Shown here piece after piece: positions 1 through 53,529 of a stretch of 53,529 bases of DNA. The DNA is from Nemertoderma westbladi. Its lineage: Eukaryota; Animalia; Xenacoelomorpha. Every line of letters starts with the position of its first letter. Within the stretch, counting starts at the first letter, position 1. The notes under the pieces are model-generated. The model saw nothing but the letters and a program-made list of their open reading frames with translations. It was not told the origin of the DNA and did not search any database. Position numbers and translations under genes: made by a program. Where the stretch lies: the NCBI GenBank assembly GCA_032718475.1, contig JAUCBJ010006994.1, positions 1 through 53,529 on the forward strand, given 5' to 3'.

Positions 1-968
1 TCTGTAACATTTAGAGAAAAGTTAACTTGTGATACTTCTTTTAGTGTTAAATTAACGGTGCCAGGCACAAGAGGTGCCAGGCACAAGAAGTTAGTAGTAG
101 AGTTAGTTGAGTTAGTAGAGAGTTAGTTGAGTTAGTAGAGAGTTAGTAGAGTTAGTTGAGTTAGTAGAGAGTTAGTAGAGTTAATAGTAGTCCACATGAT
201 TAACGTACCCACTCTGCTGGCACTCAGAGCGTCACGTGCAGGCGAGTAGACGTAAAAAGGGTAAGATGTAGATAGAGTAGAGTAGTAGTAGAGAGGGCAC
301 ATAGGGTGCCAGGTAGTAGAATAGTAGAAACGGGCACATAGGGTGCCAGGTAGTAGAGTTAGAGAGTTAGAGGTAGTAGAGTAGTAGAGACGGGCACATA
401 GGATGCCAGATAGTAGAGTGGTTGTGGCCACCGCAAGCGCCACGTAGTTAGAAGAGTTGGTAAGAGTTAGAGAGAGTTAGTAGAAGTAGAGAGTTAGTAG
501 GAGTTAGTTACACTTAGTAGAGCTAGTTAGAGTCTGAGAGTTAGTAGAGAGTAAGAGAGTTAGATAGTTAACAAGTAAGTAGTAGGTAGATAGTATGATA
601 GCACAGGGGTAGCATTAGAGATTAGGGCCTTAGGGAGTGGTAGAGAGTAGAGAGGAGTATGGAGAGAAGTTAGAGTGCGATTCAGGTGTGGGGAGAGTGT
701 AAGAGTGGGGAAAGAGTAAGAGGGGAGTTAGAGCGGAGTTAGTTAGAGTGGCGACAGTGTTGGGGAAACAAAAATTGTGTGAGAGAAGCGCACGATCGTC
801 CCGACACGAGATGCCAGAGGGTAGTGACATCATACCCATAGGGAGTGGCCTGGAAAGCCGACTCCAAAGAAAAAATAACTTCACCCCAAACCCGATAATA
901 GATCGAGTTCCAGCGGAATTGAAGCGCACTTTGTGGTTGATGCTATCTTCTCACCGGGAAGATAGCAT

Positions 969-982
969 GGGGGGGGGGGGAG
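969..982 (+). other. Polypurine tract
   Basis: G-run plus AG abutting the LTR TG. Confidence 0.8.
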
Positions 983-1574
983 TGTGAGCGGATTCAATTC
1001 CACCTCACCAAACCCCCATAAAGTGGGAAAGAGCGCCTCTAAGCAATATTGGGAGCACGAGGTTGATTACCAATATCAACCTCGTGTCACCCCAACAAAG
1101 TGGGACGACAGGCCCCAGAGAACACACACACAATAGGGGTCAGGGGTTACGCCCCTGAGAGAGAGGAGAGTAACAGCAGCGAGGGGGGGAACACCACCGC
1201 AGGGCAGAGGGTGTGAAGTAGGTTACCAGCCAATAGGGGAGAAGCATCGACTGGGTAGAGCAACGTGGCCAACCGTGCATATATATATATATTATCAGTT
1301 GTGTCATTTGGTTCAGTTTACTAAGTAGTTTACCCAGTACAGTCACGGTAGTACGGTGACAGTTAAGACCGTCACCACCATCACCACCATTACCGGTATC
1401 TATGCAGTTATTTCTGCCTTTGCATCAATGTTACCATCTTGCTATTATAATATATTTGCGTTCAGTATTATACGGTTAACAATATCAGAACAAACTCTTT
1501 TCCAACCACGCGGTGCGGCCTGACGCGTACAAAACAACACCGGATAAACCGGGATCCTATCGGATCCCGTCACA
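983..1574 (+). repeat. 3' LTR of family A (diverged subfamily)
   Basis: Starts TGTGAGCGG right after a purine tract, ends ...GGATCCCGTCACA; aligns with the reverse complement of 34810-35376; (TA)n at about 1279-1293 and TCAGTT initiator-like motifs. Confidence 0.88.
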
Positions 1575-1579
1575 CCACC

Positions 1580-4330
1580 TAACTTTTTTCATATGAAAAA
1601 CGCTTTTATCATGAGGTGTTTTTTTCTATATCAAGTATTTGACCTTCTGACAGAAGCATCGTAGCCAGTAATTTTCGCTTTGCTTAGCTAGTACTATTTT
1701 AGCTTGTTAAAAAAATAAATTAAATTTGATATTTTTTTATAACTTTTTCTTGTGAAATTGCTATTATCACGAATAGAACAAATATTTTGCGTTCTTTCAG
1801 TGAGATGGTAGCTAGTAATTTTGATTTTTTGTTAGCAAGTACTTTTTATAAGATAATTGAATTGAATTGAACTTTCTTTAATGTCAAAAGGCCAGTGGCC
1901 TCCCAGCCGTAATATGACTTATTAGACAAACATAATCATTAACTATTTAAAATACAGAAACTTTTATACAATGAAACAACAATAATCAAACCCTATCACC
2001 AGTAATTTACATAACATAACACCACCGAATGTAAAATCGTTTTTTTTTTAATTTTTAATTGAAACTTATTTTTATACAATGAAAACTTAATGAGTTAGGA
2101 CGATTTGTTTAATTTTTGTGGCCGGGCCTTGAATAACTTATTTATATTTTTAGACAGCTGCATCTGGTTCCCAAGCATGTATTCCTTAATTAGAATAGAA
2201 TTATCCTCGAGATCCCATCGTTCCGAACTTGGAAATATCGACTTCCTTTCTGTTGCCAGGGCCGAACATTTGCCGAGAAAGTGTAACTCATCTTCAACTC
2301 CTTCCAAACACAATTGGCATATGCGCTCCTCTAGCGGTTTTCCTTGGAATCTACCAACCTCCACGTTAAGTGGTAAAACGCCACACCGAAATTTTGCCAT
2401 TGTAGACCTAGTGCTCCTTGCTAACGAATGTCGAACGTATTCCTCACAGCAAAAGTTTTCCTTAAATTTTATATAAAATTCTCAACTTTGGTTTAGATAC
2501 GCAGGAAAGTTTCCAGATATTGTCAAAATGAACCCTACATAATTTATTTAGTTTTCCAACTGCAAGGTGGTTTTTGTTAGAATACTTCCGCTACATCTAT
2601 TTTATCGAATATTCCGCACATTTATCTACACCAACCGGTGCTGTTAGCATATTCGAACTCGAAAATTTTCCTAGGTAGCCTAGTTACTGGAATATCTATT
2701 AGAAGATTTCACAAACGTAGAATATTTATATATCGCCGATGCTGAGAATAATCCCATCCCATTTTTAATAAAATAAAAATTATTTAGAACATCATCACAA
2801 CTGTGTGTTTGTGTGTTATAAGTTCTAGAGGCAAACTACTGCAGTTTCTACGAGGTCTAATTATTTAAAATAATGATTTTTTTTAAATAAGGGTTGTGTG
2901 ATGATTCCTGTACTATTTTTTTTTTAATGTTGTAAAACAAATCAATGTGTTCTAGAACAAAAATATTTATCAAGATTGATAGCTAAAACTTGTTCTATAA
3001 CATATATAAAAAAAATTGGAAAAAGCTTGTTGGTATAAAAAATAAAAATGTGATCTGGAACAAAAAAATGTGTTCTAGCTTGATAGCTAGCACATCTTCT
3101 ATAACATTTACACCATGTCCCATAATATAGTGTAATTTTCTGATGACACGGACCCCCCCCCCCCCCCCCCCCCCCCAGATTTTTCTACAAATCTTTATCA
3201 TATGGCTTGAAATTTGAGACATAACTAGTTCCACTCACCATCGATGACCCCGTGAAGCCGGATTGTCCGAATTTGCCTTTAAATTTTTTTTATAAGCGTT
3301 TTAAAAAAGTGTCTTTTGCGAAATCGCACCCTCCTTATCGTGGCCTTCTTCATCTTCATATTAATCGTAATTTTTTCATATCATGTAACATATGTAACAA
3401 TATCTGAATTTCATTGAGAAACAGCTGAGATATAGGCGTTCAAAGATTGCAAGAATTATCGTTTGCTACAAGCCATTTATTCTATTTAGTAGATACACGA
3501 TATTCTGGAACATTTTGTTTAAGAATGAATAGCTACGCTATAGATATATTGGATAGGAATACCGTTGTTGCCAACCAAATTATAAAATAAATAACACGTT
3601 CTAGAATTTTGTGTATTTATTAAATAGAATAAGTGGCCTGTAGTGAACGATAATTATTCTTTCAATCTTTGAAAGCCTATTTCTCAGCTGTTTCTCAATG
3701 AAATTCAGATATTGTTACATATGTTACATGATATATAAAAATTACGACTAATGTGAAGAATGTCCACGATACGGAGGGTGCGATTTTGCAAAAGACACTT
3801 TTTTAAAACGCTTATAAAAATAATTTGAAGGCAAAATCACAAATTCCGGCTTCATGGGGTCATCGACGGTGAGTGGAACTAGTGGTGTTTCAAATTTCAA
3901 GCAAAATGATAAAGATTTGTAGAAAAATCTGGGGGGGGGGGGTCCGTGTTATCAGAAAATGAGACTACAGTATATTACGGGACATGGTGTAAATGTTGAT
4001 TTCATATCAATTATATCAATATTATAATAATATAATAATATAATATCAATTATATCAATATATCAATTTTGATAAATATTATTTGTTCTAGAACACTTTA
4101 TATTTTCTATAACACATTTTATATTTTTTAAATTAGTTAGTTTTTTCTACTTTTTATAGAAATGTTATAGATCAAGTGCTATCAATTTTGATAAGTATGT
4201 TTGTTCTAGAACACAATTTTTCTACAACTTTTTTTGGAAAAAATACCATACCACTGTCAGAAGGTCAAATATTTGTTCTACAGTAGAAAAAAACCTAAGC
4301 ATAAAAGCATTTTTTATATGAAAAAATTGG
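1580..4330. mobile_element. Foldback / long inverted-repeat element
   Basis: Inner arms about 2925-3520 and 3590-4235 are reverse complements (poly-C at 3153-3176 vs poly-G at 3931-3942; ACATTTACACCATGTCCC vs GGGACATGGTGTAAATGT); outer arms about 1580-1633 and 4254-4328. Confidence 0.8.
2095..2760 (-). pseudogene. 3' fragment of a non-LTR retrotransposon ORF2 (CR1/L2-group-like C-terminus)
   Basis: AKFRCGVLPLNVEVGRF...EERICQLC..GVEDELHFLGKC matches the C-terminal Cys/His motif typical of these LINEs; upstream boundary approximate. Confidence 0.75.
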
Positions 4331-4588
4331 TCAAACAATGGGTACCCAAGGTGTAGTAATGCCAGTAATTCCCTAAGGCAGAAGCTTAGATGGACGATAT
4401 TTATGATGAAATAGGCCCAGGTAAAAGTGAGAAGAATTACAACAAATAAAACAACGTACAGTAAGTGGTGGAAAAAAGTTAAATTTTTTGTCCTGCTTTC
4501 TTATTTGGCGAGCGTAGCGAGACAAATGCTCGACAAAAAAGCCTTCTTTTCTAGCCACCACTATGTAGTTATTATCTTTTACTTCCAG

Positions 4589-5071
4589 ATCCAGTTATTA
4601 ATGTAATGGTATACACCAAGTTCATTCCCATTATTTCCGAACCGATGGAATCTAACAACTCATTTGATTATTGCAAAGGAGATACAGCGAGTTGGCATAT
4701 TTATTGTGTCGGATATGATTCAAGCAATAACCCAGGAAATTCAAAATCAAAGTTGGTTTTTAAGAAATCCGGCACAGCGAATAAGGTGGAACTCGCTACC
4801 GCAGAGATGTGGCCTCTCTTAAAGGAAGTAGTAGTAACCCTCAATAAAGATCACGGTTGTATATGGATGGGAACTTACCGTACAGAGGACCCTCCAAATA
4901 CTCCGCCAATCATTACTGAAGAAGTGGGCCAAGCACATTACATTGACTACGAGTTTGAACGCTGCACGAAGGAACACGCTGGGGAATACGACTGTGAACT
5001 AAGAGATGAGGATTCATCTGACTTCGATACTTCTACTAATGGAGCTGTTACTGTCACCCTCAACAGAATTT
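4589..5071 (+). CDS. Host gene internal exon encoding an Ig-like extracellular domain
   Basis: ttttacttccAG acceptor and GTGAGT donor; phase 1-1 open exon; Ig-type AGEYDCEL motif with upstream Cys/Trp. Confidence 0.75.
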
Positions 5072-5430
5072 GTGAGTATTTTGTTACAAATGATAAATAC
5101 CTAGGGAATATACCGCTTTCTGTTCAACAGAAACTGGGGATTTTAAGCAGGCAATACTGTAGTCGTACAGGTGTCGTCGATGTATCAGGCGCGCTAATAA
5201 CACCTAGAACATACTGTACAATATACTACCATACTGGAGGATCTAGAGGAAATCATGTACTTGGTTAATGGTTTGATAATGGTTAAAGGTTTTTGATCGT
5301 AATAACTTTAATATATTTTAATTCGGATAGGGTTATTGGTGTATTTTCTAGGCTCATACCATAGATAAAGCCATACTATATCGTAGAGACTATAACAACA
5401 CATGATGTGACTATACAAGACTATATAACT

Positions 5431-5509
5431 TGTTATCGGGTATCACATACCGGTACTGACTGATTGGAGACCATTAAATGATATATACCTGTATACCAGT
5501 ACGACATCA
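5431..5509 (+). repeat. 5' LTR (79 bp) of the Mag-like element
   Basis: TGTTATCG...CGACATCA with imperfect terminal inverted repeat; its 3' half recurs at 8989-9033. Confidence 0.75.
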
Positions 5510-5511
5510 TC

Positions 5512-5524
5512 TGGTGTCAGAAGT
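5512..5524 (+). other. Primer-binding site, tRNA-Leu
   Basis: TGGTGTCAGAAGT is complementary to the tRNA-Leu 3' end ACTTCTGACACCA; lies 2 nt after the LTR. Confidence 0.85.
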
Positions 5525-5650
5525 AAACACTATTTGCTAACTGCCTACTGCCTTACTGCCGACAGGTAGTCCGGTACCGCTATGCGATTACGGTCTACAA
5601 TGCTTATCTGAACTCAGTTTTATTAATTATCTAATAATTATTTTGTTGTA

Positions 5651-6560
5651 ATGGCGACTGGGAAACGAACTTTGAATGTTCCTACACCTCTCAATGTCAA
5701 TGCTATTGATAAAGAACGTGAGTTTAAACTGTGGAAACAAAAGGTAGAAATATATTTTATTGCTGCTGGCTTTACTGGTACTGATGTCTCCGCTGATATT
5801 AAAAAGGCAACACTGCTTAATTTGTTAGGGGATGCTGCACTTGAAGTATATAACAGTTTCAATCTACCTAATACAGATGCCACAACCTATACAGCCATCT
5901 TAGATAGGTTTCAGACCTTCTGTATACCACCCTCAAACCAATCGCTAGCCTTTCATAGATTTTTTTCACGCAGCCAAAAAAGCGGTGAGAGTATTGACGA
6001 TTTTTATTCTGCCTTAACTCTTGTGGCCAGAGTTGCAAATTTTCTGCTCTGTCAAAGGATGAATTGCTTAATGCTATTTATTGTTTCCGGGTTGTGTGTG
6101 GGGTCCATAGTGAAACTACCCAGAAAGCCATGCTCCAGGAGACACTGCTAACTCTGGATAAGGCTCTGGACATGTATATGAGTCTGCTACTTCTACACAG
6201 CAAGTTCTTGGTAATGGGGTAAAACCTACCAGTAGCAGCATAACATTGACTGATAATATTCTAATTGCCCGAGCTGGTGGTTCAAATACTCAGTATAATC
6301 GGCGGTCCTATAGCACTAAACCTATTCAGCCCGGCCTTGTTGTATCTGAACGACAATCTGCAGACCTATGTTTAATCAGGTCAACTGTAAATTTTGTGGG
6401 ACCTTACATGCTTGCTTATAGCAGAAAGCACTGCCTTGCATATGGAAAACGGTGTTAATTTTGTCATGAGGAAAATCACTTTGCAGTTTGCTGTCCTTGC
6501 TCTGGAAAAGGAAGTTTTTCTAAGAGAACAACTAGTGACAGGCGCTCTGGTAGGCCTACA
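5651..6560 (+). pseudogene. gag: gypsy gag (frameshifted)
   Basis: FKLWKQKVEIYFIAAG..LLNLLGDAALEVYN..SQKSGESIDDF; degenerate Cys/His boxes near 6385-6500. Confidence 0.85.
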
Positions 6561-6572
6561 GCTGCAAATCTA

Positions 6573-8513
6573 GTGGCTGGGTATGATGGACATTCAGATG
6601 ATTGCACTTCTGATTGTAATTATTTTGGTACTTATTGGGTTGGGTCTAGTTATGGCCTTGTGACCCAGGATGGGGAAAATTCTAATATTGATTCCCATTC
6701 CTCTGCCAAACACAATTCCTTTAAACATCTTACTCTGAAGCTTCCCCTAGAATCAGTTACCGGAATTGTTGACTTAGCAGCTGATCTTACTTTGATGAGT
6801 TTAAAGTATTTTAATGGATTGTTAGCTACTCGGATACACCTTAGCACTTCTGGTTCTCAACATAGGATTATGGCGGCTGATGGAAACCAACTCTCAGTTG
6901 CTGGGAAGTTTACTACTTCAGCTGTTGTTTCAGCTGATGATAAACCCTGCCCTATAACATTTCTTGTTGTCACAAACTTAGCTGTTGAGTGTCTTATTGG
7001 ACAGGATTTCCTTCGCACATTTTCTAAAGTGGAAATGCTTTATACCAATAATTTAACTCATCACTTTCCAATGCCTGAAGGTACACTTACATTGTCAGCT
7101 ATGAGTAGTGGAGACCAACCGAAGAAGTCACCACCCTTTGACCCAGTCTTAGCTTCCCAGTACCGTGAACGGTTACTCCATGATTATTCTGACCTTTTTG
7201 ATAAGCCTATCGGGTCAGCAGAACTTCGTGATTTTGCAATTAAACCTATTATAAAGACAGATCCATCTGCTAAGTTTCCTTATGTTCCAGTACGGAATGT
7301 TCCTATAAAGCACCATGACTTTGTCAAAGAGAAAATTGATGAGCTATCTTCTCAAGGCGTAATCCGTCACTCTCAGTCACCTTATCGACATAATCTTGTG
7401 ATTGCTCCCAAACCTGGTGGAGGTCTTCGTATGGCTGTAGACTATCGATCTATTGATTCTATTACCACATTTGATGCTTTCCCAGCCCCCCATCTGGATG
7501 AAGAACTTCGCAAACAGAATGGTAACCATGTTTACTGTAAGCTTGACTTTGCTCAATTCTACTACCAAATTCCTGGTGAGCTTTTGGAACCTACCAGGGT
7601 TATGTTTGGCTTAAAAAATGCTTGTGCCTGTGCCTCACATGTTAGTAAGGCTATTTTCAACAATTGTTCCCACATTAGTGCGTATAATGATGATGGCTTA
7701 GATGGTGCAAAAACTTTGGATGAGCTGGATGTAAGAGTCCGGTTGTTACTTGATCGAATCCATGAGCACAATCTCTCCCTCCGTGGCAGCAAATGCATGT
7801 TCTTTACTGATACTGGCTATGCTCTTGGCCATGTGTTTAAAGATGGACATATTGGTCCAGATCCTGATCGAATTCAGCCTGTAGTAGATTATAAAATACC
7901 AACTTCAAGAGATTACTTTTCACGGTTTCTTGGCTTTATGAATTGGTACAGAGAATATATTCCAGTCTTTGCTACACTATCGCAACCACTTTATGATCTG
8001 ATGAATAGTTCTGGCTCATTGTTCTGTTCTCTTTGGTCACCTGATCACATTATCATTGTCAATATATTAAAGGACATTCTATCTCGATCTATTTTGCTAT
8101 TACCTGACCCTACTGTGATATTAGATTTAGAAACTGATGCCTCTGAAGTAGCCATCGCTGGGGTATTATCACAGGATGGATGCCCTGTCTCTTTTATAAG
8201 CCGTTTGCTCAAACCGTGTGAGAAACGACTACCCATTGCTGAGCGAGAGGCCCTGGCAGTAGTATTCTGCATTGAAAAGCTAAAAGATTTTTTCTACAGC
8301 TCGCATTTTAATCTATATGTGGATTCAGCTGCACTTGCTGCTGTTTTAGAAAACCCTAAACCTTCAGCCAAGCTAATCCTCTGGAAATTGCTTCTTAATG
8401 ATTATTCATATGAAGTCAAACTACGGAAGGGTTGTGACAATGTCACTGCAGATGCATTAACCCGATGTTGGAACAAGATGTTAATTCATAGGAGAATCAG
8501 CAACAAATTATAG
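6573..8513 (+). pseudogene. pol: gypsy pol PR-RT-RNase H (degenerate, in-frame deletion in RT)
   Basis: CKLDFAQFYYQI, AYNDD, LETDAS, AEREALAVV, ADALTR; the KTAF segment is missing. Confidence 0.9.
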
Positions 8514-8519
8514 ATTGGA

Positions 8520-8988
8520 AGTATGCCTTGTTAAAGGATGTGTTCATAAGGGTCGTCATAAGGGTTGGAAACACTAGCTAAGCGGAAGGTGACCTGGAAA
8601 GGTTACCACCAGGATGTGCAAGAATTTTTAAAGGGTTGCCCCACTTGTGCACGTCTCAAACCTCAATGGGCTACTGCCAAACCAGGCCATACCCCAGTTG
8701 GCTCACAGCCTCAGGAGCTCGTAGCTATTGACTCTGTCGGTCCACTACCGCGCAATCAGGAGGGTTATGAGTACATGCTAGTTATGATAGATACACTTAC
8801 TCGATTCCCTAAGGTTTATCCACTAACTTCCATCACAGCCTCTCAAGCAATTTGTTGTTTGAGCGATCCTTCTCGTTATGGAAATATTTCGTCAATTTTA
8901 TCTGACCGAGACTCACAATTTGAGTCACAGGAGTTTAGACATTTCTGTGAGACACACTCTATTATCAAGAAACGAACCACAGCATATA
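8520..8988 (+). pseudogene. gypsy integrase, truncated
   Basis: HHCC remnant (CPTC), VAIDSVGPLP, ILSDRDSQF, RTTAYN; then fused directly to the 3' LTR remnant. Confidence 0.85.
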
Positions 8989-9033
8989 ATTGGAGATCAT
9001 TAAATGATATACCTGTATACCAGTACAGCATCA
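8989..9033 (+). repeat. Partial 3' LTR of the Mag-like element
   Basis: Matches about 5463-5509. Confidence 0.8.
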
Positions 9034-9190
9034 TAACTGAAATATGCACAATAGGACAGTCCTATCAACAATATACTGTAGGAGTTTATTTTGTGGAATT
9101 CGCAGTTTAAAATGAAACAAAATGTAAAACCAACGTGAGTTAATGAAATGTGAATCCCAAAAACTAAATAACTTCGATTTATTTAACTAG

Positions 9191-9348
9191 GCAAATCTGA
9201 TGATGAAAATGAAAATGAAACTGGAAACCAAACCAACTGGCGACGAAACAACCGAGATCCAACTGGTAACAACGCATCAAAACTAACTGGATATTCCTTG
9301 ATCCTGATCACTCTCGTGGGAATTGTGACTATCACAATGATAAACTAA
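9191..9348 (+). CDS. Host gene last exon with GPI-anchor-like signal
   Basis: ttaactAG acceptor joins in phase to 5071 (T|GC = Cys); reads CKSDDENENETGNQTNW...TGNNASKLTGYSLILITLVGIVTITMIN-stop; AATAAA at about 9525. Confidence 0.75.
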
Positions 9349-9632
9349 TTAACTGAGACTCCATCAGTAGGCCTACCTCCGATATCAGTTAATTCACAGC
9401 AGTGTTTCATTCACAGTAATTCGCTGCACAGTAACACGATATGTACCAGATATACATGTATTAATTTGTTTGTACTAATTTTACGTAACACAAGATGCAA
9501 CCTTCACATTGATTACAAAGTCAAAATAAATGTTATGAAACTTTATTTTTCTTCATTGGGTTATAATTCGATGCAGCATCAAATTTTGAAAATCGTCGAA
9601 TATACAAATTCAAATTCTTAGGTGATTTTGGA

Positions 9633-9804
9633 TGTAAGCGGATTCAATTCCATTACATTATCCATCTTCGAATGGGACCAGTGGCATTTTATCAATATAG
9701 TTGGGGATACGAGATTACCAATAATAATCTTGCCTCATAACCAACTTTTGGGGGGGGGGGGGGGGGGGCACAAGCCCTAAAGCCACAGAGAGAGGTGAGA
9801 GGTC
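9633..9804 (+). repeat. 5' fragment of an LTR related to family A, interrupted by element B
   Basis: TGTAAGCGGATTCAATTCC vs TGTGAGCGGATTCAATTCC at 983; shares the GATTACCAAT hairpin core. Confidence 0.65.
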
Positions 9805-10964
9805 TGTAAAAGCTTTTGCGTAATTAGCCGGTTATTATCCCCGTAAAGTACTCTGTGGTTGGTTTACCAGGCATAAAAAGGCCGTGTCCTTGCTGTACTG
9901 GTGTTTTAGAGGACATAAAAGCCATTTCTTCTGTATTTGTACTTTAGAGGACATAATCCGCAATTTCGTGACGCAAAAAGCTCGATACTCTTGAAAACAG
10001 TGTCGCTACCATGACGACGGCTAACAGCTGATATTGCCATGTCGACATTTCTTTGTTTCTTTGTTCTCTCGTTGTTCGGTCGACCAATCAGAGCGTTTTT
10101 TGTCTCTGTGTTGGAGGTGGATACAGAACTCAGTAGTTCAGTGTTATCTTTTTGCCCAGAGCCTAAGAACACCGGCTTTTGGCACCTCCGTGTTTCAGTC
10201 TTTAGTCTTACATTAGTAGGCTTAATTATAGAACGTATATCTGTTATCAATGCAATTCATATCTCAATGCTTACTAAACATATCATGCATATCTTACTTA
10301 ACATTACTGCTTTTGCTGTCGGTTATTCATTATATTTGTTGATGGAAGATTATATTTGGAATACTGATCAATAGTCAGACACCCAACCTTCTTGATATAC
10401 TAAAGGTTAGAGAGACCGGTTACAGATAAACGATTGCGACTTATGTTAAGTGGTGTGAAGTGAATCTAATGCTATTTTATAGGCCCTACATGTATTGTCT
10501 GTTATTCTCTTTGTATGTGACTAAAATTAGTGAAGGTCGGCAGATTGGTGTGCAGCATTGTGCAGCATTGTGTATGATTGTGACTGATAACAAAGCATCT
10601 CCTAAAGAATGCGCCATATACGTGAATCTATAGCCATCTCATTGCGTCTAGTTTAAGTCATAACTCTGTTTACATATTTAGAGCGCCACGTCCTAAAAGA
10701 ACTGTTAATATTTCCCGAAAGTGAATAATATTTGTCAGAGAATATATATTACGATCAGTCGAATAATATGGTAGGCTTACACCATCAATCATTAAGCTCC
10801 GAACTCAGTCTCCCGGGTATATCCAACGGGTGAATGATTGCGCATAGACTGGCTTCGGCTAATGTAGTGTATCAAATACTCGTCATAGGCTAAAGACTAT
10901 ATATCATCTAAAAGACATCCTAATTTGGCAGGTTAAACTGTCAAAGGTCTTAAAAGCGCAAACA
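9805..10964 (+). repeat. 5' LTR of element B
   Basis: TGTAAAAGCTTTTGCG...AAAAGCGCAAACA; homologous to 20195-21423. Confidence 0.85.
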
Positions 10965-11259
10965 ATAACAGATATTGCTTCTGGATTGCGGTGTAAGCAA
11001 TCAAGTCTAAAGTACCGGTACCGGTTGAACGGTAACCTAACCTGTACTGCTGTAGGCCTGTAGGCCCAACTGCCCGAACCGGTACTTACGGTACAGGTAC
11101 ATCAGTATTATTCGATTTTGATAATTATATACCGGTAGGCCTTAATAATTAATCGGGGACGGCCGCCCTGGTTTTTTATTGAGATTTTACTTGTTTCTGT
11201 CAAGTTTTATTTATTTGTAGGCCAGTATTGAACAGAAGGCGTGTAAGCCTGCTCAGATT

Positions 11260-11830
11260 GTACAGATAATTTGTAGGCTTGACTGTTGGCTAACTGTTGA
11301 TTAGGTCTGAACGGATTGCAGTGTGTGTAGATCATCTGTCCGATAAAGAATGGTTAAGAAGTAGGGGCAGCCATCGCTGTAAGGTAAACCCCCATCTAAA
11401 GAATAAGTCGTACTACTGGGTTAGAACGCATACTACTTAACCATTTCGGAGTCTGCATGTCCTGTGGTTTAATTAGGCCTGATAGGAGTCCGCCAGCGTT
11501 TGGTCTGTACTTTGTTTGTGTAGTCTGTACGGGTAGCGTATAATTTTATTTAGATAATTTGTAGGCTGGATAGTTGTCTTGCTGTTGTTGGGTTTGAGGA
11601 AATTTCGGTGTGTGTAGAGTGTATGTCCGATAAAGAACGGTTAGGAAGTAGGGGCAGCCATCGCTGTAAGGTAAACCCCCATCTAAAGAATAAGTCGTAC
11701 TACTGGGTTAGAACGCATACTACCTAACCATTTCGGAGTCTGCATATACCGTAGTTTGTTTAGGCTTGATAATAGTCTGTCGGTGTTTGGTCTGCATTTT
11801 GTTTGAGTAGTTTGTACGCGTAGCGTAATA
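11260..11830 (+). repeat. Two tandem 287-nt units in the element B leader, each predicted to fold as a long hairpin
   Basis: Cores at 11339-11450 and 11626-11737 are nearly identical; flanks pair with many G-U pairs. Confidence 0.85.
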
Positions 11831-13221
11831 TTTATTATTCAGAGTTTATGCGATTATTCGCAACATTCATTCCCCAAGTTTGTTCCTACAGTAATTGTGT
11901 TTGTTATCCATACTGTTATAGTTAAACTAACCCCGGTACTACACGGGCTGCTTGGCGTAGGTAAAGACTGGTGATTTTGTGCACCGGTCACTCCAGCAGA
12001 TGCCGTGGTTCTTTTAGCTGTTCAAGTATATTTAACTACTGATTATCTGTTGTACAAGTACTCGTACCTAATTTAGGGTTTAGTGTATAGTGCTTTCCGA
12101 AAGTAATTAGTGTAGGCATTATATTTGTGTTGTAAAGTGGTTGATAGGCACGTTCGATTAGCTCTATTAACTTCTAGGTAGGAACACTCCGTGATACATA
12201 ACGTAGTACCTATAGCGATACGGCTATAGGTCGTCAGGCGGTGGTATTTTCCTATCTGGACAACGCAGTGTATTTACTACTACTTATTATTTTCAAATAC
12301 CGTAGTACCCTGTCCGTTGTAATAACCAGATTCTAACCCTTTGTCAGGCTGGTTTGTAGACTTCTTGTAAAATTACCCTAAAAATTCGTATTTTGTGTTT
12401 TTTGTAAATTTTTGTGTTTATTTAGAGATTGTAATCTCAACCCGAATCGTAAGTAATTTGTAGATAAGTAACTTAGAAAGTAGAATTATTTGTTTTAGCG
12501 TCCTATAAGTAGCACTTCACTGAAAGCGCACCGCTTTGTGTAGTGATTACTCCCCAGAAATAATAACATTTATTTCAAATACTGACAAAACCCATTTTAA
12601 ACGGGTATATATATATTATAAATCAACTCAAACGATTTATAAATAGTAGGCCTGCCATACAACAACTAGGTCTCAATATCAGTTGGACTACTACTTAAAT
12701 AACGGTAATAAAGTAAGTTAAAGTAACCAAGTAACCCTAAAATATTCAGAAATTCAATTATTCTAAAATAATTGATATACCGGTATTTACGATAAGCCTA
12801 TTATCTTTATTTCTATAAATTTAGGCTGAAATTATACCGGTACTTTGTAATTAATTCTAGTCCAGAATTATACTTATATATACTATAAACTGTAGGCTGT
12901 ATACCGGTATTCACGATAGGCCTATTATATATTTATATATATTTGTGCTAAAATTATATACCGGTACTCTGAGACAAACCTAGTCTGTACTGTAATAATA
13001 CTTATATATATACTATAAGCATACCGGTATTCTAATATATTATATATATATCACGCTACACTGAGTGAGTAGCAGTATCGGTAATTAATTACTAGGCTAA
13101 CAGTGATACTGAATTACTAGACTTGCTTTAACTGTAATATAGCAGTAGGCATTCAACTGTACAATCAAACATATCTGACACAAAACGGGCACTGTCAGAT
13201 AGTTTTTTGAAAAGTGTTAGA

Positions 13222-16200
13222 ATGAGTCTTCGACTTGGACAGTGTCTTGAAAGGATAGAAGAAAGAAAAGTAGCAGCGGCAGAAGCAGAAAGAAAAGCGG
13301 CAGAGGCAGTGGCAGAAGCAGACTTGAGGAGACAAATCGGAAGACAGGGATTTGCCTCCTCCGATGAAGGTGATATAAGAGATCCCGAAGGTAGAGGTAA
13401 TAAATCTCGTTCAAGCGGACGTAGACGGATGCTCAAGCGGAGGGTACCTCCTGAGGTGAGAATGCATCTGGATAGTGCAGACTATCTAGCGTATTACAGA
13501 ACTCGCTGTGGTACAGAACCCACAGACCAAATTATTACAGTAGAAAGACTCCCTACTATAACAGATGAGCCTGAAATAATTAGTCCTGTTCTCGAAGACA
13601 CCCCTTCGGTGCTAGAGACACCTGTGCTCCCAGAAACCACCTCTAGATTCCCTTTGCACAGCACGAAACTACCTGTGCCCAGTAGGACTGTTCCCGAGTC
13701 CGAACCCATCCTGGACGCCGAGCGAGATATTAATAATTTATCGCCCGTCGTCTCTCGCTCGCCCGCTACAACGTTGGCGACTCCCGCTTCGGCGGTTGAG
13801 TGGGTAGCTGAGGGACGACGGGAGATGGGTCTCCTGCTCGAGCAGCTGAGGGAACACTGTTTGTGCTCCTCTCAGCAGGTCCGGGAAATGGAAGAGACTG
13901 TCCAGCAGCTCAAGGGAACAGTAAGGGAAAGTAGGTTAGAGTTGCAAAAGGTGCAGCAAAGTATCGCGTTAGAACGCGATAAATTAGTGAACACACAAAA
14001 GGGTATACCACCACCCCCTGTAACAATGTGTCAACCCGTTAGGTCTGAAGTATCCCATGCGCAAGGTGTGGAGCCTACACGCATCTATACTGCTAGCGAA
14101 GTAGAAACTCCTATAGTAAACCCTATTAAGGGTAATTATAAACCTGTTGATAATGATATCTCATCTAGACTTGATAATAATCCGAGAAACTTATATACCG
14201 ATAATTCTCTATTCAATAATACGATGGCTCAAGAAAGTTTTACACGCCAAATGGCTAGAACCGAAGCCCGACAAGCGGTAAAGGTTGGAGAGATCGTCAA
14301 GTTCAATGGAGATGAGATGAAATGGTTACCTTTTAATGAATATTACAAAGATAACATACAGAACTCTGTACTATCTAACGGAGAGAAACTTAGATTCCTC
14401 ATCGAATGTTTGGAAGGACCTCCCAAGTCAATGGCGTTAAAATTTATTGGACATCCAGATGGATTAAGACAAGTTTGGGATACACTAAACATCAGGTATG
14501 GTAATAGGACTAACATAGCTAGGTATTTATATGCGAAATTAATGGCGCCCCGAAAGTTTCTTAGCAGCAGGATTATAGAGTTTTCCGATGAGATTCAGGA
14601 GATCTGTAGACAACTAGATTGGTTAGGTAAGTCTCATGAATACCAGAATTCTATGGTTGTAGGAGCCTTAGCATCTACTTTGCCCAAGGGTGGAGTAGGT
14701 ACACGCTGGGACAAGAAGGTGTTATATATGATGGAACAACAACAACGAGACCCTACCATGGCTGATCTCATGTCATTCTTGGATAGCGAGGTGAAATTAC
14801 AGCTCATAAAGCAGTCCAGAGAGAAGACAGCAGAAAGTAAGGTAAGTGAGAAACCCGTTTCTAGAAGAAGGGTAACACCAGTATGTTATACCGACGACAG
14901 TGAAAGCCAAACTTCTCAAGGAGAGGACAGCGGGAAAGACACTGACAGATCTTATTATGTCAATAAAATGCCTAAAGATCAGGTAAGTAAATCCAAGTCT
15001 CGACCCAATGACAGAAGGGAACCGGTACAAAAAACCCCTCCTACGTCTCCTAAAAGAATTCAGGTGAGAAAGCCCGAGGAAAGAACAAGTGTGCACCACA
15101 TAGCACAGGTTAAAGTAAGTAACATCAAGCCGAAATGTGTGCTGTGCGACGGGCCCCACCGTTTGAATGTGTGTGATGAATTCCTGAGGAAATCACTCGA
15201 GGATAGACGTGAAGTCATGTGGGATAAGCGGTTGTGTTATAATTGCCTCAGACGAGGACACCAACGGCGAACCTGTTACTCCGACGCAAGGTGTGCAAAG
15301 TGCGGCGCAAAACATCATATCTTGTTGCACACTGAATTCGAACGAAACAGCTCGAGTCAGGTAAGTGAGTCCGAACTACATGTCCAATTCAGTGATGTGA
15401 ACGACACTGACCAAAGTTCTGAGATGGAAGGATTCTATACGGACGAATTCTCCGACCAAAGTTCTGAAATGGAAGGATTCTATACGGACGAATTCTCCGA
15501 CCAAAACGAATCCTGTTACCTAATAAACACCACCGCAGTGTATCGAGCACTCATGCATGAGAAAGACACAGACAGCGACCTTACCTTAACTATTTCTGAT
15601 CAACAACCATCTTGGAAAGCGCCAACTTCCAATATAGGAATCCGAGAATTTCCTGTAGTCCAGTTACGGGTCCACGGACCTCAGAAGAGCTATATAGTGA
15701 ACACCCTCCTGGACTCCGGTAGCACAGGAACATTCATCGATAAAGAACTAGCCGAAGTCATCTTTGCTGGACAACCCAAGTTCCGAACCAAGCTAAACAT
15801 GTCAGGGATCATGAAGGTTTGGAATTCTACTGTAGCTGCCGACTATTATATAGGTGAGTTGTCCACTCCACAGGATAAACTAGGAGAATACAGTATAAGG
15901 TCAGTAAAAATGGTGGCAATAAAGAACTTCGCTACCACCCAAGTGGAACCTTATAATTGGGACGAAGATGATCATGTCCAACAACTTAACATCCCTAGAT
16001 TCGACACCGATTATCCTGGAGTACAAATATTAATCGGTCAAAACGCGCATGAGGCGCTGGAGACATTAGAGAAACGACCTACTCAACCGCAACCACTTCA
16101 GACCTATGCGGTAAGAACTAGAGTAGGTTGGTACCTTACTGGACCTTCCCGTAGAACGCTCAGGGAAAGACTGCTTCAAGATCGCGTCTGCCAGGTGAGT

Positions 16201-16923
16201 GAATGGGAAGACGATACTAGTGAGGGAGACGACCCAACTGAGGGAACACCACACTCCTCAGATAATGACAATCTTAACTCCAATGTAGATCAATGGAGAT
16301 ATTGCCCCAAGACGATGAATATAGCCGACATCGCTTCCAGAGGAGCAACTCCTCAAGAACTGACAGATACTCCAGACCGGCTAGGTGAACCCGACTTCCT
16401 GAGTAAGGAGGATGAATGGCCTTCCCATCTTACTCCGGCTGAGATTAGACAAGCCAAGGGAGCGGAGAAAGTCAAACCTAAAACCCGGACGGGTGGATCG
16501 GAGTTATTTGAACCCGGGATAGATCTGTCGGTATTACATATTGCCAGGGACGACGCCGTGGATCTGGACCTCCCCACCGCGAGTGGATCCTTCATGAAGA
16601 TCAGAGGGAGCGATTGGAGCTCTGGAACATCAAACGTCTCGCAGGGACTCTTACCTCTCCTGCAGGGAGCGACGGACCACTATAGCTCCTGGAATCGGCT
16701 TTGTAACGCAGTCATATACTTTGAGCGATGTTTCTATCGTCACTATTCCAGGACGAAGAGGAAACCTGGAATTGTATTCGGGATGCAGCGACTCAATCAC
16801 CCAGTCGGTCGTTTGTGTTTACTGGAAGGGAATGGAGGACTCTCCGGAAACTGTGGAAGGCAAGATTCTCTTCCCACGACCACCTCCCTAATCCTTCAAA
16901 CATCTAGGGACTCCATAACGTAA
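13222..16923 (+). CDS. gag: BEL/Pao gag-protease fused to the post-RNase H segment (uninterrupted ORF, about 1233 aa from the first ATG)
   Basis: DUF1759-like KFNGDEMKW..EKLRFLIECLEG; triple Cys/His CVLCDGPH..CYNCLRRGH..CAKCGAKHHILLH; LLDSGS protease; WRYCPKTMNIADIASRG; YSSWNRL. Confidence 0.92.
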   Translation: MSLRLGQCLERIEERKVAAAEAERKAAEAVAEADLRRQIGRQGFASSDEGDIRDPEGRGNKSRSSGRRRMLKRRVPPEVRMHLDSADYLAYYRTRCGTEPTDQIITVERLPTITDEPEIISPVLEDTPSVLETPVLPETTSRFPLHSTKLPVPSRTVPESEPILDAERDINNLSPVVSRSPATTLATPASAVEWVAEGRREMGLLLEQLREHCLCSSQQVREMEETVQQLKGTVRESRLELQKVQQSIALERDKLVNTQKGIPPPPVTMCQPVRSEVSHAQGVEPTRIYTASEVETPIVNPIKGNYKPVDNDISSRLDNNPRNLYTDNSLFNNTMAQESFTRQMARTEARQAVKVGEIVKFNGDEMKWLPFNEYYKDNIQNSVLSNGEKLRFLIECLEGPPKSMALKFIGHPDGLRQVWDTLNIRYGNRTNIARYLYAKLMAPRKFLSSRIIEFSDEIQEICRQLDWLGKSHEYQNSMVVGALASTLPKGGVGTRWDKKVLYMMEQQQRDPTMADLMSFLDSEVKLQLIKQSREKTAESKVSEKPVSRRRVTPVCYTDDSESQTSQGEDSGKDTDRSYYVNKMPKDQVSKSKSRPNDRREPVQKTPPTSPKRIQVRKPEERTSVHHIAQVKVSNIKPKCVLCDGPHRLNVCDEFLRKSLEDRREVMWDKRLCYNCLRRGHQRRTCYSDARCAKCGAKHHILLHTEFERNSSSQVSESELHVQFSDVNDTDQSSEMEGFYTDEFSDQSSEMEGFYTDEFSDQNESCYLINTTAVYRALMHEKDTDSDLTLTISDQQPSWKAPTSNIGIREFPVVQLRVHGPQKSYIVNTLLDSGSTGTFIDKELAEVIFAGQPKFRTKLNMSGIMKVWNSTVAADYYIGELSTPQDKLGEYSIRSVKMVAIKNFATTQVEPYNWDEDDHVQQLNIPRFDTDYPGVQILIGQNAHEALETLEKRPTQPQPLQTYAVRTRVGWYLTGPSRRTLRERLLQDRVCQVSEWEDDTSEGDDPTEGTPHSSDNDNLNSNVDQWRYCPKTMNIADIASRGATPQELTDTPDRLGEPDFLSKEDEWPSHLTPAEIRQAKGAEKVKPKTRTGGSELFEPGIDLSVLHIARDDAVDLDLPTASGSFMKIRGSDWSSGTSNVSQGLLPLLQGATDHYSSWNRLCNAVIYFERCFYRHYSRTKRKPGIVFGMQRLNHPVGRLCLLEGNGGLSGNCGRQDSLPTTTSLILQTSRDSIT

Positions 16924-17473
16924 CAACATATGGAGTGGGTGTGTGACTCTATTATTTTATATTATTTTATTATTTTTATATTTCTGTATGTATTACTATG
17001 TAATTTTATTATAATCGTTTTCTTTAATTTTATTCAGTAGAATGTTATTTTAGCGATTATTTAGTAGATTAGTGCAATATATATTCGCGTTTATTACTTA
17101 ATTACGTATATATTATATTTAATGCGACGGCAAGAAATAATTCTTTTTCTCTTTCCTTACTGTCCGTATCATATTATAAATACGTGACTACAGTAAGATG
17201 AAATGTCCGTACTTATTAAAGTACAATAAAGCCACTACTATATTCAAGTATTATTGGTAGGCAGAGTATTAGGAATGCAAAGTTCAGATCCTCGTGTCTC
17301 GGCTAAACCAAGCTCTGGGTAGACCTTGGAAACGACTTGCCTCTTCACACTGACATTGCTTCGTGCGATATTGCTCTCATACCGTATATTAAATAATACA
17401 TATAGTAGCGTGATGTCCCTTTAACAGTAGCGTATAACGCAAAATAAATCTGTTAAACCCTTTGACCATCTGT

Positions 17474-17750
17474 AATTCTAGTCGATTAAGATATCGCGGC
17501 ACCCACCGATATACTTGAAAGACAAAATTCTAGAATCAGTGGTTAACGTCCCCAGACAAGTTCTGGAATAAATTGGTGCCCATCTCAAATATTAATTATT
17601 TAATATTTACAAATCTATAAATCAAAATCTGTAAAATTCAGATCCTTTAACAATTCTAGTCGATTAAGATATCGTAGCACTTACCGATACTCTTAAAAGA
17701 CAATTTTCATAGAATTAAGGATCTTGTGTCCCCAGACATGTTCTAGAATC
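17474..17750 (+). repeat. Duplicated unit of about 178 nt with a stem-loop
   Basis: AATTCTAGTCGATTAAGATATCG...CCGATA...AAAGACAA and GTCCCCAGACA each occur twice. Confidence 0.75.
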
Positions 17751-18586
17751 AAAATATGTCAATTTAATTATCAAATAATAAAATTTCAGGGAATAAATTT
17801 AAATTCATGCCTTTTAATGAATTTAATAAATTGCCATTTTTACGCAATTTATAACATTCCCAAAATTCCATTAATTAATAGATCATGGGAGCGGAGATTC
17901 ACTATATTAAGTGTATTTGTGTGTGAGAATCTCCAATGTATAGTCAATAGCCGATAAAATTCATAAAATCATATATAGAGAGGATATTGACAATTAAAGA
18001 ATTACTATTAAATAGCATCCCAGATCTGTATGCATGAGAATTACCCTAATTCTACCGCTAGCTTTCCATAATGTCACCATGGCAACAACCACGCTAGAAT
18101 TAGAAGTGAGTTAAAAGAACAATAAAGGGCTTGCGTATTGAATAGCATACGGAATAAATAGCACACCGCTAGTATCCAAAGATACATAATAACAACGTGA
18201 CATTCTGGAAGGCACTTGACTAACGGACAAATGACCCGAATGTGTGATAGAATGTGTACCATTTGTGACTGTTACGTGGAATTTGTGCGTTTGTAGGTGA
18301 ATGTTACTACTAAGGTGTGTTTACAGTAGCGAGTCGCAATTGTGAAAGTAACCCTAACTCTCCAGTAAGAACCTGAAGTATATCTAAGCCTTTGGGACGG
18401 ACGGTGGAGTGGCTCGTGCTGGTTGTTGTAGTCGTTGTGCAGCTACGACGTTGGCGATAGGCACATCGGCGAAAGTACACCAGCGCTGAGGATCTCGCAC
18501 TGTCCGGGGGCAGAGAGGGGTAGGCAGCGACGCCCGCTTGCCTAAATATAAACTCATTATAATATGGATAAACTTATATAGCAGAT

Positions 18587-20120
18587 ATGATTGAGTTGAT
18601 AGAAGATGATCTTGGTATCAGGGAACGATATACTCTACCTTTACAAGCGTTTGTTGATAGCTTGATACGCGGCGACGCTGGTCCGACTACTACGGAGGAC
18701 GATGGTCGTTATATCTAACCACCAATGTCCCGGGAGCAACTTGCGCGTGGGTTAGACTGTAGAAAATTCATCGCTCGCTATACGCATCGTAATGGTACGT
18801 ATATGGACTTCTTAACTACTGGTCATCCTATCGACCTACATGATACGAACGATATAGACACCAAAGGGAAATGGTTTATTTAAATATCATACCCAGCGGA
18901 AGCGGAACGATAAACTGAGACTCGAACACGAAAATTCTATTCGAAACCGACTCGAAAGTGCAGATGTCGAAGTGCCGGATAAACGCAGCGACTCCACCAA
19001 ATACCTGGAATTCTTGAGAGAAACCTACCTCGATATTACCAGTCAACAGAATCTAGAAGCTCGATATCCTCAAGGTATACATCATGACCGCATGGTAGAA
19101 CTCAAACGGCTCTATTCCACTATGATGTATCTTACCGCCGATCGATCGCTACCTGTTGTACCGGATAGCTTCGAACGGATGGAGGAATATTCTAAGCTGG
19201 AGAAAGATCACTCGCGTTTCCCCTACAATACGTGCGTTTCTGGTATTATTGCGATGAATGCCCAAGACCCAACCAACAAACGGAAAGACATAAACATCCG
19301 CGGAGACGTTGCTTTAAACACGGTTTTACTCGCTATACTTGCGGGAGTTTCGAGCGAAACTTGTTCGATGTATCACCTACGCTCGTTCGACTCAGACGAT
19401 CCTTAAATAAACCAATGATCAGAGTTTCGGAATACTCGATCAGAACTCCTCATTCTCCAGTGAGACTTCAGAATCTTGATTTGATCCTATTAGTATGACG
19501 GATCCTCCCGAGCTGTACTCACTGCTCAAAGATCTAGTGTTACTTGAACAATTAGTCGGTGGCACCCCAGTGTGGGCTTCCTAGATACTAGCCCATTCTA
19601 CCTAGCCGGATTGGGACGCGGACATTTAATATCGCCGTTTAACCCTTACCATCGTCCCGTCCCGGCTTAACACGATATAACCTGTCACCAAAGTGGCGGA
19701 GAACGTTATACCAAACGAGTTAAACGCTATTCTACAAAGATCAGAAAGGAAACCTGCGTTTGTTCAGATAAACGTAAGTTGTAACAGCAAGTCCAAGCAA
19801 TAAACGAATTGTCTTTATCTCAGTTCGATTGTAAAATCCAGAATCTCTAAGAAGATATCGAACTTAGGCAACCCCATTCTCTGCAAGAGTTTTTGGATGA
19901 ACGTATCCAGCTACGAGCGGAGGAAAATCAGCTCGAGGAGAAGCATATCGAAACGGCGGATACCCCGACCATAATCCTACACCTTCTGATGCAATCATAT
20001 TGCACCCTTCACCCAGGATTTATAGCCCTCCTAGTAAAGTGGCTCGCCCCAAAGAGAAAAGGACTCTTGATAGCCTCAAAAAACTGCGTAAACGCCGTCT
20101 GCGTAAGAAAGACTAACTGT
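18587..20120 (+). pseudogene. Decayed accessory ORF of element B, homologous to the N-terminus of the element C accessory gene
   Basis: RLYSTMMYLTADRSLPVVPDSFERMEEY (in ORF 18972-19406) and in-frame NPYH at 19641-19652 match the 30501-31589 protein; boundaries approximate. Confidence 0.7.
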
Positions 20121-20194
20121 TTAGAGTATCTTTATATTTTAGAAACTGTGATTTGTTATATTTTATAGACTTAAATCCCATTTTCTGGGAGCGG

Positions 20195-21423
20195 TGTAAA
20201 AGCTTTTGCGTAATTGACCGGTTATTTTCCCCGTAAAGTACTCTGTAGTTGGTTTAGCAGGCATAAAAGGCCGTGTCATTGCTGTATTGGTGTTTTAGGG
20301 GACATAAAAGCTATTTCTTCTGTATGTGTACTTTAGCGGACATAATTAGCAATTCTATGACGCAACGCACTAGATCCTCTTGAAACAGTGTAGTTACTTT
20401 GACGACAGCTAACAGCTGAGCTGTACACGTGGAGCCTTTGCACGGAGCCTTACCTTGGTTCTTTGTTCTGCTCAGCTCAAATGACGACATCTATCAGCTG
20501 TGTCCACGTGGAGCTTTTGGCCAGGAGCTCTGGTTCTTTGTTCGGCCCAGCCAGTTCGACCAATCAGAGATTTCCTCTTTGTGTGAGAGCTGTACAGCAA
20601 AATCACATGACTCAGTACTAACGTTTCCTGAGCCCAGAAAGACCGGCTTTGGAATTTCGGTGTTTTTCAGTCTTTAGCCCAACATTAGTAGGCTTAATTA
20701 TAGAACGTATATCTGTTATCATATTATAACACATATCAATCGTAACTATTCATTGTACTGCTATTTACTGTCGGTTATTCATTATATCAGTTGATGGAAT
20801 ATTATTATATTGGAATAACGATAAATAATTACGAAACCCTCAATCTTCTTGATATACTGAAGGTAAGAGAGACCGGTTACATATAACGATTGCGACTTAC
20901 ATTAGAGTGGTTTTGAAGTGAATCTAATGTTATTTAATAGGCCCTACATGAGTCGGTCTTTGTTCTCTTTATATGTGACTAAAATTGGTGAAGGTCGGCG
21001 GATTGGTGTGCAGCATTGTGCAGTATTGTGTATGATTGTGACCGATAACAAAGCATTTCCTAAAGAATGCGCCATATACGTGAATCTATAGCCATTCCGT
21101 TGTGTCTAGTTTAAGTCATAACTCTGTTTATATAGATAGAGCGCCACGTCCTAAAGGAACTGTTAATATTTCCCGAAGGTGAATAATATTTGTCAGAGAT
21201 TATATAGTACAATCAGTCGAATAATACAGTAGGCCTACCTCGCAATACGATTAGGCTTCCGAATCCAGTCTCCCGGGTATATCCAGCGGGTGAATGGTCG
21301 CGCATAGACTGGCTTCGGCTAATGTAGTGAATCAAATACTTGTCATAGGCTAAAGACGATTTATTATCTAGAAGACATCCTAATTTGGCAGGTTAAACTG
21401 CTAAAGGTCTAAAAGCGCGAACA
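20195..21423 (+). repeat. 3' LTR of element B
   Basis: Preceded by GGGAGCGG; TGTAAAAGC...AAAAGCGCGAACA. Confidence 0.85.
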
Positions 21424-21432
21424 TATACTGTA

Positions 21433-21772
21433 CTGCATAAAAACTAAGCCTATATTTTATAGAAAAATAAATGACTTTCCGTCGCCGCAAAGGGGTAGGA
21501 CTAGGGCAAAAAATAATTAATTTTATCAAAAATATGTTTGAGTTTCGGTGTCTTGGACCAATACGCGCTAATCCTCAACACCATCGTCAGCTGGACAGGG
21601 AATTAGCCAAGTCTATCTATACTGCACCAATGACCTAAAAAGTCGCACCATAAACTCTGTTACCGACCACCTATTCCAAACAGACATCTCACCACAGAAC
21701 ATTGGAACCCATGCGGTAAGGCGACGGAAAGTCATATATTTTCCTATATAATATAGGCTTAGTTTTATGCAG
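21433..21772. mobile_element. MITE with TIRs of about 55 bp and TA flanks (Tc1/mariner-type)
   Basis: CTGCATAAAAACTAAGCCTATATT...GACTTTCCGTCGCC and its reverse complement at about 21720-21772; TA on both sides. Confidence 0.85.
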
Positions 21773-23448
21773 TATACTTACCGGAATCAATTACTGTAGT
21801 ATATTTAGATTAGGAGGTTTGGGTCTAGGGTGCGATACATACTGTACTTGTATGTTGAGCAAGTTTAATATACTGTATGTGTTTTTTGTTTATGCCGTTT
21901 TGTTTGTGTATTTTGATGGCCTTAGGTCTGAGTACTACTGATCCTATGTTTTTTGTTAGTTTGTGGGCTGTGAGACTCTAGTGTTTGACCATATCTTTTA
22001 TACTGTATATATACCATGAAGGCCCGCAATAGTCAGTATGTCATTACATCAATTCAATCAACATCAATTTTCGCATATACTGTAATCTGTAGGTATTAAC
22101 TTTTGTCACTGATGCTCTCCCAGTTGGGCAATTTTATGCTTCACATATTGCTAGCTTACAGATTATACCACACGCAGGGGACGTAAGACTTACTGCAAGG
22201 CACGTTTGGGGAATTATTGCATAGGGAACAATGTAATGTAATTGTAAATGAAATGCATTCAGTTCTCAATATCAAACAAAATAAAAACATATGCAAATAA
22301 CACAATACTGGTTCTACACACAATTGAAGTAGTTTATTTACATGGAAGCTGCTGTGCGAAGTAGGTATAATAAAACTGCAGTTTTTTATCATAGTCCACC
22401 ACCACAGCACACTTGTTGTTCGAGATGTTAATGTAACTAATTGTAGGGGGGGGGGGGGGGGGGGGGGGGGGGCACTGTCTTAAGAACAGTGTTTGGAAAC
22501 GATATTTTACTGTCGAGGCATTTATGGGGAGTTAACCTGAAGATGCCTAGTAAGCCATTATGTAGTTCTTATGAGTGTTACCAAAGCCTCGGGTACCTGC
22601 CGCATAGCAGGAACACTCACGAACGTGTGGGGGTATATATAATATTATCTAATATATATATCATAACGAGATCTAGAATTAGTTACTGTAAGTATAAGGC
22701 CTCAGCACTTACAAACTGCTTCAAAGGGGTACGATAGTTACGTATAAACCGTTCCGTTATATTGTGTTGTTGGCTAGTGGGTGTACTTATGACATACATA
22801 TCACAGGTAGGACACTACTTGGCCTAGTGTGTGATAAGCGCACGATTTACTCGAATCACTTGCATTGCTGGTAAATAGTAGTTACTAGTTGGGAACAATA
22901 TAACAATACTATGGACTCACACATTCGCATTAAATGAACCGAATCTTATTACTGACAGGGCGCATTTACACTCACCGTGAGGAAATCGAGTTGGTTTGAT
23001 CTCTGGTATGACCTACTATAACAGTTAGTAGGTCATGTCTCTGGTCCAATATATTCATCAACAAGTAATGCAATAATAGTAAGTTGCAAATGATTAGTTA
23101 TAAATTGCAAGTGACTAGATAAAATATCGTAGGCCAGTGTAACTAACGTGACTTACTAGGCTATATATTCGATATAATTTACCAAGTTATCAAGGTTAAG
23201 CCTGTCCTATGGAGGCTGACAACAGTTATATATGGATATACAATGCACAATAAAATGGAATCAGCCAATAAGACGTAAGGTTACCGGTTTCGGTAGCTAC
23301 CAATGAGAGTTCAGTAATACTGCAACCGTTGTTAGGCAACAATATAAACAACTTTATGGGCTATTCAATACATTCGAAGCACAAATGTTATATGCATGAA
23401 AACCGAATAATAATACGATGAAAATTTTCTGTAGATTTTAGTATACAG

Positions 23449-23856
23449 TTAGCATTGGCAGCAAAAGGTTACAAGGGTTTCTTTCGAAATAATAACTATA
23501 AACAAAGCCATAATTTCATACGGATTTTTACGATCTAATTTGATCCCAAACTTTTCACATTTATTGCTTTCTATATTCCCGCTATATTGACTAATAACAA
23601 TAAAGTTATCTGACATTGATAAAATTGTGAATTTATCTAAATCATCTTCTTCTTTGTAATCTAAAAGGTAATTAGTAGAATCTACCTCACCGAAAATATC
23701 AATAGAATGTAGTTCTTTTCTTGCTTGTTCAGAAATATCTATTTTAAAATTAGGTTGTGAAGGACAATAAATAGCGTTACCAATAACAATACAAGTAAGA
23801 TTATCAACAGTATTAAATGTATGTCTTATTACAGGAGCAGGTGTATCAGAAGACAT
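23449..23856 (-). CDS. Intronless orphan ORF (about 135 aa), unknown function
   Basis: Open AT-rich frame from aataATG; upstream TATA-like and CACGTG elements; no recognised motif. Confidence 0.35.
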   Translation of the reverse strand: MSSDTPAPVIRHTFNTVDNLTCIVIGNAIYCPSQPNFKIDISEQARKELHSIDIFGEVDSTNYLLDYKEEDDLDKFTILSMSDNFIVISQYSGNIESNKCEKFGIKLDRKNPYEIMALFIVIISKETLVTFCCQC

Positions 23857-24750
23857 TATTATTATTATTATTTTATGTAAAAACAATTAAATAACAGCGA
23901 CAAGGCAGATAAATAAATATTTATAATATTTTTTCTATTCTATTCATATATTTATATAGATCATTTTATATATATACAACCAATCAACTAAGAGCACGTG
24001 TCACGTGTAACCAATAGAAAGTGAATGATAAGGCCAGGCTACGGTATAACACGGATATTTGTCGCCTTTTTCTCTCGAGGTTGAATGGAAGAGTGAGCAG
24101 TGAATTGTTGCGAATCATGATGGTCCCATGTTCGATCCCGGTTGAATATTTTGTTATCTGAAAAATTGCGAAATGAAAATTTACTTACTGGTGAAAAATT
24201 ACGGGTAGAAAGACACCTGAAATAAAAGATATGAAAATACTGGTTGCTGAAAAATAGCGATTTGAAAAATTGTAGAAGTTACCTGTAGACACCCCGAGCA
24301 CCTGTAAAATAAAGGATGGTGAATATGAAAATACTGGTTGTGAAAAATAGCAATTTGAAAAATAGTAGAAGTTACCTGACGCTAAGAGTAGACACCCTAG
24401 CACGTGTAAAATAAAGGCTCGCAATTGGAGGAAGGAGTAGAAAGGAAGTTAATTGGGTGAATAATAACGCTTCTAGCGGAATAAGCGGGAACTTGAGAAG
24501 TTACCATGGTTACAGTTGAAATGCTGGCATTGAAAAAATAACGACCACTGCTAACGGTTGAAATGGTGGCTTCTGATTGGAGGAAGGAGTAGAAATGGAT
24601 AGTAATGCTGGACTATGGGTAACTCTGATGCGAGGGACTATCTTCTTATACAACTACCATTCCAAGGTTTAGACTGTCGTTATTGCCGTTAGTTTAAAGT
24701 TTGAAAGGGTCAAAAATGACCCAGTCAGTGTTCCATGGGTAATGGATTAA

Positions 24751-24965
24751 TTGGCCTACAACATTAGCCAGGAAAAGTACATACAGGATAAATTTGAAGC
24801 AATTACGATTGGTCACATACTACAACAATCAAGACTTATCTGGCAAACAGTAAATGATGTATCTGGTCGGAAAATTTATTCTAAGGGGTGCCTCAAAGCT
24901 GATAGTCCTGAAGAAGTGGTTGGAAATGGAAAGATCACTTCAGTAACTTGCTTGGGCGGCCACCA
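24751..24965 (+). pseudogene. Short LINE ORF2 fragment (EN-RT linker)
   Basis: SRLIWQTVNDVSGRK...LKADSPEE followed, in another frame, by WKDHFSNLLG. Confidence 0.55.
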
Positions 24966-25680
24966 AACATACATCGAATGGCGTAGGATTAGGCCTACTC
25001 TTACTCTTAGCAATGGCAGTAATTGTAAATTGTTTGATAAAAATTTCCTAAGCTAAACCAGTCTATAAATCTCACAAAAAATGTTTCATAAACACATCCG
25101 CTAGGTAGTGTTTCTATTATTGACTCTATGACAATTTTCGTGTTATGGGGGTATTTTTCGAAATAAAACAAAAGATTAATGTAATCTGTTAAACAATCAT
25201 AGTTCTAATTGATGTTTCCCTAGAAATAATATGGGGGCATATTCTAGAATTATTGTTATTCTAGTAAGCTTATTTTGATTTAAATGCTTCTGCTCTGTAG
25301 TAAGTTGTACATTACAGCAGCTATAGGCTCATTCCATGAAAAGGTCATCCTCCCCACTAATTTCTAAAAATGAGATGTAGCTTTGAATTTATACTTATTT
25401 TAGGTCAAAATTTATCGTACTTCATGAATTCTGTGCTAATAATTGTATCAACACAGGTGGTTTATCAAAAATAGTCGAATTACAAATTATGCACCTGCTC
25501 TGCACAATATGTGAATAAAAGTGTGCAAAAGTTTCGTTTCCTGTAGGCACTTCCTATGACCAATAAATTAACATTTCTGAGCATGTACCAAATCAAAAAC
25601 AAACCCATTTTCGAATTTTTTTGGTTTTATTTAATTTCACCAGTGTTTCGTTCCTCTGTAATGAAATCGATAAAGTTAAT

Positions 25681-26402
25681 CATGTGATGTCCCATACTTT
25701 ACCTAAAATAGTGAAATTTTTAGTTTATTCACAGAGATGTAACGCAGCCAAATCACCCAGTGGAATGCAAAGCACGTTTGTGTTGCGTCATCGTATAACA
25801 CAATTAGATTCATCTTCACTCCCTCAGAAATATCTTGGTGGCCAATTGAAAATTGTCCCATACTTTACCATCAAAATGGCGATTATATTAGTGCACTGTA
25901 TTAATGTAATATGTGAAGCCATGAGTGTTATAATACTCTAAGGTCATATTCGGTCGTAAGAATATGAGTCTATATTTGAACTGAGAATCATTCCTCAGTC
26001 AAGAAATCCTTGGGTTTATGCATGTAAAGTCCCATACTTTACCAAAAAATAGTGAAATTTTTAATTTATACACAGAGAAGTAGTCTAACTAAGCCCAATC
26101 ACCAGGTGGAATGCAGAGCACGTTTGTGTTGCGTCATCTTAAGAAACAATTACCTGTAGTTTCATAATCTACTCCCTCAGAAACATCATAACGGCCAATT
26201 GAAAATTGTCCCATACTTTACCATTATAATGGCGATTACATTAGTGCACTGTATTAATGTAATATATGAAACCTGGAGGGCAGGAGTGTTATAATGCTTT
26301 ACGGTGATAGTAGGGGGAAGCATAGAAGTATGTATTTGAACTAAGAATCATTCCTCAATTAACTAATCTTAGAGTTTATGCATGTAAAGTCCCGTACTTT
26401 AC
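25681..26402. repeat. Tandem repeat, unit of about 340-360 bp, two copies plus the start of a third
   Basis: CATGT..GTCCC(A/G)TACTTTAC at 25681, 26021 and 26381. Confidence 0.85.
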
Positions 26403-26439
26403 AACAAATTTCAAAAAATTTAGTTTTTTTTCAGTTTTT

Positions 26440-27111
26440 TGTTCCCGTTTATTGCCGCGGTCCGCTGCTTAGCCTGCCATCTGTCCCTCAGTTGGGTTCA
26501 CCGTGGTGAAACATGTTAAAAGGCAGATGTAACAAATAATTCTAACTTTATTACAATTATGTGTAAAGTGATAACTAATAAGGCACAATTCACATAGAAA
26601 TAATGTACAAAACTATAATGTAAGGTATAACAAGTAAGCTAAGGTAAGTGATAACTAATGAACAAATCGCACCTTTTATAGCAAATTAGTGCTGCTAACA
26701 ATCGAGATAAATCTAGATTGTTCTATGAGTTCCATTACATTTTTAAAGATAACTATTGGTCCAGCAAACGCATAACTTGCACGACATTGGTTACTGTCAA
26801 ATAACTGCAATCACATTGGTTAATCTACCTTGAGCAGATACAATTAAATTGTAGCGGTCAATTCAAATGAGTTGAAATTTAGCACAAAAAATAATTCACA
26901 CCTGCTAGGATTTGAACTCGATACCTACCAAACGATTGTTTAACACATAACCGACTGAGCTACTGAACCACTTGAATAATGTTGTACAAATAGCTATAGT
27001 AAATCCAAAATAAATGAGGACTTAATGTAATCTTTATAATAATAATGCGAGTTAATTCCAACAAAATAAAAATTTTGAAATTCACGGCTTTTGTGAGGAT
27101 ATAATTCTATA
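26440..27111 (-). repeat. Putative 3' LTR of element C
   Basis: Minus strand: GGAGCGG tract (same as the element B PPT), then TATAG (TG likely mutated), TATAAAAG box at about 26675, AATAAA at about 26547, end ...AATAAACGGGAACA; no partner LTR in the window. Confidence 0.6.
26899..26969 (-). other. tRNA-derived sequence with Pol III A and B boxes inside the putative LTR
   Basis: TAGCTCAGTCGG ... GAGTTCAAATCC; acceptor stem does not pair, so not a functional tRNA. Confidence 0.55.
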
Positions 27112-27329
27112 CCGCTCCATGAAAACAGGATATTATCGGGCTTAAAATATACAGTTTTCACCAATAACAAATCAAATTATGAAATACTTGGGGCGTACCT
27201 ACATATTTACAATTAAATTTCAAACAATAATACTTCCTTTCCACGTAATAATTTGGTACAAAATAATTACAAATTCAAACTTTACATATTTAAGGCTTTA
27301 TCAAGTAGGTACAATATAAATCTAAATTA

Positions 27330-27860
27330 AATTCACCAAATATAAATCTATTGCCTCTCAAATATTGCATAAATTCAAATAATTACAAATACAAATCCTG
27401 CAAATACTGCATATTTTATACAAATAAAATATAAATTGCATAATATTCGAAGTAACTGTAAATACAAATACTGCTTTATATATAACATACAAATTGCATA
27501 ATATTCGAAGTAACTGTAAATACAAATACTGCTTTATATATAAAATATAAATTGCATAAATTCAAATAATTACAAATACAAATAAATGAAATCTTAAGAA
27601 AGGCTCACGAGTCTTCCGTCTACCCTTGCCTCTCAAATATTGCATAAATTTAAATAATTACAAATACAAATACTTTCATACCTAAATATAAATTGCATAA
27701 GTTTGGAATAATTACAAAATATAAATCCTTCTAAATATAAATCTTTCAAATATAAAATATTTCTAATATAATTCTTTCTAAATATAAATCTTTCTCTTTC
27801 GTATAAAATATCAAATGAAATCATAAGAAAGGCTCACGAGTCTTCCGTCCACCCTTTGCC
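27330..27860. repeat. AT-rich degenerate tandem repeats in the element C 3' UTR
   Basis: Repeated AAATTGCATAA..TTCGAAGTAACTGTAAATACAAATACT units. Confidence 0.75.
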
Positions 27861-27867
27861 TTCCATT

Positions 27868-30800
27868 TTATCGCTTTTCGGACCAGGCCCTGCCGCATCC
27901 TTGAAAACTGCGTATAGGCGATTTGGCTCGTAATACGGGACTTATGGGGCGAGTCACTAGTTTACCTTGGACGTTGGGAGATGGTGCGACCATTTCCTCA
28001 CAAGCTCGTCTCTTCGTAAACCCAAATCCTCGTCCGACTCCTCGTGACTGATCGGTTGGTTCTACCGTAGGTAAAACGCCTGGGAACGCGCTGGAAGCGG
28101 ACGGTACAGACCCAAGAGAGACTTGCGCCCCCTTTTGATCGGCTGGTATGTGTCCCAATCCTCCTCGCGATTCTCTGGGAAGCGACACCGTATCTCGAGT
28201 AACTCAAATAGTCGGCTCAAATCCCTTTCACTCTTCAATATTGATAATTTTCTTTAGTTGTTGGCTCACTTTCTGAAACCTTATGATCCTGTTCTGTCCG
28301 TCCTCTCGAGGGTGACGTGCAGACGGCGCAACCGGAGCGGCTGGTAGGTTGGTCGCCTGTAGGATCTCCTCTTCCTCAAATACGCTCGATCGTATGCGTT
28401 TGTGGTAGAAGGCGGCTCGGTACGCCCATGCTACGGTTAACCAAGCTCCCTTGTTTCGCTTTTCTGTTCGGAAATGATCAAATTCACCATACGTAATACG
28501 ATTAACTACTTTCTGGAAGTTCCATGTATTCTTATTATCATGATGAATCTGCAACAAATATTCGCGCACAACCCTAAATCCACTATCGTGAGGCAAAATT
28601 TCAACTACCTCGATTAGTTTGTCATATTGTGGCATAGCGGAGATATATACTTCTGACATCATGGTTTGAGGATTTACCGCCCAAAATCCAAGATGTGCTC
28701 TCATCGGGAATCGTCTTCTTTGTGCCGATACATGTTTGTCAGCTAAATCTTCCCAATTATCAAATAGTTTTCTCACGAGTTTTACAGATTCTTGTTCATA
28801 TGGTATGTCTCGTAATTGACATTCAGATGCTCGATGTCCCTTTATATTGCAGTATGAGCATTGAGCCATAAATCTCCAGCAAGTATAAAATGTATGGGAC
28901 CCCTGATCTCCATACCATCCACAAATCAATTGAGTCGTAGTAATATGTTTTCCGCTACATTTCGTTGAGTGATGTCCAGCGACGCCACATTTGCCACACA
29001 TCGTATTGGCAGAGTACCACACTCGCTCAAATATAAGGTCTCCAATTGGTCCAGCGCTTCCTCCCACACTATAGTCATAATCGTCTGGATCTACAGGTTG
29101 GTATGTTTCAGAAGGTTGTATGCAAACTACAGCATCTGTAGCTTCAAGTTGTCGAATCTCCATCTGAGATTTCTTCGGAAGGTTTCTTTCAATCTCAAGG
29201 AGTTCCTCCAGAGGATCACCAATGATCGTTGTTGCATCGGAATCATCACCTAAGTGACCGATAGGCGTGCGCGTCTGCCGTGATTCGTCTGTAACTTCTA
29301 CGATACGTTCTCCTTCATAAGGTAACATTGTAAACATAGATGGTCTTTCGATAAGAGATCCCGCACAGCGAAGATACACATCTCGAAATATACTAAATCC
29401 TGCTTGAGTAAAGGCATTGCACTGAGCGTCTGAATTGTAGAAGGGTTCGAGAAATCATCTAAACACGTCGGTATGAATTCTCCCTTCCTCGTAGAACGTA
29501 TGTTCTTCTCCGAGACAAAGTGGATGTCGTTTAAGAGTCCAAGACACAATGTCGGCGATCAAGCAAACATTCACTGATGACTCTATCGCTAAATAATATT
29601 GTAGTACTGCTCTTGGAGGTGACGTAATAGCCCAATACACGCATCCTCTCCATTTTAGCTGTGATTCGAACTCGTTTATATCTGGAGTATCACCTTCTCC
29701 ATACGTTTCGATATACTTTGTCTCTTACTTTCCTTGTAATCCCAATTAAACATCAGGTAGGAAATGTATCCAGTTCCAGTCTTTTGAGTATCATACTCCC
29801 GGAAAAATCCTTGTTCTATAGACCACAGTATAAGAGGTCGAGTGTCGACGTAAGGTGTCAGTAATCGGTTGTCACTGTCCGACATGCCGTCAAAGTCGCT
29901 AATTAAGTCCTCTTGCACTCCTGATCCAATCTTTACAACAGTTTTATCTAGAATAATGTTTCTTACCATCTTCGGTAACATTCTAGCATTGATGTTGCAG
30001 GCCTGGCAGATCTTCTTTACTATGTTAGTAATGAGATGATGCCGCTTAGTAGTTCCTTGAGGTATCAGCATTCGTTTGTTGCTTCTTTGTCTACTGAAAA
30101 CGTGCAAGACTCCGTCTGCCGCTCTAATTTGTATAGTATTGGAAGTCAGACTTTGTTGATGGCTGCCGCCCTCGTTATCATAAAACATGTAACCATTTTC
30201 TTGAAATGATCTAAACGTCTTGTTCCATTCGTCCATTAATTCTTCAGAAGGTTGCCAAATCTTCTCTATGTCCTTCTCGTCCTCGAAACGAATAACTTTA
30301 CCTTGCCAATTTGTGGCGATGTCTGTATCCGACTCAAAAGTTCCTGTTCCAATCCACAAGCGAATTGTTCTGGTCAGATATCCTTTCAAGTTACTCGAGG
30401 CTATATTGGCGCCAGCTCTATCCAGTTCCCTAAAGTCTTGAATATGTGGCGGAACGTTATGCACAACCTTTTGCGTAATATGTCTACGTAAATCATATAT
30501 TTAAACCATATCGCTTAGAACAACTGCAGGAAGAAACTCTAAGTTTGAAATGATTTCCGGATGATCCACAATAGGTATTTCGTATGTCGTATCTTCTCGG
30601 ACTGGTATACTAATAGGGAAATTGAGTGTCTTACTCAATGGTTTCGTAGTCGGAGTACTATACAATTGCGTTTCTCTTGTCCTTTCCGGTGATGCAATTT
30701 GTAGTCTCTGAATAACATTTTGAGCAAAGTTTATGCTTTTGAAAATTTCCGGTGTCATCTCCTTAGCTGAAGTTTGATCATGTGACGTCCAATGGTAAGG

Positions 30801-31589
30801 TAGGCTCGCAAGTCTTCCGCCCCATTCTTCCATCTCACCTTCCTCGAAAGCCTTATAGGATCTGTATAGGCTAAGAGCTTCTTTCTTTTCGCGAGTTGAC
30901 TGAGTCACCTCTTCCTGCGTAAGTTCATATGCATCGGGTTCAACAATCTTAGGTGGGCAAACGACAATTTCTCCCGCCTTTGGTCCACAGATAGCAAATG
31001 AATGATACGGATTCGATAAAGGATACCCTCCTTCCTGGTAACATAGTTGTTGATGGTTTGAACACCTCGCTAATATCGGTTCGGGATTTTCCTTATTCAA
31101 ACGCATTGGGATCGCCTTTTGTTGTTCGCGCATACAAGCACCACATTGATAATAAAGTTTATAAACTGAAAAGGCTTCCTTTGTTTCTCTATCGTCTCCT
31201 CGAGTTCGTCTGTAAAGATGCATTCCATCGAATTCATCGCGTACCGCAGGCATAGGTTCATGTGCCTTCAGGTATTGCATGGTATGATACAAGCGACTTA
31301 TTTCTGTATCGGGGTCTTCACTGATATCTTCCGTATCGCATAAAGCATCGTACGGATAAAGTTTGTTGAAGGTTTTACACAAACTTTCGATTCTTTCGTT
31401 TAGAGCGTTCTGCCTTCTCTTTAATACCGTCGAGTCATATTTAGTTTTAGCGAGTTTTGCTGTACTTTCTGATAAATCCTTTTTACCAAATATAGTGTAG
31501 TCTTTTGCTCCAAATCGTTCGAATGGAGCTGCCGCTTCCTCTTGGATATCATATTCCCATCTCGGCTCTCCAGATATCCCCTTTGCCAT
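27868..31589 (-). pseudogene. Accessory gene of element C: N-terminal unknown domain, DEDDy 3'-5' exonuclease-like domain, 3 CCHC zinc knuckles, R/G-rich tail
   Basis: ORF pieces 30501-31589, 29676-30464, 29455-29640, 28228-29379 and 27868-28188 join through in-frame stops and one frameshift; motifs YDNEG, VKIGSGVQED, YVDT, W..P..LQYYLAIE; CGKCGVAGHHSTKC, CSYCNIKGHRASEC. Confidence 0.75.
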
Positions 31590-32242
31590 TATTGGAAGTA
31601 TTGTTACATAATCATTACAACTAGAGGGAATACAACAGTGTTTATGTTAGTTGTGAGGAGCTTTGAGAGTTTTTTGTCTGCCCTTTTGGTTCGACAACGC
31701 TCTAACCTCCTACCCATAGCCTAAGATCTAGGGTTTCTATAATGACACACTGTTTCTTATTTAAAAATTTGCCGAAATAAAAAAGATTTGGGCTAAACTG
31801 GCTGTGAGTCTAAAATACTCACTTTTTGATCCCAAACTATTATCAGAAAAATAAGCAATCAAGAATTAGTAATATAGGGAAGTCTATTGGTTGACGTAAC
31901 TTATTGAAACAAGACCGTGTAAAATTTAATTTTAAAGAAAGGCTCGCGAGTTTTCCGTTCTCTTGTTTCTCTAATTTTAAGTCCCACCCGACTGTACCCT
32001 GAAATCCATTCACTGGAGAAAATTTTAAAAATTTTTCAAATCCAAATGGATTGTCTAAAATTTCGAAAATGTCTCATATTGTGAGTTCCAAGTAGAATTC
32101 CATTTCTTATACCTACAAATCCCGCTCCTATGTGACACATAAGGGTACCACCCTCAATGTTCACATATAAAGACAATGGAATTCTGCCGCTGTCTTTACT
32201 ACAGTGTACAGGTACGTGGAAATCTATTTGGTAAATACCTCA

Positions 32243-33760
32243 CTATTTACTAAGATTAGTTGGAGATTTATAATCTCCAGACTCGTTGCGAGTCTTTTCA
32301 AGAAGTACGAGACGTTGAGTCGGTCTGTCTACTGTACGACCGTCAATTGTCCGTACCGTCACAGTCCTTATCACTCCATCCATAGATGGGTGTGTGTCTA
32401 AAATAACACCTGTTATCCAGAAGCGTCTTTTTAAATTCACTTCTGCCAACAGCACGTGATCTCCCGGCTTTAAAGCGCGGGTGTTGTTGTACTAAGTAGT
32501 TCTGGCGGAAATAGAGGGCAAATAATGGTTTTGCCATATTTCCCAGAATTTGTTAGCCAGTAGTTGCATGATTTTCCACGCTTTTCTACCATAGCTATCA
32601 CCTTCTATTGGAATAGAAATAGGCATCAATGAAGTCGGTGCCTGCATTAGCAGGTGTGCCGGTGTTAAAGCAAACTGGGATTGTTTGTCATCGGGTACTA
32701 ATACTATTGGTTTAGTATTTAGTATTGCCTCGATTTCAACAAACAATGTGGTTAGTTGGTCGTCTGTCAAAATGTGGTGTACTGGAATGACCTTTGCCAT
32801 GGCTGTTTTAATAGATTGTATCAGTCTCTCCCAGACTCCGCCTCTCCATGGACTATCTGGAGGATTAAACTTCCAAACAATCTTGTAAGGACGTAGTTCG
32901 TTTGAGATTTGATCATCATCTAATTTCTTAAAGGCCCTTGCAATTTCATTTCAAGCACCAACAAAGTTTGTACCTTGGTCTGAGTATAAGCATTTTACTA
33001 ATCCGCATCTAGCGATAAATCGCCGTAATGCTAGTATGAAAGCGTTGGTGGAAAGATCCATCACACGTTCAATATGAACTGCCCTACTGGACATGCATGT
33101 AAAAAGCAGTCCCCAACGTTTTACTAGTATACGTCCACGTTTCGTATGTATCCGTATGGGACCAAAGCAGTCAATTCCAGTCTCTGTGAAAGGTGGTCTG
33201 AATTCTTCTAGTCGTGCTTGTGGAAGTTCACTCATTTCTTGGGTACTTATTCTAGAATGTACCTTTTTACAAATAATACACATACACGTCACTGAACTTA
33301 GCGCTTTACTGGGTCTAATTAATACAAATCTTTTACGTAAGTAGGAAAGACAGTGGTGTCTTCCAGCGTGTTTAAGATGTAAGTGTGCGTCCAGTATCAT
33401 TGCACGTTGTAATTCGTGATGTTGCGGTATTATTATTGGGTATCTAAAGTTAGTATAAAAGTATGACAAATTAAGCCATTATATATTATCAGACTCCAAC
33501 TCAATATTGGTAACGACTTGATTGGTTGACCTTGACTTATAGATGTGAATTCACGTGTAAAATATCGCAATTGGTAATGGCGAATTAATTTAATTTCACA
33601 TCTGTCAATCTCAGTCAATGTAAGTCGACGTGTAAAGTTGCGTTTGCCTTTTACGTATTGTACAAAACGTACAATCCACGCTAATTTTCGGCATGCATTT
33701 GTCCAAGAATCGGTCAGGTTTACAATACGGTCGACATAAGTATTTATGACGTCATCAGGC
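32243..33760 (-). pseudogene. pol: BEL/Pao integrase region
   Basis: HLHLKHAG..CIIC, TGIDCFGP, SRAVHIE, YSDQGTNFVGA, EIEAILN, LTPAHLL, DGVIRTV..RPTQRLVLL. Confidence 0.93.
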
Positions 33761-34199
33761 AAGTCAGTGGTAAATTTGGAAGATTTTGTTTTACTAGATG
33801 GGCCCACGGGTCTGCTGGTAGGTATTCCCTTGTTGACTGTTGATCCGTCTGGGTCTACGAGTAATTTGTCCTTCTTTACCTCCTTACTTTGATTGTCGGT
33901 ACTTTGTGAGTCGATCTTTAATGGTGGTTTAAATTCTATGGGATCGCTGGGTTTCGGTAAACTTATTTTTCTGCCGATATTAATACCAGGTCTCACCGTA
34001 GGTTGTAAGGTTGGTATGTCTCTTGAGTGCAAAGTAAGACCTGTATTTACATCTGTATAGGTACTACCCACATCTGTAATACATGAAGTTTCACTGTACT
34101 TATGCTGACTCAAGGGTGTCAAATTATGTACACTGTTACATAGTTTGTCAACAGAAGGCCGCTCCAATAGAGAAACTGCGGCTTTACTATGTGTCAATA

Positions 34200-34408
34200 C
34201 ATTACTAATGTCTGGTAGAACATATTGTGACATGTCTGGTAAAATGTTTCGCGGAACATCTGGCGAAACGTCTTGTGATATGTCTGGCAAAATGTCTGGT
34301 TGTTTGTCTAGTAACGTGTCTGGTTGACCGTCTAGTAACGTGTCTGGTTGACCGTCTAGTAACGTGTCTGGTTGACCGTCTAGTAACGTGTCTGGTTGAC
34401 CGTCTAGT
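34200..34408. repeat. 24-bp tandem repeat inside the pol linker
   Basis: (TGTCTGGTTGACCGTCTAGTAACG)n with degenerate copies. Confidence 0.85.
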
Positions 34409-34448
34409 GAAGAAAGGCTCGCAAGTTTTCCGTTTTTAACTTTATAAG

Positions 34449-34809
34449 TTATATTTTTCCTTTCACCTTCGGTTTTTTCTTAAGTTTTGCCGTTGTCTTT
34501 TTCTTTGCTTTCCCTTTTTTTGGTTTTTTAATTTCAGCGTCTTTAGGGATAGTGTTAGACTTATTATCGTATAGTGGCGGCCAATGTTGTGATGATCTTT
34601 GTAAGAATTGTGGTCCGTGTTGCCAAAATTTCTTGTTTTCCGGTTTACAGAACTCTTCAGGCATCATTCCTCGCGACGCAATATCAGCTGGATTTTGTGG
34701 TCCGTGACAATGTCGCCAATCTTCCTTTATTGAACGGTCTAGAATTTCCGCACGACGGTTAGCTACAAATGTCTTAAATTCAAGTGTGTTGTTGTTTATA
34801 TAAAACAAA
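34449..34809 (-). pseudogene. pol: BEL pol, C-terminal half of RNase H (continues from 41753 across the nested insertion)
   Basis: Removing the insert gives in-frame YWTDATLVLFYINNNTLEFKTFVANR..WRHCHGPQNPADIASRG. Confidence 0.92.
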
Positions 34810-35376
34810 TGTGACGGGATCCGAGAGGATCCCGGTTTATCCGGTATTGGTTAAGTACGCGTCCCCACCGTGTGGATGAAAAGAGTTGTTGTTCTGACGT
34901 TGTCGTTAAGGATATAATATTGAGATAACATATAGTGTATAGGTACAATAGCAGATAGCACTGAATACTGCTGCACTGGTACCGGTAATGTGATGACGGC
35001 GGTGACGGTCCTAACTGTCACCGTACTACCTGACTGTACTGACCGACTGAGATAACTGACTGAATAGGGGAGCACCAACAGGTAATATACTGCACGGTTG
35101 GCCACATTAGTGTACTTAGTCGATGCTGTCCCCCCATTGGCTAATATCCCACTTCTCGCCCCTTCACCTTCCCTGGTGTGTTTCCCGTTCGCCCCAGCTA
35201 TTCTCTCTCTTGTCAGGGGAGTAACCCCTGACCCTTATTGTGTGTGTCTCCTTTGGGGCCTATTGTCCCCGTTTACTGGGCTGACACGAGGTTGATTGGT
35301 AATCAACCTCGTGCTCCCAATATTGCTTTATGGCTCACTCTATGGGTTTGTGTTAGCGGAATTGGATAAGCTAACA
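34810..35376 (-). repeat. 3' LTR of element A
   Basis: TG..CA ends, adjacent PPT, near-identical to 41186-41752. Confidence 0.95.
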
Positions 35377-35759
35377 CTCCCCCCATGCTATCTTCCCGGT
35401 GAGAAGATAGCATCCAACTAAAGTGCGCTACAATTCCGCTGGATCCCGATCTAGCATCGGGTGTGGGGTGGGTATATTTTTTCGGAGTCGGCTTTCCAGG
35501 CCGCTCCCTATGTGTATGATGTCACTACCCTCTGGCGTCTCGTGTCGGGCCGATCGTGCGCTTCTCTCACACAATTTTTGTTTCCCCAACACTCTCACCA
35601 CTCTACTCCAACTCTCGCATACTCCCGGACCTCCTCGTCCCACACTCTTCCTCTCACTTCTCCTCCCCCACACTTGAATTGCGCCCACGCACTCTTCGCA
35701 CTCCGCTCTATTACCTCTCCACTCTCTTGTCACTCCCTAAGGCTTTAATCTCTAATGCT

Positions 35760-37270
35760 ACCCCTGTGCTATCATACTATCTACCTACTGCTTACTAACT
35801 CTAACTATCTAACTAACTCTGCTAACTACTAACTCTTACTACTTCTAGCTCTAACTGAGAGCCTCTAACTTTCTACTGACTCTAACTCTCTACTAAGTCT
35901 AACTAACTCCTACTAACTTTCTAGTTCTACTAACTCTACTTGACTCCTCTGAGTCTACCAACTCTGCTAACTAGCTCTACTAACTCTACTCCACTAGCTC
36001 TGCTAACTCTACTCCACTAGCTCTGCTAACTCTACTAACTAGCTCTACTAACTCTACTCCACTCTTCTAACTACGTGGCGCTTGCGGTGCCCACAACCCC
36101 TTTACTACTACTTCCTTCTACGTGGCGTTGCGGTGCCCACAACCACTCTACTATCTGGCACCCTTTGTGCCCTTCTACTACTCAACTACCTCTCTAACAC
36201 TCTAACCCTACTACTTGGCACCCTATGTGCCCGTCTCTACTACTCTACTCTATCTCTAACTCTCTAACTCTACTACCTGGCACCCTATGTGCCCGTCTCT
36301 ACTATTCTACTCTCTGGCACCCTATGTGCCCTCTCTGCTACCTCTAACACTCTAACTTTACTACCTGGCACCCTACGTGCCCTCTCTACTCTTCTACTAC
36401 CTGGCACTCAATGTGCCCGTCTCTACTCCTCTACTCCCCCTTTACGTCTCATCGCCTACACGTGACGCTCTGAGTGCCGGCAGAGTGGGTACGTTAATTA
36501 TGTGAACTACTACTGACTCTACTAACTCTACTAACTCTCTTCTAACTCTACTAACTCTTTTTGTGCCCGGCACCTCTTGTGCCCGGCACCTTCTAACTCT
36601 ACTAACTCAACTAACTCTACTACTAACTCAACTAACTCTACTACTAACTCTTTTTGTGCCCGGCACCTCTTGTGCCCGGCACCCACCCTAATTAACATAC
36701 CCTGCTCTTACATCAAACACGCCATCACGCCCGTGCCCCACTAAGTTCAGCGCATTCCCTACTAACTCTAACTACGTGGCGCTTACGGTGCCCACAACCC
36801 TCTACTGCTACTACTAACACCCCTAACTAGCGGTACTACGTACCCTCTTACTACTCTAGCTCTCTCTACTAACTAGCGGTACAACGTACCCTCTTACTCT
36901 TACTAACTCTCTAACGGTACTACGTACCCCTTAACTCCTACTCTCTAACGGTACTGCGTACCCTCTAACTCTTACTCTAACTCCACTAACTAACGGTACT
37001 ACGTACCCTCTAACTCTTACTCTCTAATCGGTACTTACGTACCCTCTAACTCCTACTCTCTAACGGTACTGCGTACCCTCTAACTCTTACTCTCTAATCG
37101 GTACTTACGTACCCTCTAACTCCTACTCTCTAACGGTACTGCGTACCCTCTAACTCTTACTCTCTAATCGGTACTTACGTACCCTCTAACTCTAACTAAC
37201 TAGCGGTACTTACGTACCCTCCAACTCTCTAACTAACTTCCTAACTAACTCTTACTACCTAACTTCTACC
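35760..37270 (-). repeat. Strand-biased (AGAGTTAGT)n-like tract with embedded hairpin arrays (element A 3' UTR)
   Basis: Repeated GGCAC-N5-GTGCC and GGTAC-N3/4-GTACC units separated by CTAACT/CTACT linkers. Confidence 0.85.
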
Positions 37271-37303
37271 TACTCTATTATTTAATTATTTTCTTATTTT
37301 TAA

Positions 37304-40300
37304 TTAAATAATTATTTTATATTTTGTGCGTGGGAAGGGCGTCTCGCCCTCATTCCCACCCCCCTCAGTCCAAAACTTTGGACGACTAAAAACTCTCACG
37401 TGCCCCTTCTTCCAGTAGGCACTCTCCTGCTGCCCTCCTATACGTCCTCTAACTCTTCGCCACACTCTCTTCGGTGCCACCTTTGCTGGCCTCCCCCTTC
37501 GTATGTGCGTTGGCATTAGAGCCCTCGACGACCCCCGCTCGTCCCTCAGTATACGCGGTGTCTGCCCATGTAATGCCCCCCCGCACTGTGTCAGCCCTGC
37601 GTGTGTATGCAATACGCCTCCTTCTACTTTCCCGACTCCTTTGCTCATGGACTTCTCTACCCCTGGTTTAGTCCTTTCACATCCTCTCCCTTTCCAACAC
37701 TCTCCGGATCTGTGTCCTTTTACCACACATCGATGACATAGTCCGTTTGCGTCTGTGTAGGCTACACGATCTCGTTTGGGCAACGCTTGCCAGTACTTGC
37801 AACTCCTGGTCTTATGGGTTCCGTCCCGATGTAATTGACATTGGAATCCTGGATTATAGCGTTTCCTGTATAGTCCTTCACGTATCGCGCTTAGGTTTAT
37901 ATGTACCGATTTTATGTTTCGATTGTCTAGACTCGGCCTACTGGGTATATTGGGATTGTGTTTATTTTTGGTGTTATTTTCTTTCTGTCCCTGCCACGGT
38001 GTGGCCCTGCTACCAGCTAACTGTGGACTAGCAGTCCCCTCTATGGCCGCGTGTGGTATCGACTGTCCGCAAGACATTCTCTCGTCCAAGGGGTCCGATG
38101 TTCTTGCTCCTATTGGGGTATATTGTTGATATTGTGATGGGGGAATGTCACCCTGTCCCCCCCCAGCCGGTATGTTTGGTACTGGGGTTGATGTTAGTGT
38201 ATTGGGGCCCATACATCTATCTCCAATAACTCTCCCCTCCCCTGGATGTATGTTATGTCCCTGTGTATTATAGTCATGCTGCTGTACCGATATAGGCCTA
38301 CCTACCTCTCGCCTACCTACCGGTATGTACTCCGCGACTTCCGGGTTTAATCCCGTCGTTCGCGCTACCCCATCGCCTACTCTATCTCTCCCAGCATGGC
38401 CTATAATAGTATGTGCAGTAAGGCCTACAGTATGTCCTGCAGTCTGCATGTGCCCTTCCGAACCGAAGTTTATTCTTCGCGAATCTCGAATCTCCCCGCG
38501 ACTACTGCACTCTCGATCGGCAGCTATATCCCGTCGGGAAGCTTCTCTTCGATCCCCTATCCTGCTCTCGTCTTCGTATTGGTACCTCCTGTACCCCTCT
38601 CTTGGCGTGCGGTGCGTTTCTCCGGGGCGACGGCAATCTCCCGAAGTTCGACCCCACTGGCTCCCTGACTCCATCTCTACTGTGGACGGTCCGTTATCCG
38701 TCCTCGCACTGCTATCGTTCGTGGCGACACTTCTTCTCCTATCTTCTCTTCTTCTCTTTTCTGTGTAGTATTCCGGCTCGTGAGGTCTCTCGTCGACCTC
38801 CCGGTTAAACTCCACTGTTCTTCTTCCCTCTTCTGGTCGGGCTCGACGCTTCGTCTGCCCTCTCGCGACGTCAACCTGCTTCTCTCTGCTCGATCGCACG
38901 CCGCTGGGGATACTCGCAATCCCCCTATTACTCTCCGTCGCCGGTTGTTGCGGTTTACCTATTTTGGCCCGCGCATTATCCGCTGACGGCTGTGGGACAC
39001 TCTCTGCCCCCCCTCTCTCTCTACCAATTTCTCGCGGTGGGGTGTCCGTAGCCCCCCCCCCCCCCCCCCACCCGCCACCTCTAACTTCACTATCTCTTAC
39101 TACACTTCTGTGTCCCTCTTGTCGGACATTCTCTACCCCCCCTCTCTCGCCACTAATCTTATGTGGTGGGGCGCCCGTAGCCCCCCCCCCACTCGCCACT
39201 TCTAACTTCACTACCTCTTGCTACACTTCTACACCCCTCCTGTGGGGCACTCTCTGCCCCCCCTATCTCGCCACTAATCTTATGTGGTGGGGCGCCCGTA
39301 GCCCCCCCCCCCCCACTCGCCACATCTAACTTCACTATCCTTTACTTCGTCTCTACACCCCTCTCTAGTCGACGCACTGTCTCTACTAGGGCTGGGTCTA
39401 TTCACCCCCGCCTCTCTCTCTACTACTGCGTGGCCCACCAGGCCCACCTTGGGTTGGCTCAACCCCGCTACCCCCTGCCTACCAACTACGTGGCCTACCA
39501 GGCCGCCGTCGGGTTGGCTCAACCCTGCCACCTCCTGCCTACTAACTGCGTGGCCTACCAGGCCCCCGTCTGCCGGGTTATGCACGTCCGACACGCTCAC
39601 ATTAGTAGCACCATTCCCAATATTATTTGTTAAATCAATTAAATTATTAGAATTTGAAACGGGATTATTATTTAAATTATTTAAATTAGGATTGTTATTA
39701 TTTTCAAAATTTAAATTATTATTCGTATTATTTGAATTATTCTGAATATTTGAATTAATGTTATTATTTGAATTTAAATTTAAATTACTACTACCAGGTA
39801 AAATATTATTTGCTGCAATAAAGGGATTAGGGTTATCTACTACGGTACTATTAATATTAACTACTTCTGGCGTACTACTATTACCCCCCCCCGCCCGTAT
39901 GGCTACACCACCATTGGGTCTCACTCTCTGACAGTCCCAATCGCGCCAGTTCTAGTCGGCACTTCAGTTTGGCTTGATATTGCATAAGCCCCCTTAGGCG
40001 GGCATGCAAATCATCCCGCTCACGCTTTGCCTCTATCTCTCTCTCTCTCTCCTCTCGTACACTCTGCGCGGCCAACTCTACCCCTCTCACAACCATCTCA
40101 GACCGCCTCGCCGGTTCATCCTCTACTCTCATCTCCTGCTCCATACGCTCCTCGACTCCCTCCCTATACTCCCTCGCCAACTCTCCTAACCTCTCTGAAA
40201 ATGCAACATTACCCCTCAGTTGTCTCTCTAACTGTCTCTGCTCCCACGCCGCCTCTTCTATTTTAAACTTCAGATTTATCTTCCACATCCTTCTTTCTTT

Positions 40301-41122
40301 TGCGGAGGATGTAGCAGAATTATCGGTTGCGACGGACTCCCGCCGCTCCTCCGTCCTACTAGCTTTCCCCCGCCTCCCGGAATTTCCTCCGACCGACGAG
40401 ACCGAATCCTCGGAGTTAACCTCGGATTCGCCCTCCTCAGGTCTCTTCCAACCCACTAATTTTACACCCTGGGCATCGACTAAGTATGGCCCTATGTACA
40501 CTACACTAGGCTGCATACCCCTACACTCCCATAGTTCAACCAGTTCGTTGACAACTCCCCTCGCCCTCTCCTCGGCTAGTTCTCCCTGCCCAGAACACAC
40601 TAGGTAATCAAAGTATCTGTTCGACTCACCTAGTCGTCTCCTCAGTCTCACCTCGTCTATCTCAGCCCCTCCTCTAGCTTCCTTCAGTTGCTCCCGGGTC
40701 GCGGCGTAGGCCCGTCGAAGTCGATCAGAAACCCCGACGTCCTCGTCGCCGACCTCTCCTCTGTCTCTCCGGGTCCGACGTCGTACCGGCGGCCCCACCG
40801 TCGCCGTTCCGGTGGGCCGTCCGTCGCCCTCGGTCTGTGGCTGACCGGTGACATCGGTATGTCGACCCTCGCTCCGCGTCGACTCGTCTTTCTCTTCTCC
40901 TCCCGACTCGTCTCCTCTACTTGACTCGCTCTCTCCTGGTAGACGACCCCCCACATCTTGGTTCGCCGTGTTGCTCGTTATCGACGTCGCGTCAACCTGC
41001 GTCGACGTGGTCGGCGTAGCATCGACCGGCGTCGTGGGTTCGTATCGTCTCGCCGTGGCCTCGCGGATCGTTAGATCGTCGTCCGGGGTCCGCGGCGGTG
41101 TCGTTTCTCCTCCTCTGTTCAT
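37304..41122 (-). CDS. gag-like ORF of element A, split at G homopolymers (probably one ORF of about 1270 aa)
   Basis: ORFs 39881-41122, 39280-39924 and 37304-39211 break at C/G runs; BEL-type CQLH..H..C...CHRCVVKGHRSGEC; coiled-coil N-terminus; Asn-rich segment. Confidence 0.7.
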
Positions 41123-41185
41123 CTTGTCTTCGGTGGCTGGTAGCCACAGTCTGTCAGTGCAGTTCGGCAGGCCTAGAGTTAGGAC

Positions 41186-41752
41186 TGTGACGGGATCCGA
41201 GAGGATCCCGGTTTATCCGGTATTGGTTAAGTACGCGTCCCCACCGTGTGGATGAAAAGAGTTGTTGTTCTGACGTTGTCGTTAAGGATATAATATTGAG
41301 ATAACATATAGTGTATAGGTACAATAGCAGATAGCACTGAATACTGCTGCACTGGTACCGGTAATGTGATGATGGCGGTGACAGTCCTAACTGTCACCGT
41401 ACTACCTGACTGTACTGACCGACTGAGATAACTGACTGAATAGGGGAGCACCAACAGGTAATATACTGCACGGTTGGCCACATTAGTGTACTTAGTCGAT
41501 GCTGTCCCCCCATTGGCTAATATCCCACTTCTCGCCCCTTCACCTTCCCTGGTGTGTTTCCCGTTCGCCCCAGCTATTCTCTCTCTTGTCAGGGGAGTAA
41601 CCCCTGACCCTTATTGTGTGTGTCTCCTTTGGGGCCTATTGTCCCCGTTTACTGGGCTGACACGAGGTTGATTGGTAATCAACCTCGTGTTCCCAATATT
41701 GCTTTATGGCTCACTCTAAGGGTTTGTGTTAGCGGAATTGGATAAGCTAACA
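41186..41752 (-). repeat. 5' LTR of element A
   Basis: TG..CA ends, followed by the TSD. Confidence 0.95.
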
Positions 41753-44455
41753 ACAAAACTAATGTCGCGTCAGTCCAATAAAATATCTGTAAACTTGATT
41801 GTAGTTCAGTCTGTATAATGTTTACAATAGTAGTTGACAAAGTTGCTGCTTGTAGCTCAGCGCGTGGCGTCGTCATGTACTTAGTAGGCATGGTTTTAGC
41901 CTTAGAAGTAATGAGCGATACGTCAAACTCATCTGAGTCTACTTGTCTACGCAGATACGCTGTCACTCCAAAGCCGTTGCCACTGGCGTCGGAAAAACAA
42001 TGTAATTCTAAGTCGTCAGAAAATGTCGTCTGTAATGGAAAATACACCCGGGGTATGGAATAATCCTTTAATGAAGATAATTGCGCCTCCCAAGCTTTCC
42101 ATCTTGTTCCACTTGTTCGAGTGAGATCGGTTCGTCCCATGTCAGTCCATCTTTCCAGATACTGCGCATATATATTCTTGATTGCAGTATTATTGGGCTG
42201 ATAAAACCTAATGAATCAAATAATCGACTCAACTTCGATAAGCAGGACCTCTTTGTCAGAGAATCTCCTTGAGCGTCCAGTCTTACTTTCACTCGAAAGT
42301 TGTCTGTGTTCGGGTCCCAAAATAGTCCCAACACCTTGGTCGTTGGTAGTGGTTCAAATTCCAAATCAATGTCACCACCCCCACGTTCAGTCGTTTTGAA
42401 CGAATTCACCAATTCGGTGCTGTTTGAAGCGAATTTGGTGAGGTTAAAACCTCCACCTGCTAAACAGTTCCGTAATTGATGTGCTACTGTTATAGCGCGC
42501 TCTACTGTGTCACAACTCTATAATCCATCGTCAACATAAAAGTCTCGTTCTACAATTTGGATTACCTCTGGGTCATATTTATGTTTCTGGTCCCTAGCGG
42601 TTTGTTTTAGTGCTAACATAGTACAATTTGGGCTATCTCTGGCACCGAATACGCGAACTTGCATTTGGTAAGTCGCGGTGGTTGACTTAAGTCTCCATCC
42701 GGGTACCAGAGAAACCTCAAACTGTCTCTGTCTCGCTCTAATGCTTGCACTTGGTGAAACATGGCTTCGATGTCGCAAGTAAATGCTACTTGACGTTGAT
42801 GGAAGCGCATAATCACGATGAGGCGTGATTATTGAGATAATTATGAGATAATTATTCATGTTTGGTCCATCCATCAACTCAGTATTGAGAGACATTCCCT
42901 CAAAAAGTGCCATGCAGTCATTAACTACACGTACCTTTTCTGGTTTGTCGGGGTGTCTCATATAGTAATGTGGCAAATAGTATGTCTGTTCTGTCACAAT
43001 CTCCGGGTTTGTCATTCTGATAGTGTACCCCTTTGTCAAATACGTCTCCATTTGAGTATTGTACTGCAAATGGGCTTTCTCGTCCTTTAACAAACGTTGG
43101 CGTATTGAGTTTAAATGTTTTAAGGCTAGTGGATAGTTATTTATAAGTTTTGGACGTTGGTTACGCCATAACATCCCTACCTCATAATGTCTGTCTTTCG
43201 TCTGGCGGATAGTATCCTCCCTGATCTTCAAAGATTGTTTTTCTTGTTCCGACATACATGGTTCGTAACTACCAGGTTCGGCTGTATCTTGTTCCAACCA
43301 TTTGATAGTCTTCTCTGTTAATTCTTTGTCCAGAGCAGCTTGTTCTACTTGACAAATCTTTAATGCGTCGACATCAACGTGCGTTGATAAAGTTATTGGA
43401 ACAGGTAGACTCGCAAGCCTTCCGGCGTTATCATCTATCTTTGATAGAACCTCTGTCTGACTCGTCTCCTTCTCAATCTCCAAACTAACCTTATGTGTTG
43501 ATTTCTGCTCTTTGTGACCTATTATATTCGCTACGCACATCGTACTTGTAACATTGTCGTGTCTCGTTGACTGTTGCGTAGTATAGTCTCTTTCATTTGA
43601 AAAGGAATGAGACAAAGTTGTAGTTAATAAACTACATGTACTTTGTACATCATCTTCCCCATCACTTATATCTAGTGTGCGCACAGGCGCTCAAGTATAC
43701 CAACCCATCGGATTTCTACAGGCATAAGCGTTCCCTGCTACTACTACCGATGGTCTGGTTTCCCACACTTGATGTAAGTTAAATTGGTCTGTCCCAATCA
43801 ACATTGCTGCTGATCTGTAATTAACAGGACATTCTGGTACACCAAGGTGTCTAAAATACTTACGGTCCTCTAAGGATTGTTCTGGCACTGGACCTAGTAG
43901 GTTACTAAAGTCCTTGGTTGCCGCAAAGGTTAAATCCTTAAAAGGTAGCAAAGATCTCTCCTTTTCGCTATGTTGCGATTTTGGAAGAAGAGTGTCTAAG
44001 TTCAATTTAACTCTTGTCACTGGTATTGCACGTTGTCCATACATACTACTTACGGTATATCTGACGTTGTTACCTTGTCAAAGGTCCGTTACGATGTCAG
44101 CTACCTTCTCATCCACATAGCTGTGAGATGAGGCTGAGTCTAGAATGGCGTAAATACGTTTGCTCCCTTTTGTGCCCGTAATCTTGACAGGAATTACGCT
44201 GAATCCTTTCAGTTGATCAGACGTCAGAAGTGCAATCGATGGTTGTTTGTCCCCAGTATCAAAATGTACGTTGTCGTCTTTGGACTCTTCATCCGACAAC
44301 CCGGATTGTTCTGGGAAACAATCCCGTATATGCGTCACAAAAGTTGGTGTTGTTCTCGATTCTCGCGTCTTGTATGCAGTATTACATTTCGCTGCTGCTT
44401 CTGGGTGTTCCCTGGTGAAGCATTTTGTCGGTGTGTGGCTATCGGTATGGAGCAA
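41753..44455 (-). pseudogene. pol: BEL/Pao pol: protease, RT and N-half of RNase H (frameshifted)
   Basis: AILDSASSHSYV; YYLPHY, KVRVVND, SLNTELMDGPN, CDIEAMFHQV, FGARDSP, FYVDD; LHCFSDAS, PRAELQAA. Confidence 0.95.
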
Positions 44456-47400
44456 CGCGTCATGATTGCGTCCACATGAAGGACAGGTGTCCGTATTTGG
44501 ACAGTCTTTACGAACATGTCCGTGTTGTGTACACCTCCAACAAGAATCTAATGGCCGTATTTGTAGCCGTCGTTCTTCTGAGTTTAACTCACGAAACAGT
44601 CTACAACCCCTTAATTTATGACTAGTGTGTCGCTTTCCTATCCGCTCGCAGTATTGACAACCGCTGAAGTCGGCAGTAAGTTGCTGTGTAGTCTATTTAA
44701 TCCCGATTGGTGCGGACACGTTATAACCGTCAGAAAATTGTCGGGTTTCTGTTGGTGTGGCGTAAGTGACCGTCCTTGTGGATGTCATTTGTGGTTTTTG
44801 TTGGTTAGAAGATGGCAAGGTTATCCCCTCGGCTACAATATGTTGGTCAGTGTAGTTCGACCGAGTCTCCACCACTGCTTCCCTAGATATTAATAGGTAA
44901 ACGTCTTCCAATCTCAAAAATCCACCTGTTTCTTCTCGCTGATATTCGATCTTTCTCCACTCCCTACAAAAACGATGATGTAATCTCCCTATTATTTTCA
45001 ATAGGACTGTAGGGGTGTTTCCGTAGTCAAGTTGTCCAATTGACCGTAAAGTCGTAATGGCGTTCTTAATTTTGTCAGCTAATTTTAGTAAGTCCACAGG
45101 TTTAGTAATGGCTCCCCCCTTACAGATTTCTTCTATTACTGACTTGGCCATACTTACCGTACCGCCGTAAATTGAAGTTAAGCGATCATAAGCTAGTTCA
45201 AAGACGTCTGGTACACCGACAAAAGTCTCTGCTAGACGTTTTGATTCTCCCGTCAGTGTCTGAAGCAGGTAGTTAAACTTTTCTCTCGATTTAAAGGCGC
45301 ATGCTGCGATTTGAGATTTGATGTAATCCACAAATGTATGCCAATGTTTTGAATTTCCGGAGAACTTTGGTGGTTGCTGCGCCGGTAGTCCTTGTCTGGC
45401 CGCGAATTTAGCTATCTCTTCTGCAACATTCATAGTTTCGCATCCTAGGGTAGCAATAGAGTTGATTTTCCCCAGTCCTGGACGTCTTTTCTTATACAAA
45501 GTATTTCCTAAAGGTACCATCCTTTGTGGATCCTTCGGGTGTCTGGTATGTTTGAATTCGATGTTTCTCGAACTATCGGTTTAAGTTTCCTCTAAGCGTT
45601 CCTCGATCTGGGCCAACTTGTTAACAACTGGTCGCATTAGGTCGGCAAATTTTTGAGAACAGATTGCGTCGGTTGGTTGTAACGCTTTCTGTGTTGGTGT
45701 ATTTTGTGGAGGATCATCTATAAAGGAATTAGTTGAACGCTCGCGTTTGCATTCATCGGCCGCTCCTGTTCTAAACACCTCGCATTCCGGGTAATCCGAT
45801 TCACTTGAAGTACTACTATCACCTGGATACGGTGGCCGACGTGCTTGTGTCCATTGTGTCGTCTGAATTCTAACACTCCATTTCGAAACATCATCTACTG
45901 GTCTCCGTTGTTCGGTAGACTCACAAGTCTTCCTCGAAGTCGTAGATTGCGATGTAAACTGGTTAAGCGGTTGCGTGTCTACTGGTCTCCGTTGTTCGGT
46001 AGGCTCACAAGTCTTCCTCGAAGTCGTAGATTGCGATGTAAACTGAATCTTTGGTCGCGTGATGGCGTTTGAGTTTAAAGTCCTTGTAGGTCTAAACACA
46101 GTTGGGTTTGCGTAGTGTGTGACAGGTTTGGGTGTCGAAGGTTGACTCACCTGTTTAGTCATCACTAATGTAGGTCCGGCTAATAAACTACTACAATCCG
46201 TTATTGGCGGGTTACTTACCTTGACTTGTGGAATAGGCGATGACGTTGCTCTCGGCGGTATAAACTTATCCGGAATAACAAACCTGTGCTCCGTCGCATC
46301 ATGGATAGGAGAAATATTACTACTACCCACAATCGAAACAGGTTTTTTAGACGTAATTGGTTACAAACATAGGAGTTACTTGAGGAAATCGTTGACATAA
46401 TTAATTAACTAGTTCTCGTCCTTGCTCAGGTGCTCCTACACTTCCTTCCTTTATTCGTTCCTGTTTTTGACGATGCCATACCTCTATCCGGTCTAGATCA
46501 TGTCCGTCTCGAGATCTCATCGATCGATCGCGGGCTTTAAGATCCAGATCCTCCTTGGCGTTGGCTAATTCTCTCGCCTTCCTTTCGAGTTTGAAGTGAA
46601 GTTTAACCTCTTTCTCACGTTGTTCCGTTTGTTGTTGTTGCGCCTCGAACTCCGCTAGTCGTATAGCTGATTGAGCCTTTATTTGCCGTTTTTTTCATCT
46701 CGGCTATCGCTTCTGAATCTAACCTTTGTCGCTCTAACTCGGCCGCTGCCGTTTGTTGCGCTAACTCAGCCGCTGCCGCTTGTTGTGCAATGTCCAACTC
46801 TAACCTTTCCATTTCGGCTGCTTCCAACTCGGCTTGTTCTTGCAGATGAGAGATTCTCGCAACATTTGCAACGCGTAGTTTCTCCTCCTCTACTGCTGCT
46901 TGTATCGTCAGCAGCTTGTTCCTCAATTTCCTGTTGTTGTCTGTAAAACAGTTGCTGTTGTCGAGAAATTTCTGACGTTACTATACTCACCTCGCCAATT
47001 TCGCTGCGAATACTTACCAGTGATTGATCCATTATTTCCGGCGCCAGTTCTGTCTGTACGGGTGAAGTTTCCCTCGTAGCCTTCAGCACGGTTTCCCAAT
47101 CTCCGACATCTTCGCCGAACATACGTAAGTGATCCGTCAAACATTTCAATTGTCCATCCAGTCAATACAGTTCTTGTTCTTCCTCGGGCTGTAATAACTC
47201 ATCAGTAACTGACTCACCTAGCAACTGGTCCGCTTGTTCCTGTTGTATATGTCTAACGGTCGTCTTAAACTGAATTAGTTTCTCCCTGGCGATTATTAAT
47301 TTTTTGAGGATTCTGAACTGAGTGTCCGCATCCTGTCTTTGTCTAGCTAGATCTTGTAGACTGATTAGGTTATCTACGGACTTATGTACTTTACTTTGTA

Positions 47401-47782
47401 CTCTAACCTGTAGGGTGTAAAACTCGAACCAGGACATCGGAGCGGTCAACTCGTCTAATATGCGTTGGCCTTCTCCAATACTCCTGGTAATATGCGCCAT
47501 GTATCCTCCGACGTTTCTAACAATGCTCTCTTGGCTTCCTACTGAACTTACCATGTCCGTTTTCCTGTATCTAGGCTGCGGAACAGTTAGAAAATTCTCG
47601 GTCCTGCCGTCGCCTCGTACTACGGCATCCGGTACTCCCATTGGATGTACTGGTGATGCACACGGTGTAGGTTTGGCAGGCTCGCGAGTCTTCCCCTGTG
47701 GTTCTTCCGCTACTGACTTATCCGCGTCACATGAGTCATACTCGGTAGGTGTATTCTTTGTATAGTCCTGTTTGTCACTCAT
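44440..47782 (-). pseudogene. gag: BEL/Pao gag of element C (disrupted)
   Basis: Coiled-coil N-terminus; PPKFSGNSKHW..EKFNYLLQTLTGE (DUF1759-like); Cys/His boxes at about 44440-44620; 84-bp internal duplication at about 45894-46043. Confidence 0.85.
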
Positions 47783-47872
47783 TTCGGTAGTTGTAAGTCA
47801 AGTAAAATGTGAGTGTCAAAGCATCAAACTTACCGTATTTATATCAAAACGGTACTAATTACAATCCAAACA

Positions 47873-48007
47873 TATAAAATTAGCCTACCGGCCGATTTTA
47901 TAGCAAATAGATAAAATTAGCCTAGCGGCCAATTTTATAGCAAATAAATGTCATGGAATAAGTATATAATAAAATTAGCCTACCGGCCAATTTTATAACA
48001 AATAAAT
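47873..48007. repeat. Three copies of a unit of about 35 bp in the element C leader
   Basis: AAAATTAGCCTACCGGCC(A/G)ATTTTATA(G/A)CAAATA. Confidence 0.8.
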
Positions 48008-48742
48008 CGGATAACGATATACGTTATCAAAATGTAAATCAAACACAAATAATAACGGACTAGTTCAGCAATAAACAAAGAAATCACACAGAATGCATAA
48101 ATACTTGAGACAGTGGAACCCACAATAATTTTAACTAATATGGTAATGCCTAACTGATTAATGCAACCTTTCGAACTTACCCCCTCCAAATTTCTCCAGA
48201 AAAACAGATTCCCAGATACAAACCGGACGTGAACCTTTCCGTTTCCAGCGTTGCGGACGAAGTGCGATTTTCCCCAACCAAAATTGTTGAGTTATCTATC
48301 TCCCAAACTTGCTAAACACGGTCTTGCTCTCGTTACAGTCTAGAAATGAGCTCTGAATCCTGAAAAACAAAAGAGTTTGGTTTTACTTTTACAAAAATTT
48401 TGTACCGGTACAATATGGTATTTAAACCCTTTTAAACACCGGTATTCAATTCCAAATATTTTACACACGGTTCGAAATCTGAATTTTTATTCAAAAGATT
48501 AGCACTTAGCTGAGCAACTTAATTTAATCGCTGTATTCACGTGGCAACTTTACCAGCAACATGGGCGGCAACTTTTAGAGCAACTTTTAGAGCGAGTTTA
48601 ACTGTAAAATAGTGGGTCATTTTATCTACTAGCTAGTTTTTGATAATTTAATTTGATTATCCCGCTTTAATTCGCCAACGCAAATTCCTTCAAGTTGCCT
48701 TAAAAGTTGAGCAACTTTTACGGCAACTTTTTTACGTGTTTA

Positions 48743-50910
48743 CCGTCCTCCCGAGGGTGACGTGCAGACGGCGCAACTGGAGTGGCTGGTATGTTTGTCG
48801 CCTCTAGGATCTCCTCTTCCTCGAATATACTGGATCTGATACGTTTATGGTAAAAGGCGGCTCGATACGCCCAAGCTACGGTTAACCAAGCTCCTTTGTT
48901 TCGCCTTTCAGTTTGAAAACGGTCAAACTCCCCATATGTGATACGATTAACCACCTTCTGGAAGTTCCATGTATTTTTATTTTCAGGGTGAATCTGCAAT
49001 AAATATTCTCGCACAACTCTGAATCCACTATCGTGAGGCAAAATATCAACTACCTCTATCAATTCATCATATTGTGGCATAGCGGAGATATATCCTTCTG
49101 ACATCATAGTCTGGGGATTTACCGCCCAAAATCCGAGGTGTGTTCTCATCGGAAATCTTCTTGTGTCGATACGTGTTTGTCAGCTAAATCTTCCCAGTTA
49201 TCAAATAATTTTCTTACAAGTTTCACAGACTCGTGTTCGTAAGGTATATCTCTTAACTGACATTCAGATGCTCGATGTCCCTTTATGTTGCAATATGAGC
49301 ATTGCGCCATAAATCTAAAACATGTGTAGAATGTATGGGATCCATATATCTCCAGCAAGTATAAAACGTATGGGACCCTTGATCTCCACACCATCCACAA
49401 ATCAGTTGAGTTGTAGTAATGTGTTTTCCACTGCATTTTGTCGAATGATGTCCAGCGACGCCACATTTACCACACATCGTATTGGCAGGGTACCACACTC
49501 GCTCATATATGAGATCTCCAATGGGTCGAGCGCTTCCTCCCACACTATAGTCATAATCGTCTGGATCGATAGGTTGGTATGTTTCAGAAGGTTGTATGCA
49601 AACTACAGCATCTGTTGCTTCAAGTTGACGAATCTCCGTCTGAGATTTCTTCGGGAGGTTCCTTTCAATCTCAAGAAGTTCCTCTAGAGGATCATCGATG
49701 GTCGTCGTTACGTCGGAATCATCACCAAGTGACCGATAGGCGCGCGCGTCTGCCGTAATTCGTCGATAACCTCCACGATACGTTCTCCTTCATAAGGTAA
49801 CAATGTAAACATAGATGGTCTTTCGATAAGAGATCCCGCACAGCGAAGATACACGTCTCGAAATATACTAAATCCTGCTCGAGTAAAGGCATTACACTGA
49901 GCGTCGGAATTGTAGAAGGGTTCGAGAAATCGTCTAAACACGTCAGTGTGAATTCTCCCTTCCTCATAGAACGTATGTCCTTCTCCGAGACAAAGTGGAT
50001 GTCTTTTGAGAGTCCTAGACACAATGTCGGCGATTAAATAAACATTCACCGATGGCTCTATCGCTAAATAATATTGTAGTAACGCTCTTGGAGGGGACGT
50101 AATAGCCCAATACAGACATCCTCTCCATTTCAGCTGTGATTCAAATTCATTGATATCCGGGGTATCACCTTCCCCATATATCTCAATATACTTGGTTCTT
50201 TTACTTTCTTTATAATCCCAATTAAACATCAGGTAAGAAATGTATCTTGTTCCGGTCTTATGAGTATCATACTCCCGGAAAAACCCTTGTTCTATAGACC
50301 ATAGTATAAGAGGTTGAGTGTTGACGTAAGGTGTCGGTAATCTGTCATCACTGTCTGACATGCCGGCAAAGTCACTAATCAAGTCTTCTCTTACTCCTGA
50401 TCCAATTTTCACAAAGCTTTTGTCCAGAATAATGTCTCTCACCATCTTCGGTAACATTCTAGCATCGATGTCACAAGCCTGGTCCATCTTCTTTACGACA
50501 TTTGTAATGAGATGATGCCGCTTAGTAGTCCCTTGAGGCATTCGTTTATCGCTTCTTTGTCTACTAAAGACGTGCAAAACTCCGTCTGCTGCTCTAATCT
50601 GTATAGTCTTAGCAGTTAGACTTTGTTGATGGCTGCCGCCCTCGTTATAGTAAAACATATAACCATTTTCATGAAATGACCTAAGCGTCCTGTTCCATTC
50701 GTCCATCAGTTCTGCCTAAGGTTGCCAAATATTCTCTATGTCCTTTTCGTCCTCAAAACGAATAATTTTACCTTGCCAATTTGTTGTGATGTCGGTGTCT
50801 GATTCGAAAGTTCCTGTTCCGATCCATAAACGAATTGTTCTGGTCAGATATCCCTTTAAGTTGCTCGGAGCTATATCGGCACCAGCTCTATCCAGTTCTT
50901 TGAAGTCTTG
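48743..50910 (-). pseudogene. Second, diverged copy of the exonuclease/zinc-knuckle accessory gene
   Basis: Aligns to about 28290-30440 with many third-position changes. Confidence 0.9.
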
Positions 50911-51589
50911 GAAGTAATAAGATGAACCCCTTTTCTGCGACAGTTGGTCCTACTTCGCACCTTAGGTGTTAAGTAGGTCATTAATTAATTAAACAATTAA
51001 TTAATTGGTCGATTAAACAATTAATTAATTGTTTAATCGATCGATTTGTATCAAATAATGTTGCCAAAGACAATTTAATTTGATACAAATCAATCAGATA
51101 GGGACGCGAGATGAATAGATTGTACTACAGTAGATGAAATATACAATACAATAGGAACAATAATACAATATACAGTACATTTGTATTATTTTTGTCATAC
51201 AGTAGAAGGTAAAGGTAGAATGAAATATAAAGATGCGAACGGGGCCCAAAACATAAATTAGCCTCACACGAAAATAAAATGGGCCAGTTTGGTCCTGGTT
51301 CAACCTCTCAATAATCTGTGGCTGTTTGTGCTCTTATTATACGTAGCATGGCTAACCCCATTGAATCCTATGTTGAGTTATACTGTATACCAACATGGGG
51401 TTGCACACATTTTAAATTATATAAACCTCCAGCTTCGTTATCATGTAGAACATTGTCAAATCGCCTGAGAAAATTATAATAAACATCTGGTTTGCAATAC
51501 ATTGCATTCTTTCACATTGTGTTGTGAAGCAGCCTGTGCGCCTGACCGCACATAATTAAATAAGGCCCTCTTTTAATACATAAGCCATA

Positions 51590-51696
51590 GCCACACCCAC
51601 AGCCTCACCCTCAGCCACAACATCACCTTCAGCCATAGCCACAGCATCACCCTCAGCCACAGCCTCACCCTCAGCCACAGCCTCACCTTCAGCCAC
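51590..51696. repeat. 18-bp minisatellite
   Basis: (AGCCTCACCCTCAGCCAC)n variants. Confidence 0.8.
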
Positions 51697-51934
51697 TTTA
51701 TTGTCAAATAAGCCTGAGAAAAATTCAAGAAACATCTGGTTTGCAAAAGATTATTATTTTTTCACAACTTCATTCTAGCCTCCCTCTATAATAGCCCCCA
51801 TTCACTGCATTCCCATTCATTCTCTAATTTTCATTTTTCAAAGTTTTATTTATTTTAATAAAAGTTTTATTTATTTAAAATTTTGTAAAATCATTTAACG
51901 AAAATGAAATACTATCAATTGACATTGCTATATA

Positions 51935-52225
51935 ATGCCTAGTTATGAAAAATGCATAGTTTGTGATAAAGAAATGAGACGAGACAGTATATCCCGCCAT
52001 ATGAGTATACATAGAAATGAAGGTGTAAGGGAACCTTCTCCAAAGAAATTAAAAAATAATGATAATATTTTTAGTGAAGAAGACAACACAAAGAGAGTTG
52101 AGAGTAATTTTCTAGAGATTAAACAAATGATGAAACATAAATTCGAGAAAATCATGAATATTTTGAAAAATATACAGAAACAGCCACCTAGTGAAAAGGA
52201 TGATGAGAGTGAGGAAGATGATTAA
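51935..52225 (+). CDS. Small ORF with a single C2H2-like finger and acidic tail
   Basis: CIVCDKEMRRDSISRHMSIH; acidic codons continue past the stop to about 52355. Confidence 0.4.
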   Translation: MPSYEKCIVCDKEMRRDSISRHMSIHRNEGVREPSPKKLKNNDNIFSEEDNTKRVESNFLEIKQMMKHKFEKIMNILKNIQKQPPSEKDDESEEDD

Positions 52226-52371
52226 TCAGAGGAAAGTGAAAATGATGAAACAGAGAGTGAGATAGAGAAAGAAGAAAATGAGAGTGGTGATGAAGAAAAT
52301 GAGAGCGAGAAAGAAGTCGAGGAACATGAAAGTGGGGAGGAGAATGACTCAGATAATTAGGAGATATTAAG

Positions 52372-52985
52372 ATTCTTCCATCTCACCTTTCTCGAAAGCC
52401 TTATATGCTCTGTATAGGCTAAGAGCTTCTTTCTTTTCACGCGTTGCCTGAGTTACCTCCTCCAACGTGAGTTCGTATGCATCGGGTTCAACAATCTTGG
52501 GTGGACAAACGACAATTTCTCCTGCCTTTGGTCCACACATGGCAAACGAATGATATGGGTTAGATAAAGGATACCCACCTTCCTGATAACGTAGTTGTTG
52601 ATGGTTTGAGCACCTCGATAATATCGGCTCAGGATTTTACTTATTCAAACGCATCGGGATCGCCCTTTGTTGCTCGCGCATACAAGCACCACATTTATAA
52701 TAAAGTTTATAAACTGAAAAGGCTTCTTTCGTTTCTCTATCGTCTCCTCGGGTTCGTCTGTAAAGGCTCTCCTGATATCCCCTTTGCCATTATTAGAAGT
52801 ATGGGTTACGTATAATTAATACTAGAGGGAATACAACAGAGGTTTATGTTAGTTGTGAGGAGATTTGAGAGTTTTCGTCTGCCCTTTGGCTCGACACGCT
52901 CTAAGCCTCCTACCTAAGCCTAAGATCTAGGGTTTCTTTAATGACACACTGGTTCATATTTTAAAAATTTGCCGAAATAAAAAAA
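52372..52985 (-). pseudogene. 5' part and upstream region of the second accessory-gene copy
   Basis: Aligns to 30824-31784 with a deletion equivalent to about 31218-31564. Confidence 0.88.
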
Positions 52986-53529
52986 CGGATCAAAAACTGA
53001 GAAGTTATGGGTTCCAACACTGTAAAGTTATGTTATCAAACGCTGTAAAGTTACGTACAGATTCCTACTCCCACTCGGGCTGTTTGCAAGTGCTATGAAC
53101 TTGTCGCGGTAAAATTTCAATCCTTTAAAATGGTGAGACTTCGACATTGTTTAAAGACCAATAAGTAGCTATTAAATGACAGTGGAATACCACAAAAGAC
53201 CAGATAACTGAATATAATATCATTATATATATTATATATATATAATATAATATCATTTATGTTACATTGATGACTCATTGCTGAGTCTGCTGTGATAAGT
53301 CAAATGTATACAGAGTAAAGCAGGCCTTGACCAATAAAGCCAATAACCAAGCCTTGACCTGGTGGCATCTACTACTAGCACAAGTAAACCACATAATGGA
53401 GTCTACAGTATGTGCTTGGCTTACCCAGATAGAGAGAGAGACTGGTTGGCTATGTACAATACAAGGCAGCTATCCACTGCGTCAAGATGCCATGAAGCAA
53501 GTTCTTTTGCTATTAGGAGTCCTAATAGC

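Follow-up and report, generated by a model that had tools for sequence, protein, structure and literature searches.

The stretch of DNA analysed here, referred to as the window, comprises 53,529 nucleotides of contig JAUCBJ010006994.1 from the xenacoelomorph Nemertoderma westbladi (assembly GCA_032718475.1) and contains, among other transposable elements, an LTR element that we term element B (Table 1). Its two LTR copies are alignable from TGTAAAAGC to ...AACA and differ beyond, and because both match up to ...AACA and then diverge, the edge of the 5' LTR is set at 10964. The LTR features used to recognise BEL/Pao elements, namely a length of 0.2-1.2 kb, TG...CA ends and a polypurine tract, are all found in element B; neither AATAAA nor ATTAAA occurs in either LTR. 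Identity between the LTRs is 84% across 1130 ungapped columns and the flanks (AGGTC and TATAC) lack a target-site duplication, so element B appears to be old, or else a recombinant of two subfamily copies.

The coding content of element B is that of a BEL element which has lost its polymerase. DUF1759 is matched in the long open frame (Pfam, E 2e-13), and a profile of 35 BEL polyproteins matches at 13930-16179 (E 4e-82), where element B covers just profile columns 50-639 and 1186-1251. Missing in element B are this profile's RT/RNase H and integrase columns, which the neighbouring element C does match, and the integrase tail that persists is weak (E 0.4-0.6), the Pol remnants being in the order expected for BEL/Pao. 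Since RT, the RNase H core and the integrase core are deleted, element B is non-autonomous. By its Gag and protease it is a BEL/Pao-derived defective element, and we do not class it as a full member of the group. Its Gag-protease has no close relative in the protein libraries searched (three matches in one search, and 24-40% identity among the best 150 matches in another); the named protein matches carry PF05380 and PF03564, and the named members of ten related protein clusters come from a nemertean, sea urchins, an abalone, a pseudoscorpion and a wasp. An exact 25-nt motif from the element B LTR had zero matches in metagenome contigs, and no BEL relatives were found in viral contigs. The 2.2-kb leader of element B holds two tandem copies of about 290 bp (11264-11843, + strand; 85% identical), both with a splice-donor-like AAG/GTAAAC, and the strongest acceptor of the region is at 11221.

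Several other elements surround element B. A broken Ty3/gypsy-type element (5627-9110, + strand; RVT_1, RT_RNaseH and rve), for which no LTRs were found, lies just upstream, and a MITE-like insertion with 56-bp terminal inverted repeats and a TA duplication (21433-21772) begins 9 nt past the 3' LTR. Element C (27111-48400, - strand) is a broken BEL/Pao element in which gag, RT, RNase H and integrase are present, as is a long extra 3' ORF that has no Pfam match; its LTRs and primer site could not be defined in the window. The purine tract of element C ends in GGAGCGG, like that of element B, and the 3' ORFs of the two elements match at 39% over 46 aa. Directly upstream of the element C leader is a second, interrupted copy of the extra 3' ORF (48743-52984, - strand; 87-91% identical).

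Table 1. Features of elements B and E in the window, with candidate and predicted functions marked as such.
Feature	Position	Strand	Remarks
Element B 5' LTR	9805-10964	+	1160 bp, TG...CA; begins TGTAAAAG, ends CAAACA
Initiator-like TCAGT	10195-10199	+	predicted +1 at A10197; same spacing to primer in both B LTRs
40-nt block identical between B LTRs	10210-10249	+	longest identical run; ends 2 nt past primer site
Candidate self-primer of element B, ATATCTGTTAT	10237-10247	+	predicted +41 to +51
Possible intron in element B LTR	10406-10931	+	downstream of primer; acceptor 10932; speculative
Candidate non-tRNA primer-binding site of element B, ATAACAGATAT	10965-10975	+	flush with element B 5' LTR end
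Element B open frame	13138-16923	+	1261 codons; BEL gag (DUF1759, three Cys-His knuckles), protease, post-RNase H stretch, weak integrase C-terminal remnant
Broken extra 3' ORF of element B	18858-20168	+	no Pfam match; weakly homologous to element C 3' ORF
Polypurine-tract end, GGGAGCGG	20187-20194	+	purine run flush with element B 3' LTR
Element B 3' LTR	20195-21423	+	1229 bp; candidate primer site at 20709-20719
Element E 3' LTR	34810-35376	-	4 differences from 5' LTR; TSD TTTGT on both sides of element
Element E leader stretch extending duplex	41147-41162	-	14/16 pairs with 41425-41410
Candidate non-tRNA primer-binding site of element E, GTCCTAACT	41177-41185	-	flush with LTR end
Candidate self-primer of element E, AGTTAGGAC	41384-41392	-	3' end at predicted +54
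Element E 5' LTR	41186-41752	-	567 bp; TATA-like 41465; TCAGT A at 41437

The original prediction placed an 11-mer without TGG directly after an LTR ending at 10964, and the comparison of the LTRs bears this out: ATAACAGATAT follows the edge immediately, and no TGG lies within 9 nt of the LTR end in element B or in element E, the first TGG for element B being at 10982. The 11-mer occurs once in the 53,529-nt window, and its exact reverse complement is found at 10237 and 20709 and nowhere else, one copy per LTR. The predicted duplex would stop precisely at the LTR edge, as had been claimed, because C10248 cannot pair with A10964. Complements of at least 11 nt at offset 0 arose in 27 of 20,000 dinucleotide-shuffled element B LTRs, in 23 of 5,000 when offsets of 0-5 were allowed, and at 1 of 9,184 internal control positions of the element. 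The 11-mer is A/T-rich, with a core duplex of -10.5 kcal/mol, pairing beyond 11 nt is not significant (1,647/5,000 in one test and 232/3,000 in another), and the pairing in element B rests on one primer-binding site. That the complement is present and exact in both LTRs stands; its conservation between the diverged copies, to which the original prediction also pointed, is not significant taken alone. The site lies in the longest identical run of the two LTRs, after which 21 of the next 61 columns are identical, but when the LTR mismatches were placed at random 5,000 times, 680 placements contained a run that long, so conservation of the primer site is weak evidence by itself.

The initiator-like TCAGT expected some 40 nt upstream of the site is found at an equal spacing in both LTRs. 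We treat this motif as a putative initiator, and the TATA-like motif of element E as a putative TATA box; no TATA box was found upstream of the TCAGT of element B. A primer built across a splice junction was also considered for element B and rejected, as no GT-AG junction in the 5' LTR reaches 9 nt or more and none of the targets does better than the contiguous site. The donor of the possible LTR intron is weak in the 5' LTR, and its 3' copy, at 20863, is the strongest LTR donor.

To look for the same arrangement elsewhere in the window, all 6,249 CA dinucleotides were checked for an upstream complement of at least 11 nt. The 26 matches belong mostly to one inverted-repeat element and to local hairpins, and the LTR end of element E is among them. 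The source of most matches, at 2926-4231, is an element with long imperfect terminal inverted repeats. Element E (34810-41752, - strand) is a young non-autonomous LTR element nested in the RNase H region of element C, and its BEL affinity is indicated by one zinc-knuckle match only (64 columns, E 1e-8). The base after its primer site is C both in its 3' LTR and in its relative, element F, so the duplex is taken as 9 bp ending at the LTR edge. The 9-mer alone was equalled in 25 of 20,000 shuffled LTRs, and in 10-17 of 1,000 when offsets and junctions were allowed. Among 3,000 shuffles, 9 equalled an extended duplex between the predicted first 54 nt and the leader (-45 kcal/mol), as did 2 of 293 other windows. 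The TATA-like motif lies 28 nt before a TCAGT that is itself 45 nt upstream of the primer. Counted from the A of TCAGT, the primer 3' end falls at +51 in both element B LTRs, +54 in element E and +55 in element F, positions that are motif-based and have other TCAGT copies nearby.

Only two LTR elements of the window, B and E, have a 5' LTR end that could be defined, and a self-complement is present in both (2/2), in unrelated sequences; the arrangement recurs in different letters. They are two unrelated candidate cases of the contiguous type from a single host, share their predicted internal spacing and belong to a lineage that appears distant from the main self-pairing clade. Element F (57-1574, + strand) consists of a 3' end and 3' LTR (983-1574) that are about 75% identical to element E, and its primer site (AGTTAAGAC) differs from that of element E by one base. 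The element E primer site lies in a hairpin loop, and another hairpin immediately precedes the LTR end.

To assess how widely such pairing occurs among BEL elements, we scanned metagenome contigs with 14 aligned BEL polyproteins and took the best 80 of 570 confirmed stretches, which form 61 families by DNA similarity. In thirteen loci we looked for a second copy that would fix the LTR end, and three (L018, L059 and L068) were dropped, their shared stretch not ending at the LTR terminus. Among the boundary-fixed families, 8 of 10 pair with their own LTR over 10-15 nt at offsets of 2-3, a fraction that is no estimate for BEL/Pao overall because the query was biased to one branch. The pairing is contiguous in L013 and L043 and exists only across a GT-AG junction in the LTR in L007, L019, L025, L026, L051 and L054. 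Each of the eight was equalled by none of 154 control windows and by at most 1 in 1,000 shuffles. The paired words differ between families, each tracking its own LTR, splice junctions included. L049 has a TGG-type site and a self-complement of only 4 nt, and lies outside the self-pairing clade. L066 was missed by the preset filter, and under a relaxed filter its family mate L068 shows 10 nt of pairing over a junction (2/60 shuffles). In nine further loci, chosen post hoc after the sequences had been viewed, pairing over 10-13 nt was present in 9/9; L048, likewise post hoc, pairs over 15 nt. A blind scan without known LTR ends gave at least 11 nt in 26 of 48 loci; it is not counted as evidence because the seven matches inspected included false positives (a local hairpin in L045 and an ORF-like stretch in L003) and four more matches (L043, L051, L066 and L068) lay off the known LTR end.

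A tree of RT, RNase H and integrase was built from the 31 of 68 rows that were kept; in it, the 12 self-pairing loci fall on one side of a branch with SH-aLRT 100, apart from L049. Element C forms a long, unplaced branch in this tree, and grouping it with the self-pairing loci was not rejected (AU p = 0.48). A Gag-protease tree (32 of 73 rows kept) joins element B to element C outside the self-pairing group (support 92, with a long-branch warning). On these trees the element B lineage appears as a long branch that is not placed inside the self-pairing clade, a placement that is not rejected for element C. L002 and L043 are sister families (SH-aLRT 100), the former with a splice-junction site and the latter with a contiguous site in a 177-bp LTR, which suggests that an intron may have been lost or gained while the pairing was kept.

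Self-priming is known from other LTR superfamilies. In Tf1, one account describes how the RNA's initial 11 bases pair with the primer-binding site and are cut by RNase H between bases 11 and 12 (PMC7175516); another describes a three-duplex structure in which the primer is the RNA 5' end (PMC10085805). Self-priming is also described for Tj1 (PMC4600332), and a plant survey predicts it for the Tcn1 and copia TAR lineages, the criterion for TAR (Houba, Osr-1) being complementarity of at least 10 nt starting 0-5 nt after the 5' LTR (PMC6317226). Element B resembles Tf1/Tf2, Tj1, Tosmo and the Tf1/sushi and Tcn1 chromoviruses in having no tRNA site and an 11-nt stretch of its own 5' LTR that pairs right after the LTR (PMC7175516, PMC4600332, PMC10085805). 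The own-LTR complement characteristic of Tf1/sushi spans 11 nt in element B and 9 nt plus an extension in element E. However, element B is BEL-type by Gag and protease and not a Ty3/gypsy chromovirus with a chromodomain integrase; the primer predicted for it is internal (+41 to +51, motif-based), whereas that of Tf1 is described as the first 11 nt; the three-duplex 'pretzel' of Tf1 was not found in it; and in many of its BEL relatives, unlike in Tf1, the site comes together only over a splice junction. The side duplexes expected of a Tf1-type pretzel are not significant in element B, the best side matches being reached by 105-1,975 of 2,000 shuffles, and element E has one 8-bp side match (46/2,000) with 1,742/2,000 for the other side. 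Element B is Tf1-like in its candidate self-priming arrangement and is not a Tf1/sushi member.

Element B and 8 of the 10 BEL families show the complementarity by which TAR elements are recognised (PMC6317226), or its spliced form, although they belong to a different superfamily and other hosts. Because the trait has already been predicted in two superfamilies, BEL/Pao would be the third. According to the ICTV, the replication of Belpaoviridae is tRNA-primed and poorly understood, and their 18-nt primer-binding site matches tRNA-Arg or tRNA-Gly by complementarity (PMC8742986). Element B is like these viruses in LTR size, DUF1759 Gag, protease, order of the remnant domains, polypurine tract and extra 3' ORF, whereas the 18-nt tRNA site is absent from elements B and E, and element B also has no RT or integrase. 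The original prediction knew of no report of tRNA-independent priming in BEL/Pao, which agrees with the literature we searched: no report of self-priming in BEL/Pao was found, in a search mostly at abstract level and with Repbase Reports and most subscription papers outside its scope. In the text of the main BEL/Pao survey (PMC3118150), the terms PBS, primer, tRNA and self do not occur, and the portions consulted of PMC3601003, PMC3286476 and PMC5443660 hold nothing further on BEL priming.

We consider it probable that minus-strand synthesis in the element B family is primed by fold-back of its own RNA, through an internal primer that is cut out and extended by a helper RT, and not by a tRNA. 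It seems unlikely to us that the primer is derived from the element but supplied by a different molecule or by its other end (the 3' R copy, a dimer partner RNA, a spliced subgenomic RNA or an LTR small RNA). The site does occur in both LTRs, likely within R, and the element B partners, separated by 728 nt, are not predicted to pair in cis: in the unspliced naked transcript the duplex has a pair probability of 0.00 in 9/9 folds and enforcing it costs 10 kcal/mol, while leaving out the speculative LTR intron brings the inner nine pairs to a probability of 0.94-1.0. The folds of the unspliced transcript also weigh against the fold-back reading that we favour. A spliced RNA used as template would, however, lose the intron, and the extended duplex of element E runs colinear with what is predicted as the first 54 nt, in keeping with a 5' fold-back. 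Predictions of long-range folding are moreover unreliable, and Gag is described in PMC2656454 as chaperoning annealing. The duplex of element E has a probability of 0.02-0.12 in folding, at a cost of 1.9 kcal/mol when enforced, and two of the three contiguous-type metagenomic loci fold (L013 and L043; L037 does not).

We regard as rather improbable a second alternative, in which the pairing is real and has its role in packaging, in circularisation, in strand transfer or in a translation switch, while a host RNA such as a tRNA half or an unusual tRNA primes at or near the site. Half-tRNA primers without TGG are indeed described for several copia lineages (PMC6317226). The paired words nevertheless change from family to family with the LTR of each, across splice junctions too, which is unlike a fixed host RNA. 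The TGG at 10982 lies 17 nt from the LTR edge, and a tRNA using it would need an ending unlike that of cytosolic tRNAs. No Rfam match near threshold was found in 9700-13200, the three Rfam matches being all far below threshold; in the window as a whole ARAGORN found no tRNA. It is highly improbable, in our estimate, that the element B match taken alone arose by chance or through a single copying mishap in an element that has decayed and been rearranged. The element is old or recombinant (84% LTR identity, no TSD), its 11-mer is A/T-rich, the site was picked from many features and the blind scan of 48 loci gave false positives; against this, the position was set beforehand by the LTR edge (p about 0.001-0.005), the anatomy and spacing recur in element E, and pairing is found in 8 of 10 other families.

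Priming by the element's own RNA could proceed as follows. Transcription would start near A10197, and nucleotides +41 to +51 would anneal to 10965-10975, probably helped by the Gag zinc knuckles, a help proposed because no such fold is predicted for the naked RNA. A cut after 10247, possibly the work of RNase H from an RT provided in trans, by analogy with Tf1, would free a 3'-OH, from which RT would extend from 10964 back to the cut before transfer to the 3' R copy; a poly(A) site is therefore expected downstream of 20719. Everything up to the primer 3' end would be re-copied from the 3' LTR, the primer region always so because the template would end at the cut, and this re-copying would explain how an intron is kept in both LTRs of the junction-type relatives. 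Such retention would be hard to explain if the pairing had no priming role. The self-priming first proposed for element B is supported as the best reading, in modified form: element E and 8 of 10 metagenomic BEL families support it, but element B is unable to copy itself and its primer is predicted to be internal, some 40 nt into the transcript, not starting at the first base as in Tf1.

On balance we lean slightly towards a broader reading, in which self-priming is the normal start of a large marine BEL/Pao branch and reaches a second deep lineage (elements B and C), with a primer cut about 50 nt from the cap that in many families would be built by the spliceosome, the intron surviving as a junction inside the primer that is never copied. 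BEL/Pao is one of the main animal LTR superfamilies, and if this reading is right tRNA-independent priming would extend to a third superfamily, with a geometry unlike that of Tf1 in its internal or splice-built primer. It would also free BEL elements from dependence on tRNA supply and from silencing by tRNA fragments, and may explain under-calling by annotation tools that require a tRNA site.

The primer site starts 2-3 nt past the LTR end in L007, L019, L025, L026, L051 and L054, and is flush with it in elements B and E and in L066. In these last three both the primer site and the purine tract are flush, which would give blunt cDNA ends.

Follow-up and report, generated by a model that had tools for sequence, protein, structure and literature searches.

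Likely DEDDy exonuclease domain and zinc knuckles in a constrained accessory gene of a decayed BEL/Pao retrotransposon

Introduction

The Juno and Vesta lineages of rotifer LTR elements are Gypsy-like. Both carry a DEDDy exonuclease ORF3 behind pol, as described in PMC5408684. A cellular counterpart that joins similar modules is the RNase D of trypanosome mitochondria, TbRND (PDB 7c42/7c45), for which PMC7797062 reports that four CCHC fingers boost RNA binding and guide RNA cleavage. In Egalitarian (Egl), the DEDDy domain is described as binding localisation signals, including that of the I factor, with dispensable catalytic residues, and Exd1 is described as inactive (bioRxiv 10.1101/2025.08.03.668247). 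Most BEL/Pao elements, by the account in PMC3118150, replicate with gag and pol alone. Here, we describe a BEL/Pao element in which a third gene likely combines a DEDDy exonuclease domain with zinc knuckles.

Results

Our analysis of the window (the whole 53,529-nt stretch of DNA) supports the presence of a decayed BEL/Pao retrotransposon on the minus strand with a large extra gene at the env position, a place that some relatives of the element use for an envelope gene (Table 1). The BEL/Pao identity proposed in an earlier, sequence-only reading was borne out by Pfam matches to PF03564 and PF05380, the latter interpreted as the BEL/Pao RNase H (PMC3985635). The gene order gag-protease-RT-RNase H-integrase-DUF5641 is that of BEL/Pao, with RT called by motif and integrase domains that fall under the Pfam cut-off (PF17921 E 2.8e-4; PF18701 E 2.2e-3). 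The nested element that interrupts pol has LTRs of 567 bp each (34810-35376 and 41186-41752; 99.3% identical) and a 5-bp target duplication, ACAAA.

Table 1 Features of the BEL/Pao element and its accessory gene.
Feature	Position	Strand	Basis
Copy 2 (relic: leader and accessory gene)	48743..52984	-	87-91% identical to copy 1
Separate hairpin repeat, cutting BEL 5' end	48512-48743		opposite-strand joints, contig ends, loose ends at 48743
Preserved BEL 5' end, possible LTR remnant	48285..48511	-	contig ends
gag (BEL/Pao, decayed)	44081..47782	-	ATG 47782; translation
DUF1759 of gag	44696-45580	-	PF03564 E 1.4e-10
gag zinc knuckle	44501-44542	-	motif
pol, 5' part	41753..44146	-	motifs and Pfam
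Protease-like LDSAS motif	44114-44146	-	motif
RT YVDD	42524-42538	-	YVDD motif only
Pao RNase H (Peptidase_A17)	41682-42517	-	PF05380 E 3.5e-24 and 1.4e-12
Nested younger LTR element, interrupting pol	34810..41752	-	LTR pair and target duplication
pol, 3' part: integrase zinc finger, core, DUF5641	32243..34809	-	stop at 32243-32245
Spacer, integrase to ORF3	31590..32242	-	between integrase stop and ATG
Accessory gene ORF3 (copy 1), ~1,240 codons	27868..31589	-	ATG 31589, stop 27868-27870
N-terminal region, no known family, Cys/His cluster (CxxC 31134-31145)	30243..31589	-	dN/dS
Likely DEDDy (WRN/EXD-like) 3'-5' exonuclease domain	29560..30242	-	motifs, Atlas, profiles
ExoI YMFYDNEG	30168-30191	-	motif
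TIQIR	30123-30137	-	motif
ExoII LPKMV...VQEDL	29904-29978	-	motif
YVDT	29832-29852	-	motif
ExoIII W..QYYLAIE	29581-29634	-	motif
Three CCHC zinc knuckles	28819..28998	-	PF00098 E 7.7e-4, 19.9 bits vs cut-off 20.8
Conserved C-terminal region, no known family	28228..28818	-	dN/dS 0.07
Low-complexity tail, mildly R/G-rich	27868..28227	-	composition; outside dN/dS comparison
AT-rich degenerate repeats, 3' untranslated region	27351..27861	-	283 nt, 68% identity
Candidate 3' LTR start	26660..27242	-	purine tract GGAAAGGAAG (27242-27233), TG at 27226

A long gene after integrase had been noted from the sequence, together with the claim that it is not env. Both points held: the ATG lies 654 nt past the integrase stop, and hydropathy gives no TM-like stretch in the protein (top 19-residue Kyte-Doolittle mean 1.38) and no env-type N-terminal signal, the N-terminal peak of 1.10 being distant from the start. 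Copy 1 is broken in five places: four stop codons interrupt the frame (30503, 29457, 28230 and 28206), and the frame itself shifts near 29718-29721. Copy 2 has an internal deletion at 52765, other DNA at 50911-52371 and a cut at 48743, and its exonuclease region lies in a single open frame (49708-50715).

Comparison of the two copies gave a dN/dS of 0.08 at a dS of 0.49 (835 codons), and 190 of 268 differences fall at third codon positions (p 4e-36). In both shifted frames dN/dS is 1.6, which upholds the reading frames originally proposed. Values are low in every domain (0.03-0.18 per region): 0.07 in the N-terminal region (130 codons), 0.10 and 0.07 in the exonuclease region, 0.03 in the zinc knuckles and 0.07 in the C-terminal region (134 codons of 28300-28701). 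The accessory gene is therefore real and constrained. Within the spacer, the last 195 nt differ by 7% between copies, as compared to 36% at synonymous sites, and carry a branch-point-like CTAAC (31650-31646), a pyrimidine tract and an AG (31622-31621); judging by these features, the spacer likely serves as a splice acceptor for a subgenomic mRNA.

The 3' LTR suggested by the sequence-only reading remained unconfirmed. The regions upstream of gag and downstream of the accessory gene share no repeat, and the window contains neither an LTR pair flanking gag-pol and the accessory gene nor a partner for the candidate 3' LTR, at whose far end repeat cover falls (near 26640-26670). The best local alignment in the LTR search (score 104; shuffles ≤85.5) was gappy and AT-rich and was rejected. 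The two BEL end remnants need not overlap, because a different repeat truncates the 5' end at 48511. Searches for tRNA and Rfam matches and for a primer-binding site came up empty.

Contigs from four sequencing runs cover integrase, spacer and accessory gene as a many-copy repeat, with at most 3% continuing into unlike sequence, and thus support linkage of the accessory gene to pol. Positions 31597, 31645, 31785, 31847 and 32075 are spanned by contigs in runs X1-X3 or some of these. The gene might instead belong to another mobile element, or be a host gene, that sits behind integrase by chance. The missing LTR pair would fit such an arrangement, as would copy 2, which has no integrase ahead of it and whose likeness to copy 1 stops at 31784, and the finding that no contig bridges integrase and start codon among the 32 of 14,763 contig pieces listed. 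Nonetheless, the gene shares the strand of pol, occupies the env position and shows no target duplication or terminal repeat of its own; contigs span 31785 at a summed depth of 6,000-10,000 in X1-X3, few of them continuing into unlike DNA; and the contigs, which number in the thousands and are 80-100% identical, point to a repeat instead of a single host gene. We consider a chance neighbour very improbable.

All motifs quoted in the sequence-only reading in favour of a WRN/EXD-like DEDDy nuclease were located in copy 1. The resemblance was upheld in an ESM Atlas search, in profiles and in motif order, while the fold itself found no corroboration, Pfam, PDB, hhalign and AlphaFold being blank or uninformative. 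In the Atlas search, made against named clusters only and with a hand-chosen part of the ORF, PF01612 accounted for 29 of 30 named matches (top 0.91), with a shared-feature count of 150, under the 170 typical for same-family matches; the longer ORF gave PF01612 at rank 3 (0.86). When the 237 ORFs of the window were scored against custom WRN-like profiles, the copy-1 ORF came first (6.0 and 6.9 bits), mainly via ExoII, and the two copies took ranks 1 and 2 among window ORFs with a mixed DEDDy profile. Scores with the custom profiles are of 4-8 bits, for a profile family picked after the hypothesis was known. Of 1000 shuffles, 2 and 0 scored at least as high as the ExoI-II piece, and the ExoIII piece alone gave no score.

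Local HMM support is confined to the ExoII block, whose D hmmsearch aligns in copy 1 and copy 2 alike, with 0-6 of 1000 shuffles reaching the same score. In a glocal alignment the three Exo motifs are collinear (z 2.3 and 2.8), scoring 17-21 vs 28-60 for true DEDDy controls, and MAFFT puts ExoI and ExoIII elsewhere. Motif spacing agrees by eye with EXD2 and WRN. The strand that follows ExoI also looked NrnC-like by eye, but this interpretation was dropped when the NrnC profile gave no score, 85-104 of 1000 shuffles reaching as high. A motif filter had removed 20 of the 61 fetched loci before this set of profiles was built.

Searches of the exonuclease region returned no match to PF01612 at E 10 with filters (below the family threshold), nothing relevant in Pfam, NCBIfam or PHROG, four chance matches in one search of PDB sequences and none in another, only a spurious hhalign match (probability 0.3) to 10 WRN-like proteins, and no signal with NrnC and PolA profiles. 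AlphaFold models reached pLDDT 33.5 from the single sequence and 42.0 with 58 WRN-like rows, the latter partly circular and with ExoI misaligned; neither had a Foldseek match, and the models are uninformative either way. These blanks in standard profile, profile-profile and structure searches, together with weak custom scores from profiles chosen with the hypothesis in view, are what would be expected if the constrained protein had a middle domain of another fold and its motif match were coincidental. Such a coincidence appears improbable, given that a language-model search blind to the hypothesis returned PF01612, that both copies top the 237 window ORFs and that the motifs are collinear. The middle domain is likely, on sequence resemblance, a DEDDy exonuclease of the WRN/EXD branch.

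By glocal placement, which local HMM and MAFFT alignments do not share, ExoI reads D-N-E in copy 1 and Y-N-E in copy 2, where the Asp is absent. ExoIII is Y-L-A-I-E in both copies, with Glu instead of the Asp of the family's Y-x3-D. The Glu and the big insertions around the motifs would suit an RNA-binding adaptor that descends from a DEDDy nuclease and has little or no catalytic activity, and which might act in element RNA transport, granule entry or Piwi shielding; Egl, working without catalytic residues, and the inactive Exd1 provide precedents in the published account (bioRxiv 10.1101/2025.08.03.668247). Since each of the four inferred positions is acidic in copy 1, and the ExoII D and ExoIII E are common to both copies, we regard an adaptor as unlikely.

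Three zinc knuckles follow at 28957-28998, 28879-28923 and 28819-28860, ~190 residues from the exonuclease domain. All three proposed knuckles are present, with the qualification that the second Cys of knuckle 2 is replaced in copy 1 and intact in copy 2; two of the three have the retroviral CX2CX4HX4C spacing. An R/G-rich tail had also been proposed, and is so only mildly (R+G 22%; 3 RG in 119 codons); it lies past two stops and has no copy-2 counterpart. With R/G content this modest, the suggested likeness to Vasa was weak and was rejected.

No family in Pfam, NCBIfam or PHROG matched positions 30504-31589. Homologue searches gave no hit at E 1 for the exonuclease ORF among 591 candidates (lengths 184-587 only), none at E 0.1 for the knuckle ORF among 2,687 longer candidates, and none at E 0.001 for a two-copy profile against 1.84 billion protein representatives. 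Of the pattern matches, 0 of 4 in viral contigs and 0 of 114 in metagenome contigs were confirmed, and plasmids gave a single chance match at E 10.

Discussion

Our best explanation, held tentatively, is that the third gene of this many-copy BEL/Pao family encodes a likely cytoplasmic RNA 3'-5' exonuclease that would trim or destroy small RNAs of the host, or tailed ends of RNA, directed against the element. The gene lies behind integrase, is constrained in all domains and lacks a TM segment. It would be expressed from a spliced subgenomic mRNA, as env is. The protein would likely adopt the DEDDy fold seen in the WRN/EXD branch; its ExoI would be D-x-E, its ExoII would supply a D, and its ExoIII would be the variant Y-x3-E. 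By analogy with TbRND, the knuckles may grip single-stranded RNA and keep the substrate in place ahead (upstream) of the active site. Guide RNAs or slicer-made fragments of a silencing pathway would be the substrate, and germ-line silencing would be weakened, a putative anti-silencing role. Counting against such substrates, mature piRNAs are 2'-O-methylated and Piwi-bound, and hence poor targets for an exonuclease. A bolder version, in which a BEL/Pao lineage fixed a TbRND-like nuclease (DEDDy, triple CCHC and two conserved domains that match no described family) where env would sit, to destroy piRNA guides, is doubtful.

WRN-type exonuclease domains also act on DNA. The same domain evidence (Atlas, profiles, glocal alignment and dN/dS) could describe an active DEDDy nuclease that the element uses to replicate itself. 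Such an enzyme would trim 3' ends, whether of genomic RNA, of primer or of cDNA, or proofread reverse transcription, and its knuckles, two of them with retroviral spacing, would tether it to particle RNA as in Gag. Processing of 3' ends was the first-proposed role for the rotifer ORF3s (PMC5408684) and was likewise proposed for Dada exonucleases (PMC3706591). Against this, no core step appears to need a third gene, because most BEL/Pao elements use gag and pol only, on the basis of PMC3118150, and 1,240 residues are far beyond trimming needs. We place a replication role on the unlikely side of possible.

Strong purifying selection indicates that the cargo mattered for the element's spread. If counter-defence is correct, the element owns a tool against host small-RNA defence, which bears on whether retrotransposons of animals actively resist small-RNA silencing with proteins of their own. 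The accessory gene offers a testable enzyme: a likely DEDDy gene in another LTR superfamily, fused to knuckles and under selection as strong as a core gene's. If such genes were captured repeatedly, in BEL as well as in Juno, Vesta, Athena and Dada, the trimming of 3' ends would stand out as a recurrent mobile-element asset.

The novelty first claimed for this cargo was overstated, given the DEDDy ORF3 described in PMC5408684 and the exonuclease with CCHC fingers in PMC7797062. What is new here is the BEL/Pao host (our searches turned up no earlier case), the knuckle fusion and the selection evidence. Juno/Vesta and Athena/Terminon are described with an RNase D-like DEDDy gene at the env position (PMC5408684; PMC6431247), likewise with no TM or coiled-coil and with an altered tetrad (theirs DEED); its function is given there as unproven, with a silencing role already raised. 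In the excerpts of these sources, compared by description only, the elements are not called BEL/Pao and CCHC has 0 occurrences. Rotifer env- and GDSL-like ORFs are described as showing no departure from neutrality within the genome, as compared to dN/dS 0.08 here.

TbRND shares a 3'-5' exonuclease followed by a CCHC array (PMC7797062). It is cellular and RNase D-like, with four knuckles on a 28-residue linker, whereas the present protein is a 1,240-residue mobile-element product with three; we treat TbRND as a works-like analogue and claim no homology. WRN, EXD2 and Mut-7/Nibbler (PF01612) share the L..I..D...VK.G.G...D ExoII, D.R.L, a late W and Y..acid in the same order, whereas the accessory protein is under Pfam detection, with insertions of ~35, 12 and 24 residues and the ExoIII Glu. 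Egalitarian and EXD1 likewise place a DEDDy domain within a large RNA-binding protein; they are host-encoded, and the excerpt describes no CCHC array (bioRxiv 10.1101/2025.08.03.668247). Dada DNA transposons of a fungus and a brown alga also bear a DEDDy exonuclease, inserted within a DDE transposase that has a CCHC finger (PMC3706591). Lastly, the AlkB m6A-demethylase ORF of orchid Gypsy elements is a different enzyme in a different superfamily, similarly an RNA-modifying extra ORF proposed for counter-defence, and one for which in vitro activity is reported (PMC9289625).

Constraint on the accessory gene

The accessory gene (ORF3) of the BEL/Pao element is a real observation. Its start lies 654 nt past the integrase stop (32243-32245), and all the motifs quoted in the sequence-only reading are found in copy 1, which carries in-frame stops at 30503, 29457, 28230, and 28206 as well as a change of frame around 29718-29721. 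No transmembrane segment is evident, as had been stated (top 19-residue hydropathy mean 1.38); the tail, described as R/G-rich, is only mildly so and lies beyond two stops. Three CCHC knuckles score 19.9 bits against PF00098 (cut-off 20.8).

Comparison with the second copy establishes the reading frames and reveals constraint across the entire protein. With this single pair of copies as the basis, dN is 0.040 and dS 0.488 over 835 comparable codons (dN/dS 0.08), both shifted frames give a dN/dS of 1.6, and third codon positions take 190 of the 268 differences (p 4e-36). The accessory protein is constrained, non-membrane, and multi-domain, with three CCHC knuckles, and because of the selection signal the observation is stronger than its first description could know.

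The 195-nt leader before the accessory ATG is kept between copies (14 differences in 190), and both carry a branch-point-like CTAAC, a pyrimidine tract, and an AG 32 nt upstream of the ATG. By sequence, these likely form a splice acceptor. Env genes use a splice acceptor for expression, and the accessory protein would be expressed by splicing.

Features of the window, with copy 1 vs copy 2 dN/dS for regions of the accessory gene
Feature	Position	Strand	Description	dN/dS
Accessory gene copy 1	ATG 31589 to stop 27868-27870	minus	~1,240 codons	
N-terminal region				0.07
Exonuclease region				0.10 and 0.07
Linker				0.18
Knuckles				0.03
C-terminal region				0.07
Accessory gene copy 2	48743-52984		87-91% identical to copy 1	
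Nested younger LTR element	34810-41752	minus	LTRs 99.3% identical, 5-bp target duplication	
Tandem repeat arrays in nested element	35900-37260; 38990-39360			
Older inverted relic of nested element's 3' end and LTR	57-1584	plus	74-76% identical	
Hairpin-repeat fragment	48512-48743		rich in AAAGTTGC units; between copy 2 and BEL 5' end	
tRNA-like stretch	26880-26990	minus	A-box and B-box motifs by eye, SINE-like head	
ORF of second BEL/Pao family	13138-16923	plus	open, 1,261 codons; DUF1759, E 2.2e-13	
Gypsy-like element	5627-9110	plus	PNMA-like gag, protease, RT, RNase H, integrase	
Direct repeat pair	9805-10964; 20195-21423		1.1-kb, 83-87%	
Tandem unit	25648-26408		~350-bp	
Long imperfect inverted repeat	2926-4231		MITE-like	

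The host element and its linkage to the gene

The accessory gene is preceded on its own strand by a BEL/Pao gag (DUF1759, E 1.4e-10), with protease-like and RT motifs and a Pao RNase H (Peptidase_A17, E 3.5e-24) after it; past a nested LTR element comes the integrase. The nested element has a purine tract, GGGGGGAG, ahead of its 3' LTR and ORFs of 443, 223, and 638 codons with no Pfam match and no pol; it is likely non-autonomous. Elsewhere, the ORF of the second BEL/Pao family seems to open with gag and protease and close with an RNase H-like end, with no RT in between, and appears internally deleted.

A putative 3' LTR had been proposed to bound the accessory gene; self-comparison and sensitive local alignment of the window found no LTR pair around the whole element, returning AT-rich noise only. 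At the 5' end, a separate hairpin repeat interrupts the element at 48511, and at the other edge of this repeat (48743) contigs pass into other sequence. At the 3' end, a purine tract with a TG (27242-27225) resembles an LTR start, and these remnants could represent different, non-overlapping portions of a single putative LTR. ARAGORN and Rfam gave no match in the tRNA-like stretch, whose SINE-like head may account for some of the high contig cover at 26635-27000.

Contigs on 25000-34800, surveyed in four public runs from one species and at most three samples, numbered 6,938, 4,322, 3,041, and 296 per run, a depth that does not equal copy number. They cover all 30 bins at identities from <90% to >99%, with unlike-sequence run-ons in 0-3%. 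Spacer positions are spanned, among them 31785, where likeness to copy 2 stops, and one 1,887-nt contig extends over 29645-31530, broken by a single gap. At three of the break places in copy 1 the contigs disagree with the window sequence, so those breaks look private to that copy. We consider the accessory gene very probably a standard component of a BEL family present in many copies. That it sits outside the BEL/Pao element is very improbable, one point in favour of that reading being that, among the 32 pieces listed of 14,763, none joins the integrase to the accessory start codon. Internal deletions occur in some accessory-gene contigs (joints 29420-31450 and 29302-31424), and deleted subfamilies of the gene exist.

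A probable divergent exonuclease domain

Standard searches in Pfam, NCBIfam, PHROGs, PDB sequences, a 5.8-billion-protein index, and 1.84 billion representatives brought up no relative. In the ESM Atlas, searched blind to the hypothesis, a PF01612 cluster ranked third (0.86) for the whole copy-2 ORF. For residues 5-238, PF01612 accounted for 29 of 30 matches when only named clusters were counted (top match 0.91, 150 shared features), a good lead that is below same-family strength.

WRN-like profiles were made from bacterial proteins; among solved structures, WRN, EXD2, and Mut-7 are the nearest to these proteins. Run without filters, the profiles gave the ORF of copy 1 the top place among the 237 ORFs of the window, at 6.0 and 6.9 bits, with copy 2 in fifth and third place; under a mixed profile, copies 1 and 2 came first and second. 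Shuffles matched the real scores in 0-6 of 1000 cases, the aligned part being ExoII only. With an RNase D profile copy 2 came out on top, and NrnC and PolA profiles gave no signal in the accessory ORFs. Among bacteria, stand-alone WRN-like exonucleases occupied 10 loci in a sample of 71 Pseudomonadota genomes, and the named database proteins nearest to them come from Magnetococcales; in E. coli's class, 1 of 151 genomes had one at E 1e-15.

The proposed WRN/EXD-type DEDDy nuclease finds partial support in its motif order and in the Atlas assignment. Glocal alignment of copy 1 recovers ExoI, ExoII, and ExoIII where they had been placed (z 2.8, 2/300 shuffles; copy 2, z 2.3), at scores of 17-21 for both copies versus 28-60 for true members. 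Pfam, hhalign, two AlphaFold models, and Foldseek gave nothing usable for this region, being blank or too low in confidence to count. The region would work like a WRN/EXD-type domain; formally it falls outside PF01612. We regard a divergent DEDDy fold as highly probable for the middle domain, and a domain of another kind as improbable.

The inferred acidic tetrad in copy 1 is D-E-D-E; the ExoIII Glu is common to both copies, and the ExoI Asp is missing from copy 2. The predicted exonuclease is probably catalytically active. A rather unlikely alternative is an Egalitarian/EXD1-like adaptor that binds without cutting, of the kind outlined in the available text of bioRxiv 10.1101/2025.08.03.668247.

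Possible function and known systems

The DEDDy fold of the exonuclease domain is likely; the LTR bounds and function are putative. In the reading we favour, tentatively, the accessory protein would act on silencing RNAs of the host or on cleavage products that carry tails. Its middle domain would take the exonuclease fold, and its knuckles would feed single-stranded RNA to it, by analogy with the trypanosome RNase D TbRND. A less probable role is in replication of the element itself, through trimming or proofreading. Silencing and 3'-processing roles have both been proposed for rotifer ORF3s (PMC5408684, available text).

Exonuclease cargo on LTR elements is a concept already published: in the available text of Rodriguez et al. 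2017 (PMC5408684), the rotifer LTR elements Juno and Vesta carry DEDDy ORF3s behind pol, which have a DEED motif and putative activity, were gained on two or more occasions, and also occur in Athena/Terminon elements; tests there on env- and GDSL-like ORFs within a genome detected no deviation from neutrality. The accessible parts of PMC6431247 and PMC6338049 restate this case, and those of PMC3706591 describe DEDDy domains in Dada DNA transposons. The AlkB ORF of orchid Gypsy elements in PMC9289625 is an earlier example of an enzyme carried as proposed counter-defence cargo. For BEL/Pao, the accessible text of a 62-genome survey (PMC3118150) mentions env as the sole occasional extra gene and lacks the word 'exonuclease', and that of PMC8220671 gives the same picture. 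The literature searched, mostly by listings and outside supplements, Repbase, Dfam, and subscription journals, held no BEL/Pao exonuclease cargo, and an earlier record is possible. New here are the BEL/Pao host, the absence of any database relative, two more conserved regions that match no known family, and the exonuclease-knuckle fusion. In TbRND, according to the available text of PMC7797062, four CCHC fingers boost guide-RNA binding and trimming.
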